Origin: an uncultured Candidatus Saccharimonadales bacterium
GTDB lineage: Bacteria > Patescibacteriota > Saccharimonadia > UBA4664
DNA: 64,000 bases
Assembly (NCBI GenBank): GCA_964467655.1
Contig: CAYXSN010000003.1
Location: 34,714 to 98,713 of the forward strand
Reading direction: 5' to 3'
The position numbers were made by a program, and so were the translations under genes. The notes beneath the pieces were generated by a model. That model was not told the DNA's origin. It made no database searches and saw only the letters and a program-made list of their open reading frames with translations. Shown in pieces: positions 1 through 64,000 of this stretch. Positions within the stretch are counted from its first letter, which is position 1. Each line of letters starts with the position of its first letter.

Positions 1-159
1 CGGTGATGGTCGGAGCGGACATTGCAGCCTCCTCAGGCTTGTGTTGCGTTGAACTTGCATGATGTCAGGGTTCGCTCGTTACCGAGCATGCCAGACATAT
101 TAGCATAAGTAGTTACTTTTGTCAATAGTTATGCCACAATAATACCATCAGGCAAATCA

Positions 160-192
160 AAAGAGGCCCACTCCACCGAGGGCCTCTTTTTT
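160..192. terminator. GC-rich hairpin (gaggcc...ggcctc) followed by a T6 run; the reverse complement also ends in a T4 run, so it is probably a bidirectional rho-independent terminator downstream of groEL
   Basis: Stem 164-169 pairs with 181-186 and tttttt follows at 187-192. The groEL stop is at 326 on the minus strand. Confidence 0.55.
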
Positions 193-325
193 CTACCTGC
201 ACTTTTTAGTTTTATGAGAGCGAACAAGTAGCGGTACACGAGTAGATGGGAGTTCTTACGTAGTCTGAGTATGTTTGAACGTCAGTGAGTTACGCAAGAC
301 AAGTAAGATACTTCCATCAACGAGC

Positions 326-1984
326 CTAGTAGTCCATACCGCCCATACCGCCAGGCATACCACCACCAGCCGCACTCTTCTCTTCGGGGATGTCCACGAT
401 GAGGGCGCCCATAGTCATGGCAGTACCGGCGATCGATACCGCATTCTGGACCGCCTCGCGCACGACCTTGGCCGGGTCAACAATGCCCTGAGTCTTTAGG
501 TCGACTAAGGCAGTGCCGCTCATGACGTCAAAGCCTTGGCCGCTCGCCTTGGCCGCGAGTACTGCCGGCAGTTTCTCGTCGGGGTTAAAGCCGGCGTTGC
601 GCATGAGCTCGCGGAACGGCTGTACCAAAGCTCGCTTGAGAACCAAATGACCAGCTTCAGCACTTGAACCAATCTTGGTCGGTTCGACAGTCAGTTTCTT
701 GGACAGATCAACCAAGGTGACACCACCGCCAGGCACGATACCTTCAGCGACAGCCGCTTTCGTAGCAGCTACGGCGTCATCCACTCTGTCTTTCTTCTCG
801 TTGATTTCAGTCTCAGTAGCTCCACCCACCTTAATGACAGCCACTTTGCCAGCCAAAGCACTTAGGCGCTTCTCCAGGTTTTCTTTGTCGTACTCGCTGG
901 AGGCATTGTCAATCTGGGCCCGGATCTCGGCGATTCTAGCATCAATAGCTTTAGCGTCGCCATAGCCTTCAACGATAGTGGTGTCGTCTTTACCGGCAAT
1001 CACTTTGCGAGCCGATCCCAACATCGCCAAAGTAGCGTTCTCGAAGGTGTAGCCCTGCTCCTCAGTGATCACAGTAGCGCCAGTCAGCTCAGCAATGTCT
1101 TGTAAGATGGCTTTGCGTCGATCACCAAAAGCCGGAGCCTTGATGGCCAGAGTGTTAAATACACCTTTGAGCTTATTGAGCACCAAGGTAGCCAAAGCCT
1201 CACCCTCGACGTCTTCGGCCACAATTACCAAGTCTTTCTTGCCGCCTTGAGCCATTTTCTCGAGTAAGGGCAAGATCTCTTGGATGCCACCAATTTTCTT
1301 GTCAGTCACCAGGATCATTGGCTTTTCATAGACAGCTTCCATGCGGGCCGGGTCGGTCACCATGTATTGGCTGACGTACCCGCGGTCGATCTTGAAACCT
1401 TCAACCACCTCTTTCTCCAGCGCCAGGCCTTGCGACTGCTCAACAGTTACCGTACCGTCTTCACCCACAGCCTCAATGACCTCAGCGATCAGGTCACCGA
1501 TCTCGGCGTCACCGGCAGAAATGGTAGCCACCTGGGCCACTTTGGCTTTGTTTCCGGCAATGGTCTCCGTCATACCGGGGACAGCCGCCAACACCACCTC
1601 AGCCGCTTGATCCAGACCTTTCTTGAGATCCATAGGGTTGTGACCAGCAGCAATCAATTTGTTGGCCTCAGCCAAAATGTGATACGTCAACACGGTTGAG
1701 GTTGTAGTACCATCACCGACGTTATCGGCAGTCTTGGAAGCAGCCGACTTGATCAGTTCAGCCCCCACGCCCCGACCCAGAGTTTCGTCGTTGCGAGCCT
1801 CTATCTCCACAGCTTTAGCCACGCTCACACCGTCGTGAGTAACGCTCGGCCCACCGTAACTCTTGCTCACCACCACGTTGCGACCCTTGGGCCCCATGGT
1901 TACGCGCACGGCTTCGTACAGCTCCTTGGCGCCAGCTAGTACTCGGCCACGGGCGTCATCATCATAGAAAATCTTTTTTGCCAT
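326..1984 (-). CDS. groEL: Chaperonin GroEL (Cpn60)
   Basis: 552 aa. N-terminus MAKKIFYDDDARGRVLAGAKELYEAVRVTMGPKGRNVVV and a C-terminal GGM-repeat tail (GGGMPGGMGGMDY). Full-length and collinear with the GroEL family. Confidence 0.97.
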   Translation of the reverse strand: MAKKIFYDDDARGRVLAGAKELYEAVRVTMGPKGRNVVVSKSYGGPSVTHDGVSVAKAVEIEARNDETLGRGVGAELIKSAASKTADNVGDGTTTSTVLTYHILAEANKLIAAGHNPMDLKKGLDQAAEVVLAAVPGMTETIAGNKAKVAQVATISAGDAEIGDLIAEVIEAVGEDGTVTVEQSQGLALEKEVVEGFKIDRGYVSQYMVTDPARMEAVYEKPMILVTDKKIGGIQEILPLLEKMAQGGKKDLVIVAEDVEGEALATLVLNKLKGVFNTLAIKAPAFGDRRKAILQDIAELTGATVITEEQGYTFENATLAMLGSARKVIAGKDDTTIVEGYGDAKAIDARIAEIRAQIDNASSEYDKENLEKRLSALAGKVAVIKVGGATETEINEKKDRVDDAVAATKAAVAEGIVPGGGVTLVDLSKKLTVEPTKIGSSAEAGHLVLKRALVQPFRELMRNAGFNPDEKLPAVLAAKASGQGFDVMSGTALVDLKTQGIVDPAKVVREAVQNAVSIAGTAMTMGALIVDIPEEKSAAGGGMPGGMGGMDY

Positions 1985-2013
1985 ATCTAAAGTATTACTC
2001 CTTATGCCTGTCG

Positions 2014-2283
2014 TTATTTAGTTTTGACTACAGCCAGAACGTCTTCCTCTTTGACGATGAGCAGCTCATTGCTACCATCCTGTTTGAAGCGATGAGGGCC
2101 GTATTCCGTGTGCACGATCACGTCCCCAACTTTCACTTCTTTGACCTCTTTGCCTACAGCCAGCACCTTGGCCTGCTGAGTCTTGGTCTTGGCTTGATCT
2201 GGCAGCAAAATACCGGCTGCCGTCTTGGTTTGGGCTTCTACTGGTTCGGCCACAATTCTGTCGCCGAGCGGTTGTAACGTCAT
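2014..2283 (-). CDS. groES: Co-chaperonin GroES (Cpn10)
   Basis: 89 aa, LQPLGDRIVAEPVEAQTKTAAGILLPD... matches the GroES mobile-loop region. It lies immediately upstream of groEL in the same operon. Confidence 0.95.
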   Translation of the reverse strand: MTLQPLGDRIVAEPVEAQTKTAAGILLPDQAKTKTQQAKVLAVGKEVKEVKVGDVIVHTEYGPHRFKQDGSNELLIVKEEDVLAVVKTK

Positions 2284-2356
2284 ACCACACTCCTTGTTTA
2301 TAAAATTAGATTTTAGTCACTGATTGCGGCGCCACTCGCCGCCTGTGTCTCTTACT

Positions 2357-2383
2357 TTAGCACTCTCTTGGCGCGAGTGCCAG
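2357..2383. promoter_or_regulatory. CIRCE-like inverted repeat (HrcA operator) upstream of groES
   Basis: TTAGCACTC-N9-GAGTGCcag versus consensus TTAGCACTC-N9-GAGTGCTAA. The left arm is perfect; the right arm matches 6 of 9. It sits about 75 nt upstream of the groES start. Confidence 0.6.
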
Positions 2384-2535
2384 CCCTAACGATAGCGTTA
2401 TGGCTCTAGTGCGTCAACCCCTTCCATAAGTCCAAGATATCAAACCACACTACGCAGTTCTGCGCCGACAAAAAGTGTGTTAAAATTGCCGCTATCCTGA
2501 TTACTCTATCCTGGAGCCAGTAATGAGGCGAACCG

Positions 2536-2919
2536 ATGAGAGTCATAGCACCTCGCACAGCCGTATACTCAGGTGCTGATGGGCTGTCCGACTACCGCAC
2601 ACTCATGCCCCACCTCCATACGCTCATCAAGCCCGGAGGTACAGTCTACATCAGGGTTCCGAACGACCAAAGCCAAATTATTGCTGTTGCCGGACTCATT
2701 GTGCAGCACCAAAACCAGTACCTGCACCTGGATCCCAACACTCTCGACACCACCAAATGGCCGGTGCAGGTACTGCGGATTGAATGTCGGTATGTACGCA
2801 CCCTACAAAACGTGCCGCTTGAACCGGTGATCATCAGATACAAATGGTGGCGCCACATGAAACGGATGCCACTCACCCACGGCCGAGTACTGACACTAAC
2901 CTATCCAGCCACCATCTGA
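2536..2919 (+). CDS. Hypothetical protein (127 aa)
   Basis: Open frame followed directly by a hairpin-T terminator. I recognise no motif. Confidence 0.4.
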   Translation: MRVIAPRTAVYSGADGLSDYRTLMPHLHTLIKPGGTVYIRVPNDQSQIIAVAGLIVQHQNQYLHLDPNTLDTTKWPVQVLRIECRYVRTLQNVPLEPVIIRYKWWRHMKRMPLTHGRVLTLTYPATI

Positions 2920-2958
2920 CCCCCGCTAGCACCCACCTAGTGGGGGTCATATTTTGTC
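2920..2958 (+). terminator. Rho-independent terminator (gaccccc...gggggtc followed by atatttt)
   Basis: Hairpin with a 7-bp GC stem and a T-rich tail directly after the stop of the 2536-2919 ORF. Confidence 0.5.
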
Positions 2959-3106
2959 TAGATTAAACCATTCACCCACACGTTCAACCACCAATGTTAT
3001 CCTGGCATGCCATTTCATTCAAACACCAAAATGATATGCTGTAGCGTATATATATCATATGCTACAACATATCAAATTAGTATGTACGCCGAAAGGAGTC
3101 CCCCAG

Positions 3107-3406
3107 ATGTCGTCAATTGTCACCAAACGCTTCATCCAAGCTCGCGCCGAGACTATATCTGATAGCAGCCAAAAGCAAACCAGATATCAGCTCGAAAGAT
3201 TCGGCGCCCTCATCAGGGAACGCCGCCAAACCTGGTCCTTATCACAAAAACACATTGCCCAACTTGCCAGCACCACCCAAGCAGTCATCGCCCAGATTGA
3301 AGCCGGCAAAGGTAACCCAAGCCTCAGCTTGCTCACCCGCATCACCCACGCCCTGCCAGGCGCTCAGCTCGAATTGCGCCTATTCAATGATTCCCGAAAT
3401 CGCTGA
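3107..3406 (+). CDS. XRE-family (Cro/C1-type) helix-turn-helix transcriptional regulator
   Basis: HTH signature LSQKHIAQLASTTQAVIAQIEAGKGNPSLSLLTRITHAL. RBS aaaggag lies upstream of the ATG at 3107. The ORF track begins it at 3059, but the RBS supports 3107. Confidence 0.65.
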   Translation: MSSIVTKRFIQARAETISDSSQKQTRYQLERFGALIRERRQTWSLSQKHIAQLASTTQAVIAQIEAGKGNPSLSLLTRITHALPGAQLELRLFNDSRNR

Positions 3407-4945
3407 CATCTGTCGCTGGATGGTTCGGAATATCCCGTCGGGCTCGGCTAAAGCCAGGCTGGCTATTTCATCAGCCCGCTCTTGGGTACCTGCCACGCTA
3501 TAGATTCGCAGCTGCGGCGCATTACTTGATTGGCGCAAATGAGCAATATCACCATTTGCAAAATACAGCCTGACACCGTCAAGAGTGTTCACTTTCTCGA
3601 TCTCACCAAAACCCTTCTCAGACGTGAAAAATGCTGCCAACTTCGTCTTGGCTTCAGGCGTATCGTGCGCCAACTGCTCAAGAATAACCTTATACGTTTC
3701 GGGAGGAAAATTGTCGATCAGACCCGATGACGTAAATCGGGCCGGCAGTTTGGCAAACAGCTCCGAGATACTGACTTGCGTTTCAATAGCCACCACCATA
3801 GCCACAATGATCGGCAAAATAGCGTCGCGAGTTGCCAAAGGCGACAGCGTCTGGCCATTGATAGTGAGCTCAGAACCAATCAAGAATCCGCCGTTAGCCT
3901 CCCAGCCCACAACATTATGCTTGCCTTGGGCTCTTGCCTCATTCATAGCCGCTATCACAAACGGCGAACCGATCTTGGTATGGGTCACGGGCACGCCCTG
4001 ATTACCCAGCCAGATATCTGAAGCATCGCTATTACTGATGGGATATGCGGCAAAATCGGCGGATAACCAGTGGGCTACCACTGCCCCTAGCACGTCGCCC
4101 CGGTGAAATTCACCGGTTTCATCCACCACAAACGGCCGGTCGCTATCACCATCCGTGGACACAATCGCAAACAAACCGGGGTTTTCCTGGGCCAGCTGCC
4201 GAAAATACGTCTGGTGCTCAGGTTTGACGTTTTCACTGTCGATCGGAATAAACACTTCAGACCGGCCCACCGGTACGACTTCGGCACCCAGTTCACCCAA
4301 CAGCTCCACCAAAAGGTCGCGCCCCACGGCTGAATGCTGGTAAAACACCACCTTACGGCCGGCCAAAGGTTGACCCGCAAATACCTTGGTATACCGTTCC
4401 CGATAAGCCGCCCCTACATCAGTAGTCTCTGGAATCTGCGGCGCCTGCTTGAGCATCCCGTTTTCGTCAAAAGCACTGGTCTCAAAAGCCTCAGCGTACA
4501 AACGTTGCCGCACTTTGGCCACAGCTTCATGGATATGGATCTCGTCCGGCTTGAGTACCTCACCCTCGGGCTTGTTAAACTTAATGCCGTTCCTGTCGGC
4601 GGGAATGTGACTGCCGGTCACCATAATACCCGCTCCGCGGCCAAAAGACCGGTAGGCTAAGGCCGGTGTTGGTACCAGGCCATTGTATTCCACCTGATAG
4701 CCGCCGTCGGTAATAGCCTTCATGACAGCCTTGGTGATGCGGGGCGTACTGTCGCGTAAGTCACCAGCCACATACACCACATCGCCCGAATTTATCAGGT
4801 CATGACTCAGCAAAAAATCTAAAAAGCCCAAGGTGTTGATATAGCACTCAAGGTCGGTCATCACCGTCACCAGGTCGCGCAATCCCGAAGTACCAAACCC
4901 CATCTCCTTAGGTTCGTACGTTAAGCTGTCCCGTAAACTAACCAT
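3380..4945 (-). CDS. pgm: Phosphoglucomutase (alpha-D-phosphohexomutase superfamily)
   Basis: 521 aa. GFGTSGLRD N-terminal motif and active-site serine loop TGSHIPADRNGIKF (variant of TASHNP). Confidence 0.85.
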   Translation of the reverse strand: MVSLRDSLTYEPKEMGFGTSGLRDLVTVMTDLECYINTLGFLDFLLSHDLINSGDVVYVAGDLRDSTPRITKAVMKAITDGGYQVEYNGLVPTPALAYRSFGRGAGIMVTGSHIPADRNGIKFNKPEGEVLKPDEIHIHEAVAKVRQRLYAEAFETSAFDENGMLKQAPQIPETTDVGAAYRERYTKVFAGQPLAGRKVVFYQHSAVGRDLLVELLGELGAEVVPVGRSEVFIPIDSENVKPEHQTYFRQLAQENPGLFAIVSTDGDSDRPFVVDETGEFHRGDVLGAVVAHWLSADFAAYPISNSDASDIWLGNQGVPVTHTKIGSPFVIAAMNEARAQGKHNVVGWEANGGFLIGSELTINGQTLSPLATRDAILPIIVAMVVAIETQVSISELFAKLPARFTSSGLIDNFPPETYKVILEQLAHDTPEAKTKLAAFFTSEKGFGEIEKVNTLDGVRLYFANGDIAHLRQSSNAPQLRIYSVAGTQERADEIASLALAEPDGIFRTIQRQMSAISGIIE

Positions 4946-6311
4946 GGACTTTGCCTCCGATCACAGCTTCAACTGCCGCTTTCTTTTCATCAAGCAGCTC
5001 TTGGCTACTGGCTTCGATGTTGAGCCGCACTACCGGTTCGGTATTACTAGCCCGCAGATTGAACCACCATTCTGGATACGTGACCGTGAGACCATCAAGG
5101 TCGTCTTGGTCGCCGTCAGCAAATGTTTCGGCCAACTTAGCCCGCACGATAACTGCATCCGCAACCTCAAGGTTCGTTTCATGGGCCGTCGCGTACGCTG
5201 ACTCATACTCGGTAACTAACTCGCTTAAACGCTTATCGGATTCAGCTAAAATACTCACCACGCTCATGACAGCGATAATGCCTGAGTCACTATAATAATC
5301 GTCACGGAAGTAATAGTGGCCCGAAGCCTCAATGCCCAAGACCGCGCCGCTTTGGCGCATCATTGATTTGATTGCGTCATTGCCTACCTTGCAACGTAAG
5401 GCTTTGCCGCCATGAGCCTCAATGGTATCGCGCACCACATGGCTCGTCCGCAAATCGTACACGATGGCCGCCCCGGGGTGGTTTTTGAGAAAATAAGCTA
5501 CTAACATGGCGCCCATTACGTGCTCAGGTACCGGCCGGCCATTTTCATCCACGATCCCGCCTCTGTCACCATCACCGTCAAAAGCCAAACCAAAATCGAG
5601 TTTGTCCTGCCGGACTTTTTCGCACAAATCAGTCAGAGTTTCATACAAATGGGGATTGGCCACGTGGTTTGGAAACGTCCCATCGAGCTCAAAATACATT
5701 TCCTCAACCGTAAAAGGCAATTTTGCTCCCAAATGGGGAAAGATTGCCCCGCCCATGCCATTACCAGCATCAACGGCAATGTGGTACGGCTTGAGAGCAT
5801 CAAGGTTCATAAACTTGAGGATTTGATCGACCCACTCATCATGAACAGCCTTCTTTGTCATATGGCCACGCTGCTCAGCCTCGGGGGCAAAATCGTCGTC
5901 AATCAGTTTTTGCTTAATGTCCATCAATCCGTTGGCAGCGCCCATCGGAACCGATCCATGTCCCACCATCTTGATGCCGTTGTATTTGCCCGGATTATGG
6001 CTGGCCGTCACCATAATACCGCCGGCCGTTTCCTCGAACCTGCCAGCTGCAAAATACACCATATCAGTTGTCACGAGCCCGATGTCCCACACATCACGGC
6101 CTTGCATTGTCAAGCCATCTATGACTGCCGCCGCCAAGCGCTCTGAATCAACTCTCATATCCCGGCCGACAATTACCGGCCCCTTGTGGGGTAACTTATC
6201 AGCCGCTGCCCGGCCGTAGGCTCTCGCCACTTCCTCAGTTAACTCTTCCCCGGAAATACCGCGGACATCATAAGCTTTAAAGATAGATTCAACAAATTTC
6301 ATGACTACCAT
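4938..6311 (-). CDS. Phosphomannomutase/phosphoglucomutase (ManB/AlgC-type phosphohexomutase)
   Basis: 457 aa. Canonical TASHNPGKYNGIK phosphoserine loop and the sugar-binding/metal-binding D-x-D-x-D-R motif (DGDGDR). Overlaps the downstream pgm by 8 bp, so the two form an operon. Confidence 0.9.
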   Translation of the reverse strand: MVVMKFVESIFKAYDVRGISGEELTEEVARAYGRAAADKLPHKGPVIVGRDMRVDSERLAAAVIDGLTMQGRDVWDIGLVTTDMVYFAAGRFEETAGGIMVTASHNPGKYNGIKMVGHGSVPMGAANGLMDIKQKLIDDDFAPEAEQRGHMTKKAVHDEWVDQILKFMNLDALKPYHIAVDAGNGMGGAIFPHLGAKLPFTVEEMYFELDGTFPNHVANPHLYETLTDLCEKVRQDKLDFGLAFDGDGDRGGIVDENGRPVPEHVMGAMLVAYFLKNHPGAAIVYDLRTSHVVRDTIEAHGGKALRCKVGNDAIKSMMRQSGAVLGIEASGHYYFRDDYYSDSGIIAVMSVVSILAESDKRLSELVTEYESAYATAHETNLEVADAVIVRAKLAETFADGDQDDLDGLTVTYPEWWFNLRASNTEPVVRLNIEASSQELLDEKKAAVEAVIGGKVHG

Positions 6312-6420
6312 TATACGCCGCCCGCGCTACCATACATAAGCCAATCTATAAAAAAGAACCCGCTCCTCTGGTTATCAAGGAGCGGGCACCAAGGTTTACC
6401 TGGTTGTCAGACGGCTAACG

Positions 6421-6741
6421 TCAGTCGCAGTCGTGGCCTTTTGACCACTCATGCTTGTTGTCGTGCTTGTAGCTCATGGCATACTTCATCTGCGGATCGC
6501 AGTTGTCGTCATGCTTGTATGATACCATCCGGTGCTGCTTAGCATCCCAGCGCCAACCATGCTGCTGGTACCAGTTTGACTTCTCGGCATTCCAATCTCG
6601 CTGCTCAGTCCGGCCATGGTCGCAGTCTTTACCATAGTTCTCGTGGCCGTCTGAAGCTGAAGCTCCCCCTGCCGAAACTAAGGCAAACGCCAGCGCCAAT
6701 GTCCCTCCGCCAGCCAATTGATACATTAATCGTTTTTTCAT
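6421..6741 (-). CDS. Small secreted protein, His/Asp/Cys/Trp-rich with internal SYKHD(D/N) repeats
   Basis: N-terminal signal peptide MKKRLMYQLAGGGTLALAFALVSAGGASA. Repeated MVSYKHDDNCD and MSYKHDNKHEW motifs. No family recognised. Confidence 0.5.
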   Translation of the reverse strand: MKKRLMYQLAGGGTLALAFALVSAGGASASDGHENYGKDCDHGRTEQRDWNAEKSNWYQQHGWRWDAKQHRMVSYKHDDNCDPQMKYAMSYKHDNKHEWSKGHDCD

Positions 6742-6879
6742 ACACCTCTCCCTTTACATTAAGTACTGGCTGCTAATTATCCGTTTATCAGGTAGCGCAT
6801 ACGTCGGGCATTTCTCTAAATATTTGGCGCTTTATCAGCCCAGAATCAGCAATGCCGATAGCCTCTGCTATACCCAAAT

Positions 6880-7497
6880 GTGCTCCCATCTGGTACCGTA
6901 GAAACAATGGCACAAGAGCAATCACACTCAAACTTACCAAAGATCGCAATATCTGGTATTGCCGGAAGTTTCTCAGAAGAAGCCGCCGCCAAATTTATGA
7001 GAGTTGAAAGCCTGCAGGCCGAAACCGTCTATGCCACAACTGCCCGCGACACCATGGAAATGGTCTCTACCGGCAAGGTCGAATACGGAGTGGTTCCGCT
7101 CGAAAACTCAAACGGCGGTATTGTTGTCGAAACCGTCTATGCCTCCGCCGACTTTCTCTACCATATCGAAGGCATCCTCGAAATCGACGTCCATCAGAAC
7201 CTGATCGTCAAGCGTGGCACCAAGCGCGAAGATGTCCAAAAAATTGTCTCCCACCACCAAGCTCTGGCCCAATGTAAGTTCTATCTGCGCCGCAACTGGC
7301 CCAAGATTGAGCACGTAGAGTATGCCGATACCGCTCTGGCTGCCAAAGATCTGGCAGCCGGCAAGTTGGAGCCCAACGTAGCCGTCATTGCCTCGGCCAC
7401 TGCCGCCAAGCTCTACAACTTAGATATTCTCGACCCCAGCATTCAAGACCTCAAGTTCAACTTCACCTCGTTCATGATCATCTCCAAACATGACTGA
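6880..7497 (+). CDS. pheA: Prephenate dehydratase (PDT catalytic domain only, no ACT domain)
   Basis: KIAISGIAGSFSEEAA...YGVVPLENSNGGIV matches the PDT signature (KIAYLGPxGTFS...GVVPIENS). The true start may be the ATG at 6910. Confidence 0.8.
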   Translation: MLPSGTVETMAQEQSHSNLPKIAISGIAGSFSEEAAAKFMRVESLQAETVYATTARDTMEMVSTGKVEYGVVPLENSNGGIVVETVYASADFLYHIEGILEIDVHQNLIVKRGTKREDVQKIVSHHQALAQCKFYLRRNWPKIEHVEYADTALAAKDLAAGKLEPNVAVIASATAAKLYNLDILDPSIQDLKFNFTSFMIISKHD

Positions 7498-8374
7498 AAG
7501 CCCGCTGCTCAACCACTCAGTCTTAATGACAGATCCTCGCCATATCGGCATTGCCGGCATCAACGCCTATGAAGACGTTTCTCATGGTCCAGATTATGAG
7601 GCGGCCCAGATTCAGTTTGAGTCCATCAGGGCAGCCATTGCCCAAACCGGTATCAAGATCCAACAGGTCGACAGTCCCCCGAACTGCCAAGACGGCGTGT
7701 ACACCGCCAACTGGGCAATCACGTACCACGGTAAGGCCTTGCTCTCCAAACTACCCAACGCACGGGCAGCCGAAGAACCGTATGCCCAAATCGAGCTCCA
7801 AAAACGAGGCTTTGATTGCCGCCGACCAGCCGATTACTTCTCAGGTCAGGGTGACGCCCTACTCTTCAATGAACACGAAGCCATCATTGGGCACGGCTAC
7901 CGTACAATGCTAACGCCAGGCTTAAAATCAGACCTGGAATGGCTCGGCATCACACCTGTATTCGTACAGGCCATCCCTCAGCTTGATACCCACGGCCAGC
8001 CCCAAATCAACCGAGTGACAGGCCTAGCTGACAGTTATTATTACGACATCGACCTAGCTGTGGCCGTCATTGCCCCCAATGTACTGGCCGTCTGCCTGGA
8101 CGCTCTTACTCCTGCCAGCCAGGTCACCATCGAGAAATTGCAGACTCGTACCACAAACCCGGTCACCATCATTAATGTCTCCGAAACCGAAGCCCGCCAG
8201 GGCTTTGCCTGCAACCTCCTCAGCACCGGCCGCACCGTAGTAATGTCAGACGCCGCACCCCGGCTCGCCTCAGAGCTGAAAAAACTAGACTACCGAGTGA
8301 TTACCACCAACCTCGACCAGTTCAAACTCACTGGCGGCGGCATCAGATGTGTCAGTCTAACGCTCAACCGCTAA
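7490..8374 (+). CDS. Amidinotransferase-superfamily (pentein fold) enzyme, arginine-deiminase/DDAH-like
   Basis: 294 aa. C-terminal GGGIRCVSLTLNR resembles the catalytic-Cys motif GGG-x-(R/H)C of arginine deiminase/amidinotransferases. Overlaps pheA by 8 bp. Confidence 0.5.
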   Translation: MTESPLLNHSVLMTDPRHIGIAGINAYEDVSHGPDYEAAQIQFESIRAAIAQTGIKIQQVDSPPNCQDGVYTANWAITYHGKALLSKLPNARAAEEPYAQIELQKRGFDCRRPADYFSGQGDALLFNEHEAIIGHGYRTMLTPGLKSDLEWLGITPVFVQAIPQLDTHGQPQINRVTGLADSYYYDIDLAVAVIAPNVLAVCLDALTPASQVTIEKLQTRTTNPVTIINVSETEARQGFACNLLSTGRTVVMSDAAPRLASELKKLDYRVITTNLDQFKLTGGGIRCVSLTLNR

Positions 8375-9103
8375 TTCGTCATTGAGTCGTTGTAGCTCGA
8401 CAACTAGCTGTTGCCGCATGTCCGCCGCATAGGGGTTGTACTTTTGAATCGTCTCAAACAGTTCAGCCGTGTCATTCTCCACGATTCGACGCACATCGAG
8501 CAAATGCTGGTAGGTTTTCGTCTTGAGCGGCGTATTCGGAATATCCAGGTCATGAAACGCCCGCCCCAACAGAAACGTCAACGCATGTACGTAAGCCATC
8601 TCCCGGTCGTGCTCGTCGGGGCTCACCTGCTGAACATCAAGTTTGAGGGTACCCTTCAAAAACACTTCTAGACGCTCAAAACGCTCATTAGATACCCGCA
8701 CTGGCCACAACACCATCGGCAAGCCCTCAACCCCATCAGCACCGCTCTGAGGCCCAAATAAGGGGTGCGTGGCCACAATATCGACGTCTGCCGGCACATG
8801 TCGCTCCATCAGTTGGACCGGCACCGTTTTGACGCTTGAGACATCAATCACCATCGATCCCGGCCGCAGCAACGGCGCCATGTGCTGCAAAACAGCTTCA
8901 AGACTCTGGACCGGCACACTCGGCACCACTATGTCTGCAGCGCAAGCCTCATCAAAACTCACCAGTCGGCCACCAACTGCCGCCACCTCAACCGGCTGCG
9001 CCCGACGGCTGCTAACCACCACCGGCACATGCGGGCTCAGCACCTTGGTCATAAAGGCGCCAAACACTCCAAAGCCAATGATGCCTATCGTCCGCGCCAC
9101 CAC
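8357..9103 (-). CDS. tyrA: Prephenate/arogenate dehydrogenase
   Basis: N-terminal Rossmann fold IGIIGFGVFGAFM and the conserved ATHPLFGP motif (HPMFGP-like). Lies adjacent to pheA. Confidence 0.8.
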   Translation of the reverse strand: MVARTIGIIGFGVFGAFMTKVLSPHVPVVVSSRRAQPVEVAAVGGRLVSFDEACAADIVVPSVPVQSLEAVLQHMAPLLRPGSMVIDVSSVKTVPVQLMERHVPADVDIVATHPLFGPQSGADGVEGLPMVLWPVRVSNERFERLEVFLKGTLKLDVQQVSPDEHDREMAYVHALTFLLGRAFHDLDIPNTPLKTKTYQHLLDVRRIVENDTAELFETIQKYNPYAADMRQQLVVELQRLNDELAVER

Positions 9104-10164
9104 AGACCCAAAACAATGCTACCGGCCACCAATAGAGGCGTAAGCATCAACAAAACTGCGGTATTTGGCGAGATACCCCCGAAAACCGATAGCACGTTCC
9201 ACAACGACAACGCAATTATCCCAGCCGCCAAATACGGAAAAGGGCTGCCCTGCTTCAACCGTCGACCAGAGGGCTCAATGAATTGGGCCACCGGCTCAAC
9301 ATCAGCCGCCGGCTTATACGATTGGTTTTGCTTGCCAAATTCCCGCTGCATCATGTTGGCGATACCAAGCATTTCAGTGATTTTGCTCTTTGTCGGCGTA
9401 AGCGCCCCGGGAATATAGGCATAAGCCACGTTATCTACCAGCTCAAAATCACACGCCACTGCGGTAGTCATCATTGCGTGCATGACGTCTGGTGTTAAAA
9501 AGACCAAGGCATCGCGCTCATAGTCCTTGGGTGCATACACTTTGAAGGCTTGGGGGAAATCGCCCTCTAGTTTCAAGTCCTGTTCACGATCAAAACTCGT
9601 CGGGAATGGCTCAAGGGCGTTTTGCTGGTTGTTATGACGATTGTCGCACACAATGTGGGGCACTGGGTTATCGAATCGTACTGCCACCACAGTAAACCGC
9701 CATTCCTGTCTGGAACGGCCCGTTCCTCGACCAACCTTATGATCCCATAGTGCTACATTCCAATCAGACATTTTATCGCGCAAACCATGTTTGACGGCTG
9801 AATCGCCATCGGCAATCCACAGCAAACTCGACTGAGACAAGCCGCCCAAACCTTCACGCTCATACGACCAGCCATTGCGCGCCGCAAATGCTAGGAGTGC
9901 CCCATCCACGTGCTTATCCCAACGAGCCTGAACCAGCAAAGTAGATGCCGCAAACCAACTAACAGCGGCCATCATGACTACAGGCAACCAAGCAGAAACT
10001 TGTGGGAATATGATTCCTGCCACAATAAAAGCCATGCTCAGACCCATTACCCAAATGCCGCGGGTCGTCATGACTGCTTGGACATCTACCAGACCCCAGG
10101 CAAATTGCGGTGACGATTCCGGCAGGTCGGTTAAATCAAGGTCGCGCGCCGATACGTATTTCAT
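9085..10164 (-). CDS. Hypothetical membrane protein (N- and C-terminal transmembrane helices)
   Basis: 359 aa with hydrophobic segments at both ends. Overlaps murE by 4 bp, which suggests an operon. Confidence 0.45.
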   Translation of the reverse strand: MKYVSARDLDLTDLPESSPQFAWGLVDVQAVMTTRGIWVMGLSMAFIVAGIIFPQVSAWLPVVMMAAVSWFAASTLLVQARWDKHVDGALLAFAARNGWSYEREGLGGLSQSSLLWIADGDSAVKHGLRDKMSDWNVALWDHKVGRGTGRSRQEWRFTVVAVRFDNPVPHIVCDNRHNNQQNALEPFPTSFDREQDLKLEGDFPQAFKVYAPKDYERDALVFLTPDVMHAMMTTAVACDFELVDNVAYAYIPGALTPTKSKITEMLGIANMMQREFGKQNQSYKPAADVEPVAQFIEPSGRRLKQGSPFPYLAAGIIALSLWNVLSVFGGISPNTAVLLMLTPLLVAGSIVLGLWWRGR

Positions 10165-11477
10165 TTGGTGGCTGTCAGCCGCTCCCTCACAGCCATCCGG
10201 GCCGTGCCCAACTCATCCCAAGGATGCTCACCATCAGCTCGCTCGATAGTCTTTTCATGCCCCTTGCCCAGGAGCAAAACGGTATCGCCCTTACCTGGTC
10301 TGGTCTGAGCAATCGCAAAAGCAATTGCCTCGGTCCTGTCATGCACCAAATACAAATCTTGGTCACGTAGCTTGCCAGCATTCTCGGCGCCGCCAGCTAT
10401 CTGATCCATAATCTCTTGTCCGTCCACATCACGATCATCTTCTTCAGTTACCACCACCACGTCAGCCCATTTGCCAGCAATCGCCCCTTGCTTAGCCCGT
10501 TTACTCACGTCGCGACGCCCCGCTGAACCAAACATCACAATGAGCCTGCCCTGTGTGAGTTCCCTCATACTGGCTAAGATTTTATCAAAACTATCTGGTG
10601 TATGAGCAAAGTCAACAATCACGGCAAAGTCTTGCCCTTCATCTATCTGGTTCATGCGACCCTCAACGGTTTTCAGAGCGCCAATACCGTGAACAATCTG
10701 CTCTGCCGACAATCCGAGGTTCTGGCCGACCGCCGCCGCCGCCAGCGAATTCAAAACATTAAATGACCCTGGCAAATGAACATGCACCGTTACCAACCGG
10801 CCGTCCAGCTTCACCCGATAGGTGCTGCCAGCGGCGCCGCTCCTGACATCACGGGCTCGCAGATCGGCACTAGCCGCCGCAATACCGTACGTTACTGGCC
10901 GCACACCTGTCGCCATACAGTACGGTGCGCTCGAATCATCAGCGTTAATAATACCCACTTTGAGCCCGCGTCCAGTGGCCACCTGGCGAAACAGCAACAG
11001 CTTAGCTTCACGGTACCGCTCATAGGTACCATGATAATCAAGATGCTCATGAGTGATATTCGTCACAACCGCCACACTGTAAGGGATTCCCCATACCCGG
11101 TGTTGAGCCAAGGCATGGCTCGTAGTCTCAAGAACCAACCACTCAATGCCCTGACGACGTAGCTCTCGAATGCGCTCAAGCATAGGCTTGGTCTGCATAG
11201 TAGTCATGTGCACGTGGTTGTCGCGCCATGCTCCAGGCACACCGTAGCCGATGGTTGTCATCAAGCCAGTCTTGATGCCGGCGTCATTGAGCATGGTATA
11301 GATCATGGTACTCGTAGTGGTTTTTCCATCGGTACCAGTCACACCAATCACCTTCAAACCACGTGCCGGAAAACCCAGTAGTACATTCCAGAAAACAGCC
11401 TCAAGCAAATGACCGGTCGGCTCAATCGCGCGAAACACGCCCACAGGGATAATAAGCTTTACCAATTTTCGTAGCAT
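10161..11477 (-). CDS. murE: UDP-N-acetylmuramoyl-L-alanyl-D-glutamate--diamino-acid ligase (MurE-type Mur ligase)
   Basis: P-loop GVTGTDGKTTT, HMTT motif, and C-terminal GKGHEKTIE region typical of MurE. At 438 aa it is somewhat short at the N-terminus. Confidence 0.78.
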   Translation of the reverse strand: MLRKLVKLIIPVGVFRAIEPTGHLLEAVFWNVLLGFPARGLKVIGVTGTDGKTTTSTMIYTMLNDAGIKTGLMTTIGYGVPGAWRDNHVHMTTMQTKPMLERIRELRRQGIEWLVLETTSHALAQHRVWGIPYSVAVVTNITHEHLDYHGTYERYREAKLLLFRQVATGRGLKVGIINADDSSAPYCMATGVRPVTYGIAAASADLRARDVRSGAAGSTYRVKLDGRLVTVHVHLPGSFNVLNSLAAAAVGQNLGLSAEQIVHGIGALKTVEGRMNQIDEGQDFAVIVDFAHTPDSFDKILASMRELTQGRLIVMFGSAGRRDVSKRAKQGAIAGKWADVVVVTEEDDRDVDGQEIMDQIAGGAENAGKLRDQDLYLVHDRTEAIAFAIAQTRPGKGDTVLLLGKGHEKTIERADGEHPWDELGTARMAVRERLTATK

Positions 11478-11495
11478 TAGCTGTAGAATAGCATT

Positions 11496-11906
11496 ATGAC
11501 AACACCTCAGGCCAGCGTCATATTACTCAGGCCGGACGGCGCCCTTATCTTGCAACTCGACCCCCACGCTTCCGACTATTCATCAGAGTTTCCGCTCGCA
11601 CATCCGTTTCAGCTCGAACTCTGGCCAACCGAAACCCCGGTGCAAGCTGCCGCCCGTAGTCTCCTCCAGCACACCAACCTTGATCACGACCCTGCCCAAC
11701 TCATTTACTGGCGCACCTACAGCCCGGTGCACTTGTTTATCAGACGCCTCGAACATCCGCGAAGCTTACGGCTACACCGACGGGCCCAAGCCGTTACCGT
11801 CCACGGACCCCGCGACCTCGGCCGTCTCAATGTCGACGGCCTCACCCGCCGAGCAATTAGCGATTATTGGCTCGGGTTGCCGTCAGTACAAAAAGCGCTC
11901 GCGTGA
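11496..11906 (+). CDS. Hypothetical protein (136 aa)
   Basis: Open frame only. No motif recognised. Its 3' end overlaps the femAB stop region. Confidence 0.3.
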   Translation: MTTPQASVILLRPDGALILQLDPHASDYSSEFPLAHPFQLELWPTETPVQAAARSLLQHTNLDHDPAQLIYWRTYSPVHLFIRRLEHPRSLRLHRRAQAVTVHGPRDLGRLNVDGLTRRAISDYWLGLPSVQKALA

Positions 11907-12950
11907 CCGAACGGCTAACCGCGCCGCCACCCGCTCACCTATTTTGCGCCAAGCCTTGTACGCCAACCCGCCAGCCAATGGCAAATCATAGCAACCGGCA
12001 AACTCAGTGATGTCAGGGTTGAACTTACTCTTAAAGGTATACAACCCGTCTTTGGGATCACCGGTACCCACCTTATCACGATTGGGCGAACCCAAAAGAT
12101 CATACTGGACAATCCCCCGCTCCAGACACCAGCGCATCACTTCCCACTGCACGAGATACGGAGCTTGCAGCTCGCGCTTGATATCAAATGACCCGCCGTC
12201 TTTGTACCAGCCGCGCTGACCTAAGTAGGTCAGAAACAGGCCCGCCAACACATCCCCGTCATGCCGTGCCAAAAACAATTGAGCTTGCCCGACCTCGGTT
12301 TGCGCCTTCCAGTAATCAGTAAAATAATCCTGCGGCCGCAAACCATATTTGGCTCTGGCTTCAGTAGCTTTCATGAGTTCGAACATGGCCTGTAGGTTAT
12401 CGGCAGTCGGTTCAACAGCTTCAACCACCACCCCACCGGCCTGAGCCTTTCTGATGTTACGGCGGGCACTCTGGCTAAAGCTGGCCAGCATTGCCTCTTC
12501 ACCGGCACTCAGATCCACGAAGATCGTTGCTTTGCTGGCCGGGTCACGATTTGCCCGCACCAACCCAGCCTTCGTGAGGGCCGCCGGCTTCACATCATCA
12601 GCCAGCACCTCAGGCTCAAATCGGGCAAAAATGCCCGAAAGCAGGCCAGCTTTACGCGTCTGTTTCACAACCTCAAGATAATCAACCGGCGTGACAATCC
12701 CCGGCCCCTTGGGACAGTACCAGATGGTTCCGACAGCCGGAATCGTCCGCTTCAACCACTGGGCCACCACCAACCGGCCGCCTGGCAGCTCATACACAAA
12801 CCGCTCAGGCCACCAACCCCAGCGAGCTTTAAACTCACCCCAGGTTTTGGTCTGCAACGAATTGCCGCCATCGGGGTTAGCCGCCACCAGCTCATCCCAG
12901 CGGGCCAGTTCATCTTCGGTTGCGTGTCGCATTGCCATAACTTTACCCAT
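11883..12950 (-). CDS. FemAB-family peptidoglycan interpeptide-bridge aminoacyltransferase (paralog 1)
   Basis: 355 aa. Collinear FemX/FemA-like features (HATEDELARWDELV, WYCPKGP, GAT-fold C-terminus, YDLLG). Confidence 0.7.
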   Translation of the reverse strand: MGKVMAMRHATEDELARWDELVAANPDGGNSLQTKTWGEFKARWGWWPERFVYELPGGRLVVAQWLKRTIPAVGTIWYCPKGPGIVTPVDYLEVVKQTRKAGLLSGIFARFEPEVLADDVKPAALTKAGLVRANRDPASKATIFVDLSAGEEAMLASFSQSARRNIRKAQAGGVVVEAVEPTADNLQAMFELMKATEARAKYGLRPQDYFTDYWKAQTEVGQAQLFLARHDGDVLAGLFLTYLGQRGWYKDGGSFDIKRELQAPYLVQWEVMRWCLERGIVQYDLLGSPNRDKVGTGDPKDGLYTFKSKFNPDITEFAGCYDLPLAGGLAYKAWRKIGERVAARLAVRSRERFLY

Positions 12951-12956
12951 TGTATC

Positions 12957-13319
12957 CTACCTGACGATCGGATTGTGCAACTTCAATCCCCGAATACCTT
13001 CAAAGTCGGTAGTGTTAGCCGTCCACAGCTCAATCCCCTCCACCAACGCCGTCGCCGCAATAATGGCATCTCCTAAGCCGATGTTCCTTATCTGGCGCAG
13101 TACAACAGCCTGATCAATAACAGCATCGGTCAAAGGGAATAGCCGGGCTTCATTCATGAGCGCCAAAATAATATATTGCTCCTGAACCAAGATTTTGTGG
13201 TAACCCAATGTTTCAATTTTAGTAATGCTTGCAAATCCGATGTCAACACCTGCCACACTCGATCGATCTAAGCTTCGGTTAGCCAGGTATATCAAGATAT
13301 TGGAGTCAAGGATCACCAT
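12957..13319 (-). CDS. vapC: PIN-domain ribonuclease toxin VapC
   Basis: Conserved acidic residues: D5 (ILDSNILIY), DAIIAATAL and NTTDFE, giving the classic VapC quartet. 120 aa. Confidence 0.8.
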   Translation of the reverse strand: MVILDSNILIYLANRSLDRSSVAGVDIGFASITKIETLGYHKILVQEQYIILALMNEARLFPLTDAVIDQAVVLRQIRNIGLGDAIIAATALVEGIELWTANTTDFEGIRGLKLHNPIVR

Positions 13320-13330
13320 TGGCTAAGTCA

Positions 13331-13603
13331 CTAATCCCGCCCTGGTAGTGGTCGGTCTTGGCGCATTTCTCGTTGCCACGCTATTGGATCCTTTATGTTT
13401 TTCAAGCCCCCAGGCCGTTCGATAGTCTGGAGTTCCTCCAAGAGTGACTGAATCTTCACCCGATCTTGCGGCCGGTTTGGTGTCGGTAAAGCAATGGCGG
13501 TTTTTTCACCAAGATTAAGCCGACCATCGACCACATATGCCTTGGGAACCCTTAGCGCATACGAGTTACCTGTCTTAATAACGGTAACAATATACTTACT
13601 CAT
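13331..13603 (-). CDS. vapB: AbrB/MazE/SpoVT-type antitoxin VapB
   Basis: MSKYIVTVIKTGNSYALRVPKAY swapped-hairpin motif. Start trimmed to the internal Met at 13603. Lies 11 bp upstream of vapC. Confidence 0.7.
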   Translation of the reverse strand: MSKYIVTVIKTGNSYALRVPKAYVVDGRLNLGEKTAIALPTPNRPQDRVKIQSLLEELQTIERPGGLKNIKDPIAWQREMRQDRPLPGRD

Positions 13604-13650
13604 TGTAAGTACAATTGTATACACATTACCACTAATGTACAATATCATTC

Positions 13651-14466
13651 ATGAAACTCTACTCCTGGAACGTAAACGGCATTCGGGCCGTCATCCGCAA
13701 AGACCTTTTCCACCCCTTCCTTGAAGCCGAGCAACCGGATATTTTGTGCATCCAGGAAACCAAAGCTCAACCCGACGAAATCGTTACCAACGCCGACGGC
13801 TACCACACATACATCAACTCAGCCGAGCGCAAAGGCTACTCCGGCACAGCCATCCTGTCTAAGACTGCGGCGCTCAAAACCAACCCGGGTCTGCCAGAAG
13901 CCATCAAAGCCAAGTACAACATGACCGACGACGCCTACGGCGACCCCAACACCGAGGGCCGTGTCCTCACCGCCAAGTTCGAGCATTTCTACGTGGTAAC
14001 CGTCTACACGCCTAACGCCAAAGATGACCTCTCTCGCATCCCCTTGCGTGAGAAGCACTGGGACCCAGCCTTCCTGGAGTATTGCCAAGGCCTGGAAACC
14101 GGCGCCTTCGGCAACGAGCCCAAGCCGGTCATTTTCTGCGGCGATCTCAATGTGGCCCACACCCCCGACGACCTCGCCCGTCCCAAACCCAACGTGGGCA
14201 AAAAAGGCTACACCGCCGAGGAGCGAGCCGGGTTCCAGGCCTTCATTGACGCCGGTTTTATCGACACGTTCCGCCTCTTCCACCAAGGCAACGGCTTTTA
14301 CACCTGGTGGTCGCACTTTGGCGGCGCCCGGGCCAACAACGTCGGCTGGCGCATCGACTACTTCCTGATATCGGCCGCCCTCAAAGACAAAGTCAAAGCC
14401 GCCGACATCCACCCGGCCATTATGGGCTCCGACCATTGCCCCATCAGCCTGGAACTAGACCTCTAA
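13651..14466 (+). CDS. xth: Exodeoxyribonuclease III (AP endonuclease)
   Basis: YSWNVNGIRA hallmark, catalytic DILCIQETK, and C-terminal GSDHCP motif. Confidence 0.92.
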   Translation: MKLYSWNVNGIRAVIRKDLFHPFLEAEQPDILCIQETKAQPDEIVTNADGYHTYINSAERKGYSGTAILSKTAALKTNPGLPEAIKAKYNMTDDAYGDPNTEGRVLTAKFEHFYVVTVYTPNAKDDLSRIPLREKHWDPAFLEYCQGLETGAFGNEPKPVIFCGDLNVAHTPDDLARPKPNVGKKGYTAEERAGFQAFIDAGFIDTFRLFHQGNGFYTWWSHFGGARANNVGWRIDYFLISAALKDKVKAADIHPAIMGSDHCPISLELDL

Positions 14467-14940
14467 AACCCAATCTGGTATAACGAAACGGGACTACAAC
14501 CCGGTAATTGAAATACACCCGTGATCGCCCCGCCCGCGCAGTCATTGACAACGCTACCAAGGAGCTGATCATCAAATGACCCCTTCTTCTACTACCACCT
14601 CCGCCGGTCTGGCCGAGATCCTCACTCAGTCATTCCGCATGAAGCGGCTGCAGGATCTAGCAGATGCCGCAATCATGGATGTACTTACTGCCGTCAGGCC
14701 AACTCGTCGAAGGGCGACAGTTCCAGATTGCCCAATACCTGGTAGGCGGTAAATACCCATTGGCCGAGCGCCTCATCGTCGCGAGCGCGATTGTTGCGCT
14801 GCGCTCAGAGGATCATAGCCACAGAATGTCCTGCGGAGTAGCCAAGTTACTCCTCGCATGTCACGGCGTCACCTCGTCCTGACCTCCACAACCACAAGCC
14901 CCGTTCCGCCAGTTTGGAACGGAGCACAATTTATCAGCGC

Positions 14941-15924
14941 TTAGTGTCGGCCTTTGAGCAACCGCCCAGCGCGCTTAATGACTGGCCACGCCCCTTCCCA
15001 AGCAGCATATAGCACAGGCTGCAACGGCCGGTCCCAGGTGCCCACCCAGTCAACTTCCTGAGGTCCAAAACCCTCCTTGAATTGGCTAACGCCTTCGCTC
15101 ACTCGACCATTAAAATCGTACATCTTGAAACCAGCCTCTTGAGCATCGGTAATAGCCTGCCATTTCAGGGCATAATTGGCCTTCATTTTCTGCCCGATCG
15201 CATTCACACCGCCGTACAGCTCAAAGGCCGTCGATCCTGCCGCCGCCAACCACAAGAATGCTACCGGCTGATTCTCAAACCGCGCCTCATACAGCCAGCT
15301 AGCCTCTCCCAGCGAGCGGCTCAGTCTCAGATAATAATCACGTGAATGGATACCAAAACCAGCCCTGGCCGCGGTCTCAGAGTACAACTGGTACATATCA
15401 CCAACCACTCCCGGTTCTAGTCGCCGGATGACCACTCCATCGCGCACAGCTTTGCCCGAATACTGACGATGTTTGCGGCTCATAGCAGCCAACAGCTCAT
15501 CTCTCGGACGCGTCAGATCAATCACATACGTTTGCCGCATTTGTAGTTGATACTGAGCCCGCTTCCAGCCCGGCCAATCCAAAGTCTCTAGCTGCCAAGC
15601 CGGCTCAATGCGCACATACAGAGCACCCTGAGCTTTAGCCCAATCAGCCACAGCCTCCATCAGCTGCCGAGCAAGCGCCGATCCGGGTTCGGTCACAGGA
15701 CCACGAGGCACATACGCCACAGACCATCGCGTCTTGGGAACTGACCACAACAGCACCTGAGCACCGGCTCGCCACAGGTCGCCATCCACAAGTGCCAACC
15801 GCACCGGCCTCCAATTCGGCCGCTTAGCCTCGCCCCAACCCCATAATTGCAAAGGATGGCCGCCAGGATGAGTATTCACATAGTCATTCCAAGCCACCTC
15901 ATCGGTAATCTCAAGCAGGTTCAT
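14941..15924 (-). CDS. FemAB-family peptidoglycan interpeptide-bridge aminoacyltransferase (paralog 2)
   Basis: 327 aa. FemAB-like layout (WNDYVNTHPGGHPLQLWGW...YVPRGP... C-terminal GAT fold) and paralogous to 11883-12950. Confidence 0.7.
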   Translation of the reverse strand: MNLLEITDEVAWNDYVNTHPGGHPLQLWGWGEAKRPNWRPVRLALVDGDLWRAGAQVLLWSVPKTRWSVAYVPRGPVTEPGSALARQLMEAVADWAKAQGALYVRIEPAWQLETLDWPGWKRAQYQLQMRQTYVIDLTRPRDELLAAMSRKHRQYSGKAVRDGVVIRRLEPGVVGDMYQLYSETAARAGFGIHSRDYYLRLSRSLGEASWLYEARFENQPVAFLWLAAAGSTAFELYGGVNAIGQKMKANYALKWQAITDAQEAGFKMYDFNGRVSEGVSQFKEGFGPQEVDWVGTWDRPLQPVLYAAWEGAWPVIKRAGRLLKGRH

Positions 15925-16020
15925 AAAGCAATTGTACCACCTAGACTTTGACAGACGTGCCCAGTAGCCGTACCATAATCCAACGATTTTACGCCCCCTT
16001 CAACCGAGAGGCTGATTGCC

Positions 16021-16470
16021 ATGGCAGACTCGAGCACCCTCACAACCAGATCCACAAGCGTCAAGCAAGTCATGACTGCCCTCAAGCAGCCACAGCCAGA
16101 GTTCGAAAGCATCCAACAGATACTACAAGACCTAGCGCGCATGCTCCAAGACGATCTGCTTCGTCCCAGTGAAGCCATCTGGATCATACGACAGTTAGCC
16201 CGCATATCGCACGAGCAAGCCACCCATCGCCTGGATATAGCCAGGCTGACTTACGAAATGGCCGACCATCTCATTCGTCAGGCCGCCGAGCTTCACCCTA
16301 GCGCCAACCGTGGCCTACGTCGACTCATTCGCGGCAGCGTTGTAGTGTGTGGCCAACACACACCCTTTGCTGCCATCCAGGTCCGCTACTCACTAGTCGG
16401 CCTCGGGCAAGTTCAAATCAGCGCCATCGAATTGAAATTCCGACCACGCCAACTCTTTAGCGTCTCCTAA
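16021..16470 (+). CDS. Hypothetical protein (149 aa)
   Basis: Open frame diverging from femAB. No motif. Forms a tight pair with the next ORF (16-bp gap). Confidence 0.35.
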   Translation: MADSSTLTTRSTSVKQVMTALKQPQPEFESIQQILQDLARMLQDDLLRPSEAIWIIRQLARISHEQATHRLDIARLTYEMADHLIRQAAELHPSANRGLRRLIRGSVVVCGQHTPFAAIQVRYSLVGLGQVQISAIELKFRPRQLFSVS

Positions 16471-16485
16471 ACAGAAAGGCATATC

Positions 16486-16998
16486 GTGACGAGCAAATCT
16501 TACCCAAGCGCCCTGCAACTTGCCACCTCAGACCTACTAGCCACTGCCACACCAGACCAGCTGGCTGGCATCATGAGAGCAGGCCTCAACAATCACAAGC
16601 GCGGCCAAACCAGCACCCTGGAGTATTACGACCACCTGGCTTGCAACATCGTAGCCCGGCACACCGAGGTCAGGCTGGTCACTGCAGTCGGGATAGCACT
16701 CGACTACCTCAGTCTCAGGCTGAGTAGCAGGGGTGAAGCATCATCGAGCGTACCGTACTGCCGAGACATTCAGCGCAGGCTCATGCTAGCAATCGCCATC
16801 CTCAACATCGAGGCCGAAAACATCGGCAACCTACCCGTCTACCAGGATGCCGTCAACTGGGTGATTGGACGCCTCACGACCTCAACAGTGGGGGCGAAAC
16901 GCAAACGGGCGATCGCCCGAGCCGTCCACAAAACGCCATGCACCGACGCTGCTTTACGTAACTGCGTGGGCCTGGTGCTCGATCCTCGCCCCATCTGA
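16486..16998 (+). CDS. Hypothetical protein (170 aa)
   Basis: Open frame only. No motif recognised. Confidence 0.35.
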   Translation: MTSKSYPSALQLATSDLLATATPDQLAGIMRAGLNNHKRGQTSTLEYYDHLACNIVARHTEVRLVTAVGIALDYLSLRLSSRGEASSSVPYCRDIQRRLMLAIAILNIEAENIGNLPVYQDAVNWVIGRLTTSTVGAKRKRAIARAVHKTPCTDAALRNCVGLVLDPRPI

Positions 16999-17092
16999 GA
17001 CCAACCCGCCCCCGGATATGCTATCACAGCAAAGATAGTGTATCCGGGGGCTCTTCGTTTTTCGGCGAGCTTACGCTATACTAGCCCACGTT

Positions 17093-18136
17093 ATGCTCAT
17101 CCTCGGAATCGAAACCTCCTGCGACGAAACCGCTGCCGCTGTTGTCAAAAACGGCCGGGAGGTCTTGTCCAATGTCGTCGCCTCCCAGATTGATATCCAC
17201 CAAGCCTACGGTGGTGTAGTGCCAGAAGTGGCCGCCCGCAGCCATATCGAGATTATCCTGCCCGTTATCCACGAGGCGCTCGAAACCGCCAATGTCAGCT
17301 GGGACGACATCGACGGCATCGCCGTCACCCAAGGCCCAGGACTCCTCGGCAGCCTGCTCATTGGCACCCTCACTGCCCGCACCCTGGCCATCGCCCACAA
17401 TAAGCCGCTCTACGCCGTCAATCACGTAGTAGCCCATACGTTTGCCAACGCACTTATACCCGATACTGACGGCTTTGAGGCCGATGTCTTTCCGATGCTG
17501 GCACTCAGCGTATCTGGAGGTCATTCTCATATGCTCATCTTCAAATCGCCATTGGAGTACCAGTTGATCGGTCGTACCCGCGACGACGCCGCCGGTGAGG
17601 CCTTCGACAAAGTCGCCAAAATCCTCGGCCTCCCCTACCCCGGCGGTCCAGCTATCGACAAGCTCGCCCCCGAAGGCAACGACCAAACCTATGCCCTACC
17701 CATATCTAAGCTCGACGGATCGCTTGATTTTAGCTTTAGCGGGCTCAAAACGGCCGTACTGCGAACCATGCAATCTGAGGTTGGCGGCGATTTCCGCACC
17801 CCCTCAACCGATCTACCCAAGCTACTCACCGAAGATCAGGTAAAAAATATGGCCGCCTCGTTCCAATACACAGCCTACAAAACCCTTACCCGCCAGCTCA
17901 AGCGCGCCTACGACCAGTATCAGCCAAAATCGGTGGTGATCGCCGGTGGCGTGGCTGCCAGCCGCCGCCTGAGGGCCATGGTATCGGAGGTTATCCCGCT
18001 CGAAATGAATTATGCCCCCATGGCCTACTGCACCGACAACGGTGCCATGATCGCCGCCATGGGCTACTACCTCGCCAAAGCCGGCCGTACTACCGATCCA
18101 CTAACCCTCCAAACCGACCCCAATCTGGCTATCTAA
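17093..18136 (+). CDS. tsaD: tRNA N6-adenosine threonylcarbamoyltransferase TsaD (Kae1/Gcp family)
   Basis: MLILGIETSCDETAAAVV and the metal-binding HxxAH motif (NHVVAH). Full-length at 347 aa. Confidence 0.92.
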   Translation: MLILGIETSCDETAAAVVKNGREVLSNVVASQIDIHQAYGGVVPEVAARSHIEIILPVIHEALETANVSWDDIDGIAVTQGPGLLGSLLIGTLTARTLAIAHNKPLYAVNHVVAHTFANALIPDTDGFEADVFPMLALSVSGGHSHMLIFKSPLEYQLIGRTRDDAAGEAFDKVAKILGLPYPGGPAIDKLAPEGNDQTYALPISKLDGSLDFSFSGLKTAVLRTMQSEVGGDFRTPSTDLPKLLTEDQVKNMAASFQYTAYKTLTRQLKRAYDQYQPKSVVIAGGVAASRRLRAMVSEVIPLEMNYAPMAYCTDNGAMIAAMGYYLAKAGRTTDPLTLQTDPNLAI

Positions 18137-18164
18137 GTTATAAACTGTCCCAAAAACGGCTCAG

Positions 18165-18191
18165 CCCCGCTCGTCGATGACGAGCGGGGCG
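18165..18191. terminator. GC hairpin between the convergent tsaD and the 18214-18873 ORF
   Basis: gccccgctcgt-gatg-acgagcggggc forms a perfect 11-bp stem. The tail is only weakly T-rich. Confidence 0.45.
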
Positions 18192-18213
18192 TTGCCTTGT
18201 TGCGAAGCGATCA

Positions 18214-18873
18214 TCAGACGGTCGTTGCAGGAACAGGCCGGCCGAGCAACCGGCTCAGGATCGCCTTGGCGTCGGCAACGCCACCAGCTTCGAGGGCCCG
18301 AAGTGCCTCCTGGGCATCCGCACAGCTAGCGGCAACGAGCTGATGGAGCTCTTCGAGCTGCTCGAGAGCGGCGCTGTACTTGGCCTCCAGCGTCCACTGG
18401 CCGACCCCAGACATGCCAGGCCGCCAGCGCACAATGTGGCCGTGGCTGTGAAAGACCGTGCGGCCCATCTCGCAACCATGCAGGTAGTACCACATCAGCG
18501 GCGGCCAAGCAGACGCATCGGAACCGAAGAGGAACTCGAGGAACTCGAGCTCGGTCTTCTCCCAGTCGCGCGGCAGATCTCCTCGCAGAGCATCGCAGTC
18601 CCACGGGACCATCAACCAATGACCATCGTCGGGTACAAGTTGACCTTCAACGAACGACGCAGCCTGTATCAGGTAGCCGGTCGGGGTCTGATGCAGAATC
18701 TCACCGGCCAACACACTGCCATCGGTGGTCTCGTCGAACCGGCAGTTGTCCGGTCGCGCCGGCATCGTTGCTGAGGCCAGCAGTGTTTCATCCGACCCGT
18801 ACAGACCCGGGTGAACCTTAGCAGACATCACGTCTCCAGCGCTCATGTTACGCACTTCGCAACAGGCTGCCAT
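18214..18873 (-). CDS. Hypothetical protein with a HIT-like His triad (HSHGHIV)
   Basis: 219-aa ORF in a GC-rich stretch. An HxHxHxx motif is present but flanked by small residues. Competing antisense ORFs exist, so this is a weak call. Confidence 0.35.
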   Translation of the reverse strand: MAACCEVRNMSAGDVMSAKVHPGLYGSDETLLASATMPARPDNCRFDETTDGSVLAGEILHQTPTGYLIQAASFVEGQLVPDDGHWLMVPWDCDALRGDLPRDWEKTELEFLEFLFGSDASAWPPLMWYYLHGCEMGRTVFHSHGHIVRWRPGMSGVGQWTLEAKYSAALEQLEELHQLVAASCADAQEALRALEAGGVADAKAILSRLLGRPVPATTV

Positions 18874-18896
18874 ACAATACCAGATTTCGAGAGTTT

Positions 18897-19856
18897 TTAC
18901 AAGCTGTCAGCGTCGCCGATCAGCCGGGCCAGGCCCTTCCCGCTCGAGCCGCGCCCGCTTTCGCGCTTTACCACCCAAAAATGCAGGTGCTTTACGCTCT
19001 GACCGGCCAGCTTGCCTACATTCAGCGACAGATTATAATGCTCGCCCAGATCCGGCACCTGCGGCAGCAATTCACGCATCTCATGCCACCAGTTCACCGG
19101 CAGTTTGGCCGGATCTTCAACGTGCACCTTTGGCACAATCAGATAATTTCCATCGCTCGACGCCGCTGCAATCATAAATCCGCCGTCCGACTGAGCTAAA
19201 ATCTCGCCCTTCAGACGCCCATTCGACAAACAAAACGGACACTCAGCCACCGGTTGATCAATCTTCACCGCACCCTCCCGAATTATCTCAAGGCCATCAT
19301 CAAGTACCCGAATAATAGTCGAGGGCGCTCGGCCTGACAAATCGCCCCCATCAAGGTAAAAATCAACCTCATCTTCAAAATAGTTTTCCGCCTCAGCAAT
19401 CGTCACCGATCCCGGCCGCCCAGGTTGGTTCGCGCTCGATGTCACCAACGGACCCGTTTGCTCAAGCAACGCCCGCACCGCTGCATCGGCCACCACCCGG
19501 AAAGCCTGACGGCCGGTTTCTTGATGCAAATAGCTCAGGTTTTCGTCGAGCGGCGTCTCCACACTCAAAGACGCCGGCCATAAATGAGCCACCCGGCGTA
19601 AATGACCATCCGGCACCCCCAGCTCCACCAGTTGCTCCACGCTCGCCGCAATCACCGTGCCCGGTTTATGCTCACGATGCTTCAGTTCATACAATTTGGC
19701 CACCGCCCCGGGATCGGCCGCCCGCGCCACCAAACCGTAGACCGTATCGGTCGGCAACACACCCACACCGCCCTCAAGCAGAATCTGGATGGCCCGGTCA
19801 GATGTCGTACGCTTTATCATTTTGGGATCATACCACATTCCTATTGACAGAATCAA
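18897..19856 (-). CDS. tsaC: L-threonylcarbamoyladenylate synthase (TsaC/YrdC/Sua5 domain) fused to a C-terminal HIT-like domain
   Basis: YrdC motifs GVGVLPTDTVYGL and SSANQPG in the N-terminal ~200 aa. The C-terminal ~110 aa carries the HIT-like signature VKHLHFWVV. Confidence 0.75.
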   Translation of the reverse strand: MILSIGMWYDPKMIKRTTSDRAIQILLEGGVGVLPTDTVYGLVARAADPGAVAKLYELKHREHKPGTVIAASVEQLVELGVPDGHLRRVAHLWPASLSVETPLDENLSYLHQETGRQAFRVVADAAVRALLEQTGPLVTSSANQPGRPGSVTIAEAENYFEDEVDFYLDGGDLSGRAPSTIIRVLDDGLEIIREGAVKIDQPVAECPFCLSNGRLKGEILAQSDGGFMIAAASSDGNYLIVPKVHVEDPAKLPVNWWHEMRELLPQVPDLGEHYNLSLNVGKLAGQSVKHLHFWVVKRESGRGSSGKGLARLIGDADSL

Positions 19857-19891
19857 TCAAAGTACTTGTTGTAATGCATTCGCCAAAAAGA

Positions 19892-19931
19892 TTGACATAA
19901 TTAATAGTACACTATAAACTATAAACTATAA
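19892..19931 (+). promoter_or_regulatory. Putative promoter (TTGACA at 19892-19897) with three tandem 'ctataaa' heptamers abutting the start codon
   Basis: ttgaca-N15/17-tataaa, then ctataaa repeated three times ending at the ATG at 19932. No Shine-Dalgarno sequence is visible. Confidence 0.4.
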
Positions 19932-20933
19932 ATGAAGACTGATACTGCAGATCGAATAGTCGGATACATCGCCGCCAACCATCAAGCGCGGGCACATGAT
20001 ATCGGCAAAAACTTTGGCATTAGCCAAGTTGCTGTGCATCGGCAGCTAAAGAAACTGCTCAGCCAAAACAAGATCCAGCGAGTCGGCAAGCCACCGCTCG
20101 TGTTTTATGTGCTTTCGAATCAAACACCCGCATCAGCAGCACAAACGGCAGCCCTACCCGCCGACACAACAACATATATCAACAAGCATTATCTTTATAT
20201 TTCACCTCAAGGGGGACTACTTTGCGGCATGGACGGGTTCCAGGCCTGGGTAAGTGCCACCAAACAGGACGCGCATATCGAGGCCCTCGCAGAGGAATAC
20301 TACCAAACGCGCCAAGCCTGGGAGAAAAACCGGGCTCCGGAAGGCTGGATTGATGCGACCTCCAAGGTGAGTACGACGTTTCCTGACAATGTCCTCGCCA
20401 AGCTTCACTACGCCGACTTCTATAGCATACCGAAATTTGGCAAAACCAAGCTGGGTAACCTGGTACTCTATGCCAAACAATCGCAAAACCGGCAGCTCAT
20501 AGCTAGTGCCGTCGACCAGGTGAAGCCAATTATTCAGCGAATTATTTCCACCTATGGCATCGATACGGCCGCGTTTGTGCCGCCAAGTGTTCCGAGAAAA
20601 CTACAGTTCATGCAGGAGCTTGCCAACAAACTTGATCTAGGCCTACCCAAGGCCGAACTCGTCAAATCGTACCAGGGCGAGATAATTGTGCCGCAAAAGT
20701 CGCTCTCAGGGCTCCAGGAGCGTATCACCAACGCCCAAGAGACCATCTATCTCAAGTCTCCTCTATCGGCCAGTTGTAAAAAACTCTTGTTGATCGATGA
20801 CGCGGTCGGTTCCGGCGCCACTCTCAACGAGATCGCCAAAAAACTCCGCTTTGCCAACCCGAGCATCGAGCAAATTATCGGGTTCGCGATCGTGGGGAGC
20901 GTGAATGGGTTTGAGGTGATTCGGGAGATATAA
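19932..20933 (+). CDS. Winged-helix HTH domain fused to a type-I phosphoribosyltransferase (PRTase) domain
   Basis: N-terminal ARAHDIGKNFGISQVAVHRQLKKL (HTH). C-terminal PRPP-binding motif LLLIDDAVGSGATLNEI. Confidence 0.6.
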   Translation: MKTDTADRIVGYIAANHQARAHDIGKNFGISQVAVHRQLKKLLSQNKIQRVGKPPLVFYVLSNQTPASAAQTAALPADTTTYINKHYLYISPQGGLLCGMDGFQAWVSATKQDAHIEALAEEYYQTRQAWEKNRAPEGWIDATSKVSTTFPDNVLAKLHYADFYSIPKFGKTKLGNLVLYAKQSQNRQLIASAVDQVKPIIQRIISTYGIDTAAFVPPSVPRKLQFMQELANKLDLGLPKAELVKSYQGEIIVPQKSLSGLQERITNAQETIYLKSPLSASCKKLLLIDDAVGSGATLNEIAKKLRFANPSIEQIIGFAIVGSVNGFEVIREI

Positions 20934-20970
20934 GTCAGCTCTCGCTATCCAATGCGATGGTTCTGCAAGT

Positions 20971-21279
20971 TCAAGCGGCGTCGCTTTGTTGCATATAATC
21001 CGCGACAATAACAATGATTTTTTGAACAGATTCGTTACAATTCTTAAAATCAATGCGGTCAAGAACGTCAGCAGTATATTTACGCATGACTTCACTGATG
21101 AGGGCATGGACAAATGACTGGGTAGCAGATGTTACACCCTCAAAATCCAAACACACATCCTTTCCACGGCTAATGCCCGGAAGGATTATCTGCTCACGTA
21201 TGTCGCGCGCAACGTCCTTATCTTCCGCGAATGCACCGACCTTTGGATATAAGCAAACAGTAATTACGTTATCCATCAT
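20971..21279 (-). CDS. STAS-like (DUF4325-type) small protein
   Basis: 102 aa; CLDFEGVTSATQSFVHALISE resembles the STAS-like DUF4325 core. Overlaps the upstream GHKL gene by 4 bp. Lies in a low-GC stretch. Confidence 0.45.
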   Translation of the reverse strand: MMDNVITVCLYPKVGAFAEDKDVARDIREQIILPGISRGKDVCLDFEGVTSATQSFVHALISEVMRKYTADVLDRIDFKNCNESVQKIIVIVADYMQQSDAA

Positions 21280-22241
21280 GAAAACCTCGGTCGCTTAAAC
21301 CTTTGCCGCCGTCGCTCCGCAATCGCTGTAGCATATACGTCGCCAATTAAAGTCAGCAGCTTATTAAGTTCTGTTGTTTCATCCAACGATAGATCAATAC
21401 CAACGACAGTTCCTTGCCATAATGGTAGATCATCGCGCTCAGAATGCTTCTCTCGATCTGGATCGCCATATAGGATTGTGCGCTTTGAGTTTTTGTCAGG
21501 CTGCAAAAGTTTATAAAATCCTTTTCCGCTATAAATCACGAAAAAGTCTCGATTGATTTTCGCCATAGATCGCACAAAGAACAACCCCGCACCAGCATTC
21601 GTCTCCGTGCCACCTTCTCGCGAGGTTGTACCAGTGATGCCGGGTGTCAATGCCAGCTTGATTGCGTCTAAATCCGATCGCGCCGAGTGTGATTCACGAA
21701 TTGTTTTCCAGATGCCTACACCCGTATCGGCGACGCCTATCCGAATTTTGTTAGTCTTTTTGAAATATTGAGCCGAAACTATTGCTCCGTGTTCAGACCG
21801 AGAATGTTCGAAAACGTTTCTTACTAACTCACTGACTATGTATCTGAGCGAGTCAGCTTGAAGTGGAGGTAAGTGGAGCATTGGAACCATATCCGTCATA
21901 AAGCGCTGCAAATCTTGAGAATTCTGGATTTCAGCCAGAGGGATAAAGCGGCCCGCAGGTTCGTGCCGCTCAATATCCATAGGCGATTCAACTTGCATCA
22001 GCCTGAAAAGTCCCATTGTATCGAGATAGTGGCCTGACCTAGCTGTAATCTCGTCAAAATGAATGTTCTCCGGTTTAAACGTCAAACCGAGAGCTCCAAT
22101 CATCGATAACACTACTGGATGGACAGCCATCCATCTATCGTTAGTTGTGATCTCTAACTGAGACACATCAGTGGGATCAAAGCCTTTGAGAAATGCGTCC
22201 AAATTACCCAAAAAAGCACTATTGGGAATATGTATCTTCAT
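21276..22241 (-). CDS. GHKL-superfamily (histidine-kinase-like) ATPase-domain protein
   Basis: N-box ELVRNVFEH, G1 box GVADTGVGI and G2 box GAGLFFV. No HisKA or DHp domain. Confidence 0.6.
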   Translation of the reverse strand: MKIHIPNSAFLGNLDAFLKGFDPTDVSQLEITTNDRWMAVHPVVLSMIGALGLTFKPENIHFDEITARSGHYLDTMGLFRLMQVESPMDIERHEPAGRFIPLAEIQNSQDLQRFMTDMVPMLHLPPLQADSLRYIVSELVRNVFEHSRSEHGAIVSAQYFKKTNKIRIGVADTGVGIWKTIRESHSARSDLDAIKLALTPGITGTTSREGGTETNAGAGLFFVRSMAKINRDFFVIYSGKGFYKLLQPDKNSKRTILYGDPDREKHSERDDLPLWQGTVVGIDLSLDETTELNKLLTLIGDVYATAIAERRRQRFKRPRFS

Positions 22242-22250
22242 GCAGAGAAT

Positions 22251-22298
22251 ATACCGGGATTCCCGGTAAATGTCAAATATACCGGGAATCCCGGTAAA
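22251..22298. promoter_or_regulatory. Two tandem palindromic operator-like sites (ataccggga(a)tcccggtaaat) just upstream of the GHKL gene
   Basis: 22251-22270 and 22277-22298 each contain a perfect palindrome accggga|tcccggt. They begin 10 bp upstream of the start codon at 22241. Confidence 0.5.
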
Positions 22299-22614
22299 TA
22301 TTAGTGTTGCCGGAAAAGCCGGAACTAACTCAGCACCGATAAATCATTCCGCTTAACCTGGCATTAAACACCCCCGACCGCTAAAATAACCCTAGATATC
22401 GCTCCCAGGCAGTCTCGCCCATCCTGCCCGGCCGCCCTGGATTGCAATATTTGTACATTGATGCAGTACAAGGAACGACTGAGACTCGCAGCGAGTCGTA
22501 CTCGACGTACGATGAGCGAGAATCCCAGGAAGTGACATAGTAATGCACGATGTACAAATATCGCACAGCGAATCTCTCACCACATAACGCCAACGTTTAG
22601 AGAGGAACCTACAC

Positions 22615-25431
22615 ATGAGCCACCAGCTCGACAAAGCTTACGATCCCCAAAAATACGAATCCAAAATTTACACCCGCTGGGAAGCCTCCGGCGCCTTCAA
22701 ACCAGAGGGCAACGCTCATTTGCGGATGCCATTAGAGGAAAGGTCTGCCGAACAAGCTGGCGCAGGTTCAAAAGCGGCAACCAATTCGCAGTTGGGTGGC
22801 GTTCGTGAGCGTGAGGAGGTAATTGGCGCAGCAGCATCGCTGACACGCAGCAATACGCAAAAAGACCCGTTCACCATCATCATGCCGCCCCCAAATGCCA
22901 ACGGTAACCTCCACATGGGCCACGCCATGTTCGTGATTGAAGACCTCATGATCCGCTACCGCCGCATGCAAGGCCACCCCACCCTCTGGCTTCCCGGCGC
23001 CGACCACGCCGGCATCGAAACCCAGGTGGTGTACGAGCGCCAACTCGAGAAAGAAGGCAAGTCCCGCTTCGACCTCGGCCGCAACGAGTTTTACAAACAA
23101 GTCGACTCCTTCACCAAAGACAACATGGGCAACATGATCGCCCAGGTCAAATCGCTCGGATTCTCGGTAGATTGGTCCCGTCTCACCTACACCCTCGACG
23201 ACAAGATCGTCAGCACCGTTTACGACACCTTCAAAGAACTCCACAACGCCGGCTACATCTACCGCGGCAACCGCATCGTCAACTGGTGCCCGTTCTGTCG
23301 CAGTGCTTTTGCTGACATTGAGGTGAAATACCGCGAGCAAACCGATCCGCTCTACTACATCAAGTACGGCCCGTTTGTGCTCGCCACCGTCCGCCCCGAA
23401 ACCAAGTTTGGCGACACCGCCATTGCCGTCAATCCGCGTGACGAGCGCTACCAGCACCTCATTGGCACCACCATCGAGGCCGAAGACCTCAACGGCCCCA
23501 TCAAACTCACCGTCATCGGCGATGACCACATCGACCCGGCCTTTGGCACCGGCGCCATGAAAGTCACCCCCGCCCACGACCCCAACGACTGGGAAATCGG
23601 CCTACGTCACAACCTGCGCGTCGTGCAAACCATCGGCACCGACGGGCTCCTCACCGCCGTGGCCGGTAAATACGCCGGCATGCCGGTCGCCGAGGCCCGC
23701 CAGCAAGTGGCCCACGATCTCGAAGAGCGCGGCCTCATCGATCACATCGAGTACGATTACAAGCACTCCATCGGCTACCACGACCGCTGCGGCACCCTCA
23801 TTGAGCCCCTCACCGTCGAACAGTGGTGGCTCAAAGTCGACGAACTCAAAAAACCCGTCATCGAAGCTATCAAATCCGGCGAGGTCAAATTCGTCCCTGA
23901 GCGTTTCACCAAGATCGCTCTCGATTGGATGGACAACCTGCGCGACTGGAACATCTCCCGCCAAAACTGGTGGGGCATCAGGGTGCCGGTGTATTACAAC
24001 CGCTCCATCGATCAATCATTGCCCGAGTACATCATTGGCACCGAAGCTAATGCCAAAGCCCTTTATGGTCCAAACGGTTACGAAGCCGAAACTGACAACT
24101 TCGACACCTGGTTTAGCTCCGGCCAGTGGCCCTACACCACGCTTCAAGCCACCGGCGACTTCTGGGCGAAACAGCCAGAAACCGCTCAGGGGAATGCAGT
24201 GCCAGGAAGTGGCGAGGAGCAGACCGAGGCGTACAGCGACGTACGCCAAGGGAGCACCGCAGGCACTGACGCCGCAATGCGTCCCCTGAGCGGTTTCTAC
24301 CCCACATCAGTCATGGAAACCGGCCGCGACATCCTGTTCCTGTGGGTCACCCGCATGATGATGTTTGGCCTCTTCAAAACCGGTAAGGTGCCGTTCAAAA
24401 CTGTCTACCTCCACGGCCTCGTTACCGACGACAAAGGCAAGAAGATGAGCAAATCCAAGGGCAACGTGATCAACCCGCTCGACATGACCGCCAAATACGG
24501 CACCGACGCCTTGCGCCTGGCCCTCACCATCGGCATCACCGCCGGCAATGACGGCCCACTCTCTGAGCGCAAGATCGAGGGCTACCGCAACTTCTGCAAC
24601 AAACTCTGGAACGTTGCGCGCTTCATCCTCGGCCAGCTCCCCGACGACTACTCCCCCGCTAGCCCTCAGCTCCACTCCCCCGCCGATCATTGGATGGCCG
24701 CCCGCACCGACGCCGCCATCGCCAGTGTCACCCAAGCCATCGAAGAATACCGCTTCTCTGAAGCCGGCCAAACTATCTACTCGTTACTCTGGGACGATTT
24801 CGCCGATTGGTATCTCGAAGCCTCCAAGGTATCACCCAACCACGACCTGCTCGTCCAGACCCTTGAGACCATCCTTAAGCTCGCCCACCCCATCGCCCCA
24901 TTTGTCACCGAAGCCGTTTGGTCAGAAATGGCTTGGAACAGCCACGATCAGCTCATTATCACAGCCTGGCCAGTTGTAGACACTACAAGAACACAAAGCG
25001 AACAGTCGCTCATATTTGAGCATATCCGCGATGTCATACAAAAAGCCCGCACCATCATCGCCGAGGAACAATTGTCCAAACCCACGCTCATCACCACCGA
25101 CAAAACCCTGGCCGGCTCCACCGAACTTCTGCAGCGTCTCGGCCGCCTCGGTCAAGTTGAATGCCACGAGCAGGGGAGCGGCCTCTACCTCGGCGCCGCG
25201 GTTCCCGCTTGGATCAAAGCCGACACCACGCTAATCAGCACCCGTCAGCACCGGCTCGCATCCCAGCTCAAGGAAAAACAAGCTTACGCCAAAGGTTTAG
25301 AAACAAAATTAGACAACCCCGGCTACGTGGCCAACGCCCCGGCAGCCGTCGTCACCGAAACTCGCGAACGCTTAGTGGATGCCCAAACCCAGATGAAACG
25401 GTTATCCGAGCAGCTAGCTGCCTTGACATAA
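22615..25431 (+). CDS. valS: Valine--tRNA ligase
   Basis: HIGH-region PPPNANGNLHMGHA, KMSKSKGN motif and a C-terminal coiled-coil tail. 938 aa. Carries two low-complexity insertions relative to typical ValRS. Confidence 0.95.
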   Translation: MSHQLDKAYDPQKYESKIYTRWEASGAFKPEGNAHLRMPLEERSAEQAGAGSKAATNSQLGGVREREEVIGAAASLTRSNTQKDPFTIIMPPPNANGNLHMGHAMFVIEDLMIRYRRMQGHPTLWLPGADHAGIETQVVYERQLEKEGKSRFDLGRNEFYKQVDSFTKDNMGNMIAQVKSLGFSVDWSRLTYTLDDKIVSTVYDTFKELHNAGYIYRGNRIVNWCPFCRSAFADIEVKYREQTDPLYYIKYGPFVLATVRPETKFGDTAIAVNPRDERYQHLIGTTIEAEDLNGPIKLTVIGDDHIDPAFGTGAMKVTPAHDPNDWEIGLRHNLRVVQTIGTDGLLTAVAGKYAGMPVAEARQQVAHDLEERGLIDHIEYDYKHSIGYHDRCGTLIEPLTVEQWWLKVDELKKPVIEAIKSGEVKFVPERFTKIALDWMDNLRDWNISRQNWWGIRVPVYYNRSIDQSLPEYIIGTEANAKALYGPNGYEAETDNFDTWFSSGQWPYTTLQATGDFWAKQPETAQGNAVPGSGEEQTEAYSDVRQGSTAGTDAAMRPLSGFYPTSVMETGRDILFLWVTRMMMFGLFKTGKVPFKTVYLHGLVTDDKGKKMSKSKGNVINPLDMTAKYGTDALRLALTIGITAGNDGPLSERKIEGYRNFCNKLWNVARFILGQLPDDYSPASPQLHSPADHWMAARTDAAIASVTQAIEEYRFSEAGQTIYSLLWDDFADWYLEASKVSPNHDLLVQTLETILKLAHPIAPFVTEAVWSEMAWNSHDQLIITAWPVVDTTRTQSEQSLIFEHIRDVIQKARTIIAEEQLSKPTLITTDKTLAGSTELLQRLGRLGQVECHEQGSGLYLGAAVPAWIKADTTLISTRQHRLASQLKEKQAYAKGLETKLDNPGYVANAPAAVVTETRERLVDAQTQMKRLSEQLAALT

Positions 25432-25457
25432 CAAACTGCCGCTAAATTAGATAACAT

Positions 25458-25994
25458 ATGAGCATGACTCCTGAACAAGCCGAGCAAATAACTCAGCCAA
25501 ATCCTAGGCACGCTGGGGTAGCAGCAGAGCTTACTGAAATCATTGCCAACCGCGAAAAAGTGCAAGCTCTGCCGGGGGAGTCGCAGGCGGCGTATTTGTT
25601 GCGCATCACGGCACCCAAACGGCCAATGAAAGGCACGGTCAATCTTGCGCGCACCAGCATAACAAATCTCACCGAACACCCCGACCTGATTGCGGCTAAT
25701 TATACAACTCTTGTTAAACCATCAGCTGCCGACATCGAAAAAAATAATCGGGATGCCATTGCCAATCTCGCCGCCAACGATCTTACTAGTAAAAACGGTG
25801 CTGTTGGTGCTGAGGGTGGTAACCTGGAAACTTTTCAAAAAACCGAACGGGGCCGGAGTTTTATTGATACACAAAGCGAAAAAAGCCAAGGTTATTACAA
25901 CTTATTATTTGCCGGAACCGGCGACCCAGAAATCCAGGCAGTCGTTCGGGACCAATTAGTAAATAAAAAGATCGTCAACTTCGGGGGGGGGTGA
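25458..25994 (+). CDS. Hypothetical protein (178 aa) ending at a G9 homopolymer
   Basis: Frame terminates at TGA immediately after GGGGGGGGG (25983-25991). Removing one G joins it to the next ORF. Confidence 0.4.
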   Translation: MSMTPEQAEQITQPNPRHAGVAAELTEIIANREKVQALPGESQAAYLLRITAPKRPMKGTVNLARTSITNLTEHPDLIAANYTTLVKPSAADIEKNNRDAIANLAANDLTSKNGAVGAEGGNLETFQKTERGRSFIDTQSEKSQGYYNLLFAGTGDPEIQAVVRDQLVNKKIVNFGGG

Positions 25995-26016
25995 TGCAAC
26001 GCTAGAACACGATTTA

Positions 26017-26460
26017 GTGGAGTTTGGTGCCCAACCGGCCAGCGTAATAAATGTTGATCCCTTTCCATCTCCCGACCAACCAGACGCCCCGAAACCGCGC
26101 GACCGTATCATCCAAGCTGACAGCGCCGATCCAAACTTGTTGCAGCATAGTGAACTTGCTCCAGGTTCTGCCGATGAAGTGTTGGCGCTGTATTCGGTGC
26201 CATTTTATCTTACCAGCGGCGAACAGATATCGCAGATGTTGCATAACGGCGTGGATTTGTTAGCTCCTGGCGGAAACTTTCGCCTCTGGCCAGTTAACTT
26301 TAATGCCAATGGCGCCACGCCTGAAGCACTCCAAGAGCGCAAACAGTATTTACTTCATACGCTCAAAGTATTATCAGCCCAAGGTCTGCAAATATCCATT
26401 GTTTTCAATGGTAATCGCGGTGACACCTTAATTATCCATAAACCAAAGACCACCGGATAG
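26017..26460 (+). CDS. Hypothetical protein (147 aa); possible 3' half of a frameshifted gene
   Basis: GTG start. Its frame is open back to 25966, overlapping the end of the previous ORF. Confidence 0.4.
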   Translation: MEFGAQPASVINVDPFPSPDQPDAPKPRDRIIQADSADPNLLQHSELAPGSADEVLALYSVPFYLTSGEQISQMLHNGVDLLAPGGNFRLWPVNFNANGATPEALQERKQYLLHTLKVLSAQGLQISIVFNGNRGDTLIIHKPKTTG

Positions 26461-26710
26461 CGCCACATCCAAATGTCGGGACTAAACAGGGGATTATCCG
26501 CTCGTATTTTTTCGTATCATCGGCTTCAAAGTTTTTAGTATATATAATCCCAACCCAATAATCACCGGTACACTCAAGCGAAAATCATGACTGCGGCCGC
26601 AATCAGAAGATGTAGTCCTCAAACCTCATTGTCGGCCGGGAAGGGCCGACAATGAGAGGACACATACAAGCATCCTATAAGGAACAGAGCGGTGCTACAC
26701 TAAAATCACT

Positions 26711-27832
26711 ATGAAATCACGTCTCACACCAATCTACACCGTCCAAACCCTCACCAAATTAGCCAGCTCGCTGGTCGGCTTTTTTATTCCCATTTACTTG
26801 CTGACCCTCGGGTACAGCGTCAGTGACGTTATGTGGTACACGCTCGTTCAGGCCGTCGTCGGGCTGCCCTGTGCCTTAGCCACCGGTTGGCTATCAGCCA
26901 AAATCCAGCTCAAATATCTGATGGCCGCCCGGGTACCAGTGATTATTGCCCTGCTGGCCATCCTCATCAACCTACCAACCCACCCTGTACCCCTCGCCCT
27001 CATCGGCGTCCTCAACGCCGCGCATTTCGCCCTCTACTGGATCCCGTTGCACGTGTTCTTTACCGTCGCCACCAGCCGCGACAAAGTTGGCCGACAGTTC
27101 GGTCTGCTCATAGGCATCCCCAAGCTCGTTGGCATCGCCGGACCGTTCGTCGCCGGCCTGGTAGCCGCTACCCTGGGCTTCAACTGGATCTTTACCGCCG
27201 CCGCCACCCTCTACGCCCTCAGTTCACTACCCATGCTAGCCATCCCGCCCTATCAGGAATCACTTGACTTCAACCTGGCCAAGTTCAGGCACCTCTATCG
27301 CCGCTACCGTCGGTACTTCTGGCTGGAAATCGCCGAAAACATTCAGGAAGAACTCGACGCCGTCATCTGGCCGCTCGTCGTCTTCATAACCCTCAAAAGT
27401 ACCATCCAGGCCGGTGCCATCGGCACCACGATGGCGGCCGGCTCAGCTATATTCACCTACTTCGTGGGCCGCTGGACCGACCGCACCGACGCATTCAAGC
27501 TCATCCGCCTCGGCGCCGGCCTCTGCCTTATGCTGTGGCTGGTCCGGCTTGGTACCATCACCCCGGTCCTGGCCTTTACCGTGTCGGCACTCATGGGTTT
27601 TGCCAGTGTCATCCAGACCATTCCCTTCAACGGCATCATTTACAACCTGGCCCGCGACAATAACCCACGCGAATTTATTCTCTTCCGCGAGGTCCCCATC
27701 ACCATTGCCCGGGTGATCGTCTACGGCACGGGCCTCATCTGCGCCACCCATATCCAAAGCCTGTTTTGGCTGGCCATAATTGCCTACGCCGTGTTCGCCG
27801 TCATGCCGCGCTTCAAGGTTCCTCAGGCGTAA
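26711..27832 (+). CDS. Polytopic membrane transporter (MFS-like, ~11-12 transmembrane helices)
   Basis: 373 aa of repeated hydrophobic helices with short charged loops. No specific family motif recognised. Confidence 0.55.
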   Translation: MKSRLTPIYTVQTLTKLASSLVGFFIPIYLLTLGYSVSDVMWYTLVQAVVGLPCALATGWLSAKIQLKYLMAARVPVIIALLAILINLPTHPVPLALIGVLNAAHFALYWIPLHVFFTVATSRDKVGRQFGLLIGIPKLVGIAGPFVAGLVAATLGFNWIFTAAATLYALSSLPMLAIPPYQESLDFNLAKFRHLYRRYRRYFWLEIAENIQEELDAVIWPLVVFITLKSTIQAGAIGTTMAAGSAIFTYFVGRWTDRTDAFKLIRLGAGLCLMLWLVRLGTITPVLAFTVSALMGFASVIQTIPFNGIIYNLARDNNPREFILFREVPITIARVIVYGTGLICATHIQSLFWLAIIAYAVFAVMPRFKVPQA

Positions 27833-27836
27833 AGTC

Positions 27837-29459
27837 CTAATCCCGCCGCCCAGCATCGTCAGTGCGTAACGGCTCGCCAGGTTCAAAAATTTTCAGGGTA
27901 TACAACGCCAGTCCGATGAACACCGGAACATACAAAAACAGATAACGCGACCGCCCTTCAAACAATAAAATAAACAGTATCAAACCGGTTAACATCAACC
28001 GTGGTACCAGGGTGGTAAAACCAAAGTTATTGCGGGCAGCATAGCGCAGCCTTGCCACCGGCAGTGCCACCAACATCAACACCGCCAGCCAACATACCTG
28101 AGCCACATTAGAATAGCCGCCATAACCCCACCCGCCGACGTAGAGTAATTGCCTCACAGCCCAACTCACGGCATCATTATGATAAAACGTCAGGTTCGTA
28201 TTACCCTCACCATAAGCATAAAAAGTGCCGTCAGACAAAATCCACAAAGCTTTTTTCAGCAAAAAATCGGCATAGCCCACTGGACCATATCCTGCCAACT
28301 GACGCTGAATCTCCGATAAGGCAAAAGCCGTCTTGGCCTGTTGGCCGGGTTGAGCTGATATATTGGCGACGGCTTCAGCCGAGTATACCCCGTAAGCCGG
28401 CACGCCATCATGCTCACGAGTCTTCATGCCAATGGCCGCATAATGCCACGCCGGCATCGCCACATCGTTCAGGTTACGGGCAGGATAGGGCAAAATGTCC
28501 AAGGTGTCCACCAGTTTGAGGTAACTAGCATAGGTGAAAAGACAAAACAGGCCAGTCATGAGCGCGCCACTAGCCACCATCCACCACCGGCGACGTTGTT
28601 GGGTGGCTGTCGCCGGACTCACCAGCAACCACACACCCAGTGCCACCACCGGCGCGATCACTGCCATGATCACCGTCGGCTTCATCAGTACGCCAACGAC
28701 AGCCACCACGCCCATAACCATCAACCATCCCAGGCGGGTGTTCGATGAGCGGGCAGCCGATGCCCGCAGAACCACGTACCACAGGCTAATCGGGAACAAC
28801 GCCGCCAAAGTATCAGTATAAACAGTCGCCGTCTGAGGACTGATCGCCAAAAGTAATAAGCTTAAGGGCCAGGTCATTCGGGCAATCCGCGCACCATAAA
28901 GACGCCTAGCCACAAGATACAGCATGATCTGGCTCAGCCAAAGTGCTACGGCATTCAAAACCGAAGCAGCGGTCACCAGATCGCTAACGCCAAGCAAGCG
29001 CACTAGCTTAAAATATCCCCCCAACATCACCAACAAAGCCACGTTGTTGGGGTACGTTTGAAAGTAGTCAACCAATGCCGGGTCAATAGAACCTTGTTGG
29101 GCATACCGAACCGCTTGATCCAAAACAATCTGGCTATCCCAACCCGAACCGGTAGCGGTAAGCGCCCAAGCGACAGTTAATTGAACCACCAGGAAGGCAG
29201 CAAATACCACCACAGTACACCAAGGCCGCCATACTCTCTGACTGCGATTGATCCGTACCGCCAACAAAGCCACCGTCATAGCTGCCCCAATGGCAATCGG
29301 TAGTTTCGGTCCAAACAAATGAAATTTATGCGCTGCCGGCACCAAAGCCACCAGTACAACCAAGATAGCGGCCACAACTAAGAAACTATAGTTATACCCG
29401 CGCAAGCACCGCCAAAGAATTTGCCGTGTAGTTGTAAGCTTGACCAGTGTAAAATTCAT
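27837..29459 (-). CDS. Large polytopic membrane protein, putative GT-C-type glycosyltransferase
   Basis: 540 aa with about 12 transmembrane helices in the N-terminal half and a large loop region. Paired head-to-head with the GT2 synthase. Confidence 0.45.
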   Translation of the reverse strand: MNFTLVKLTTTRQILWRCLRGYNYSFLVVAAILVVLVALVPAAHKFHLFGPKLPIAIGAAMTVALLAVRINRSQRVWRPWCTVVVFAAFLVVQLTVAWALTATGSGWDSQIVLDQAVRYAQQGSIDPALVDYFQTYPNNVALLVMLGGYFKLVRLLGVSDLVTAASVLNAVALWLSQIMLYLVARRLYGARIARMTWPLSLLLLAISPQTATVYTDTLAALFPISLWYVVLRASAARSSNTRLGWLMVMGVVAVVGVLMKPTVIMAVIAPVVALGVWLLVSPATATQQRRRWWMVASGALMTGLFCLFTYASYLKLVDTLDILPYPARNLNDVAMPAWHYAAIGMKTREHDGVPAYGVYSAEAVANISAQPGQQAKTAFALSEIQRQLAGYGPVGYADFLLKKALWILSDGTFYAYGEGNTNLTFYHNDAVSWAVRQLLYVGGWGYGGYSNVAQVCWLAVLMLVALPVARLRYAARNNFGFTTLVPRLMLTGLILFILLFEGRSRYLFLYVPVFIGLALYTLKIFEPGEPLRTDDAGRRD

Positions 29460-29510
29460 ATGAGGGAAGTAAATTGCTTACCTGCTTATTGTACGTGCTC
29501 CCTCCTATCT

Positions 29511-31073
29511 ATGACACCCCGACACCTCGCGCAACACCAGCTCATCACTATCACAGGTTTTTTTGCTGTCTTCATTTTCGGACTGTATTGGTGGGCACCA
29601 GGCAATGTACCGCATAATTTTGAGGGAATCGGACACGCCGTCGATTATCTACTGTTTGGCTTGACCTCATACGTTGTCTGGTTGCCTGTCATCATGAAAA
29701 TGCTCATGTGGCAAGTCTCACGCCATATACCCGAGACTCAGATGCAATCATCCCCCAAGCCGCCACCTGGTCGCCGGGTAGCGTTTGTTACTACCTACGT
29801 CCCCAGCTCGGAGCCCATCGAACTCCTCAAACGAACATTGCCGGCCATACTGGCCACTCATTATCCCCACGATACTTGGCTCCTCGATGAGGGTAACGAC
29901 CCCGCCGCCCGCAAGCTATGCGCCCACCTGGGAGTACGGCACTTCAGCCGAGCCAATATCGATGAGTACAATCAACCAGACGGGCCTTTCGCTCGCAAAA
30001 CCAAGGGCGGCAACCACAACGCCTGGTATGATCAATACGGCAAAAACTATGACTTTGTCGCCCAGATAGATACCGACTTTGTACCCAGCCGTTATTTTCT
30101 CGAAAGAACCTTGGGCTATTTTGAGGATCCTCAGGTCGGTTTCGTGGGTACACCCCAGATTTATGGCAATACCGCCCACTCTCTGGTAGCCCGCGGCGCA
30201 GCCGAGCAAACGTACAATTTCTATGGCCCCCTCATGCGCGGCCTGCACGGGTTTGGCAACACACTACTCATTGGGGCCAATCACGTCATCAGGGTAGAAG
30301 CCCTCAGAAGCGTTGGCTACTACAGCGCCCACATCACCGAAGACCTGCTAACCGGCATTAAGCTACACGCTCATGGTTGGCAAAGCCGCTATGTGCCCGA
30401 GGTACTCGCTATTGGTGAGGGGCCCTCCACCTGGAAAGCCTTTTTCGACCAACAGAAGCGCTGGGCATACGGCTGCATGCACATTTTATTCCACTACACT
30501 CCCAAATACCTGGGCCAGCTCAGTTGGCGGCAACGGTTTTATTACTTGTGGATCCAACAGCACTACTTCTCTGGATTAGCTATGCTCATCAGTCTCGTGG
30601 GGCTCACCTGCTATTTTGGTTTTGGTCTGCAAACAGCCAACCTGACGTTGATACCGTTCCTTTGCGCGTATTTGGGCCTCATGGTGGTGCTCGAGGCAAT
30701 TGACCTCTGGCTCCAAAACTTCAATATCAGGCCTTTTCTCGAGCGGGGCATCCTCTGGAGTGCTATCGTCATCAACATCGCCGTCTGGCCCACCTTCCTC
30801 ATGGCGTTCTTTCAGCTATTTAAGCGTCGCAAGCTCGGCTACAAAGTGACGCCCAAGGGCCAGAAAACCCAAAAAGACCCCTCAATCTGGCAACTGTTCA
30901 CGCCCCACTTCCTCATCGGGGGAGCCACCTTGGGCTTACTGGTTTCCTCGGTATTTACTGAACGTACGTCTCACATCATGGTTTTTTGGGCGACCCTCAC
31001 GGCCTTCAGCTTGTTGCTGGTCCCATTTGCACCCCAGCTTGCCGGTTGGTTGAAGCGCTTCAGCCCCCGTTAA
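29511..31073 (+). CDS. Family-2 processive beta-glycosyltransferase (cellulose/chitin-synthase-like)
   Basis: DXD motif LLDEGND and Q-x-x-RW motif QQKRWAYG, with transmembrane helices at both ends. Start chosen at MTPRHL (29511); the ORF track begins it at 29421. Confidence 0.75.
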   Translation: MTPRHLAQHQLITITGFFAVFIFGLYWWAPGNVPHNFEGIGHAVDYLLFGLTSYVVWLPVIMKMLMWQVSRHIPETQMQSSPKPPPGRRVAFVTTYVPSSEPIELLKRTLPAILATHYPHDTWLLDEGNDPAARKLCAHLGVRHFSRANIDEYNQPDGPFARKTKGGNHNAWYDQYGKNYDFVAQIDTDFVPSRYFLERTLGYFEDPQVGFVGTPQIYGNTAHSLVARGAAEQTYNFYGPLMRGLHGFGNTLLIGANHVIRVEALRSVGYYSAHITEDLLTGIKLHAHGWQSRYVPEVLAIGEGPSTWKAFFDQQKRWAYGCMHILFHYTPKYLGQLSWRQRFYYLWIQQHYFSGLAMLISLVGLTCYFGFGLQTANLTLIPFLCAYLGLMVVLEAIDLWLQNFNIRPFLERGILWSAIVINIAVWPTFLMAFFQLFKRRKLGYKVTPKGQKTQKDPSIWQLFTPHFLIGGATLGLLVSSVFTERTSHIMVFWATLTAFSLLLVPFAPQLAGWLKRFSPR

Positions 31074-32476
31074 TCACGCCGCCACAATTCGGCATCCTGA
31101 GCTTTCACGCTTTGGCGCCAGGCAGGGTCTTGGGCAAGCGCTTCGTGAAGTTTGGTATCAAAATTGCTCAACAAAACACAATTGATGTCATACCGAGCAA
31201 ATTCACTGCGCATAACTTCCTGCCCCTTGAGTACCTCCACATATTTGTCGAGGTAGCTGCCTGCGGGACCTCGCCAACTAGGCATCCGGCCGTCAATGTA
31301 CACCGGCACGTTCGGTAAACTCATGATGATGAAGCCACCGTACGTGTAATCATTAAACAACTGCCCGCGGCAGGGATGGTCACGCAGCTCAATCAGTGCC
31401 TGAGTCGGCCGGTCAAGCGTCTGGGGGCTCGTCGTGAGGGGCCACCGCCACAGCAGTAACGACAAAGGATAAACTATCCCCACCACCACAGCAGCTCCCG
31501 CCATCAACCAACCACCCCACCGGCCAAACCGCGCACTCAGCCATCCGGCCATCCGCCCCATCTCATGATCGAGCAAACCAATGCTACCAACCACGAGCAT
31601 AGGCATGTGGCGATTCGACCACAACGCTGCCACCACCAAAGCGGCTACTCTCACCCTATCAAAACCCCAACTCTTGAGAGTCAGGAGCAGCACCACCATC
31701 AGTACCACATAGGGCGCAGTTGCCGGCGTCGGAGTCAATGGCGCCCACTCCACAATCCGTCCAGCCAGTTGGCCATCACTCATTGTCCGCCAGATCTCTT
31801 CGTATATTCGCCAACCATAAGGGTTCAGGAGAGCCGCTCCCGCCGCCACCATCACCCACAGGAGCAAACTCCATTCCCGCCGCCACACAGCCGCCAAACC
31901 GGCTACAGCCAAACCAATCACAAAGCCACCATGCCAATTGGCCCACAGAACCAGCAACGGCACGAGCAACCAATACCGCCGACGCCGACGCAACAGCCAC
32001 AGTACTGTGGCCAGCCCCAGCGCCGAAAAGGTAACACCCCTGATGCCGACGTATTGAATAATTGCCCCAACCGCTAGCCCCATAGTCACAAAGCTTGGTT
32101 TACGACCACTAGCCACCCACAAAGCCGCCACCCACAAAGCCGCAAAGATCAGGCCCAATGCCTGGTAACTCCAAGTACTAGCTACTAGATACACAAAAGC
32201 ACTATAGGCCCACTCATGGTTGACCCAGGCAAAATCACGAGCGGTATACGTAAAAATATCGTGCATGGGCACACCATGTCCCCAGATATACTGGCCAGTG
32301 GCATAGTGCCATCCAAAATCCGGATCAACCCGGTTGACGCAGATAAACGCCACCAAAAGATAGGCGCCCACCAAAGGACCCCATTGCACCACCCCGGTAC
32401 CAATCCGCTTGTGCCATTGCATGGGGCCATCATACCAACTACCATCAGGGCATGACCAATCGTGAAACGCAGTCAT
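31070..32476 (-). CDS. Hypothetical polytopic membrane protein (EPS-locus associated)
   Basis: 468 aa, multi-transmembrane, with a soluble C-terminal ~120 aa. Overlaps the GT2 gene stop by 4 bp. Confidence 0.45.
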   Translation of the reverse strand: MTAFHDWSCPDGSWYDGPMQWHKRIGTGVVQWGPLVGAYLLVAFICVNRVDPDFGWHYATGQYIWGHGVPMHDIFTYTARDFAWVNHEWAYSAFVYLVASTWSYQALGLIFAALWVAALWVASGRKPSFVTMGLAVGAIIQYVGIRGVTFSALGLATVLWLLRRRRRYWLLVPLLVLWANWHGGFVIGLAVAGLAAVWRREWSLLLWVMVAAGAALLNPYGWRIYEEIWRTMSDGQLAGRIVEWAPLTPTPATAPYVVLMVVLLLTLKSWGFDRVRVAALVVAALWSNRHMPMLVVGSIGLLDHEMGRMAGWLSARFGRWGGWLMAGAAVVVGIVYPLSLLLWRWPLTTSPQTLDRPTQALIELRDHPCRGQLFNDYTYGGFIIMSLPNVPVYIDGRMPSWRGPAGSYLDKYVEVLKGQEVMRSEFARYDINCVLLSNFDTKLHEALAQDPAWRQSVKAQDAELWRRD

Positions 32477-33282
32477 TACCAGCCTTTATCACGCTATGCG
32501 TTGTCACGCTGATCGCCGCCGCCGCCATGCTGGCCGGCAGCTATAAGTGGTGGTCAACCTTACCTCAAACCCAAGCTTCATATTTCAGGCACATCGCTCA
32601 AACGACATCAGCTGATCAAAAGCTCATTTTGAGTCGGTTCGCCACCTGGTTTGACCACGATAACCCCCAAGCTCACATCGATATCGCCGCCGCCAGCCTA
32701 GCCTTACACGAAGGTGCCCGCGGCCTGCGCGAGTTGCAGCTTGTTAATCCAACGCCGGCCAGCCAACTCCTCAAAAGCCAGCTCCTACTTGAGGACGGTC
32801 AGGCAAATGCTGCTGCGGAGCTACTCAACCAACTCATAACCGACCCTCAAACCGACGAAAACACTCTAGTACTGGCCTGCCTCGCCAATGCCAGCGCCGG
32901 CCAAGCACCAGCCTGTCAGTCTGTGGCGGCCCGTGTGAGCTCACCGGAAGCTACCACAAGCGTTTTAAGGGCACAAGGCGATACAACAACACTGGCAGCC
33001 GCTCTCTACGCCAAAGGGCTTCTTTTGAGCTCACAACGGGCTCTAGCCAACGAGCCCATTACACCCACCCGCAACCTGCTATTGGCGCGCATCAATTACG
33101 ACCTCCATACCGAAGCCAGCCTCCAACAGGCCCGTGATCTCCTGACAATCGTCCTCAAGCTCAATCCTATAGACCTTGAGGCTCGCCAGCTCCTCGTAGC
33201 GACCTACCAAGACTTAGGCGACACACCAAACGCCGTAGTCCAAACCGATTTGGTAAACAAACTGTTAGCTGGCCGGCCGTAA
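32452..33282 (+). CDS. Membrane-anchored helical-repeat (TPR-like) protein
   Basis: N-terminal transmembrane segment FITLCVVTLIAAAAMLAG, then Ala/Leu-rich helical repeats. Confidence 0.4.
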   Translation: MTNRETQSLPAFITLCVVTLIAAAAMLAGSYKWWSTLPQTQASYFRHIAQTTSADQKLILSRFATWFDHDNPQAHIDIAAASLALHEGARGLRELQLVNPTPASQLLKSQLLLEDGQANAAAELLNQLITDPQTDENTLVLACLANASAGQAPACQSVAARVSSPEATTSVLRAQGDTTTLAAALYAKGLLLSSQRALANEPITPTRNLLLARINYDLHTEASLQQARDLLTIVLKLNPIDLEARQLLVATYQDLGDTPNAVVQTDLVNKLLAGRP

Positions 33283-34152
33283 AGCTGCCAGCAATTGGGC
33301 ATGAAGTTCCGGCGTCCGAGCCGCCACAGGATAAAATCGGTGATGCTTGTCGGCCTCAAACTGACGAAACATGTTATTAGGATCAAAAGGCTTGCCTTCG
33401 AGGTCTGTTACCACACATCCCGCATGTTTTGCCACCATACAAGCAAACATCTCATATAGTTCCTCACCACCAAACGGATCGGCATACGCGTCGATAGCGC
33501 CCTCAGCCAGCCGCAACCAGTACAAATGGCCGCTGCTCGAAAGCACCCGTTTTGCCGTATCAAGCACCCTGTCGGCCTCATGGCGGCGAGATCTCTCTGC
33601 CACCGACTCAAGCGTCAGAACGACCCAGGCTTGGCCAAGATCAGACGGAGCTGCCCAGTCAAACTCGAGAGAGTTAAATGCAGGGACTTGCCAAAACTTT
33701 GATCCGTCCCTTTGGGCCACTCCCAAGATCCCGGTTTGATAATCAAGAATTATCGAAGCAATCCAGTTTTTAGTTGCGTCAAAAAACGTCATACCCATAG
33801 CCGCATCTAAGAATGTTCGAGACGCCAGAGAGCTATTGCACAATGGATCATATACCACGTAATAGTCTGCCGACTCAGGACCAGACCACGAACTTTCCTC
33901 AGAAAAAATTCTCACTCGAGCCGGCAAAGCAGCCAATCCATGTAAGTAGAGCTCATCAAGCGCTACATCAAACTGGAATTGCTCGTTTGCACCGGATTTT
34001 ATTTTGACTAACTTGTTCATTTTTTGCACAAACTTTTCGTAATTTGTGAGATAGGGATTTATAAATTCATAGGCTTGGACCATCGTTTCACGTACAAATT
34101 TGTCGAGTATAGGGTCATGTAGCATATGCCGATCATACATCAAGTTGTGCAA
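33265..34152 (-). CDS. Inositol-monophosphatase-family (FIG-superfamily) phosphatase-like protein
   Basis: IFSEESS (metal-binding EE), YVVYDPLCNSS (DPxD-like), and the C-terminal WLRLAEGAIDAYADP region resemble IMPase motifs loosely. Confidence 0.45.
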   Translation of the reverse strand: MHNLMYDRHMLHDPILDKFVRETMVQAYEFINPYLTNYEKFVQKMNKLVKIKSGANEQFQFDVALDELYLHGLAALPARVRIFSEESSWSGPESADYYVVYDPLCNSSLASRTFLDAAMGMTFFDATKNWIASIILDYQTGILGVAQRDGSKFWQVPAFNSLEFDWAAPSDLGQAWVVLTLESVAERSRRHEADRVLDTAKRVLSSSGHLYWLRLAEGAIDAYADPFGGEELYEMFACMVAKHAGCVVTDLEGKPFDPNNMFRQFEADKHHRFYPVAARTPELHAQLLAALRPAS

Positions 34153-34323
34153 AATTTCCCACAGCTAGTCGGGTAGTGAGGGCAAGATCCAGGCCGAACG
34201 AATTTCAACAAAACTTACCGTCAAAAGCATTTTGTAGTACTTTTTATAAAACCGGTTCACAAGCCCTATTTGGGCATTTTATCCTCAAGCCAAAAAATAA
34301 GCTCCCTCACAGCGGGAGCTTAT

Positions 34324-34415
<92 letters not shown>

Positions 34416-34608
34416 TTAAATGCCCACCCAGATTAGCACACAAATCGCCTGCAGCTCAAGCGCCAACCCTCTAAAGTTACACAACCAAATCACTTGTAAG
34501 CGATAGAGAAAACGGAATTTATGCCAAACACTATCCATTTCGTAAAAATGCCAACTTGATCATTCCACAAACAAAAACCGGCCATTGAGCCGGATTGTTG
34601 ATAATTCC

Positions 34609-34685
34609 TGGTGCGCCTGGCAGGACTCGAACCTGCGACCCTCAGCACCGCAAGCTGATGCTCTAATCCACTGAGCTACAGGCGC
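34609..34685 (-). tRNA. tRNA-Arg (anticodon reads GCG), 77 nt with an encoded CCA
   Basis: Reverse complement GCGCCTG-TA-GCTC-AGTGGATTA-GAGC-A-TCAGC-TTGCGGT-GCTGA-GGGTC-GCAGG-TTCGAGT-CCTGC-CAGGCGC-A-CCA. The acceptor stem pairs perfectly. Confidence 0.8.
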
Positions 34686-34731
34686 CTATAAACCTAAATA
34701 CTCTACCACAATCTGTGGCTATCGCCAAGAG

Positions 34732-35370
34732 CTAAAAACGCACAACTCTCGTAATGCGCTCGATGACATCTGGCTGACGGTCCACACGCGGGAGATGAAG
34801 CTCAAGATGGCCAATAATCTGATCGAAATCGGTCTCGTCAAACAAAATGGCCATTCTTGGCATCAATCTTTGAGCCGGCTCCAAATCAATAGTGTGCCAA
34901 GACAAATCAGGCAGCACCCCAAATGACCGAAACATTTCATAAGGGTGCAGTTTGCCGTCGACAGTGATGCCTTGAGGTGAAACCTCATATGTCAGGATGC
35001 GTGGGGCTTTACGGGCATATACAACTACCGCTACCGCGGCTACAGCAAACAAGCCAATCTCCAACCAGTAATGCAGCCAGATTGCTACACCTACAAGTCC
35101 GGCGGCCAAAACTACAAGCCCTGCATACCATAAAGCACTCTTGTGATGTTGAACGTATTCTGATGCCCGCCAGGTAAAGGCCGCCTCCTGAGACCGCAAC
35201 CGTTCAAGTTGTTCGGTCGACATTTCGTCTTCGGGCACGGGCAAAGGTGCCGGCTCAGATACTGCTTGTACCGGTTCTTGAATGTCTTTGATGGCTTGTC
35301 TCAGATATTCAGGCATACATGTACCTCTTGTGCTTGCCATTATGCGCCTCTCTACTCTTGGCGGCAACAC
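34732..35370 (-). CDS. Hypothetical membrane protein (two transmembrane helices)
   Basis: Central hydrophobic pair ALWYAGLVVLAAGLVGVAIWL and IGLFAVAAVAVVVYA. Located between tRNA genes. Confidence 0.4.
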   Translation of the reverse strand: MLPPRVERRIMASTRGTCMPEYLRQAIKDIQEPVQAVSEPAPLPVPEDEMSTEQLERLRSQEAAFTWRASEYVQHHKSALWYAGLVVLAAGLVGVAIWLHYWLEIGLFAVAAVAVVVYARKAPRILTYEVSPQGITVDGKLHPYEMFRSFGVLPDLSWHTIDLEPAQRLMPRMAILFDETDFDQIIGHLELHLPRVDRQPDVIERITRVVRF

Positions 35371-35410
35371 CTATGGAGTGTACACTGATGGCGTGCCCAT
35401 ATGTCAACCT

Positions 35411-35500
35411 GGAGGGGTCGCATAGTGGCCGAGTGCACCTGTCTTGAAAACAGGAGAGCCCGCAAGGGTTCCGTGGGTTCGAATCCCACCCCCTCCGCCA
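35411..35500 (+). tRNA. tRNA-Ser (anticodon TGA), 90 nt with an encoded CCA
   Basis: GGAGGGGTCGCATAGTGGCCGAGTGCACCTGT-CTTGAAA-ACAGG...GGTTCGAATCCCACCCCCTCCGCCA. Confidence 0.85.
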
Positions 35501-35515
35501 AGATATATTATCTAT

Positions 35516-36238
35516 ATGAATGATTTGAGATTAACACAAATATCCGCAGTCCTATTTGACCTGTATGGAACCCTGGTTGACATCAAGGTAGATGAGTTAT
35601 CGCTCAATTTTTGGACCTCAATAAGGAATACACTTGATGTCGCAATTGCTCCCGAAGATTTGCGCGACCAATATGAAAAAAAATGCACAGTAGCCATTGC
35701 AGCCAGCCAATCCGGCCAAGTAATTGAAGAGGTATTTGCTGATTGGTCTGCTGAACTCAGTCAGACATATCGCAAACCAATTGATACATTGACATTTATA
35801 CGCAAATTCCGCCAAGCCTCCCGAACCTCACTCCAATTACGAACGTATGCCAAACCCCTAATCCATATACTCCAGGCGTCAGGTACCAAAACGGCAATTG
35901 TATCGAATACAGAAGCAGCTTTCACTAAAGTCGATTTACTTGACATAAACATGCCTCCAGTCGATGCAATGGTCCTTTCGTCTGATGTTGGTTGCCGCAA
36001 GCCTCATCTCAAAATATTTTCGGCCGCACTCAACCAGCTCAACCTATCGCCAGATAAATGCGTATTTATTGGCGACAATTGGGAGGAGGATATTATGGGT
36101 GCCAGGCATGCAGGTACACATGCTATTTTTCTCTCAGACACCCCGAAGGTAATGAGCGATGTCATAACAATCTCTGCAAAGCCAAGTCTTAAATCCATGA
36201 TGGCAGCGTTAACAACACTAGACAATAACCTAAGCTAG
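35516..36238 (+). CDS. HAD-superfamily hydrolase
   Basis: Motif I FDLYGTLVD and motif IV VFIGDNWEEDIMGA. Start trimmed to 35516 because the longer ORF (35444) runs through the tRNA. Confidence 0.7.
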   Translation: MNDLRLTQISAVLFDLYGTLVDIKVDELSLNFWTSIRNTLDVAIAPEDLRDQYEKKCTVAIAASQSGQVIEEVFADWSAELSQTYRKPIDTLTFIRKFRQASRTSLQLRTYAKPLIHILQASGTKTAIVSNTEAAFTKVDLLDINMPPVDAMVLSSDVGCRKPHLKIFSAALNQLNLSPDKCVFIGDNWEEDIMGARHAGTHAIFLSDTPKVMSDVITISAKPSLKSMMAALTTLDNNLS

Positions 36239-36250
36239 GTCAGATTTCAG

Positions 36251-37798
36251 ATGTCATCAGATCAATCAATACCCCAATCCCAAGCCATAAGCAGATCGCA
36301 ATTTACAGTCTGGCAAGCACTTGCCCGGCACCAGGAAGCCCTAAAATCGGTTCACCTCAGGGATTTGTTTGACGGGCAGCCCGACCGATCAACAGCTTTT
36401 CAGGCTCAAGCCGCAGACATAACCCTTGACTACTCTAAGAACCGCCTCACCAGCGAAACTCTGAGGCAATTGTTCGACCTCGCCCGCGCCTGCGATATCG
36501 AAGCACTACGTGACGCCATGTTTGCCGGTCAAACCATCAATACTACCGAACGACAGCCCGCGTTGCATACTGCCTTGCGCCGACCCTTCGACCAACCGCT
36601 GGCAGTGGATGGCCAAGACATCATGCCCCAGATAGAACAGGTCCATGATCAAATGGTAGCGCTATCTGCTACCATCAGAGAAAATGCCTATCTCGGCGCT
36701 ACAGGCAAGCCAATTGCATCAATCGTCAATATTGGCATCGGCGGCTCAGATCTTGGTCCGCTCATGGCGTATGAAGCGCTCAAAGGCTATGGCCGGCAGA
36801 ACCTCAGGTTCCACTTTGTGTCAAACATCGACAGCTCTCATCTCCATGAAGCGCTAGAACACTGCGATCCCGAAACCACCTTGTGTATCGTGGCCTCCAA
36901 GACATTTGCTACCGACGAAACCATCACCAATGCTACCAGCGCCAAACAATGGCTCCTTGAAAGCCTGCACGATAAAGCCGCCGTCTCCAAGCATTTTGCC
37001 GCCGTCACGGCCAACCCTAAGGCGGCCCAGGAATTTGGCATCTCCCCGAAACAAACATTTGAGATCTGGGACTGGATCGGCGGCCGATACTCACTACCGA
37101 GCGCCATGGGCTTGAGCCTCATGATAGCCATTGGCCCCGACAATTTCGACCAGTTACTCGCCGGCATGCACGCCATCGATGAGCATTTCATAATGGCTCC
37201 GCTCGAACGGAACCTACCAGTCATCTTGGGCTTAATTGATATCTGGAATATCAATTTCTGGAACACTCAGAATCTCGCCATTTTGCCGTACTGCCAAAGC
37301 CTGCAGTATCTGCCCTCATATCTCCAGCAACTCATCATGGAATCAAATGGCAAATCAGTCACCCGCACAGGCCAAGCCATTACTTATAGCACTGCGCCGG
37401 TAGTGTTTGGCGTACCTGGTACAAACAGCCAACATTCAATAAACCAACTACTGCAGCAGGGTACTCAGGTGGTACCGGCTGATTTTATAGGCTTCAAGGA
37501 GCCGCTCGTGGAGCTCGGGAACCACCACACCAAACTGCAAGCCAATCTGACAGCCCAGGCACAAGCCCTGGCCTTTGGCGAAACATCAGCCCAGGAGCCA
37601 TACCGGCAATTTGCTGGCAACCGGCCCAGTAACACACTCATGCTACCCAGGCTCACACCACACACCCTTGGCCAGCTCATCGCCCTCTACGAGCACAGGG
37701 TATTTATTCAAGGCGCCATCTGGGATATCGATTCTTTCGACCAATGGGGCGTAGAGCTCGGCAAGCAGCTCGCTCGGCAACTATTAAGAATGAGCTGA
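36251..37798 (+). CDS. pgi: Glucose-6-phosphate isomerase
   Basis: IGIGGSDLGPLM, SKTFATDET and IMESNGKSV signatures. 515 aa. Confidence 0.92.
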   Translation: MSSDQSIPQSQAISRSQFTVWQALARHQEALKSVHLRDLFDGQPDRSTAFQAQAADITLDYSKNRLTSETLRQLFDLARACDIEALRDAMFAGQTINTTERQPALHTALRRPFDQPLAVDGQDIMPQIEQVHDQMVALSATIRENAYLGATGKPIASIVNIGIGGSDLGPLMAYEALKGYGRQNLRFHFVSNIDSSHLHEALEHCDPETTLCIVASKTFATDETITNATSAKQWLLESLHDKAAVSKHFAAVTANPKAAQEFGISPKQTFEIWDWIGGRYSLPSAMGLSLMIAIGPDNFDQLLAGMHAIDEHFIMAPLERNLPVILGLIDIWNINFWNTQNLAILPYCQSLQYLPSYLQQLIMESNGKSVTRTGQAITYSTAPVVFGVPGTNSQHSINQLLQQGTQVVPADFIGFKEPLVELGNHHTKLQANLTAQAQALAFGETSAQEPYRQFAGNRPSNTLMLPRLTPHTLGQLIALYEHRVFIQGAIWDIDSFDQWGVELGKQLARQLLRMS

Positions 37799-37811
37799 GG
37801 CAAAAACGATC

Positions 37812-39416
37812 GTGTCAAACAATCCCGAGCAAACTCACCAGAGCGCTGAGCGGCAGATACCGCAGCCCCAGGTCGAATACCAGGCCTTGGCCGAGCAGCT
37901 CGAACAAGCCGTCGAGCAAAATATCGTCCTCACCAACGCCGAAGATGAACTTGATGAAACAGATGTTCAAGCAGCCATCGATGCTATTCCGGGACTGCAA
38001 CTGCTCAAACAGTTAGGCGCCAGACACACCAAGGAGGCTGGTCGGGTCCGTGAAGGAGGCCTCTATCGGCCAAATCCCAATATATTAAACACCGAAAAAC
38101 CATTTATCGAGATTATGTCTGCCCAGGCTAATTTGGAGCAAGGACGCAGCACATACCTAAAGTCTGGCGCCGATAGTTATCTGCGAACACTGCAGTACAG
38201 TAGCCAGCCCCTGACCGCTGAAGATATTTGGCTGACCCAAATATCACTTTCTAGCTACAATCCGGCGGCACTCAATGCCTACGGACTACCCGAAAGCACC
38301 AGCCGCCCGCAATTTGAGCATTTCAAAAATCAAGTTAAAGCCTGTTTGGCAGATTACCTGGAATTCTTAAAGCCTCAAGGGTCTTCGGACTTCCTCGACA
38401 AACAAACTATTCCTTTCGAAGATCTCAATGCCGTCCATCAACCCGCAGACGTATCGCCCGAACTCCATGATCTCCTCACTGAAAGAGCCAGGATTCAGCA
38501 AGCGATGTACGAATTATTGACGGAGCACCACCAAGCCACCGCCGCTCAAAGCACCACAGACCGGTCATTGGCCGACCAAACTAAACGTACCCGAACCGCC
38601 CGCCAGCAGCTCGAAGGCACACAGCCAGAGCGAAGCCAGGAAACCCTCTCCGACCCAGAGCAACAGCTCATAGATCAAGCCCTGGCTGCAGCTCGCGGCC
38701 AGACGTATGTAAACACTGATATGGTCGGCAGCGTCGAGTTAACTTCGAGTTCAGGCTCATCAGACAAACGCCTGACAGATGTTGGCTATCAATATTTCAG
38801 CGATATTCCACACGCAGCCGCATACACGGCTGTAATCAGAAACGAAATTCTGGATACCCATAGGCAAACTACGCGAGAACTACCCCAGACACTCGCTGAA
38901 TCTGTTATCTTAACCCCGGCAAACGAGGACATTACCGAAACTACTGAGCACGAAGTTAAGGTACCTGGACTGAGAGGGTTCTTCGGACAAACCAGAACTG
39001 TCTCGGAAACCACAGTGACAGGACAAAGGCCAAGAGCAATCACAAACCTCGCTACCGGCGAAACGGAGCCAGGTATATACCTAGACTATCAGTTCAAGCC
39101 AACAAGAGAGATTGGCGACAGTATCGACTATAAGTGTAGCGACGGACGATCAGGTAACTACCTGCTTTGCCGGGTTCTCATTCCGGAATCCGTTGCCAAC
39201 GAGCTACAGGCGGCTATCATAAACAAGCCAACCATTGTTCGCGAATTAGTACACCAACTACTTGTCCAAAACGGGGGATTACCGGAAGACTTCTGGGAAG
39301 GAACCGACCAAAGGCGAGCTTATCCGGTCAGGCCCGCATACGAAAAGCTACCCACAAGCTGGACAGTGGCCCTACGTACGGCGGACCAAGCCTGGCATGA
39401 GCTGCCAACCAGTTAG
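37812..39416 (+). CDS. Hypothetical protein (534 aa, acidic and Gln-rich, no transmembrane helix)
   Basis: Long clean ORF 14 bp downstream of pgi. No family motif recognised. Confidence 0.45.
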   Translation: MSNNPEQTHQSAERQIPQPQVEYQALAEQLEQAVEQNIVLTNAEDELDETDVQAAIDAIPGLQLLKQLGARHTKEAGRVREGGLYRPNPNILNTEKPFIEIMSAQANLEQGRSTYLKSGADSYLRTLQYSSQPLTAEDIWLTQISLSSYNPAALNAYGLPESTSRPQFEHFKNQVKACLADYLEFLKPQGSSDFLDKQTIPFEDLNAVHQPADVSPELHDLLTERARIQQAMYELLTEHHQATAAQSTTDRSLADQTKRTRTARQQLEGTQPERSQETLSDPEQQLIDQALAAARGQTYVNTDMVGSVELTSSSGSSDKRLTDVGYQYFSDIPHAAAYTAVIRNEILDTHRQTTRELPQTLAESVILTPANEDITETTEHEVKVPGLRGFFGQTRTVSETTVTGQRPRAITNLATGETEPGIYLDYQFKPTREIGDSIDYKCSDGRSGNYLLCRVLIPESVANELQAAIINKPTIVRELVHQLLVQNGGLPEDFWEGTDQRRAYPVRPAYEKLPTSWTVALRTADQAWHELPTS

Positions 39417-40189
39417 GTTTTTTGCAAGATCTGTTGCCTCGCCCGAATCTGGCGCAGCGCTGTCAGAGCCCGCCAGCTATCCTGCCAGGTATCAACCTTA
39501 CTCTCCCGCTGAGGAAACCGCTTTTCCACCCAATGAATCGGCACTTCAGCCACTTCCAGATGTTTGGTACGCGCCAAGACGACGAGTTCAGTATCAAGGA
39601 ACCAGCCGGATTGCCGGCAATCGTCCACCAGCACCTCAACCGCCGCCGGACTCAAAGCCTTAACGGCGCACTGGGAATCGCTCACCCGCACCCCAAACAT
39701 GAGAAAATTCATCGCCCTGAGCCCCAGCGTCATCAAGCGCCGGTGCCAGGGCCGATACCCAGTCCGATGACTCATTACCAAATCGGCGCCATAATGCAGC
39801 GGCGCCAATACCAGAGCCAGATCTTTCATATCACAGGGCAGATCTACATCAATGTACAGGTACGTCTTGGCCTCAAGAGTAGCCATCACTTCGCGCAAAG
39901 CCAATCCACGGCCTTTCGCTCGACAAACAACCAATCTGACCAGCTCCCCGTACTTCGCTTCCAACTGCCTGCCAGTTGCCTCTGTGGCATCGGTCGAGCC
40001 ATTGCTCGCTATCACAATCTGCCACCGGCTGGTCCCCGGGAGAGCCGTTAGGCCTTGCACTAACATCGCAATCGCCTCGGTCAAGACTATGGCTTCGTTA
40101 TACACCGGCACCACGCACACGAGATCAAAGATAGCTGGTTCTTTGTGAGTCACCGAGACGCCGCCTGCCTCAGATCGTACACCCACCAA
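39413..40189 (-). CDS. Family-2 glycosyltransferase (polyprenol-phosphate sugar transferase-like)
   Basis: VVPVYNEA N-terminal motif, then an acidic DxD region (YIDVDLPCD). Confidence 0.7.
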   Translation of the reverse strand: MVGVRSEAGGVSVTHKEPAIFDLVCVVPVYNEAIVLTEAIAMLVQGLTALPGTSRWQIVIASNGSTDATEATGRQLEAKYGELVRLVVCRAKGRGLALREVMATLEAKTYLYIDVDLPCDMKDLALVLAPLHYGADLVMSHRTGYRPWHRRLMTLGLRAMNFLMFGVRVSDSQCAVKALSPAAVEVLVDDCRQSGWFLDTELVVLARTKHLEVAEVPIHWVEKRFPQRESKVDTWQDSWRALTALRQIRARQQILQKT

Positions 40190-42063
40190 CCACCCTCATT
40201 CGCAAACAACGTGTAGTGATCAGTGAAAAATTGTTGGTTGACTTGGTTCGACCAGATTTCGGCATCACTAAACGCCGCAAAACCTAAACCATAGTGAGCG
40301 ATCAGCTCTTGCGCACCACTCTCTCCACGCAGCATAATGCCTCGATCGGTATAAGTCTGAATCCAATTACCATCATACAAGTTATACCAGCCAGCAAATG
40401 TCATGAGCACTTTACGGTCCGCTAGCATCGTAATTGGATGGTTATGTCGATCACCGACCAAGACATAGGCGTCAGTCGGCAGGCTTGCCTGCATATGCTG
40501 TCCGAAGCGTACTTCGTCGGCGCTCAAGAGTTCATACGTTTGCCGGGGTGCCGCCAGCACCAGCAGGCAGAATCCCATAGCGGTTAAGCTCAACATGAGG
40601 CCCCCAACCGCCAAGCGCCCCCACCAGGTTCTTAGCCAGGGCGCCATAATGCCAGCCGCCACAATCATAACCAGCCAAAAAGCGTACTCAAAGAACTTCA
40701 TATTGTCCCACATACTCGGCTGGAAGACGTACACGTTGCAAACAGCGAATATGCCGGTCGCCGCCAGGTACACTACCCAAAGCTCAGCTTTCGCCCGAAT
40801 CCGTCGCAACCAAAACCATCCACCCACAAGTACCACAAACAACCAGCCAGTATTAACTAGCCAAAAAGCCCACCAGTTAGCTGTGGGATCAGGATAAAAA
40901 TCAGCCATCTTCCAGCCCCAAATCCAGTGGCTGAAACCACTATGGTAGGTCGTGCTAAACTGCCAGATAATTTGCGGCAACGCCACAGCCAAGCCCGTGC
41001 CAATCATCAACCACCAACCAGCAGGCACCCGGTAGCGCGACCACCACATGATGCCCGTCGCCAATGCCAGCCCACCGACACTCACCATGAAGCTGTGGGT
41101 GTGTACCAGCGGCATCAATCCCAACACAACTCCCGCCACCACGGCTCCGACCTGTCGGGTCCGCACCGCCCGCTGTTTGCGCTGTCGCCACAGCTCCAAT
41201 GCCACAGTCATAACCACAATGAACAAAGGCATACCAAACAAATAAGCCCGCTGGGGTAGGGGATGAGAATACATAAAATTCAGGTAGTTGTCACCGATGT
41301 GTCTGATCTCAGTCAGAAACGCCTCATAGCCTTGAGTAACCAGTACTTTGCCAACCCGCCAGCCGCTAGTCGTCGAGCCGGAGAATACGATCATCAGCCA
41401 GCTCAAAAAAGCTGCCCGGGCCGAGCCCAGCAGCCGGTAGGCAAAACTAAACATCAGCTGAAGCAACGCCAGTAACATGATTGCCGATGGCACCATCAGA
41501 CTGACGGTCCAATTACCGCCCAGCCGGCGACTCACTGCCGACCACAAGTCGCTCATAATCGGATAGGTGAGAGCTACTTGCTTATAAACCGGCGATATCA
41601 GATCAAGCTTGTCACCGAGCGAAAACTGATTCGTCAAACTCACGTGCAGGGGAGCATCGCCCCACACATTGCCATTGGCATACCACACGCCGTCTGCCCC
41701 CGGAAATTGGTAGCTCACAACCGTCAACCACATGAGCCAGCCGGCTACCGGTACCGCTACCAGCCAACCCAGGACCATACCCAGCCGGCTATGAGTGTAG
41801 GGTAAGCTCGTCACATGGCAACGACGGGGCAAGCGCCACCAGCTCAAAGCCATAGCCAAAAGCAAGAGAGAGGGCATCACGGTCATGGTCAGGTTCCAGC
41901 CGACAGTTACCGCCCCAGCAAAAAACACCCAAGCGCACAAAGCAAACCCAATCGCCACACTGGCTGCCAAGGCCTCCAATCGTCGCCACGTCACCGGCAG
42001 CTGGCGCACCACCTGCCAGCCCACAGCTACCGCCAATATTTGCAGTACCACAGCCCACAACAT
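40150..42063 (-). CDS. Large polytopic membrane protein (putative GT-C-like glycosyltransferase/polymerase)
   Basis: 637 aa with at least 14 transmembrane helices. Overlaps the downstream GT2 gene by 40 bp. Confidence 0.5.
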   Translation of the reverse strand: MLWAVVLQILAVAVGWQVVRQLPVTWRRLEALAASVAIGFALCAWVFFAGAVTVGWNLTMTVMPSLLLLAMALSWWRLPRRCHVTSLPYTHSRLGMVLGWLVAVPVAGWLMWLTVVSYQFPGADGVWYANGNVWGDAPLHVSLTNQFSLGDKLDLISPVYKQVALTYPIMSDLWSAVSRRLGGNWTVSLMVPSAIMLLALLQLMFSFAYRLLGSARAAFLSWLMIVFSGSTTSGWRVGKVLVTQGYEAFLTEIRHIGDNYLNFMYSHPLPQRAYLFGMPLFIVVMTVALELWRQRKQRAVRTRQVGAVVAGVVLGLMPLVHTHSFMVSVGGLALATGIMWWSRYRVPAGWWLMIGTGLAVALPQIIWQFSTTYHSGFSHWIWGWKMADFYPDPTANWWAFWLVNTGWLFVVLVGGWFWLRRIRAKAELWVVYLAATGIFAVCNVYVFQPSMWDNMKFFEYAFWLVMIVAAGIMAPWLRTWWGRLAVGGLMLSLTAMGFCLLVLAAPRQTYELLSADEVRFGQHMQASLPTDAYVLVGDRHNHPITMLADRKVLMTFAGWYNLYDGNWIQTYTDRGIMLRGESGAQELIAHYGLGFAAFSDAEIWSNQVNQQFFTDHYTLFANEGGWWVYDLRQAASR

Positions 42064-42521
42064 CTTGAATCAATGGTAGCACACGCTGCTGTAGAACAGT
42101 TTATGAAAGCCGAGCAATCACTTGTTTATAAAAAATTTGGGCATATCTTAAGACGCTATATCGGCCAGATGAAGCGCTTCAAATAGTACCTGTTCATCTC
42201 AGCCACACGACACGCTTCTCACACAACACGCTTCTCACACAAATAGGGCAGTTTCCGCCTAATTTTTGTTCCTAATGTGGTGCGGCTTATCTTGTATTTT
42301 CGCACTTTTGTAAATTTAGGCGGTTTTTGCCCCATTTTGCCAGCGTAAGCAACCATACCATTCAGACAAGCTTAGCCTAATCGAGCTATGCCAAATGATA
42401 CAATATCTCCAATAGTAGGTAATCAGAGCCCAATCGCAAATGCCAGAACATTTGAAAGAACCACCATCGGAAGTTGCCCATTCAGGGCAAACCGAGAACC
42501 CCGACCGGGCTATGACAGTTA

Positions 42522-43224
42522 AGCTCATGGAGCGTATGCGAGCATCCGAGGCATCGACCACCCCACGAGAGCGTACGTAACCAGTTGCTCCAAGAAGCAT
42601 TTGATCAAGCTAAAAAGCTCAATGAACCAGATATGGCGGGGCTAACTCTTGGTCTATCGATCAACGCTATTCACTACTTTGCTGATGGCAACGGGCGCAC
42701 TGCTCGCATGGTCTACGCACTCCTCCAAAACGGCTACGACGGGTCTGCCGAAGCCAATGTACCAACATGTCGCGCAAGAGAAAGGGTACGGGCAAGCTTT
42801 TGCAAATCGGCCGCCAACCTATATCTTTGGAGCCTATGATGACGATACGTTGGGAGGCGAAGAATCGCGAGAGCACCTCCTGGTAGCCGAGAATATCGAT
42901 GATACGGGCCGAGAAATGCTACACGAGGCTCTGCAGAGTGGCGGCATGGAAATAATCTCGCTCATGGCTGCCTTCCCTCCTGAAAGAGTCGGGCAATATA
43001 TCAAAACTTCGTCTGACGGCAGGCGTACCTATCTCGAGGGGGGAAGGCTCCTGCCAACCCTCACACCGGCCGAAATCAAGCAGTGGTGGACTGCCTCACA
43101 CCAGCAGACAGTAAATTACGTCCACAAGATCATTCATTTTGCCGACCGACCTGATGCTGCCAACATTGCCGGGTGGTATCGAAAACGCAATCAGCAGATT
43201 CCAAAACCTGCGAGCGAACAATAA
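42522..43224 (+). pseudogene. Fic/Doc-family remnant (Fic motif HYFADGNGRTAR) with N-terminal truncation and a probable frameshift
   Basis: The motif frame is open only from 42522 to 42839, with no N-terminal Fic core. A second frame (42649-43224) continues with a plausible protein sequence. Confidence 0.35.
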
Positions 43225-43240
43225 CAAACAAATAATTCCT

Positions 43241-43333
43241 TGGCGGAGAGGGAGAGATTCGAACTCTCGCGGGGGATTACTCCCCCCTACAGGTTTAGCA
43301 AACCCGCCCCTTCAGCCTCTTGGGTACCTCTCC
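43241..43333 (-). tRNA. tRNA-Ser (anticodon GCT), 93 nt with an encoded CCA
   Basis: Reverse complement GGAGAGG-TA-CCC...GGG-CGGGT-TTGCTAA-ACCTG-long variable arm-GAGAG-TTCGAAT-CTCTC-CCTCTCC-G-CCA. Confidence 0.8.
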
Positions 43334-43370
43334 GCGAAACTTGGCTGAACCTGCCTAATATACGATATTT

Positions 43371-44039
43371 CTAGTGCCTTGCCAAGGCCAAGCCCCACAC
43401 CGTGCTCGCCCCAGCCGTCTTTAACACCCGAGCGCATTCATTCAAAGTGGCGCCCGTAGTCACCACGTCGTCTACCACCAGCACCCGCTCGCCGGAAAGA
43501 CCATGCAAACCATAAAACACACCGCCCACTCGCCTTAATCTTTCGGCACGACCCAGACCCAATTGGTGGTCGCTCGACTGCCGCGCCAAGAGCGGCAGAT
43601 AGGGAATACCCGACCGCCGAGCTACCGCTCGGGCCAATAGTTCGCTCTGGTTATAACCTCGCTCACGATAGCGCCCCGGACTGACTGGCACACTAGTAAC
43701 CGCGTCAAAACGCTCCTGCTCCCACAAAGGTTCAAAAAAGCGTGCCAAATCGGGCGCTGCCCACCGCAGAGCCTGAAACTTCAGATCAAGCACCGCCTGC
43801 TTCACAGGTCCGTCGTAGTGCAAAGCCACGCTCACACCAGCCAATTGGTCGACACCACTCAATGCCCGGCTGCAGCACCTCTCACACGTCCGGCCTTGCC
43901 ACGACGCCACGCCGCAGCCGGCACATTGCTGAACCCGCAACCGCCAAGTCTCACCACACGTACGACACAAAGCTGAACCTTCACGACCACATGAGGTACA
44001 TGCCAAGGGCACCAATAGCTGCATCAACCGGCCAATCAT
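43371..44039 (-). CDS. comFC: Competence protein ComF (ComFC): zinc-finger plus PRTase domain
   Basis: N-terminal CxxC...CxxC pairs (CTSCG...CRTCG; CAGCG...CERCC) and C-terminal VLVVDDVVTTGATLNE. Start chosen at the Met 17 equivalent (44039). Confidence 0.75.
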   Translation of the reverse strand: MIGRLMQLLVPLACTSCGREGSALCRTCGETWRLRVQQCAGCGVASWQGRTCERCCSRALSGVDQLAGVSVALHYDGPVKQAVLDLKFQALRWAAPDLARFFEPLWEQERFDAVTSVPVSPGRYRERGYNQSELLARAVARRSGIPYLPLLARQSSDHQLGLGRAERLRRVGGVFYGLHGLSGERVLVVDDVVTTGATLNECARVLKTAGASTVWGLALARH

Positions 44040-44145
44040 ACCTGAAAACCTTGCTTTTCTCCTAAAATTTCTACTATAATAATGCAAAGACGTTCCTTAC
44101 GCCTACTAGTTTGTAGCCTAAATAATTTTTTGGAGAACCCCCGCC

Positions 44146-44580
44146 GTGATGCCAGGCAAGAAATCAGCCCCCGAACCACAAGACAATGTCCTGCAGGACG
44201 ACTTTCTCGACACCCCCATGGAGGGTGACGACGACTGGATGGCTGAAGCCGAGGGTCAACTAGCGGTAGATGTCTACCAGACCAAAGAAAACGTTGTCAT
44301 CAAGGCACCCATCGCCGGCGTCACGCCCGACAAAATCGACATCGAAGTCGCCGAAGATGTCGTCACCATCCGTGGTGAGCGGGTTGAAAACCGCGAAGTC
44401 GACCGCGAGCACTACTACGTCCAAGAGTGCTACTGGGGTGCTTTTAGTCGCTCAGTCATCCTGCCTACCTCCACGATCGCCGAAAAAGCAGCCGCAAGCC
44501 TCAAAGACGGCGTCCTTACCGTCACCATCCCTAAGGTTGCTCAAGACAAGGTCAAAAAGATCAAGGTTAAGCCAGTTTAA
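44146..44580 (+). CDS. Hsp20/alpha-crystallin-family small heat-shock protein
   Basis: Alpha-crystallin domain AVDVYQTKENVVIKAPIAGVTPDKIDIEV...VVTIRGER...GAFSRSVILP. Confidence 0.9.
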   Translation: MMPGKKSAPEPQDNVLQDDFLDTPMEGDDDWMAEAEGQLAVDVYQTKENVVIKAPIAGVTPDKIDIEVAEDVVTIRGERVENREVDREHYYVQECYWGAFSRSVILPTSTIAEKAAASLKDGVLTVTIPKVAQDKVKKIKVKPV

Positions 44581-44603
44581 GCCGGCGGCCGTTACCAGGC
44601 CAC

Positions 44604-44633
44604 TAAAAAACCCCGGTTTCCCGGGGTTTTTTA
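44604..44633. terminator. Bidirectional rho-independent terminator (aaaaaaccccgg-tttc-ccggggtttttt)
   Basis: Perfect GC stem flanked by an A-run and a T-run. Serves both the hsp20 gene (+) and the convergent pilin-like gene (-). Confidence 0.75.
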
Positions 44634-44652
44634 GTACGGACCGGCAAACTTG

Positions 44653-45096
44653 TCAGCCGGTACTCTTAGCCAAGGCGCTAATCACGAACTGGACCAGGGC
44701 AAACGAGATAACAGCTACCACGATACCAATGACGGCGTAAAGGATAGTGTTTTTAGCCTGCTCAACATTGCTCTTCTCACCCTGAGAGATAACGTAGCGC
44801 AAACCGCCGATGATCAGGAAGATGACTGATACGGCACCTACCAGGAACACTAAAGTGTTGGCCACCGTCTGGAAGACGCCGCCTTCGGCGAACAGGTTGT
44901 TGCTCGTACCGTTAGCCTTGGCACAACTGGCACCCGAGTTCAATGGGTCTGCCGAATCGAAGCCGTCAGAACAAGCGGCATACGCCGGGGCGCTCACAGC
45001 CACTGCTGCCGCTACCGTGCCAAACCCGAAGCCAAAGACTAGGGCCAGAGCCTGCAGCGACAACGCTGTTTTCTGGGTTAATGACATGATACTCAT
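44653..45096 (-). CDS. VirB2/TrbC-like pilin-family protein, paralog 1 (signal peptide plus two transmembrane helices)
   Basis: Signal peptide, two Cys residues, then the conserved core LIIGGLRYVISQGE...AKNTILYAVIGIVVA shared with the three downstream paralogs. Confidence 0.6.
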   Translation of the reverse strand: MSIMSLTQKTALSLQALALVFGFGFGTVAAAVAVSAPAYAACSDGFDSADPLNSGASCAKANGTSNNLFAEGGVFQTVANTLVFLVGAVSVIFLIIGGLRYVISQGEKSNVEQAKNTILYAVIGIVVAVISFALVQFVISALAKSTG

Positions 45097-45174
45097 CGAC
45101 AGGTTGTCTCCTTACTATCGTTATGATATTCCAAGTTGGTCTTAGCGTAGCATATGCACAAGCGTAAGCGCAAA

Positions 45175-45498
45175 CTAACCGGCAATGGCTTGGGTCACAA
45201 ACTGAATAATGGCGTAGGCCACGATCGACACCACCACACCAACCACTGCATACAGGATCGTATTCTTAGCTTTGCCGACAGCCCCGGTATCACCTTGAGA
45301 TAACACGTACCGCAAGCCGCCGATAATAATCATAATCACCGACACACTACCCACCACAAACACCAAAATGTTGGCAATGTTAGCGATAATGTTTGATACC
45401 GACAGGTTCGTATTGCAAGCCGTGCCACAGGCGTTTTGAGCACTCTGCCCGATGATGTCTGATGCGTTCGCTAGCATAAAGCTTAAATTGTGTTCCAT
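45175..45498 (-). CDS. VirB2/TrbC-like pilin-family protein, paralog 2
   Basis: IIIGGLRYVLSQGDTGAVGKAKNTILYAVVGVVVS core. 107 aa. Confidence 0.6.
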   Translation of the reverse strand: MEHNLSFMLANASDIIGQSAQNACGTACNTNLSVSNIIANIANILVFVVGSVSVIMIIIGGLRYVLSQGDTGAVGKAKNTILYAVVGVVVSIVAYAIIQFVTQAIAG

Positions 45499-45522
45499 GA
45501 TAATCCTCGTTTCCTTGATACA

Positions 45523-45837
45523 TTAACCAGAATAAAAATCAAACCCGTCGCCAACGTTATGGGTTATAAACCACACAATCATATAAGCCGATGCCGCCAA
45601 TACAATGCCAACTACGGCGTACAAAATGGTGTTCTTGGCCGCCTTAGCTTTGCTGGGGTCGCCTTCAGAAAGAGTAAACTGCACACCCCCATACAATAGA
45701 GCTATCAACGCCAAGCCTCCGATAAGCCCCATGAGCATAAGAGTAAGATTGCTCAGACCACCGCCGATAGTATTTACATCTGTCGGCAAACCAACTTCAT
45801 CAGAGGAAATAGTGGCAGCCAGTTTCAACAAGTTCAT
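45523..45837 (-). CDS. VirB2/TrbC-like pilin-family protein, paralog 3
   Basis: LLYGGVQFTLSEGDPSKAKAAKNTILYAVVGIVLA core. 104 aa. Confidence 0.55.
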   Translation of the reverse strand: MNLLKLAATISSDEVGLPTDVNTIGGGLSNLTLMLMGLIGGLALIALLYGGVQFTLSEGDPSKAKAAKNTILYAVVGIVLAASAYMIVWFITHNVGDGFDFYSG

Positions 45838-46211
45838 CCGGCAATGCCTTTCGTCACAAAATCAACCACTGCATAGGCACCGATCAAGAGCACCAAACCG
45901 ATCACCAGATTGGTCAGAATGTCTTTGGCCCGCTTCACTCGACCGGGATCGCCCATAGAAGTTACATAATATATTGCCGCCACGATGATCATAATGACTG
46001 CCAGCGCCCCTGAAAGGGCAATCAGAATCCTCAAGAGATTGCCCACCAAAACAAAAGCATCCGACACCGCCTTCAGATGGACATTACCTGAGGCATCACA
46101 GTTCAAACCGTCCCATAAACTGGGCAGGCCACCGGTTGTAGTGCCGCACGCTCCGACGGCTTCATCTGCTGGCAGTGCCATAGGCCTCATTATAGGAAGG
46201 GGCGATAGCAA
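45834..46211 (-). CDS. VirB2/TrbC-like pilin-family protein, paralog 4
   Basis: AAIYYVTSMGDPGRVKRAKDILTNLVIGLVLL core, two Cys in the N-terminal region. Overlaps paralog 3 by 4 bp. Confidence 0.55.
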   Translation of the reverse strand: MLSPLPIMRPMALPADEAVGACGTTTGGLPSLWDGLNCDASGNVHLKAVSDAFVLVGNLLRILIALSGALAVIMIIVAAIYYVTSMGDPGRVKRAKDILTNLVIGLVLLIGAYAVVDFVTKGIAG

Positions 46212-46241
46212 AAGTCAAAAAGCTCATGCTACAATAAGCTC

Positions 46242-49200
46242 ATGAAGTCGAGGTGGACTCTCATTGCGCTTATGGCGTGGGCCATTGTGGCACCAGCGCT
46301 CGTTGTTGTTATGCGTCCAGAAACCGCTCAAGCGGGAACACCAGCCTCCATCTTGCCGACCACATGTAACTGGACCAATACCACAACAATTACATGTAGT
46401 GGGTATCCTCAAGATGCCAGTCTAACTGTCACCTTTACACCCGACACGAGAAATCCATCAAACCCTCAACGCAGCTACAATGGCGGTACTGTCGGTACGC
46501 CAGGCGATGGAGGCACATACCAGTCTATTGAAAACGTCAGCGCCAACGGTACCAGTGGCCAATACACCGTCGATGGAACATCGCTCGGAGCCATCACGAT
46601 TGGTAATCAGGCAGCCTCAGGCCGGCCGGTCAACGCCGTCACGCCTGCCGATGCCAATGATGGTGCCGCCGATCCCGACACGGCCGTCAAATGTGACGCC
46701 GGCAAAGGCTTCACGTGGCTCATTTGCGGCACCATCGAGTGGGCCCTCAATGTGATCGATTGGATCAGAAACACCGTGCTCATCCCCATGCTCCAGCAAA
46801 AACCGTTCGACGAAGCTTCACCAGATATCGAAGCCCTCAAAAGCGTCTGGGCGGGCATGCGCAACATCGCCAGCATCGTTCTCATCCTGCTCTTCTTGCT
46901 TATTATCTTTGGGACGGCCATTGGCTACGACAACTACACCATCAAGAAAACCCTGCCCCGCCTAGTAGCCGGCGCCATCCTCATGCCATTGTCCTGGTAC
47001 ATCTGCGTCTTGCTGGTTGACCTCGGCAACATCCTAGGTGTCGGGCTCAAGGATTTAACGGCCCCCTTCATCCCTACACCGATCATTGATTTTAATTCAC
47101 CGATTTCCGAAGCTGTCTACAGCGTCGGTGGTGGTATTTTGCTCGGTGTCACTGGCTTTACCGCCTACACTGGCATGCTCTGGCCGGTATTGCTAGGCAT
47201 GGTCGTTGGCTTGGCCGGCGCCTTTCTCACCCTGGTACTGCGCAACATCTTGATTCTCGTCTTAACGGCCATTAGCCCTTTGGCAATGCTCGCCTACATA
47301 TTGCCCAATACCAAGAAATTCTATGACATGTGGCTGAGCAATTTCCTGCGCTTGATCCTCATGTTCCCTTTTATTATCTTGTTATTCCAAGCTGGCCGCC
47401 TATTTGCCGCCATCGCCGGAGCTGGCACCAATCCTATAAACACAATCTTTGCTCTTGTCGGACTGATGCTACCACTATTCTTAGTACCTTGGAGCTTTAA
47501 GACAGCTGGTCAAGCGTTGTCATTCGGTAGAGGCTACATCGATAAAGCTACTGGCATGGGCAAGCGGTACGGTTCAGACAAAATTGGCAACGCGATTAAG
47601 CGTCAGAGAGACAAAACCCGTGAAGCCAACAAAGCTCTTCGCCAGCATAACGCTATCCAGCGAGCAAAAGACATCGACAAAGAGGCCCCCACCAACCTCG
47701 GAGGTAAACTATCCAATAACGTCCGTCAACGAGTCGCCATGAAAAAAGCCGGGCATGGAGGCTTCCTTGGTGGCAAGGGTAATGTACTGCAGCAGCAAAA
47801 GTTTGAATCAGCGTACAGTGAAGCCGCCGCCACACAAGGCAAGATCGAGGCCGCCAAACTGGCTGGCGCTACCGGCACTAGCGAAACACACAAACAGCGC
47901 ATCGAAGCCGAAACCGCCATGGCACTCAAAGGCATTACCGACGGCCGGGCCAATCGTGCAGGATTCATGCAAGCTGTCGGCGAAGCCAATGGAGCCGAAC
48001 TTCCAGACAAAATGATCAGCTTCGCCCAGGCTAGTTACGCCGCCGGCACCGAATCCAGCCGTAAGAGCAATGCCAAGCTCCTCGGCACAGGAACCGGCGT
48101 TCAAGCCGCTGCCGCTGCGGGCGGTTTAGCTTCAACGGGGGCAATCGTCGCAGACGCCAGAGAAACCCAGATTGATAGCCTCAGTGACGAAAAAGGCCAG
48201 GTGGAAGGCCGCCTGATTGGTCAAAGGCACCTTGAGGACGTTGAACTCCAACGAACTGGCGTTAATCCGGCCACGGCAACGACGGCCCAAAGAGAAGCAG
48301 TCCAAAATAGGTTGCAACGCTATCGCCAAACCGATGCCCGCGTCAAAGCACGAGATACTGTACTTGAAGAAGGCGGGACCAAACGTCAGAGCCAAGCCGA
48401 TTTTACAACTCATGGATACCAAGATGTTGAGGAAGTTGAGGGTTCCGCTGCCCTCGAGCAACGTAGTAAGCTATCTACCACTCGCCAAGTCCGCCGCCAA
48501 CGCGTGGCCATCCAGGGTACAGCCGAGGGTGGCATGAGCGACGCAGATATTGAAATGGCGGCCAGTCGTGAAGCTCGCGAGAGCATTGGCGCCCAGGTCA
48601 TGAAGCAAAGGGTAGGCAACGAGACTGAGAGAGCCGACTTGGCTTCAGGTGACGCTACCCGTCGACCAACCCTCACCAACTCACTGATTGCCGCCCGAGG
48701 CCGGGCCGAAGAAAGCGCTTCCGCTGAGAGCGCCCAACGCACGGCCTACGTCAGATCTGCTCTTGGATACGAAAGCGAAAAACCATCTCGGCCATCGCTC
48801 GAAGAACGTATCCAAGATGCCTCTTTCAAAGCCACAACAGACCAGCGCACCAAAGACCTATCAGTCGGTGAGCGTCTCAGCGAAATCAGCAAGGCCGAAG
48901 ACCGGGTCCTTTTGAGCCAAAAAATCGATCCGGCTACCGCCTCAGCTGGTCAACGAGCCGATGCCAGGGCGAGCATTAGTGGCAAAATTGCCATCCAGGG
49001 CTCAGGGGAAGCCGGTTACAAAATGCGCATGGACATCGCCAAAGCCCGCGGCGAAGTCGAGGGCTTCGAAAAAGGCGTTAAGCAGCTCCAAATCGAAGAA
49101 ACTGCCAAGAACCTGCGCGAGAAAGCCATCGACGCCCATCTGGCTGCCAACACCGGCGCCACCAGAGCCGAAGCCGAAGAGGCTGTCGACAGCAATCCGG

Positions 49201-50633
49201 CCAACGATTTCAAGCGCGAGGCCGAACACAACGTTGAAGCTCTAGCCGCCGGCGCTCCGGCCCATCCCGATACTGTCACCTCGGACCAGGCCAGCCGCAT
49301 GTACCACGACGCTGGCGCCGAAAGCGCCTACACCTCAGCTGCCCAAGCCCAAGCCAATTCCATCGGCCAAGCCGTCGGTAAGGGACAGTCGGTCACAGCT
49401 GCGGTTGCTAACCGTGCGTCGACTAACCTCCTAGAGCTCGCCCGCGCCCACGGAGCAGCTCGTGGCATCACGAATGATGACCAAGCCATGGAGTCGTTCC
49501 TTGATGAACAAGTTCGCCTGACAGGCAGTGGCACGCCTGGTGTAGCCGCCGACCGCGAACAAGCCCGCCAGGCTTTACTCACGCAAATGGCCGCACAGGC
49601 TCAATCGGAAGTCATTTCTGCCGCTACGTTGGCAGGCATCGATAGCGGTGTCCGCAGTGAGGCAGCGGCCCAAGGACAACTTATCTCACAGGAAGAATCC
49701 TACAATTCGCCGACTAAATCCACAGCAGCTGATCAGCTAGAAATGGCTCGAAGAGACGCCAGTACAAACCTGGCCAGCAAAGAAGGAACCGACCAAGCCC
49801 GTTCACGCCAGCCCAAACTGGATTACTCGACAACAGTTGAGTCAACCAGGAAAGAAGCTCTTGACAAGTTCTTTGCTCAGAGAGTCCAAGAATCGGGCCG
49901 CAAATTCGTGATAGATGCCAACACCGGCAAACCAACTCCCGACCGAATCGATACTGCAGCGCCAACCAAAGATAACCAAGCCTCACTTCGTAAAATGGCA
50001 GAAGAAGCCTTCGACACGGGCGACTACGAGACCTTCGCAGCCTGCACCAATGCTTTGGGTCAAAACGGCAGTGGACGTGATATCGTCAGGGAGATTATTG
50101 AATCGAAGTTCGGATACGATGATAAGAACCGTATCAATCCTACCATCGCTGATCAGATCCGCAAAACAGCCAAAGCTAACGGCAACCCTGAATTCGACCC
50201 CGAATCATTCTTTAGTGCTGCAGTTTCGCGAATCAACAAAGATAAAGCACCATACTTATTTAAACCACGGGACGCCGCTTTTGGTAAACTACCTTCAAAT
50301 GAATTTGCGGCTCTCGATGACCGCGGCAAAATGCAGTACTTCCAGTGGGCAAGTGGCAAAGTTGGTACGACCGATGAAGCAAAGATCAGAGGTGAAGCCG
50401 TTTCCAATATGCACGAATCGGTCACCAACAAATCTCTCAAGCCCAATCCGGGCAACGCTGATTTTGATGCCATGTACCGCTACCTCTATGAGATTGATCC
50501 CACTACTAAGGCGGTTATAGGGCCAAATGCAGATAATATGAAGGCTTTTGAGGCACAATTTGGAGGGAATACTGTCAAATTCGGCCAAGCTATCGCCGAT
50601 ATTGAACGCGGCTTTAAATCACATAATGCCTAA
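46242..50633 (+). CDS. VirB6/TrbL/TraG-like polytopic membrane protein with a ~1000-aa Ala/Glu/Arg/Gln-rich C-terminal extension
   Basis: 1463 aa. N-terminal signal peptide, a Cys-containing ectodomain (~170 aa), 6-7 transmembrane helices (~aa 200-460), then a long charged low-complexity tail. Transcribed divergently from the pilin genes. Confidence 0.55.
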   Translation: MKSRWTLIALMAWAIVAPALVVVMRPETAQAGTPASILPTTCNWTNTTTITCSGYPQDASLTVTFTPDTRNPSNPQRSYNGGTVGTPGDGGTYQSIENVSANGTSGQYTVDGTSLGAITIGNQAASGRPVNAVTPADANDGAADPDTAVKCDAGKGFTWLICGTIEWALNVIDWIRNTVLIPMLQQKPFDEASPDIEALKSVWAGMRNIASIVLILLFLLIIFGTAIGYDNYTIKKTLPRLVAGAILMPLSWYICVLLVDLGNILGVGLKDLTAPFIPTPIIDFNSPISEAVYSVGGGILLGVTGFTAYTGMLWPVLLGMVVGLAGAFLTLVLRNILILVLTAISPLAMLAYILPNTKKFYDMWLSNFLRLILMFPFIILLFQAGRLFAAIAGAGTNPINTIFALVGLMLPLFLVPWSFKTAGQALSFGRGYIDKATGMGKRYGSDKIGNAIKRQRDKTREANKALRQHNAIQRAKDIDKEAPTNLGGKLSNNVRQRVAMKKAGHGGFLGGKGNVLQQQKFESAYSEAAATQGKIEAAKLAGATGTSETHKQRIEAETAMALKGITDGRANRAGFMQAVGEANGAELPDKMISFAQASYAAGTESSRKSNAKLLGTGTGVQAAAAAGGLASTGAIVADARETQIDSLSDEKGQVEGRLIGQRHLEDVELQRTGVNPATATTAQREAVQNRLQRYRQTDARVKARDTVLEEGGTKRQSQADFTTHGYQDVEEVEGSAALEQRSKLSTTRQVRRQRVAIQGTAEGGMSDADIEMAASREARESIGAQVMKQRVGNETERADLASGDATRRPTLTNSLIAARGRAEESASAESAQRTAYVRSALGYESEKPSRPSLEERIQDASFKATTDQRTKDLSVGERLSEISKAEDRVLLSQKIDPATASAGQRADARASISGKIAIQGSGEAGYKMRMDIAKARGEVEGFEKGVKQLQIEETAKNLREKAIDAHLAANTGATRAEAEEAVDSNPANDFKREAEHNVEALAAGAPAHPDTVTSDQASRMYHDAGAESAYTSAAQAQANSIGQAVGKGQSVTAAVANRASTNLLELARAHGAARGITNDDQAMESFLDEQVRLTGSGTPGVAADREQARQALLTQMAAQAQSEVISAATLAGIDSGVRSEAAAQGQLISQEESYNSPTKSTAADQLEMARRDASTNLASKEGTDQARSRQPKLDYSTTVESTRKEALDKFFAQRVQESGRKFVIDANTGKPTPDRIDTAAPTKDNQASLRKMAEEAFDTGDYETFAACTNALGQNGSGRDIVREIIESKFGYDDKNRINPTIADQIRKTAKANGNPEFDPESFFSAAVSRINKDKAPYLFKPRDAAFGKLPSNEFAALDDRGKMQYFQWASGKVGTTDEAKIRGEAVSNMHESVTNKSLKPNPGNADFDAMYRYLYEIDPTTKAVIGPNADNMKAFEAQFGGNTVKFGQAIADIERGFKSHNA

Positions 50634-50735
50634 TCAAAGGCTAGTCTAACCTTCCCTCAAGCCCCAATTTAGCGTAAGCTTTATATATCAACTGTGAGGG
50701 ATGATAGGGGATAGGCACGCCCCAGCACACGTGAT

Positions 50736-51560
50736 ATGGGACAATACACCGTACCGCAAAACGTTGAAGCCGAAGACCATATCTTAGGCCCGCTAACGTT
50801 CAGGCAGTTCATCTACATGATGATCGGCCTGGGCTGGGTGATTATTACCTTCGCCTTGTTCCGCAAACTGATTGCGGCCTTCATTGTCATTGGTGTGCCA
50901 CCGACCATTTTGTTCATGCTGCTAGCTTTCTTCAGACGCGACGGCCAGGACTTCGAGCATTTACTGGTAGCTGTGGTCGGCTTTTTTGCCGCTCCCCGCC
51001 AGCGCTTGTGGATCAAAGAAGAAACCATCGAAACCTTCCACATCACGCCCACAGCCAAACAGGCCGAAATCACCCAACGTAACCCACAGCTAGTCATCAG
51101 TGAACTCGAGAAGTTGGCCGTGCTCATTGACTCCCGGGGCTGGAACCTGCCGACTGCCCCCGAGGTCACGCCTCAGCTCATCATGCCCAGCACACCGGCC
51201 TCGGCCCGCATCGTCCAGCCAGACAATACTCCCTCAAACATCACCGCTCCCCACACCGACATGCTCGACCTCCAAAACAGCCCGCTGGCCCAAAACCTCT
51301 CGGTGCTGCTCCAACAGTCAGCCGACCATGTCAAGCAGTCGGCGGTCAGCGGCATGACACCGGGTAGTGAACTACCCGCACCGACTCATTTTGCCACGCC
51401 CGTCAAAAGCATAAGCGGCGTGACAGGCCTCGCCCAAGACGATATACTACGGTTAGCTACCCAGAGTGAGGGAATGAGCATTGCCTCTGTTGCGGCCCAA
51501 GCCACGCGCTTGAGCCCAGACAGTGGCGCAAATGTGGAGCCAGTTGCCAATGCCAGCTAA
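50736..51560 (+). CDS. Small membrane protein (two N-terminal transmembrane helices; VirB3/PrgI-like position) with a Pro/Ser-rich tail
   Basis: FIYMMIGLGWVIITFALF and FIVIGVPPTILFMLLAFF helices lie directly upstream of the VirB4 ORFs. The VirB3 assignment rests on position only. Confidence 0.4.
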   Translation: MGQYTVPQNVEAEDHILGPLTFRQFIYMMIGLGWVIITFALFRKLIAAFIVIGVPPTILFMLLAFFRRDGQDFEHLLVAVVGFFAAPRQRLWIKEETIETFHITPTAKQAEITQRNPQLVISELEKLAVLIDSRGWNLPTAPEVTPQLIMPSTPASARIVQPDNTPSNITAPHTDMLDLQNSPLAQNLSVLLQQSADHVKQSAVSGMTPGSELPAPTHFATPVKSISGVTGLAQDDILRLATQSEGMSIASVAAQATRLSPDSGANVEPVANAS

Positions 51561-52284
51561 TTCAGCCAGCAAAACCGGGAAAAGCACCCAACAAACGCTT
51601 TTGATTTCCGAAATCAAAGATGGCGTGGTAGTTTTGCGTGACGGCTCCATTAGAGGCGTCATCCTCGGGAGTGCCATCAACTTTGAGCTCATGAGCAGTC
51701 AGGAGCAACAAGGCATCGAGATGGCCTACCAGAGCTTCCTCAACTCACTTCATTTCCCAATCCAAATTGTCATTCGTTCAGAACGCATCGACCTGTCAGC
51801 CTACATCGACAGGATGCAAGCCAAGCGCACCGAGCAATCAAACGAGTTGTTGGGTGCCCTCATGGACGATTACATCGCCAATGTTAAATCGCTGGTCGAT
51901 GAGGTCAACATTATGGACAAGCAGATCTACATTGTGGTGCCATATTTCCCCGATGTAGCCACAGGCAAATCACCGGCGCTCGTCAAAAACATCAAAAATG
52001 CATATAGCACCCCACCAGACATTACGATCACCGAAGAAGAATTCAAGGCCTACAAACAAGAATTGTCAGAACGGATGGCCTTGGTCTCGAGCGGCCTCGG
52101 CCAGATCGGCATCAGGGCGCTGGCACTTGGCACCCAAGAACTAGTCGATCTCTACTATACCTGGTACAACCCCGACATCGCCCACAACCAGAAGCTGATT
52201 GAAGCCGAGCAGCTCACGGCTCCCGTGGTCCTCAAAGGCGACGGCCGAGCACCCCACACCACCATTGAGGGAGGTCCTTTCTGA
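51523..52284 (+). CDS. VirB4/TrbE-family N-terminal domain, encoded as a separate ORF
   Basis: LLISEIKDGVVVLRDGSIRGVILGSAINFELMS...GIEMAYQSFLNSLHFPIQIVIRS matches the VirB4 N-terminal region. Its stop overlaps the next start (TGATG). Confidence 0.55.
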   Translation: MAQMWSQLPMPANSASKTGKSTQQTLLISEIKDGVVVLRDGSIRGVILGSAINFELMSSQEQQGIEMAYQSFLNSLHFPIQIVIRSERIDLSAYIDRMQAKRTEQSNELLGALMDDYIANVKSLVDEVNIMDKQIYIVVPYFPDVATGKSPALVKNIKNAYSTPPDITITEEEFKAYKQELSERMALVSSGLGQIGIRALALGTQELVDLYYTWYNPDIAHNQKLIEAEQLTAPVVLKGDGRAPHTTIEGGPF

Positions 52285-54173
52285 TGGGACTTTTTGGCCC
52301 ACCCAAACCCAAAGTTGATCCTGGGGCTCTGGCTGCCTACCAGCAAGCTATGGAGCAACGCGAGGCCGAGCTCATTTACCGCCAAGGCATCATCACCATG
52401 CGCGACCTCATTGCGCCTTCGTCATTGGAGATCGACGCCAATTACCTGAGGATTGGCAAACGCTATTGCAAGACGCTCTACGTGTATGGCTACCCCCGCC
52501 AGGTGTTCACCGGTTGGCTGTCGCCAATTATCAACCTCGATGAAATCATCGACATCTCACTTTACATCTACCCCGTGGAATCGCGCGTCGTTCTCGACAA
52601 CTTACGCAAAAAAGTCACCCAGATGGAAGCTTCGTATGCCATCAACGAAGAGAAAGGCAAAGTGCGCGACCCAGGCCTTGAAGCCGCGCTCCAGGACGCC
52701 GAAGAGCTCAGGGACAAGCTCCAAGTTGGCGAAGAGCGGTTCTTCAGGTTTGGTATGTATCTCACGATGTACGCCGATTCCATTGACGCCATGACCGATC
52801 TCAACCGCAAAATCGAGGGCATTTTCGGCCAGTCGCTGGTGTACACCAAAGCCGCCACCATGCAGATGGAGCAAGGCTTCAACTCCACGAGTCCCTTGGC
52901 CAACGACCAGCTCCAGATCTCGCGCAACATGGACACCGGAGCCCTGTCCACCAGCTTCCCGTTCACTTCAGCTGAACTATCTCGCAACGAAGGCATCCTT
53001 TACGGCCTCAACCGCCACAACAACGGCCTGGTGCTTTTCGACAGGTTCTCGCTCGAAAACGCCAACATGGTGGTATTCGCTAAATCCGGTGCCGGTAAAT
53101 CGTTTTCCATCAAACTTGAAGCCTTGCGCTCTCTCATGATGGGCATCGAAATTATCGTAATTGACCCCGAAAACGAGTACAAAACCCTCTGCGAAGCCGT
53201 TGGCGGCACCTATCTGCGCCTCAGTTTGGCCAGTCAAACTCGCATCAACCCCTTCGACCTGCCGCGAGTATTCGACCAAGATGAAGCCGACAACGCCCTC
53301 CAAGCCAACATTATTACACTGCACGGCCTGTTGCGCCTCATGATCGGTGGCGCCACAGTCTCAAACTCCACCGGCGCCACCAGCGTAACCTCCCTTACTC
53401 CCAGCGAAGACGCCGACCTCGATCTGGCAATCATCAATACCTACGCCCGCGCCGGTATCACCCGCGACCCCCTCACCCACAATGCCACCCCGCCCACCAT
53501 GAACGATCTCTACAATACTCTGGCCTCCATGACGGGCAACGGCCCCGACCTGGCCATGAGGCTACGCAAATTCACCACCGGCACGTTCTCGGGTATTTTT
53601 TCAGAGCAATCAAACGTCGAAATCAACAACCCCTTCCTGGTATTCAACATTCGCGACCTCGAAGACGAACTACGGCCCATCGGCATGTACATCGTGCTCA
53701 ACTACATCTGGAACAAGGTCAAATCAGATCGTCGCAAACGCATCCTAGTAGTCGACGAAGCCTGGCAACTTATGAAGTACGACGACTCAGCCGCCTTCAT
53801 GTTTAGCCTGGCCAAACGGGCCCGCAAATACTTCCTCGGCCTCACCACCATCTCCCAAGACGTCGAGGACTTCTTAAGCAACAAAATGGGCCGGGCCGTG
53901 GTCGCCAACTCATCACTCCAGCTCTTACTCAAGCAAGCCCCTTCAGCCGTCGACATTATTGGCGAAACCTTCAAGCTCACGAACGAAGAAAAAGCCAGGC
54001 TCACCGAATTCCCGGTGGGAGAAGGCTTATTCTTCGCTGGACTCAATCACGTCATCATCAGAGTCCTGGCGTCCGAAACCGAAGCCAGCCTCATTAGCAC
54101 CAATCCAGCCGACAAAGGTCAGGCGCCATCAGCCCCCACTGAAACATCAGCGCCAGCGGAACAAGGAGCATAA
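52284..54173 (+). CDS. virB4: Type IV secretion/conjugation ATPase VirB4 (TrbE/TraE/PrgJ-like), central and C-terminal ATPase region
   Basis: Walker A FAKSGAGKSFSIK and Walker B ILVVDEAWQLM. The VirB4 middle region (LIAPSSLEIDANYLRIGKRYCKTLYVYGYPRQVFTGWL) is also present. 629 aa. Confidence 0.88.
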   Translation: MGLFGPPKPKVDPGALAAYQQAMEQREAELIYRQGIITMRDLIAPSSLEIDANYLRIGKRYCKTLYVYGYPRQVFTGWLSPIINLDEIIDISLYIYPVESRVVLDNLRKKVTQMEASYAINEEKGKVRDPGLEAALQDAEELRDKLQVGEERFFRFGMYLTMYADSIDAMTDLNRKIEGIFGQSLVYTKAATMQMEQGFNSTSPLANDQLQISRNMDTGALSTSFPFTSAELSRNEGILYGLNRHNNGLVLFDRFSLENANMVVFAKSGAGKSFSIKLEALRSLMMGIEIIVIDPENEYKTLCEAVGGTYLRLSLASQTRINPFDLPRVFDQDEADNALQANIITLHGLLRLMIGGATVSNSTGATSVTSLTPSEDADLDLAIINTYARAGITRDPLTHNATPPTMNDLYNTLASMTGNGPDLAMRLRKFTTGTFSGIFSEQSNVEINNPFLVFNIRDLEDELRPIGMYIVLNYIWNKVKSDRRKRILVVDEAWQLMKYDDSAAFMFSLAKRARKYFLGLTTISQDVEDFLSNKMGRAVVANSSLQLLLKQAPSAVDIIGETFKLTNEEKARLTEFPVGEGLFFAGLNHVIIRVLASETEASLISTNPADKGQAPSAPTETSAPAEQGA

Positions 54174-54179
54174 GAGGAA

Positions 54180-57100
54180 ATGGCACTGCGTTCTGCCGCC
54201 GGTCTCAAATCTAGCTCCGGCATGGAGCCACCCCGCCAGACGTTCAAAGATGCTCTGGTAGCCCAGAAAGCTTCAAGTAGCCAGAAAACAACTACCGCCC
54301 AAAAGCCGGTTATGACGCAAATGTCACCGATGGGCGGCAGTCAAACCTCCAAGCCCGACACCATCACTAGACCCCGTAATGAATCAATCAACGAACCCAA
54401 TACGGCGTCCAATACCAGCATCGCACCTTCGTCTCAGGCCGCCGACCTCAAAACCGGAGATAGCAAATTCGATGCCGTCCACGGCGACAACCGCGGTCAG
54501 CAAATGGTCGCCAACGCCGGCACCGCCCGGCCCGAAGCCAATGACGACGCCTGGGCCTCACCCGACGCCACGGCATCCTCCAATGCTGGTGGCCCACCAG
54601 ACTCGGGTGGAAAAGCGGGCGTCATGTCTCCGGGCGCCGATCCAAACCGTGCCAGTCAATCTAGAATACCTGGCAATGATGCCGAGGCCCGAGCCAACTA
54701 CGCCAACAACGTCAGTAACGGCCCGGTCGGCCGCCGGATTGCCGGCAAGACGTTCGATTTTGCCAACCGTCACCGTAAATCGCTGATCTTTGGCGGCGGC
54801 GGCATGGGTATTGTCCTAGCGTTAATCTTTGCCACGCTTGCCTTCTTGCCCCTCAAACTTGAATCATTCATGAATAACGTTATCAGCAACGAAGGCAAGC
54901 GGATGGAGCATTACGCCACGCGGCGCGCCGAGATCATGACCTACCGCTACCTCATGAACGCCGCCAACGGCACTATTGAATCAGACCCTTTGTATACCAG
55001 CTCCAATATCGTCAGGATGATGTGGGGTAACTTCCAGAAAGACAGGTTTATCGAGAAACTCCAGACTTCCAAAGGCATCACAGTGGAAAGGGGTGGCAGC
55101 GCCGGCAGTATCAGATTCACGACCGCCAGTGGCCAAGTAGTGGAAGCGAGTAATCTGAGTCAGCTCATGGACGTCCTCAAAAGCAATCCAGCCGGTACTG
55201 GCATTGAGGCAGAAATTGGCAAGTTCATGGAAAACGAGTACAAATGGTTCCGTATCTTTCAGCGCCGCTCTATCAGATACTACTTAGCCAAAGCTTACGG
55301 TATCAAACGCTGGAGCATCGACAAAAAAGAAGACAAGGTTGACCCGAAGTCCAAGGTACACAGCACCGAAATCCAGGCGCGCGAACTGGCCCTCGATGGA
55401 CCAAATGAAAAAACCATCAATGCCATCGGTTGTGTCGCCGCACCCGAAAACTGCAACGGCGAAGACTCCAATCGCCGCAGTACCGACCCCAATGGCGAAT
55501 CAACAATCGACCCGCCAAATACCACTGGGGGCAATGAAGAAGAGTCCAAAGCTCAGGCCGAAGCCAAAAAAGGTTTGCTTGAGCGCTACCGCAACCTCAA
55601 AACTACTGCCGGCAACAAAATTCTAGCGACCCTCACCGAACTGATTGGTAGTGAAGTGATAGCGAAAGGTATTCTGAAAGCCGTACCCTTCATCGGCTGG
55701 ATCTCGTTTGCGGCCGACATCGACCATTTCATCTGGGGTGGTAGCTGGTCGCAAGTCGGCATCAATCTGCGCGCCTTGCAATACGTAAGCGTCGCCCAAA
55801 CCTGGGCTACCCTCAAAGACCAGATGAAGGCCGATGAGCTGACTGCCAGCCAAATCAATGTGCTTATGCTTATGCTCGACGGCATTGAAAAATCAAACGC
55901 TTTCCAGCGCACCAATTCAGCCAATACCAATGGCGGTGTCACCATCCCGGAAGAAAAACGGGTAGGCAGCGATGGTGCCTTTATCGATCCCGAACCGGCC
56001 GGTCAGGGTATTTGCGGCATTACCTATCCACTGTCAAACGAATACCGGGGCATCCCGGTAAACGGCTTGTCTATTACCAACTACGAACCCTGGACGCTCC
56101 TGTACCGTCGTGTAGTCACAACACCACTGCTGATTGGCGCCGGCAACGTTCACTTTGACCTCTGTACTTTCAGGGCCGTATTCCAGCGTTTTATGGGCGT
56201 CATCATGCTTGGGGTCAAGAACATTCCGGGTGTCGGGCAGTTTATCTCTACATTCCAGACCCTCACTCAGTTTGTTATGCAAACCGAAATCATTCAGCGC
56301 CTCGTCGAGCAGGGCAGCCACTACGTCACGGCCTTCCTCGAACGTGTCTTCGGACTGGTATACAACGGCGAATGGGGGGCGCCACTCGCCAACACCATTG
56401 ACGGTGGCTGGGAAGTAATCACAAATGCCGTCACCCGTGACCACATGGGTGGTAAGGCCATTAGCTATAGCCTCAGCTATGAACAAACCACCCAGTACGC
56501 TCTTGAGGACCAACAGAAACTCAATGCCGAGGGACCCTTTGCTAGTCTGCTCGCTTGGAATACGCCAGGCTCAACCGGCTCTAAACTACTGGCAGCCTTA
56601 CCATCAACCCCATCAGCTCTCGCCAACCGTTTTACCGATCTCGCCAGCAGCCTCTTTTTACACCCCGCCAGTTATTTCAGTAAATTAGCGTACAACTTTA
56701 GTACCGGTAGTCTGGCCGTCGATCCAGCCAGCTTGCGCTCTCCCGCAGGCGTCATGCACATTGGCTTTGATGCTGCCGAGGTCAACGACAGCAACATCTA
56801 CATTGCCGTCAAAGACATCAACGGACCACCAGTCAATGGCGCCTACCCCGGCCAGCCCGACGGCCGCATCGATGAGTACGACTGCATCGAAGGGAGCGGT
56901 AGTGGCGAGAGCTTGCACATAGTCGGTACTACTGACAGGGCCGATGACATCACCAAAACCAACCGCTGCCTCTACGATACCTCAGTGGCCCTACCGCTCT
57001 GCTCCGGCGGCTCCTCCAATGACGACGGGGGACTGGGCCAAGGCGGCGATCCCGGTCCATGTGGCCGTGTCGCTGGCACCTCAGCTACAGGCCAAGCCGG

Positions 57101-57977
57101 CAGCCCGCTCACCGCCAACTGGATGTCCGGCGCCAGCTTCATGCAGGGCGATTACAACGGTACACCCAAGACAACTGGTTTCGGCACGTGGCGTAACAGT
57201 TCACCGGTCACCATTGTGGGCACCTGGTGCGACAAGCCAGGCTGTACCGATGGATCCGCCGCCAATGATTACGACTCATTCAACGGCGCCATGGACATCG
57301 CCATCGGCGGCATCTTCAAACAAAACGGCGAATCCTGGTCGGCCGCCGCCGGCGGAGCCTACAATTCTCGTTGGCAAGGTGCCATCAGCAACATCGCCTC
57401 CCACCGCCAGGGTAAAGGCCTCACATTCATCAGGTTTGCTCACGAAGCCAATATGAACTTCTCAGACTGGAGCGTCATGCCGGGTGAAGAAGCCAACTAC
57501 ATTACTACTTTCTGCAACGTAGCCAACATGGCGCACGCCGCCGGTCTCAAGGTGACCTGGTCGCTCAATGACGGCACACTGGGCGGCGCTGCCGGCCCTG
57601 CCACCATGTATCCCGGTGACGCCTGCGTCGACGTCGTGGGACCCGACACCTACGACTGGGACACGCCTCAGGTATCGGTCGTAAATGGTCAGGTTACCGG
57701 TATCGAATCATGGCGCCAGTTTGCCCTAAGCCACAACAAGCCCCTAGCCTTCCCCGAATGGGGCGCCAACAACACCCAAGGCCAGACCAAAGATAACCCC
57801 GCCTACATCACCGCCATGAACACGTTCATGGCTACCAACGGCGGATCAGGCCCAGGCCAGTTCATCTATGACATCTATTTCAATGAAGACGAGAGTGGCT
57901 ACCGCATCGGATTATGGCCAACCGCCGATGTCCCGCAGATGGCTAACACCTATAAAGCTCTCAAGTGGGGGAATTAA
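54180..57977 (+). CDS. Large single-pass surface protein with a C-terminal glycoside-hydrolase-like (clan GH-A, GH26/GH5-like) TIM-barrel domain
   Basis: 1265 aa. Disordered N-terminal ~210 aa, transmembrane helix GGGGMGIVLALIFATLAFLPL, and a ~1000-aa exodomain. C-terminal FIRFAHEANM (candidate acid/base Glu) and LAFPEWG (candidate nucleophile Glu). Confidence 0.5.
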   Translation: MALRSAAGLKSSSGMEPPRQTFKDALVAQKASSSQKTTTAQKPVMTQMSPMGGSQTSKPDTITRPRNESINEPNTASNTSIAPSSQAADLKTGDSKFDAVHGDNRGQQMVANAGTARPEANDDAWASPDATASSNAGGPPDSGGKAGVMSPGADPNRASQSRIPGNDAEARANYANNVSNGPVGRRIAGKTFDFANRHRKSLIFGGGGMGIVLALIFATLAFLPLKLESFMNNVISNEGKRMEHYATRRAEIMTYRYLMNAANGTIESDPLYTSSNIVRMMWGNFQKDRFIEKLQTSKGITVERGGSAGSIRFTTASGQVVEASNLSQLMDVLKSNPAGTGIEAEIGKFMENEYKWFRIFQRRSIRYYLAKAYGIKRWSIDKKEDKVDPKSKVHSTEIQARELALDGPNEKTINAIGCVAAPENCNGEDSNRRSTDPNGESTIDPPNTTGGNEEESKAQAEAKKGLLERYRNLKTTAGNKILATLTELIGSEVIAKGILKAVPFIGWISFAADIDHFIWGGSWSQVGINLRALQYVSVAQTWATLKDQMKADELTASQINVLMLMLDGIEKSNAFQRTNSANTNGGVTIPEEKRVGSDGAFIDPEPAGQGICGITYPLSNEYRGIPVNGLSITNYEPWTLLYRRVVTTPLLIGAGNVHFDLCTFRAVFQRFMGVIMLGVKNIPGVGQFISTFQTLTQFVMQTEIIQRLVEQGSHYVTAFLERVFGLVYNGEWGAPLANTIDGGWEVITNAVTRDHMGGKAISYSLSYEQTTQYALEDQQKLNAEGPFASLLAWNTPGSTGSKLLAALPSTPSALANRFTDLASSLFLHPASYFSKLAYNFSTGSLAVDPASLRSPAGVMHIGFDAAEVNDSNIYIAVKDINGPPVNGAYPGQPDGRIDEYDCIEGSGSGESLHIVGTTDRADDITKTNRCLYDTSVALPLCSGGSSNDDGGLGQGGDPGPCGRVAGTSATGQAGSPLTANWMSGASFMQGDYNGTPKTTGFGTWRNSSPVTIVGTWCDKPGCTDGSAANDYDSFNGAMDIAIGGIFKQNGESWSAAAGGAYNSRWQGAISNIASHRQGKGLTFIRFAHEANMNFSDWSVMPGEEANYITTFCNVANMAHAAGLKVTWSLNDGTLGGAAGPATMYPGDACVDVVGPDTYDWDTPQVSVVNGQVTGIESWRQFALSHNKPLAFPEWGANNTQGQTKDNPAYITAMNTFMATNGGSGPGQFIYDIYFNEDESGYRIGLWPTADVPQMANTYKALKWGN

Positions 57978-59260
57978 TAACAGCCATGCTCAAGCGTTTT
58001 ACCACCATTCTCGTCCTCGCACTTACAGCACAGCTGGCGTTTGCCCCGACTGCTAAAGCCATTTTCAACTACGACAATAAAGCAGTTACCAAAGAATACA
58101 TCTATTGGGACAACCGGGTGACTGCCGATTGCCCCAGCGCCACCGACCTGTCAGGAAACAGTCCTACCGGCACCGATTCGGCGGCAGCCGCTGCCCGCAA
58201 GAAAGTTATTTGGGATTTTCTTACAGCTCCCGGCCGTCTGACAGCCCCTCAAGCTGCTGGGGTACTGGCCAATATGACAGTTGAAAGTGCCCATACTTTT
58301 GATCCAACGATTGTGCAGGGCGGTACCTATAAAGCCACGCCTGAAGGCGTGAATAACGGTTACGGCATCGTGCAATGGACTCCCGGCACCAAACTACTGA
58401 AATATGCCGACATTGCCGCAAACCCCACGCTCGGAGGCAACCTCACCCGCCAGCTGAACGTCCTATGGGACCAGCTAACCAATGCGAGCTCGCCGTTACC
58501 GGAAAAGGCTGCCGGCGACGCCCTCAAAGCCACCACTACAGCCGAGCAAGCTGCCGTAGCCTTTATGATCGGGTATGAGCGGCCGGCCGACAAGTCACTG
58601 GATGCCCGAGACGGCCGCGCAGCCTTAGCCAACCCCATCCTCGTCGAAATGACCGGCGGCACCAGTGGCACGATTACGCCTCTAACGACCACAAATGGCA
58701 CTCCCGTCACCACATCATCAAGCTGCCCGTCGGCTACATCCCAAGCCAGCGCTAGCATTGATACAGCCCATATGTTTGAGTCATCAGTGAGTATCCAATG
58801 TGCTCCCGGCACAACTGATGCCGGCGTTCAAGACGGCTACCACAATGGTATCATGGTCAAGATCAGGGTCTGCGCCATACCAAACTTTCCATGCACCAAT
58901 GAAGAATGCCAGGAACTCGGCAATGGTCATGCCCTAGTGAACTCCCGAGCCTCTGGCGCAATCCTCAAGATGATTACCGACGCCATAGCTGCCCGTGATC
59001 AAGCAGGTAAGAGTTATCAGATCAACGCGTCATCAACCTTCCGTACTATGGCCCACCAGACAGCCCTCTATAATGCGCCTCACTCCGATCCAGTTGCCAA
59101 ACCCGGCTTCTCCAATCACCAGATGGGCCTAGCGATCGATTTCGGCTTCTGGAAAAATACCAATACCGGACTCTATGATTGGCTCAAAGCCAACGCCTCG
59201 CGATATGGCTACCAGCAACTGCCAAGTGAAGTTTGGCACTGGTCCACCAATGGTGGTTAA
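57965..59260 (+). CDS. Secreted bifunctional cell-wall hydrolase: phage-tail-lysozyme-like domain plus peptidase-M15 (VanY/D-Ala-D-Ala carboxypeptidase-like) domain
   Basis: Signal peptide MLKRFTTILVLALTAQLAFAPTAKA. N-terminal domain ANMTVESAHTFDP...GYGIVQWTPG. C-terminal domain SNHQMGLAIDF (SxHxxGxAxD) plus EVWHW (ExxH). Confidence 0.7.
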   Translation: MGELITAMLKRFTTILVLALTAQLAFAPTAKAIFNYDNKAVTKEYIYWDNRVTADCPSATDLSGNSPTGTDSAAAAARKKVIWDFLTAPGRLTAPQAAGVLANMTVESAHTFDPTIVQGGTYKATPEGVNNGYGIVQWTPGTKLLKYADIAANPTLGGNLTRQLNVLWDQLTNASSPLPEKAAGDALKATTTAEQAAVAFMIGYERPADKSLDARDGRAALANPILVEMTGGTSGTITPLTTTNGTPVTTSSSCPSATSQASASIDTAHMFESSVSIQCAPGTTDAGVQDGYHNGIMVKIRVCAIPNFPCTNEECQELGNGHALVNSRASGAILKMITDAIAARDQAGKSYQINASSTFRTMAHQTALYNAPHSDPVAKPGFSNHQMGLAIDFGFWKNTNTGLYDWLKANASRYGYQQLPSEVWHWSTNGG

Positions 59261-59287
59261 AATAATAACTCAATAGGAAGTACCCCA

Positions 59288-60775
59288 ATGCGCCTAAAAC
59301 TTATCCTCCTAGCCCTCGGCATTACGATACTAGCTGCCAGTGCCAGCCTCTGGAACTATTCAAGGATTCAAATGAGCGTGCCCAACATCTCTGGTGAGTA
59401 CACCATCACCCTAGAGAACCAAGCCGATGGCAAAGCCACCGTCACCAAGACTAGCTCCAAGTCTTTCAGCAAAATCGTCAGCAAAGGCTCCTACCGGGTC
59501 ATTGTGACCCAGGGCCAAAACTCCCGCTTCTTTCTCATTGATACAGCTCCGTTTTTGGCGACCACCAGCGTCACCGCCGAGCTTCAGACCCAGATCGCCC
59601 GCAGTTACATCGGCAACAGCCCCGGGGACTGCTTTTACCTAATCGCCAATGTTGCCCTTTCCAGCACTTGTACCGGTAGTCAGAGCCACATGACGTTACA
59701 CACACCAGCCACGGCCACCCAAGCCAGCTACAACCAGGATTACATCACCATCAGAGGCCGGTTCATGGACAGTCTCGAAACCGCCGGCGGCACAATAGTG
59801 TTGAGCCAGTCCATTGGTGATAGCGGTCCGCTGCTGCATCTGTTTACCGGTAAACTCGAACCCGCCAAATCAACTGAACTTTCAGGTCTGAAAGCCGGTG
59901 TTGAGTATCGCTTAAGCAATTATAAAGCTGGCTTTTTAGTCCATAACTTTGATTTTTCGGACGTCCAGTACTATTCGGCCTTCGGTGCCGCTGCTCAAAG
60001 CGTCACGTTTGAGGCTGCTCAAACCAAAGCATCCAAGCCCTCGGCAGTAGCCACCAACAACCAAGCGACAGCTGTAGCCTATTTCTCTGAGCGTTCCGAA
60101 GAAGACCAAGGCAAAAATATCACTGAAATCGTCTTGTCGACTCCCGGCAAAGCCACCCAGCATTTTACCACCCAAGGCCATATCACCAAACTCATGTTCT
60201 GCTCAACCCAAACTCTGTGCGCCCTCAACAGCTTGGGCAGTAGCCTGCAAGTTTACAAGCTTGAGGACAAGGGGATAGACAACGATTTTGACATCAAAGA
60301 TGTTTCAGATTTCTTACTCTATCAGAACCAGATTGTGGCCGCCCAAGGCAAAAGTGTTTACCGCATTAATCCTGATGACCAATCAGGCTTCCAAGAATAC
60401 AGCTTTGGTGCCTATAACTTCTGCGGCTTCAGCCCCGCACCCAACGGCTACGTACTCTGCATCGCTGGCGCCAAAAACGGCCGGGCGCTCCTGAGACTTG
60501 ATGAAACAGCCGCCATCATCAACTCGGGTGCCATCGACCAGCAGTTAGCAAGCCTAAGTACCAAAACCGACATCATTAACCAGATCAGCGCCTACGGCCG
60601 GTTTATCACGGTAGTCCCCAAAGGTGACCTCATCATGAACTGGACCGCCCGCCGCCTTGAGCCAGACCCCGTAAAACAAGCCACCATCAACGGTCAAATC
60701 AATGCCACCATCAACGAACTTGGTATTGATAGAAGCAAGTACCAGATTTCAATTACCGCACCTCTCGGTGATTAA
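59288..60775 (+). CDS. Secreted hypothetical protein (495 aa) at the distal end of the T4SS-like cluster
   Basis: Signal peptide MRLKLILLALGITILAASASL. Composition looks beta-strand-rich. No known motif. Confidence 0.5.
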   Translation: MRLKLILLALGITILAASASLWNYSRIQMSVPNISGEYTITLENQADGKATVTKTSSKSFSKIVSKGSYRVIVTQGQNSRFFLIDTAPFLATTSVTAELQTQIARSYIGNSPGDCFYLIANVALSSTCTGSQSHMTLHTPATATQASYNQDYITIRGRFMDSLETAGGTIVLSQSIGDSGPLLHLFTGKLEPAKSTELSGLKAGVEYRLSNYKAGFLVHNFDFSDVQYYSAFGAAAQSVTFEAAQTKASKPSAVATNNQATAVAYFSERSEEDQGKNITEIVLSTPGKATQHFTTQGHITKLMFCSTQTLCALNSLGSSLQVYKLEDKGIDNDFDIKDVSDFLLYQNQIVAAQGKSVYRINPDDQSGFQEYSFGAYNFCGFSPAPNGYVLCIAGAKNGRALLRLDETAAIINSGAIDQQLASLSTKTDIINQISAYGRFITVVPKGDLIMNWTARRLEPDPVKQATINGQINATINELGIDRSKYQISITAPLGD

Positions 60776-60786
60776 AACTGACGCCC

Positions 60787-61083
60787 CTAAATCGAGCTGA
60801 TCGTAATCATTACCCTCACGCGCCCCGGCTGGCCAGGTACAGGGGTAGGGGAGCCACTCGTCTTCAAACCAGCCAGAGCCACCAGCTCCAGCTGACGCAT
60901 CCGCAACGCTCCAGCTACAGCCGCACTTGACGTCACGAGTCTTAAAGTTCCCTGGTGCCACTGACGGGCCCTCACTTTACCCGGATACCATTCATCCACC
61001 ACCTTTTGAACCACTTCCAACACATCCTGGCGGTCAAGCCCTAATTGCTGACGCTTGTGTTCAAAATAAGCCGGATCTATCAT
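60787..61083 (-). CDS. DUF721/DciA-like small protein downstream of recF
   Basis: 98 aa in the conserved dnaA-dnaN-recF-DUF721 position. Overlaps the recF stop by 4 bp. The sequence match is weak (KRQQLGL...LVTSSAAVAGALRMRQLEL). Confidence 0.45.
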   Translation of the reverse strand: MIDPAYFEHKRQQLGLDRQDVLEVVQKVVDEWYPGKVRARQWHQGTLRLVTSSAAVAGALRMRQLELVALAGLKTSGSPTPVPGQPGRVRVMITISSI

Positions 61084-62141
61084 ACTTCACCAGTCCAGAT
61101 CGTAGCGTGATCAGTCCTAAATTCCCTGGTCACGGCATCAGCATCGGTAGTCGTAATCACGGTCTGGTATCCTCCTAATCTATCAAGCAAATAAGCTCGT
61201 CGCTGTTTATCGAGCTCGCTAAAAACATCATCAAGCAAGAGGAGGGGACGCACCCCGGTCTGAGCCTGGGCATAGGCCAATTCAGCCAGCTTCAAAGCCA
61301 ACACCACAGTCCGAACTTCACCACGTGATGCCACATTGACGACTTCGCCGGTTTTAAATTTGGCACCAAAGTCTTCACGGTGGGGTCCGATAGTGGTAAA
61401 GCCGGCTGCAAAATCTCTATCCAATTGCCGCTCCAGTACCGTCAAAAAATCAGCTTCGTAATCACCCGATATGCTCGGTTGATACTCCAAAGCCACAGCC
61501 ACAGCCTCGCCAGCAATCTCCCGGTATAACTCGGGCAATTTACTGTTCACAATTTCTAGGTAACGCTGGCGCTTTTTGCAGATATCAACTGCCAACTCCG
61601 CTAGTTTAACGTTCCAAGCAAACAGTTGGTCGCGGGGTGGCAACGACCACTTCTTGGCATCAAGTAGAGCATTGCGCTGCTTGAGTACTCGCCGGTACTG
61701 CATGAGGGCCACCAAATAGAGTCGATCGGTCTGACAGAGCACAAAATCAAGGTACCGCCGCCGGCCTTCTGGAGGACCCTGAAGCATACCCAATTCAGTT
61801 GGTTCAAACAACGTCACCTGCAACCGGCCGATATGAGCGGCCAGCGTCCGCTTCAGACCGTCATGGGTCACTTTTTTGGTCACACCACCACTAAAACTGG
61901 CAGCCAAAGCCATCTCCATTTCACCCCCCGCCACCAACCGGTAAAAATCAGCCCCATGATGAACCACATCCCGATCGCGAGCCCGAAAGCTTTTGGTGGA
62001 AGCCAACACGTAAAGTGCCTCCAATAGGTTCGTTTTACCAGTAGCATTCGGCCCCACCACCAGAGTTACTTCGGGATGCAATTCAAATTTGGCGGCCGCA
62101 TACGACCTGAAGTTCGCCAGCTCCAGTTGGGAGATGATCAC
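61080..62141 (-). CDS. recF: DNA replication and repair protein RecF
   Basis: Walker A VVGPNATGKTNLLEAL and C-terminal signature/Walker B LLLLDDVFSELD. 353 aa. Confidence 0.92.
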   Translation of the reverse strand: MIISQLELANFRSYAAAKFELHPEVTLVVGPNATGKTNLLEALYVLASTKSFRARDRDVVHHGADFYRLVAGGEMEMALAASFSGGVTKKVTHDGLKRTLAAHIGRLQVTLFEPTELGMLQGPPEGRRRYLDFVLCQTDRLYLVALMQYRRVLKQRNALLDAKKWSLPPRDQLFAWNVKLAELAVDICKKRQRYLEIVNSKLPELYREIAGEAVAVALEYQPSISGDYEADFLTVLERQLDRDFAAGFTTIGPHREDFGAKFKTGEVVNVASRGEVRTVVLALKLAELAYAQAQTGVRPLLLLDDVFSELDKQRRAYLLDRLGGYQTVITTTDADAVTREFRTDHATIWTGEV

Positions 62142-63247
62142 GTGCGCAGCGGCATAATGATGTGCAGGTAATCATCGGCCGCCTCCTCGCCAGCTGGAGA
62201 CAGTACGCAGGCCTTGTCCTTACCGCTCGTCGCAAACATGACGGTCGAGGTCTTCATGACGGCTAGGGCGTCGGTAAGATACCGGGCATTGAGCGACACC
62301 ACGGCATCATCACCACTTACTTCGCAATCGGCCGCCGAAGTATTGCCACCCACCTCTGAATCACCGCTCATCACCCGCACCTGACCCTCTGCTTGAATCT
62401 CGAGCTTCACACTACCGGCACTTTCCCGCGCAAACAAGCTGGCCACTTTAGTGATTCTCGTAAACTCACTCACTTCAATCTCAAACGAAGTCTCAGCCTG
62501 CTCAGGTAAAATACCACGATAAGGAGGAAACTGCCCCTCAATCAACCGTGACACCAACTCGATATCACCCAGCCGCCACATGACCTGGTTTTCATCCATG
62601 TATAATTCAACAGGCTCAGTAACATCAGCCAATAATCTCATTAGCTCCTGCATAGTCCGAGCCGGCACAATTACTTTGAGCTCTTCTTGAGGCGACTTCT
62701 CCAACGGCATCCGTTTTTCGGCCAGGCGGTACGAATCGGTCGCCACCAGATATAAATTGTCGTCCTCGGTATACAAATACACACCAGCCAACACCGGCCT
62801 GGCTTCATCCGCTGAAGCCGCTACCACTACCTGCACCAAGGCTTCCCGCAGCGCTGCCGCTTCTACAGTAAGTACCGGATCAGCTGTGATAGTGGGGATT
62901 TCAGGAAATTCCTCAGCCGCAATTCCGTTAATCTTCGATTCATAATTAGGTGCCTTCACCACTAAGACAGCGTCTTCAGCCATGAGCTCGATAGTGCCAT
63001 GAGGCAGACTCGAGACAAACTCACTCACAAGCCTAGCTGGCACCGTGACGGCTCCTTGCTCTTCTACCTTGGAGCCTACCCAATAGTTAATACCGATCTC
63101 AAGATTGGTCGCCGACAACCTCAAACGATTACCATCAGTTGCCAGTAAAACGTGTGACAGTACCGGCAGACTGGCTCTCGTTGATACTACCCGGCCGACG
63201 CTTGACAGAGCTTTGGACAAGTTCTCTTGTGTGAGGCTAAGTCTCAT
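62138..63247 (-). CDS. dnaN: DNA polymerase III beta sliding clamp
   Basis: 369 aa with three-domain clamp layout. N-terminus MRLSLTQENLSKALSSVGRVVSTRASLPVLSHVLL. Overlaps recF by 4 bp. Confidence 0.9.
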   Translation of the reverse strand: MRLSLTQENLSKALSSVGRVVSTRASLPVLSHVLLATDGNRLRLSATNLEIGINYWVGSKVEEQGAVTVPARLVSEFVSSLPHGTIELMAEDAVLVVKAPNYESKINGIAAEEFPEIPTITADPVLTVEAAALREALVQVVVAASADEARPVLAGVYLYTEDDNLYLVATDSYRLAEKRMPLEKSPQEELKVIVPARTMQELMRLLADVTEPVELYMDENQVMWRLGDIELVSRLIEGQFPPYRGILPEQAETSFEIEVSEFTRITKVASLFARESAGSVKLEIQAEGQVRVMSGDSEVGGNTSAADCEVSGDDAVVSLNARYLTDALAVMKTSTVMFATSGKDKACVLSPAGEEAADDYLHIIMPLRT

Positions 63248-63384
63248 ATATTCTTTCCCCAGGTAATTGCCTTATTATTTTTCTTTCTCATAATCATCAT
63301 AGTAATCATAGGTCCTGTGGAAAGTGGGTAAAAACCGGAACAGAGCTTACTACAAGCCTAATATGGCTAAATGGCTTGGGTAAG

Positions 63385-63470
63385 AACGGCGGACAACCTG
63401 CGGACAACCTGCGGATAGACCTGTGTAAAGCTGGTCGCCGCCGGTCCCGGGCCTGTGTACGGGACCATTG
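63385..63470. promoter_or_regulatory. Candidate oriC element: three tandem DnaA-box-like 11-mers plus a palindrome in the dnaN-dnaA spacer
   Basis: cggacaacctg twice plus cggatagacctg at 63390-63422; TGCGGACAA versus TGTGGATAA is two mismatches. Palindrome ggtcccg...cgggacc at 63444-63467. Confidence 0.4.
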
Positions 63471-63539
63471 TTGCTCACAGAGCTTCCCCCAAGTTTCCCC
63501 AGTCTTTTCCACGTAGTTGTCCCCCTGTTTATTCACGGC

Positions 63540-64000
63540 TCATCCAGTCAGTCCCAGCTGCTCGCGTACTGCCATTATGTCGCTACGCAAGACATCATCC
63601 GAGTCGATCAACTTTTCCAGCTTTTGTACCGAGTGCATGGCGGTTGTATGATCGCGGCCACCCACAGCTGCAGCAATCTTCGGAAAACTCAGGTCGAGGT
63701 CGGCTCTCATGAGATACATAGCAATTTGCCGAGGCACCACGATTTCTTTGTCCCGTTTAGGGCCTTCAAGATCGGCGACCGTCAGATCAAAATATCTGGC
63801 TACCCGCTCCAGTACGGTTTTGGCGTTGGTGACTCTCAGCCGTGGCCGAGCCGCCGCATCGCTAGCCAGCAAGCTGCGCACCCGTTCGAGTGACATCGAG
63901 CCTTGTTTATGCTCAAGATCAGCCAGTACTTTTGTGAGCGTACCTTCTAGCTCCCTGATGTTGTGCTGGGCATGGCGGGCAATAAAATCAACAACCTCCA
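63540..64000 (-). CDS. dnaA: Chromosomal replication initiator DnaA (C-terminal part; the gene runs past the window edge)
   Basis: Domain IV HTH PRQIAMYLMR...GGRDHTTAMHSVQKL. The frame is open to position 64000 (…VVDFIARHAQHNIRELEGTLTKVLADL). Confidence 0.9.
   Translation of the reverse strand, partial: EVVDFIARHAQHNIRELEGTLTKVLADLEHKQGSMSLERVRSLLASDAAARPRLRVTNAKTVLERVARYFDLTVADLEGPKRDKEIVVPRQIAMYLMRADLDLSFPKIAAAVGGRDHTTAMHSVQKLEKLIDSDDVLRSDIMAVREQLGLTG

Follow-up and report, generated by a model that had tools for sequence, protein, structure and literature searches.

A predicted GH26 domain at the C-terminus of a VirB4-adjacent envelope protein in a Patescibacterial type IV secretion locus

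The 64,000-nucleotide stretch of DNA analysed here (the window) carries a type IV secretion system (T4SS) gene cluster and, within it, a 1265-aa protein encoded by ORF 54180-57977 on the plus strand. The ORF starts with ATG, ends with TAA and has a Shine-Dalgarno-like AGAGGA just 5' of it. The genes around this ORF and the parts of its product are listed below.

44653..46211, minus strand: array of four VirB2-like T4SS pilin paralogues (PF18895 in all four, 2e-8 to 2e-12)
46242..50633, plus strand: extended VirB6/TrbL-like protein, 1463 aa (PF19590 TrbL_3 in the gene table)
50736..51560, plus strand: PrgI/VirB3-like protein (PF12666, 5.4e-13)
51523..52284, plus strand: TrsD/TraC-like protein (NCBIfam TrsD, 9.1e-09; PF26593 TraC-like in the gene table)
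52284..54173, plus strand: VirB4 ATPase, immediate 5' neighbour (NCBIfam conju_CD1110, 7.7e-107; Pfam P-loop_TraG)
54180..54791, plus strand: low-complexity N-terminal region, aa 1-204, predicted cytoplasmic (A 15%, S 13%, G 10%, P 8%)
54792..54860, plus strand: single transmembrane helix, aa 205-227 (Kyte-Doolittle 19-residue maximum 2.23, aa 209-227)
54861..57065, plus strand: conserved exodomain, mostly helical, aa 228-962 (profile family and AF2 model)
57066..57104, plus strand: variable Gly/Ser/Thr/Ala-rich linker, aa 963-975 (identity among orthologues 11-22%)
57105..57974, plus strand: predicted GH26 catalytic domain, (α/β)8 barrel, aa 976-1265 (phmmer, profile, AF2, Foldseek)
57444..57446, plus strand: codon of Glu1089 (RFAHEAN), predicted general acid/base, aligned with E109 of CtLic26A
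57756..57758, plus strand: codon of Glu1193 (AFPEWG), predicted nucleophile, aligned with E222 of CtLic26A
57965..59260, plus strand: exported peptidoglycan hydrolase, Phage_lysozyme2 (PF18013, 3.1e-24) and VanY/M15B DD-peptidase (PF02557, 1.6e-08)

An initial annotation, made from the sequence without database searches, had placed the gene directly 3' of VirB4. This is borne out by the spacing, with 6 nt separating the VirB4 stop (54173) from the start of the ORF, and by the family matches of VirB4 itself, which scores 358 bits on conju_CD1110 (cut-off 325). The TrsD/TraC-like protein corresponds to the N-terminus of VirB4, encoded here by a gene of its own. On the 3' side, the called gene of the peptidoglycan hydrolase begins at 57986, inside its ORF, and the translation has a signal-peptide-like N-terminus. 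The complete order VirB6, PrgI, TraC-like, VirB4, family member, peptidoglycan hydrolase and recF-dnaN-dnaA is present in the window (L001) and in three further loci (L004, L009 and L010). A fifth locus, L005, lies on a short contig that shows only the central part of this order. The family gene thus lies between VirB4 and the peptidoglycan hydrolase in all five loci examined. This conserved gene order suggests that the 1265-aa protein is physically associated with the T4SS. The architecture of the T4SS also points, indirectly, to a Patescibacterial origin of the window.

The initial annotation had also described a protein that crosses the membrane once, with a disordered N-terminus in the cytoplasm and an exodomain of about 1000 aa. 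Hydropathy, charge and composition agree with this, the N-terminus being of low complexity. Ala, Ser, Gly, Pro and Asn are abundant in the first 190 aa. The N-terminal region is partially conserved among three close orthologues and closes with a conserved GRRIAGxTFDFAxxHRKSLI box. The basic RHRK directly before the transmembrane helix indicates an N-in/C-out topology, and no second segment of the protein exceeds 1.6 in the 19-residue Kyte-Doolittle scan. The exodomain that follows the helix measures about 1040 aa. The helix is also followed by a family-wide LPLKLE motif, which is invariant in 5 orthologues and in which P40 and K42 are nearly invariant in 64 sequences.

The middle 735-aa domain defines a large protein family. 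Searching with its profile gave 838 representatives at 50% identity, of which 606 score E<=1e-10; in the closest ones the match spans the domain end to end. The domain is 56% identical among orthologues. Its AF2 model is confident (pLDDT 83.0, pTM 0.88); no fold match with E<=0.001 was found in PDB or BFVD, and a sequence-profile search of PDB returned nothing significant (best E 0.35). For aa 1-962, searches by sequence and by fold gave no similarity to the VirB1-like cell-wall hydrolases of monoderm conjugative T4SSs. Conserved Cys residues would fit an extracytoplasmic location of the middle domain. This domain without a known fold is the hallmark of the VirB4-adjacent family. The window protein has both this helical domain of about 735 aa behind a single transmembrane helix and the family's position between VirB4 and the hydrolase, in a pilin-VirB6-PrgI-TrsD-VirB4 cluster near dnaA.

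The C-terminal region is of a different nature. The full-length protein has no match in Pfam, and the C-terminal domain reaches only 14.5 bits against PF02156 (E 0.022, over a short stretch), below the gathering threshold of 20.2; by its own sequence it is therefore a divergent GH26 member. However, the relationship is significant by other routes. In a phmmer search of PDB, the C-terminal 295 aa matched GH26 chains at 7.5e-05, with HEAN aligned over HEAN and PEW over AEF of CtLic26A. A profile of 38 homologues matched 39 PDB chains (best 1.2e-17), every one a GH26 enzyme, or a fusion or design built on one. PF02156 is present in homologues that align over 88-100% of the domain with 37-41% identity. 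The GH26 part is also the best-conserved region of the protein, with 74-75% identity among orthologues versus 56% in the middle domain.

The AF2 model of this domain (pLDDT 88.6, pTM 0.90) shows eight strands alternating with helices, that is, an (α/β)8 barrel. In a Foldseek search of PDB the best 27 matches are all GH26 (best E 1.1e-12, TM 0.70-0.75), followed by GH5 and other TIM-barrel hydrolases. The two motifs singled out in the initial annotation, an R-x-x-HE-x-N acid/base signature in FIRFAHEANM (aa 1083-1092, nt 57426-57455) and a nucleophile-like LAFPEWG (aa 1189-1195, nt 57744-57764), occupy the positions expected of catalytic residues in GH26: in the model, Glu1089 falls just after strand 4 (model 108-112) and Glu1193 on strand 7 (model 215-221). 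Both glutamates are invariant in 38 sequences, and the flanking residues of the R-x-x-H-E-x-N and D-x-Y-D motifs are retained. The two glutamates align with E109 and E222, the acid/base and the nucleophile of CtLic26A. CtLic26A (the CelH lichenase of C. thermocellum; PDB 2bv9, 2cip, 2v3g) is the nearest solved and characterised GH26 relative, sharing with the window domain the barrel (TM-score 0.70-0.75), the H-E-x-N after strand 4, the Tyr of D-x-Y and the strand-7 nucleophile Glu. However, the structural alignment has only 17-18% identity, and the window domain lies under the Pfam threshold. Moreover, unlike GH26 enzymes accompanied by CBMs or dockerins, this GH26 is fused to a T4SS membrane protein.

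Profile, model and Foldseek thus agree in predicting a TIM barrel of clan GH-A (4/7), more precisely of GH26, for the C-terminal ~290 aa, in line with the glycoside-hydrolase-like barrel that had been proposed for the last ~300 aa. None of the outcomes named beforehand as speaking against that proposal (no CAZy-family relationship, no barrel, missing glutamates) occurred. Judged by its residues the domain is catalytically intact, and it is probably active. We are highly confident that the protein is a GH26 domain carried on a VirB4-adjacent Patescibacterial T4SS family protein.

Comparison within the family reveals swapping of the C-terminal module. The conserved GGDPGPCG marks the end of the family domain, directly before the linker, and in orthologues of 33-37% identity another C-terminus begins right after it. 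A profile built from these swapped tails aligns with the N-domains of Hedgehog proteins over their zinc-ligand motifs (E 0.004). Among the structures matched is 6n7g, which had been cited as the template for SEML1_0007 of Candidatus Southlakia epibionticum (PMC10633639). Of 153 members examined, at least 54 end in a LAS-type tail (37 Hedgehog-like and 17 VanY-like), and the 17 VanY-like modules are homologous to the VanY module of the adjacent peptidoglycan hydrolase. The other C-terminal modules in the family include M23, CHAP, EEP, GDSL, GH73 with C39_2, and GDPD, besides VanY (LAS/M15). Every recognisable C-terminal module is a hydrolase type acting on cell-envelope polymers, and the family C-termini are, judging from their sequences, interchangeable envelope hydrolases. 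The usual tip is a peptidoglycan peptidase, which makes a hydrolase at this position the rule. The window protein lacks the C-terminal Hedgehog/DD-peptidase (LAS) domain and has GH26 instead; since the C-terminal module varies across the family, the LAS domain is not strictly defining. GH26 is limited to one small clade and tips 1 of the best 150 of the 838 representatives. A carbohydrate-active domain at this site had been called unusual, which holds for the rarity of GH26 and does not hold for the presence of a hydrolase as such.

The closest described counterpart is found in the genetically tractable S. epibionticum ML1, whose T4SS locus (SEML1_0006-0019; Wang et al. 2023, PMC10633639) has a published layout matching the window order (PMC10633639, PMC12102498). 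Flanked there by VirB4 on one side and a lysozyme on the other, SEML1_0007 (1113 aa) carries a Hedgehog/DD-peptidase domain at 951-1105 and is essential, with Tn-seq scores GD/ES/ES (PMC10633639 Tables S1/S2). Like the window protein, it follows VirB4 and precedes a Phage_lysozyme2 hydrolase, in a locus with VirB2-like pilin arrays beside dnaA-dnaN-recF. The two are of comparable size (1113 versus 1265 aa), each has its enzymatic domain at the extreme C-terminus, and orthologues of the window protein bear the same Hedgehog/DD-peptidase-type tail. In contrast, the tip is a Hedgehog/DD-peptidase (LAS) in SEML1_0007 and a GH26 glycanase in the window protein. Position, size and architecture suggest that the window protein is a homologue within SEML1_0007's positional family. 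Before the Patescibacterial T4SS, no T4SS had been reported as essential to the survival of its own bacterium. The Patescibacterial system has no recognisable relaxase or coupling protein (PMC10633639, PMC12102498, PMC12857230).

A functional parallel is offered by the VirB1-like proteins PrgK (pCF10), TraG (pIP501) and TcpG (pCW3) of monoderm conjugative T4SSs, which are likewise modular, envelope-opening hydrolases encoded in T4SS operons (PMC12102498). However, these act on peptidoglycan through a lytic transglycosylase/lysozyme plus CHAP or LytM, and they have neither a clan GH-A domain nor the orphan helical scaffold of about 735 aa. The membrane anchor of PrgK and TraG is an N-terminal helix. 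Pfam and NCBIfam searches found no lytic transglycosylase/lysozyme or CHAP/LytM domain in the 1265-aa protein, which makes its resemblance to VirB1/PrgK functional only; a domain of this type is present on 57965-59260.

These observations can be brought together in a possible mechanism. The N-terminal tail would remain cytoplasmic, with the single helix as membrane anchor, and the ~735-aa helical scaffold would reach outwards to a short flexible linker bearing the enzyme at the tip. In the GH26 clade, the peptidase tip would have been replaced by a GH26 retaining β-glycanase, a VanY DD-peptidase being kept on the adjacent lysozyme gene. The tethered GH26 might then make local cuts in an envelope polysaccharide that is β-linked and distinct from peptidoglycan; the likeliest substrate would be the capsule or a secondary cell-wall glycan of the host (target) bacterium. 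The adjacent lysozyme/DD-peptidase would open the peptidoglycan. Together, the two could bring the VirB2-like pilus or channel to the partner's wall or through it. The GH26 tip suggests that a T4SS so equipped also has to cut wall polysaccharide. We regard such host-directed cleavage of an envelope glycan as plausible, short of probable, and, of the two targets named in the initial annotation, favour the partner surface over the cell's own envelope.

The enzyme could also be a self-directed assembly factor that trims a glycan of its own envelope (EPS, S-layer glycan or wall polysaccharide) for the T4SS channel or pilus, extending the classical VirB1/PrgK role to a non-peptidoglycan layer. VirB1-like hydrolases of monoderm T4SSs do open the donor's own wall (PMC12102498), the enzyme is membrane-tethered near its own envelope, and S. 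epibionticum requires its own EPS biosynthesis genes (PMC10633639). However, the ~735-aa scaffold and flexible linker would hold the enzyme far from its own membrane, the wide variation of modules between lineages (GDPD, EEP and GDSL among them) is better suited to varied partner envelopes than to a self envelope that is conserved, and the nearest GH26 relatives occur in high-GC bacteria rather than in Patescibacteria. On balance we consider self-directed trimming unlikely.

The characterised GH26 matches all depolymerise plant- or algal-type glycans, and the window encodes a phosphoglucose isomerase, so hexoses should be usable. A GH26 displayed on the surface might supply a cell of reduced metabolism with sugars from mannan, β-glucan or xylan in its surroundings or on its host, with the T4SS-adjacent protein as a mere anchor. 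This is quite improbable: in those other members whose module is recognised, the slot filled here by GH26 holds an envelope hydrolase, the locus has neither a linked sugar transporter nor a linked downstream glycosidase, and the family scaffold is fixed within the T4SS operon in all loci examined. Finally, the GH26 fold may serve for adhesion only, as a lectin that holds a glycan on the partner's surface and so docks the T4SS, with no hydrolysis taking place. For essential envelope proteins of Saccharibacteria that have glycan-binding domains, Wang et al. speculate that the targets are glycans associated with the host, to which the proteins adhere or which they degrade (PMC10633639). The retention of both invariant glutamates and of the flanking R-x-x-H-E-x-N and D-x-Y-D residues argues against a purely adhesive role. 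Lectins derived from inactivated glycosidases normally lack one catalytic glutamate, and we hold adhesion without catalysis to be very improbable indeed.

The gene after VirB4 thus defines a very large family in which an orphan scaffold carries a swappable envelope-hydrolase tip. One clade with a non-peptidoglycan glycanase at the tip points to non-murein envelope polymers as barriers to the T4SS, and module swapping of this kind may bear on the interaction of ultrasmall epibionts with their hosts and on the determinants of host range. The nearest relatives of the window GH26 come from high-GC bacteria, where they are free-standing secreted proteins or lipoproteins; two are named as Actinomycetota, and one has a PASTA domain. 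Actinomycetota is the phylum that hosts cultivated Saccharibacteria. An actinobacterial origin of the domain may be read from composition and from a neighbour-joining tree drawn without an outgroup root; in GC3, the GH26 part does not clearly stand out. It is conceivable, if doubtful, that the tip is an exchangeable, host-matched 'warhead', and that the GH26 of this clade was captured from parasitised Actinomycetota and cuts a host-specific secondary wall glycan. If true, the module type would predict and determine Patescibacterial host range. The window GH26 belongs to an uncharacterised subfamily from high-GC bacteria, and a glycan of the bacterial wall may be the natural substrate of this subfamily.

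The reading frame at 54180-57977 (+), which opens with ATG and encodes 1265 aa, is intact; an AGAGGA ribosome-binding-like site precedes it, and its start lies 6 nt past the stop of the upstream gene, VirB4. The initial annotation had described its product as a single-pass membrane protein, directly downstream of VirB4, with a disordered cytoplasmic N-terminus and a C-terminal TIM barrel resembling clan GH-A glycoside hydrolases. The position is as described and the predicted topology agrees. There is one strong hydrophobic segment (Kyte-Doolittle maximum 2.23, aa 209-227; all others ≤1.6), the RHRK directly before this TM helix predicts an N-in/C-out orientation, and aa 1 to ~190 are of low complexity, with abundant Ala, Ser, Gly, Pro and Asn. 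The neighboring genes are the following.

44653-46211 (-): array of four divergent VirB2-like pilin genes in tandem (PF18895), pointing away from the VirB6-VirB4 operon
46242-50633 (+): very long (1463 aa) extended VirB6/TrbL-like protein; the TrbL_3 label comes from the precomputed gene table only
50736-51560 (+): PrgI/VirB3
51523-52284 (+): TrsD/TraC-like protein
52284-54173 (+): VirB4 ATPase, monoderm CD1110 type (NCBIfam hit at 7.7e-107 that clears the curated cut-off)
57965-59260 (+): exported peptidoglycan hydrolase, Phage_lysozyme2 + VanY (M15B), directly after the ORF under study
59288-60775 (+): exported 495-aa protein, the last of the T4SS operon, which matched no family and has an N-terminus resembling a signal anchor
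60787-63247 and onward (-): DciA-like ORF, recF and dnaN
near 63540: start of dnaA, which runs off the window

This combination is the published signature of Patescibacterial (CPR) T4SSs, namely a monoderm-type VirB4 with TrsD and PrgI, VirB2-like pilin arrays, no relaxase nearby and an adjoining replication origin (PMC12102498). Since dnaA, dnaN and recF lie next to it, the T4SS borders on the replication origin; the whole window has a negative GC skew (-0.09 to -0.20). The full gene order, in which VirB4 and a peptidoglycan hydrolase flank a family member, recurs at the loci of P0055, a distant orthologue, and of P0098 and P0093, two distant family members picked for comparison by their unusual tails. 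Another distant orthologue, P0056, lies on a short contig where only the central part of this order is visible. VirB4 is split in the window: the TrsD/TraC-like gene (51523-52284) corresponds to the N-terminal portion of a canonical VirB4 and abuts the ATPase gene (52284-54173). Pilin arrays of this kind are typical of Patescibacterial T4SSs and are reported to be essential in Southlakia epibionticum. In other loci, the place of the 495-aa protein is taken by a PEGA-domain protein or a 475-aa protein. A Pfam-A scan gave no match for the 46242-50633 (+) protein, nor for two ORFs upstream of the T4SS, at 37812-39416 (+) (534 aa) and 40150-42063 (-) (637 aa).

In S. epibionticum ML1, the one species studied genetically, the SEML1_0006-0019 locus has a layout like that of the window: VirB4 (SEML1_0008) is followed by SEML1_0007 (3342 bp, 1113 aa), a lysozyme/cysteine-peptidase protein (SEML1_0006) and a PEGA protein (SEML1_0005) (PMC10633639). 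A PEGA protein is also found at two of the loci that show the full gene order (L004 and L010). Residues 951-1105 of SEML1_0007 are annotated, on structural grounds, as a Hedgehog/DD-peptidase domain, and the gene scored as growth-defective and then essential in Tn-seq (PMC10633639 Tables S1 and S2). A 2025 survey names it merely a "peptidase homologue encoded immediately downstream of virB4" (PMC12102498). By analogy of position, size, topology and tail type, membership of the SEML1_0007-type family describes our protein best. The existence of this Patescibacterial VirB4-adjacent family is only implicit in published tables.

Searched at full length, the protein matched no Pfam family, and the only NCBIfam match (EvgA, 0.018) was judged spurious. 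A whole-protein homology search returned 3 proteins, probably because of the low-complexity N-terminus; domain-wise queries gave more. The last 295 aa alone scored 14.5 bits on Pfam GH26, below the threshold of 20.2, and phmmer of the C-terminus against PDB sequences found GH26 enzymes at 7.5e-05. Both motifs named in the initial annotation are present in the translation, FIRFAHEANM at aa 1083-1092 and LAFPEWG at aa 1189-1195. In the phmmer alignment with CtLic26A, a lichenase of C. thermocellum, HEAN is paired with HEAN and P-E-W with A-E-F. By residue count, the two glutamates correspond to E109 and E222 of CtLic26A, its acid/base and nucleophile, respectively; a literature search on the catalytic residues of this enzyme found nothing relevant.

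A database search with the GH26 domain found 38 proteins. The majority share 31-41% identity with it across 86-100% of its length, and the majority carry a precomputed PF02156 annotation; on a Pfam rescan of GH26-domain homologues, 4 of 5 passed the cut-off. The profile of the 38 homologues matched 39 PDB chains, all GH26 or GH26 fusions (best 1.2e-17). In their alignment E1089 and E1193 are invariant, as is the Tyr of D-x-Y-D, and the Arg and His of R-x-A-H-E are nearly so. AlphaFold2 with the same alignment predicts a confident eight-stranded barrel (pLDDT 88.6, pTM 0.90), in which E1089 stands right after strand 4 and E1193 on strand 7, the "4/7" arrangement of clan GH-A. When this model was searched against the PDB with Foldseek, GH26 enzymes took all 27 top places (CtLic26A: E 1.1e-12, TM 0.70-0.75), with GH5 and other TIM-barrel hydrolases ranking below. 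The initial annotation was thus right in its structural interpretation: a relation to a CAZy family, a predicted TIM barrel and both catalytic glutamates are all found. Profiles and the model identify the C-terminus as a divergent GH26 member, only 17-18% identical to the closest characterised enzyme. Among three close orthologues, the GH26 domain is the most conserved part of the protein (74-75% identity vs 56% in the middle region), which argues for a selected, functional enzyme.

Close relatives of the whole protein are only three, at 56-62% identity. One of them comes from CP064960.1 (complete, 1.32 Mb), the only species representative in which the genome-collection scan found the gene; there it is split into three ORFs, P0006-P0008 (L003, i.e. 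CP064960.1, 9488-13205; 280, 121/174 and 860 aa). The gene is probably broken by frameshifts of the assembly rather than being a pseudogene, because other assemblies contain intact 1239-aa copies from the same cluster. As a query, the middle region recovered P0055 and P0056, 33-37% identical across the whole region. When its profile was searched exhaustively, 838 representatives of clusters at 50% identity came up at E≤1e-3, 606 of them at E≤1e-10, with lengths from about 750 to about 1570 aa. This region, aa 228-962 (54861-57065, +), has no Pfam model and defines a large uncharacterised domain family specific to Patescibacterial T4SSs. AlphaFold2 (64 sequences) predicts a confident, nearly all-helical structure (pLDDT 83.0, pTM 0.88). 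Foldseek found nothing at E≤0.001 in the PDB (best E 2.1) or in BFVD, a set of predicted viral structures (best E 0.43), and the sequence profile had no significant match in the PDB (best E 0.35, SLX1, treated as chance). A phage tape-measure-like or VirB8/NTF2-like identity is unsupported, as neither fold nor profile matched. Family-wide conserved positions are mainly Cys, Gly and Pro, together with LPLKLE, which borders the TM helix on its outer side, so the conservation looks structural rather than catalytic. We conclude that the middle region is a scaffold of a so far undescribed fold.

The tip at the C-terminus is exchangeable between family members. P0055 and P0056 can be aligned to our protein through the conserved GGDPGPCG (aa 955-962) and diverge completely beyond it, ending in tails of 147-198 aa with the motifs H-x-x-G-x-A-x-D and H-x-H. 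Pfam found nothing in these tails, phmmer of the P0055 tail against the PDB found nothing, and BLASTP of the P0055 tail against the VanY domain of the window matched at the SxHxxGxAID motif only (E 1.4). We collected tails from the best 150 of the 838 representatives plus three extra orthologue sequences; 110 tails were at least 100 aa long, and 100 of these fell into one similarity cluster. A 20-sequence profile from this cluster matched the N-terminal domains of Hedgehog proteins around their zinc-ligand motifs (E 0.004), including 6n7g, the template cited for SEML1_0007. Iterative local searches from Pfam-verified seed examples gave the following counts.

C-terminal modules in 153 family sequences
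Hedgehog-like LAS: 37/153
EEP + M23: 20/153
VanY/M15B: 17/153
M23 alone: 8/153
GDSL esterase: 8/153
EEP + CHAP: 4/153
GH26: 4/153 (one clade; a single representative at 50% identity)
Remaining tails: short or unclassified

Rescans of the unclassified tails added GH73 glucosaminidase + C39_2 peptidase, GDPD phosphodiesterase and weak M74-like LAS matches. By their domain assignments, all recognisable tip modules are hydrolases of kinds that act on envelope polymers: murein (its peptides or glycan), polymers or lipids joined by phosphodiester bonds, and esters. The VanY module of the downstream lysozyme gene (57965-59260) is homologous to the tails of 17 family members (e.g. family member P0089). 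In other loci, the downstream gene encodes Phage_lysozyme2 with C39_2, with M23 or with nothing recognisable, or an Amidase_3 protein. Hydrolase modules therefore appear to shuffle between the two adjacent genes. Since a DD-peptidase is kept in trans in the GH26 clade, the GH26 domain looks more like a gained ability than a plain loss.

The protein functionally resembles the VirB1/PrgK/TraG-type hydrolases of monoderm T4SSs. It has no detectable similarity to them, and no peptidoglycan-active domain of the lysozyme, CHAP or LytM kind, which is what defines them. To our knowledge, neither GH26 nor any other clan GH-A domain has been reported on a T4SS component, and a literature search on GH26 in Saccharibacteria found nothing relevant. 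For a T4SS specialist this would be a moderate surprise. The family-wide picture, an orphan scaffold with swappable hydrolase tips, is probably of greater interest than GH26 itself, and makes it easier to test what this essential and enigmatic secretion system does.

The relatives of the GH26 domain stand alone, as proteins of 280-500 aa that are rich in Gly/Ala/Arg/Pro and whose N-termini resemble signal peptides or those of lipoproteins. The two with an organism name are both from Actinomycetota (Kineosporiaceae and Modestobacter). A PASTA domain, together with collagen-like repeats, is found in one relative, P0039. The closest relative, P0017 (52% identity), is encoded by a 5′-truncated gene on a contig of 64-66% GC. 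In a neighbor-joining tree, midpoint-rooted with no outgroup, the fused clade is nested within the standalone set. These observations are compatible with capture of the domain from high-GC bacteria, though not proof of it. Actinomycetota are the phylum to which the hosts of cultivated Saccharibacteria belong. Composition does not make a convincing case for a recent transfer, the GC3 of the GH26 part (0.715) being close to that of VirB4 (0.70); that of the middle domain is 0.63. Gene neighborhoods of the standalone relatives gave no functional clue.

Taken at the level of sequence and models, the protein is a predicted bitopic N-in/C-out protein with a long helical scaffold, a flexible linker and an intact GH26 active site. 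Its operonic placement in the T4SS is fixed, and putative envelope hydrolases at the tip recur across the family. The GH26 enzyme would be held at the T4SS machine and may locally cleave an envelope polysaccharide that is β-linked and other than peptidoglycan, through a retaining double-displacement mechanism, with E1089 as acid/base and E1193 as nucleophile. Together with the neighboring lysozyme/DD-peptidase, it could help the pilus or channel to cross the wall. As to whose wall this is, we tentatively favor that of the host, at a little under even chances, because of how far the scaffold reaches, how the tips differ between lineages and where the domain appears to come from. The envelope of the cell itself is a serious rival target, though a distinctly less probable one. 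A role in nutrient harvesting is improbable and a purely lectin-like use of the fold slightly more so, given the slot that the domain occupies and its retained catalytic residues.

The standalone GH26 subfamily also occurs as tandem paralogue pairs, at L006 6001-8605 and L011 1560-4382, in a Kineosporiaceae MAG and a second organism, the paralogue copy of the latter being low in Gly/Ala/Arg/Pro. Many members of this subfamily share the N-terminal motif LVGIAAIAGAGxEVRHVMKVxGPDP.

Follow-up and report, generated by a model that had tools for sequence, protein, structure and literature searches.

A lysozyme and M15B zinc peptidase fusion with a predicted export signal, encoded in the origin-proximal type IV secretion cluster of a Saccharimonadia bacterium

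The DNA analysed here (the window) is a 64,000-nucleotide stretch of contig CAYXSN010000003.1 (assembly GCA_964467655.1, positions 34,714 to 98,713) from an uncultured Candidatus Saccharimonadales bacterium. As listed in Table 1, it holds a complete type IV secretion system (T4SS) cluster that adjoins recF-dnaN, and within this cluster an open reading frame for a putative peptidoglycan hydrolase. Genes for PrgI, VirB4, a VirB6-like protein and VirB2-like pilins surround the hydrolase gene, in agreement with a first-pass annotation of this DNA, in which the gene was described as embedded in a T4SS-like cluster. The VirB4 of the window is 59-85% identical to the VirB4 proteins of Saccharibacteria loci. 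The pilins are encoded on the minus strand; among the small ORFs on the plus strand ahead of the VirB6-like gene, none matched a pilin. No relaxase or coupling protein was in view at the window T4SS. The 495-aa protein encoded downstream of the hydrolase has homologues at the equivalent place in 11 loci and a weak transthyretin-like match; whole-protein Pfam scans of this protein and of the 1265-aa and 1463-aa neighbours returned no match. The recF/dnaN border is also found in those Saccharibacteria loci with a flank long enough, and in Southlakia epibionticum.

Table 1. Features of the hydrolase gene and the surrounding T4SS cluster (positions in the window)
Feature	Position	Strand	Basis
Four VirB2-like pilin genes in an array (45834-46211, 45523-45837, 45175-45498, 44653-45096)	44653..46211	-	Pfam PF18895, each E=2e-8 to 2e-12
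VirB6/TrbL-like polytopic membrane protein, 1463 aa	46242..50633	+	several TM helices; resembles TrbL_3 proteins of locus L002 and others
PrgI (VirB3-like)	50736..51560	+	Pfam PF12666, E=5e-13
Conserved T4SS protein, 253 aa, TraC-like, SEML1_0009 equivalent	51523..52284	+	synteny; PF26593 on L002 orthologue
VirB4-like ATPase	52284..54173	+	Pfam P-loop_TraG, E=7e-26; also AAA_10 and DUF87
Partner gene, 1265 aa, positional equivalent of SEML1_0007	54180..57977	+	ORF, TM scan, gene order
GH26 glycosidase domain, C-terminal end of partner	about 56979-57977	+	
Hydrolase ORF, GTG start, 431 codons/aa	57965..59260	+	mechanical ORF call
Predicted Sec signal peptide MLKRFTTILVLALTAQLAFAPTAKA, aa 8-32, A-K-A cleavage motif	57986..58060	+	hydropathy scan
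gp13-type lysozyme domain, PF18013, aa 79-219	58199..58621	+	Pfam, E=3e-24
Catalytic Glu107 codon	58283-58285	+	alignment to phi29 gp13 Glu45
Thr/Ser/Gly-rich disordered linker, aa 226-262	58640..58750	+	model pLDDT <50; composition
M15B (VanY/LdcB-like) zinc peptidase domain with Cys-rich beta-hairpin extension	58757..59257	+	Pfam VanY, PDB VanY/LdcB matches, Foldseek
Arg360 codon	59042-59044	+	
SNHQMGLAIDF	59111-59143	+	
EVWHW	59228-59242	+	
495-aa protein, N-terminal membrane anchor	59288..60775	+	TM scan; place of SEML1_0005/0004
recF and dnaN, replication-origin region, border of T4SS cluster	61080..63247	-	Pfam

All of the motifs quoted in the first-pass annotation were located in the hydrolase ORF (TVESAHTFDP at aa 105-114, GYGIVQWTPG at 132-141, SNHQMGLAIDF at 383-393 and EVWHW at 422-426). 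Its motif and family matches exceed chance by far and the gene is real; a JGI metagenome contig of independent origin encodes an identical 328-aa fragment of the protein (P0001). An in-frame ATG is present at 57986, 8 nt past the TAA of the upstream gene (57975-57977), with a second TAA after that stop. A start at this ATG yields a canonical signal peptide, MLKR-FTTILVLALTAQLAFA-PTAKA/IF (slash at the cleavage site), and the resulting leader resembles the N termini of homologues, e.g., that of P0010 (MITKRF...). By these sequence criteria the true gene is probably 57986..59260, encoding 424 aa. The 13-bp overlap with the upstream gene, from which co-translation had been proposed, is arithmetically correct for the GTG start but vanishes if the likelier ATG is taken; the two genes remain tightly coupled under either start codon. 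The signal peptide that had been claimed was recovered as an N-terminal hydrophobic stretch in a hydropathy scan, a similar basic-hydrophobic leader begins all aligned homologues, and the AlphaFold2 (AF2) model of the protein has a low-confidence helix at its N terminus. Because the hydrolase has a Sec signal, its tie to the T4SS is one of gene context only.

The N-terminal domain had been annotated as a phage-tail-lysozyme type, and Pfam placed it in that family (PF18013, Phage_lysozyme2) with 86.2 bits against a cut-off of 28.2 (E=3e-24), assigning no non-lytic family. It also matched the sequence of phi29 gp13 (PDB 3csr, E=1.5e-8), with Glu107 in the motif TVES aligned to Glu45 in the SES of 3csr; this residue was invariant in both homologue alignments (20/20 and 33/33). 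The lysozyme domain of the AF2 model has a pLDDT mostly of 80-94, and in a Foldseek comparison this predicted structure matched 3csr with E=1.5e-5, a probability of 1.0 and a TM-score (target) of 0.68. Like the hydrolase, phi29 gp13 (PDB 3csq/3csr), a wall-degrading enzyme of the tail tip, consists of a PF18013 lysozyme joined through a linker to a zinc peptidase of the LAS type at the C terminus; unlike it, gp13 carries an M23 (LytM-like) rather than an M15B peptidase, belongs to the virion and has no signal peptide, and the identity is about 27%.

For the C-terminal domain, both of the M15 families that had been proposed have a Pfam cut-off of 25 bits, which PF02557 (VanY) exceeded with 34.8 bits (E=1.6e-8) and PF13539 did not reach with 15.4 bits. 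Following VanX/VanY, the active site of M15 enzymes comprises zinc ligands in a His-x6-Asp motif and a distal His, with the catalytic Glu in ExxH. Since the phmmer alignments to PDB VanY chains end before the ExxH motif, this motif was checked in the homologue alignment instead, where S383-x-H385-x-x-G-x-A-x-D392 and E422-x-x-H425 are kept in 13/13 sequences; the set H385, D392, E422 and H425 is complete, which bears out the earlier assignment to the M15 zinc peptidases. Foldseek related the predicted structure of the domain to BaLdcB (4mph; probability 1.0, TM-score (target) 0.48), i.e., to the Hedgehog/DD-peptidase fold. The fold, zinc triad and catalytic Glu are shared with the VanY/LdcB (MEROPS M15B) carboxypeptidases, which lack the Cys-rich beta-hairpin N-terminal extension and the lysozyme fusion of the window protein. 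Scores of 18-30 bits against NCBIfam equivalog cut-offs of 275-425 identify it as a member of the family only, and not as an orthologue of VanY or LdcB.

PF18013 and VanY were the sole families matched by Pfam in the hydrolase, and the AF2 model comprises two confident domains separated by a disordered linker. Pfam, the PDB sequence searches and AlphaFold/Foldseek all give the same picture of a predicted signal peptide, a gp13-type lysozyme, a linker and an M15B zinc peptidase. This upholds the first-pass view of a two-domain exported peptidoglycan hydrolase, both of its families being returned and both sets of catalytic residues intact, with activity being predicted.

The 1265-aa protein encoded upstream has a low-complexity N terminus and a single TM helix (aa ~205-228), and its large external portion carries a GH26 glycosidase domain at the C-terminal end. 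This domain gave a weak match when the C terminus was searched in isolation, a homologue search reached PF02156 proteins with E=6e-45, and a profile comparison with PDB GH26 structures gave E=2.4e-12; both residues of the catalytic Glu pair are invariant in the homologue alignment. The named closest relatives of the domain are secreted Actinomycetota proteins. A tblastn search with it detected no further Saccharibacteria locus, the single match being a Mycobacteriales MAG (L083).

The position of the hydrolase gene is conserved. In 34/34 Saccharibacteria/Patescibacteria loci, these being the loci that hold both VirB4 and a PF18013 match in a locus search seeded with six closer sequences, VirB4 is followed by one large protein and then by the PF18013 protein; the PF18013 domain was present in 33/33 scanned proteins, drawn from 32 of the 34 loci plus the window. 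The window cluster is also colinear with the T4SS of S. epibionticum (SEML1_0004-0020), for which "peptidase and lysozyme homologues downstream of virB4" have been remarked (Quinonero-Coronel et al. 2025, PMC12102498). SEML1_0006 can be likened to the window hydrolase by domain content and gene order: both carry PF18013 and come from the same class of organism, and at both loci VirB4 precedes a large TM protein that ends in a hydrolase domain, after which come the PF18013 protein, small exported proteins and recF-dnaN-dnaA. SEML1_0006 differs in being a 643-aa protein with a glucosaminidase (PF01832), PF18013 and a cysteine peptidase, whereas the window protein (424-431 aa) combines PF18013 with M15B. 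In S. epibionticum an M15B-like domain is carried instead by the upstream SEML1_0007, while the upstream protein of the window ends in GH26. At the place of the 495-aa protein, S. epibionticum encodes the exported PEGA/prealbumin-like proteins SEML1_0005/0004. In S. epibionticum ML1, both SEML1_0006 (PF18013) and SEML1_0007 (M15B-like C terminus) were classed as essential (class ES) by Tn-seq (Wang et al. 2023, PMC10633639; summarised in PMC12102498), a phenotype that does not establish action in T4SS assembly.

The first-pass annotation had proposed a functional analogy to VirB1, TcpG and PrgK, the wall-opening enzymes of other T4SSs. This role holds by T4SS context, and in one respect the tie is closer than analogy, as the lysozyme domain is homologous to one found in conjugative T4SS operons: the transfer operon of the conjugative plasmid pMRC01 encodes, in order, a VirB4-like protein, a TM protein and a PF18013+NlpC-P60 protein, the lysozyme domain of which is 33% identical to that of the window (E=7e-11). 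The wall hydrolases of monoderm conjugative T4SSs (the TrsG-position protein of pMRC01, pIP501 TraG, pCF10 PrgK, pCW3 TcpG and ICEBs1 CwlT) resemble the window hydrolase in being encoded beside VirB4, in being exported or membrane-anchored and in combining glycan- and peptide-cutting domains. The homology is limited to the PF18013 subclass of T4SS hydrolases, such as that of pMRC01. Classic monoderm members carry an SLT/lytic transglycosylase or CwlT-type muramidase with CHAP/NlpC-P60 domains (PMC12102498), and Pfam detected no SLT/lytic transglycosylase and no CHAP/NlpC-P60 domain in the window hydrolase. The systems differ further in that the conjugative ones reside on mobile elements, whereas the window system is of a chromosomal and essential type. 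In published HMM surveys of Patescibacteria, most classes showed no good association between VirB1 homologues and virB4 (PMC12102498).

On this evidence the hydrolase is considered, with a probability of about 0.75, to be the "VirB1-like" component dedicated to opening the wall for the Saccharimonadia T4SS that is encoded on the chromosome near the origin. Following removal of the signal peptide, the gp13-type domain would cleave glycan strands with Glu107 as the general acid, and the M15B domain, with His385, Asp392 and His425 as zinc ligands and Glu422 as the base, would cut peptide stems or cross-links; both activities are predicted from sequence and model. The flexible Thr/Ser linker could allow both domains to reach one patch of wall. 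The membrane-anchored 1265-aa protein may contribute a third domain (GH26), and with it the enzyme would open a local gap through which the VirB4/VirB6/PrgI channel and the VirB2-like pilus might assemble and reach the host cell. The wall that is cut may be the bacterium's own, that of the host, or both.

A role against the host envelope is conceivable given that partner domains are shuffled even among close relatives and that the GH26 domain upstream is Actinomycetota-like. In the reading that follows from this, the enzyme acts mainly on the host, drilling together with the GH26 protein through the thick Actinomycetota envelope at the contact site and so giving the T4SS pilus or channel access to the host membrane, with a lytic weapon, as the first-pass annotation had also suggested, at the extreme. 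This reading overlaps with that of the dedicated wall-opening component, the sole difference being the target wall. It must be counted a real, if lesser, possibility. Depending on the genome, the PF18013 core is joined to M23, VanY, M15_4, C39_2-like, NlpC/P60, CHAP, Amidase_3, GH3, GDSL esterase, GH43 or BD-FAE esterase domains, and the architecture differs in all four of the closest relatives (VirB4 82-85% identity). Among these relatives the lysozyme domain is only 33-44% identical as against 82-85% for VirB4 and 70-75% for DnaN, a pattern typical for host-interaction proteins. The variety of partner domains could also stem from neutral shuffling or from walls that differ between the epibionts themselves. 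GH26 and GH43 are non-peptidoglycan enzymes, and the need for such variable partner domains (GH26 here, GH43 elsewhere) in cutting the bacterium's own wall is not obvious. Actinomycetota, the phylum of the named GH26 relatives, also supplies the hosts of cultured Saccharibacteria. As the structural prototype, phi29 gp13 is reported to sit at the end of a tube and to cut the wall of its target cell from the outer side, a mechanism attributed to Xiang and colleagues (2008). Against a host target stand the conjugative-plasmid homologues, which are generally held to act first on the donor wall, and the fact that no recognisable immunity gene adjoins the hydrolase.

A more specific form of the host-directed reading is offered tentatively and is rather doubtful: that the PF18013 hydrolase and the upstream membrane-anchored protein together make up an "envelope drill" of quickly changing composition, directed at the host and not at the epibiont, the conserved lysozyme core of which acquires other peptidases, esterases or glycosidases that do not act on peptidoglycan, GH26 here and GH43/GH3 elsewhere, from one genome to the next. 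Some of these domains appear to have been captured from Actinomycetota. If this were true, the domain set of a locus would mirror, and perhaps allow one to predict, the wall chemistry of whichever host that Saccharibacterium can parasitise, and the essential T4SS would physically penetrate the host envelope.

It is improbable that the enzyme is instead a housekeeping autolysin, or a stem-trimming carboxypeptidase for growth and division, that lies beside T4SS genes by accident. VanY/LdcB-family enzymes are usually stem-trimming carboxypeptidases, and a second PF18013 protein of S. epibionticum, SEML1_0667, is encoded elsewhere in the genome, which shows that the domain also occurs outside the T4SS. 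This paralogue, however, is non-essential by Tn-seq (Wang et al. 2023, PMC10633639), in contrast to the essential T4SS-encoded protein. The place after VirB4 and a large TM protein is moreover kept in all 34 loci, in S. epibionticum and in a conjugative plasmid operon, and the upstream stop codon lies 8 nt from the hydrolase start or overlaps it; this reading was dismissed on context and synteny. An origin as a prophage tail lysin remnant, suggested by the names "phage tail lysozyme" (Pfam) and "phage tail tip lysozyme" (NCBI) and by relatives of the N-terminal domain in 61 phage records (28-37% identity, including phi29-like "morphogenesis protein" and Staphylococcus phage tail lysins), is very improbable and was dismissed on the same grounds, as the neighbours are all T4SS or replication genes with no flanking phage genes, and the nearest relatives are Saccharibacteria T4SS-cluster proteins at a chromosomal locus conserved across the class. 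Nor was the locus seen to be bounded by an integrase, attachment sites or structural genes of a phage, or to be missing from related genomes.

The T4SS of the ultra-small Saccharibacteria is essential for parasitic growth, yet what it does is "completely unknown" according to a perspective from 2024 (PMC11665869). T4SS-linked hydrolases are mentioned neither in the Mycosynbacter/Gordonia paper nor in the PNAS perspective. The window protein adds no new kind of enzyme: in S. epibionticum, lysozyme and peptidase homologues had already been noted after virB4. The comparative result is more useful: every Saccharibacterial T4SS locus examined encodes a PF18013 hydrolase, homologous to that of a lactococcal conjugative plasmid at the same place. 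The shuffled partner domains and the GH26 domain of the neighbouring protein provide concrete, testable handles on which envelope is cut, and may bear on host range.

The reading frame described in the first-pass annotation as a secreted, two-domain cell wall hydrolase is present together with every motif quoted there, and is not an assembly oddity, since an independent JGI metagenome contig contains an identical 328-aa fragment (P0001). Two of the Pfam families proposed for it, PF18013 and PF02557, were detected above their cut-offs, and the third, PF13539, scored below threshold. The N-terminal domain is related by sequence to the lysozyme domain of phi29 gp13 (PDB 3csr, E=1.5e-8), with Glu107 (numbering of the 431-aa GTG form) aligned to gp13 Glu45; Glu107 and the GxGxxQWTP and YER motifs are invariant in 20 diverse homologues and 33 Saccharibacterial proteins. 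The C-terminal domain carries S383-x-H385-x-x-G-x-A-x-D392, E422-x-x-H425 and Arg360, all kept in 13 of 13 homologues; the first two motifs hold the zinc triad and the catalytic Glu of the VanX/VanY type. The NCBIfam VanY and LdcB equivalogs showed weak similarity to the hydrolase at scores far below threshold; its peptidase is a member of the family and not an orthologue of either. An AlphaFold2 model of the 424-aa form, built from a 31-sequence alignment (mean pLDDT 79), contains confident domains at residues about 60-225 and 258-424 of that form, separated by a disordered Thr/Ser linker. The sole strong Foldseek matches of this model in the PDB were gp13 (probability 1.0, TM 0.68 on target) and B. 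anthracis LdcB (4mph, probability 1.0). The domains, catalytic residues and predicted fold therefore indicate a putative exported lysozyme plus LAS-metallopeptidase, a design in common with phi29 gp13 except that an M15B domain is found where gp13 has M23. Cys56 and Cys254, whose conservation in the 33 Saccharibacterial proteins is at least 90%, flank the lysozyme domain, and Cys279, Cys303, Cys310 and Cys315 lie in a beta-hairpin extension ahead of the M15B core; these six residues may form extracellular disulfides.

The upstream gene ends at TAA 57975-57977, followed directly by a second TAA, and an in-frame ATG is located at 57986. Translation from this ATG yields MLKR-FTTILVLALTAQLAFA-PTAKA|IF, which by hydropathy scan is a classic signal peptide for Sec, and the resulting N terminus aligns with those of homologues (e.g., P0010, "MITKRF..."), in agreement with the signal peptide proposed originally. 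ATG 57986 thus appears a more likely start than GTG 57965. The reported 13-bp overlap with the upstream gene holds for the GTG start only and is lost with the likelier ATG, but the gap between the two genes is at most 8 nt whichever start is used, so they are very probably co-transcribed.

Features of the hydrolase and its surroundings; positions are nucleotides of the window or, where marked aa, residues of the 431-aa form
Feature	Position	Strand	Remarks
Four tandem VirB2-like pilin genes	44653-46211	-	PF18895; divergent from VirB6-like gene
VirB6/TrbL-like polytopic protein	46242-50633	+	
PrgI (VirB3-like)	50736-51560	+	
Conserved 253-aa protein	51523-52284	+	
VirB4-like ATPase	52284-54173	+	
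Upstream partner, 1265 aa	54180-57977	+	disordered N terminus; single TM helix, aa ~205-228
GH26 domain, C-terminal end of upstream partner	about 56979-57977	+	homologue search, profile
Hydrolase ORF	57965..59260	+	431 codons, GTG start
PF18013 Phage_lysozyme2 (hydrolase)	aa 79-219		Pfam E=3e-24; 86 bits vs cut-off 28
PF02557 VanY (hydrolase)	aa 347-417		Pfam E=1.6e-8; 35 bits vs cut-off 25
495-aa protein	59288-60775	+	N-terminal membrane anchor; weak transthyretin-like match
recF, dnaN	downstream of 495-aa gene	opposite strand	

The neighbours of the hydrolase gene constitute a full monoderm-type T4SS cluster, including the pilins, VirB6-like protein, PrgI and VirB4, in line with the T4SS-like cluster of the annotation. 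Scanning one genome per prokaryotic species yielded 199 confirmed encoded relatives, with the best 80 loci kept; about half of these 80 belong to Candidatus Saccharibacteria/Saccharimonadia MAGs, and the rest are mostly from Kribbella and other Actinomycetota, about 40 loci of which carry PF18013 proteins. The closest among the best 80 (L059, L011, L015 and L007; VirB4 82-85% and DnaN 70-75% identical) are all Saccharimonadia MAGs, which places the window in that class. VirB4, a single large protein of 502-1540 aa and a PF18013 protein follow one another in this order in 34 of 34 Saccharibacteria/Patescibacteria loci with both VirB4 and a PF18013 match, except that L051 has two large ORFs instead of one; wherever the flank reaches, the VirB6-like protein, PrgI and the 253-aa protein lie upstream and recF-dnaN downstream. 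PF18013 was detected in all 33 proteins scanned (32 of the 34 loci plus the window). Homologues of the 495-aa protein (25-31% identity) follow the hydrolase in 11 loci. The L013, L014 and L035 matches have recF/dnaN downstream and probably simply lack the upstream flank. No T4SS or recF/dnaN gene lies within 10 kb on either side of the L025 match, which may be a paralogue outside the T4SS cluster like S. epibionticum SEML1_0667.

The window gene map equals that of Southlakia epibionticum ML1, in which dnaA, dnaN, recF, SEML1_0004/0005, 0006, 0007, 0008 (VirB4), 0009 and PrgI (0010) are followed by 0011 and 0013 (VirB6-like), pilins 0014-0019 and Hsp20 (0020) (Wang et al. 2023, PMC10633639). 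The positional orthologue of the hydrolase, SEML1_0006 (643 aa; PF01832, PF18013 and a cysteine peptidase), is classed essential, as is SEML1_0007 (1113 aa), which bears a C-terminal Hedgehog/DD-peptidase (M15B-like) domain (PMC10633639). The 495-aa protein stands where SEML1_0005/0004, exported prealbumin-like/PEGA proteins (PMC10633639), stand in S. epibionticum. Quinonero-Coronel et al. (PMC12102498) proposed that peptidase and lysozyme homologues downstream of virB4 may replace VirB1, and a 2025 T4SS review names VirB1-like components for the Saccharibacterial T4SS. Given this matching map and published view, the hydrolase is of a kind already described, a well-formed but expected occupant of the wall-hydrolase site in Saccharibacterial T4SS clusters. 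The present analysis adds modestly to this a probable correction of the start codon, the presence of PF18013 at this site in every Saccharibacterial T4SS locus examined, homology to a pMRC01-type conjugative hydrolase, and shuffled wall-degrading modules, including GH26 on the partner protein.

Relatives of the PF18013 domain are encoded by 23 plasmids, of which 16 are conjugative. The transfer operon of Lactococcus pMRC01 encodes CagC (VirB2-like), TrsD, a VirB4-like ATPase, a TM protein, a 385-aa "phage tail tip lysozyme" comprising PF18013 (E=1.7e-38) and NlpC/P60-CHAP, a VirD4-like protein and TrbL; the lysozyme domains of the 385-aa protein and the hydrolase are 33% identical (E=7e-11). 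The Mycobacteriales MAG locus L083 (4784-12763) similarly encodes an AAA_10 VirB4-like protein, a 591-aa protein, a 709-aa PF18013+NlpC/P60 protein and FtsK-SpoIIIE. The arrangement of VirB4, then a TM protein, then a bifunctional PF18013 hydrolase is therefore one that the window has in common with monoderm conjugation machines, which fits the published derivation of the Patescibacterial T4SS from the MPF-FATA class. The functional analogy to VirB1/TcpG/PrgK drawn earlier can be upgraded to homology of the lysozyme domain with one subclass of such hydrolases; the classic SLT+CHAP architecture is absent from the hydrolase by Pfam scan. In the one Kribbella locus examined (Kribbella sp. NBC_00889, L030, 9785-11534), the PF18013 gene precedes one for a PEGA-domain protein, the pairing also seen in S. 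epibionticum; taken with the L083 arrangement, it suggests that the Saccharibacterial cluster has relatives among actinobacterial conjugative elements. The N-terminal part of the L083 PF18013+NlpC/P60 protein resembles the window GH26 domain.

Most likely, the hydrolase would be exported by Sec and work beside the membrane-anchored upstream protein, Glu107 cutting glycan strands and the zinc site peptide stems or cross-links in a local patch of wall through which the T4SS channel and pilus would pass. Which bonds it cleaves and whose wall it attacks are what we infer here, and an enzyme aimed at the host envelope, which is compatible with a role in T4SS assembly, is a tentative possibility of clearly lower probability. 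Partner domains of PF18013 in the 33 proteins vary widely: M23 in 7, GH3 and GDSL esterase in 5 each, VanY, C39_2-like and NlpC/P60 in 4 each, M15_4 in 3, GH43 and CHAP in 2 each, with Amidase_3 and BD-FAE esterase occurring once each. Even the closest relatives (VirB4 82-85% identical) differ, with PF18013-VanY in the window vs GH3-PF18013-VanY in L007, PF18013-GH3-M23 in L059, PF18013-C39_2-like in L015 and PF18013 plus an unassigned tail in L011. The large protein ends in VanY in 9 loci, M23 in 3, Amidase_2 in 2, and GDSL, beta-lactamase-like or Exo_endo_phos domains in single loci, the others having nothing recognisable; the VanY module sits on one or the other of the two genes after VirB4, depending on the genome. 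Within the cluster, evolution is fastest in the lysozyme domain (33-44% identity) and in the large protein, which is 20-25% identical where any similarity can be detected. The GH26 domain matches PF02156-bearing proteins at E=6e-45 to 1e-30 and PDB GH26 enzymes by profile at E=2.4e-12, with both catalytic Glu (FAHE..., PEWG) invariant; its two source-named relatives are secreted Actinomycetota proteins (Kineosporiaceae, Modestobacter marinus; 33-38% identity), and no other Saccharibacterial locus of the set examined carries GH26, at the large-protein position or elsewhere. To our knowledge, GH26 and GH43 include no peptidoglycan enzymes, and the hosts of cultured Saccharibacteria are Actinomycetota; the pattern fits enzymes facing host envelopes that vary. 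No immunity gene is evident, which speaks against a host target, as does the general view that the donor wall is the primary target of the plasmid homologues. Across the Saccharibacteria T4SS loci L001-L076, hydrolase modules are re-assorted between genomes over the two genes after VirB4.

A housekeeping autolysin that landed at this site fortuitously is at odds with the invariant synteny and with the essential T4SS copy in S. epibionticum vs its second PF18013 protein, SEML1_0667, which lies outside the cluster and is non-essential by Tn-seq (PMC10633639). Phage proteins carry relatives of the lysozyme domain at 28-37% identity; a prophage remnant was rejected, with no phage gene nearby and the locus conserved and chromosomal.

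An Hsp20 gene (44146-44580, +) adjoins the window pilins, as in S. epibionticum SEML1_0014-0020. Beyond it lies a gene (43371-44087, -) for a protein that combines a phosphoribosyltransferase domain with a double-zinc-ribbon domain, a pairing known from ComF-type competence proteins. GC skew is negative throughout window 1-64000, strong and uniform (-0.07 to -0.22), with recF/dnaN at the right end, so the plus strand would fall on the lagging side of the origin and the long essential T4SS operon (46242-60775, +) would be transcribed head-on to replication. The orientation of this operon relative to dnaA-dnaN-recF is alike in S. epibionticum and L002.
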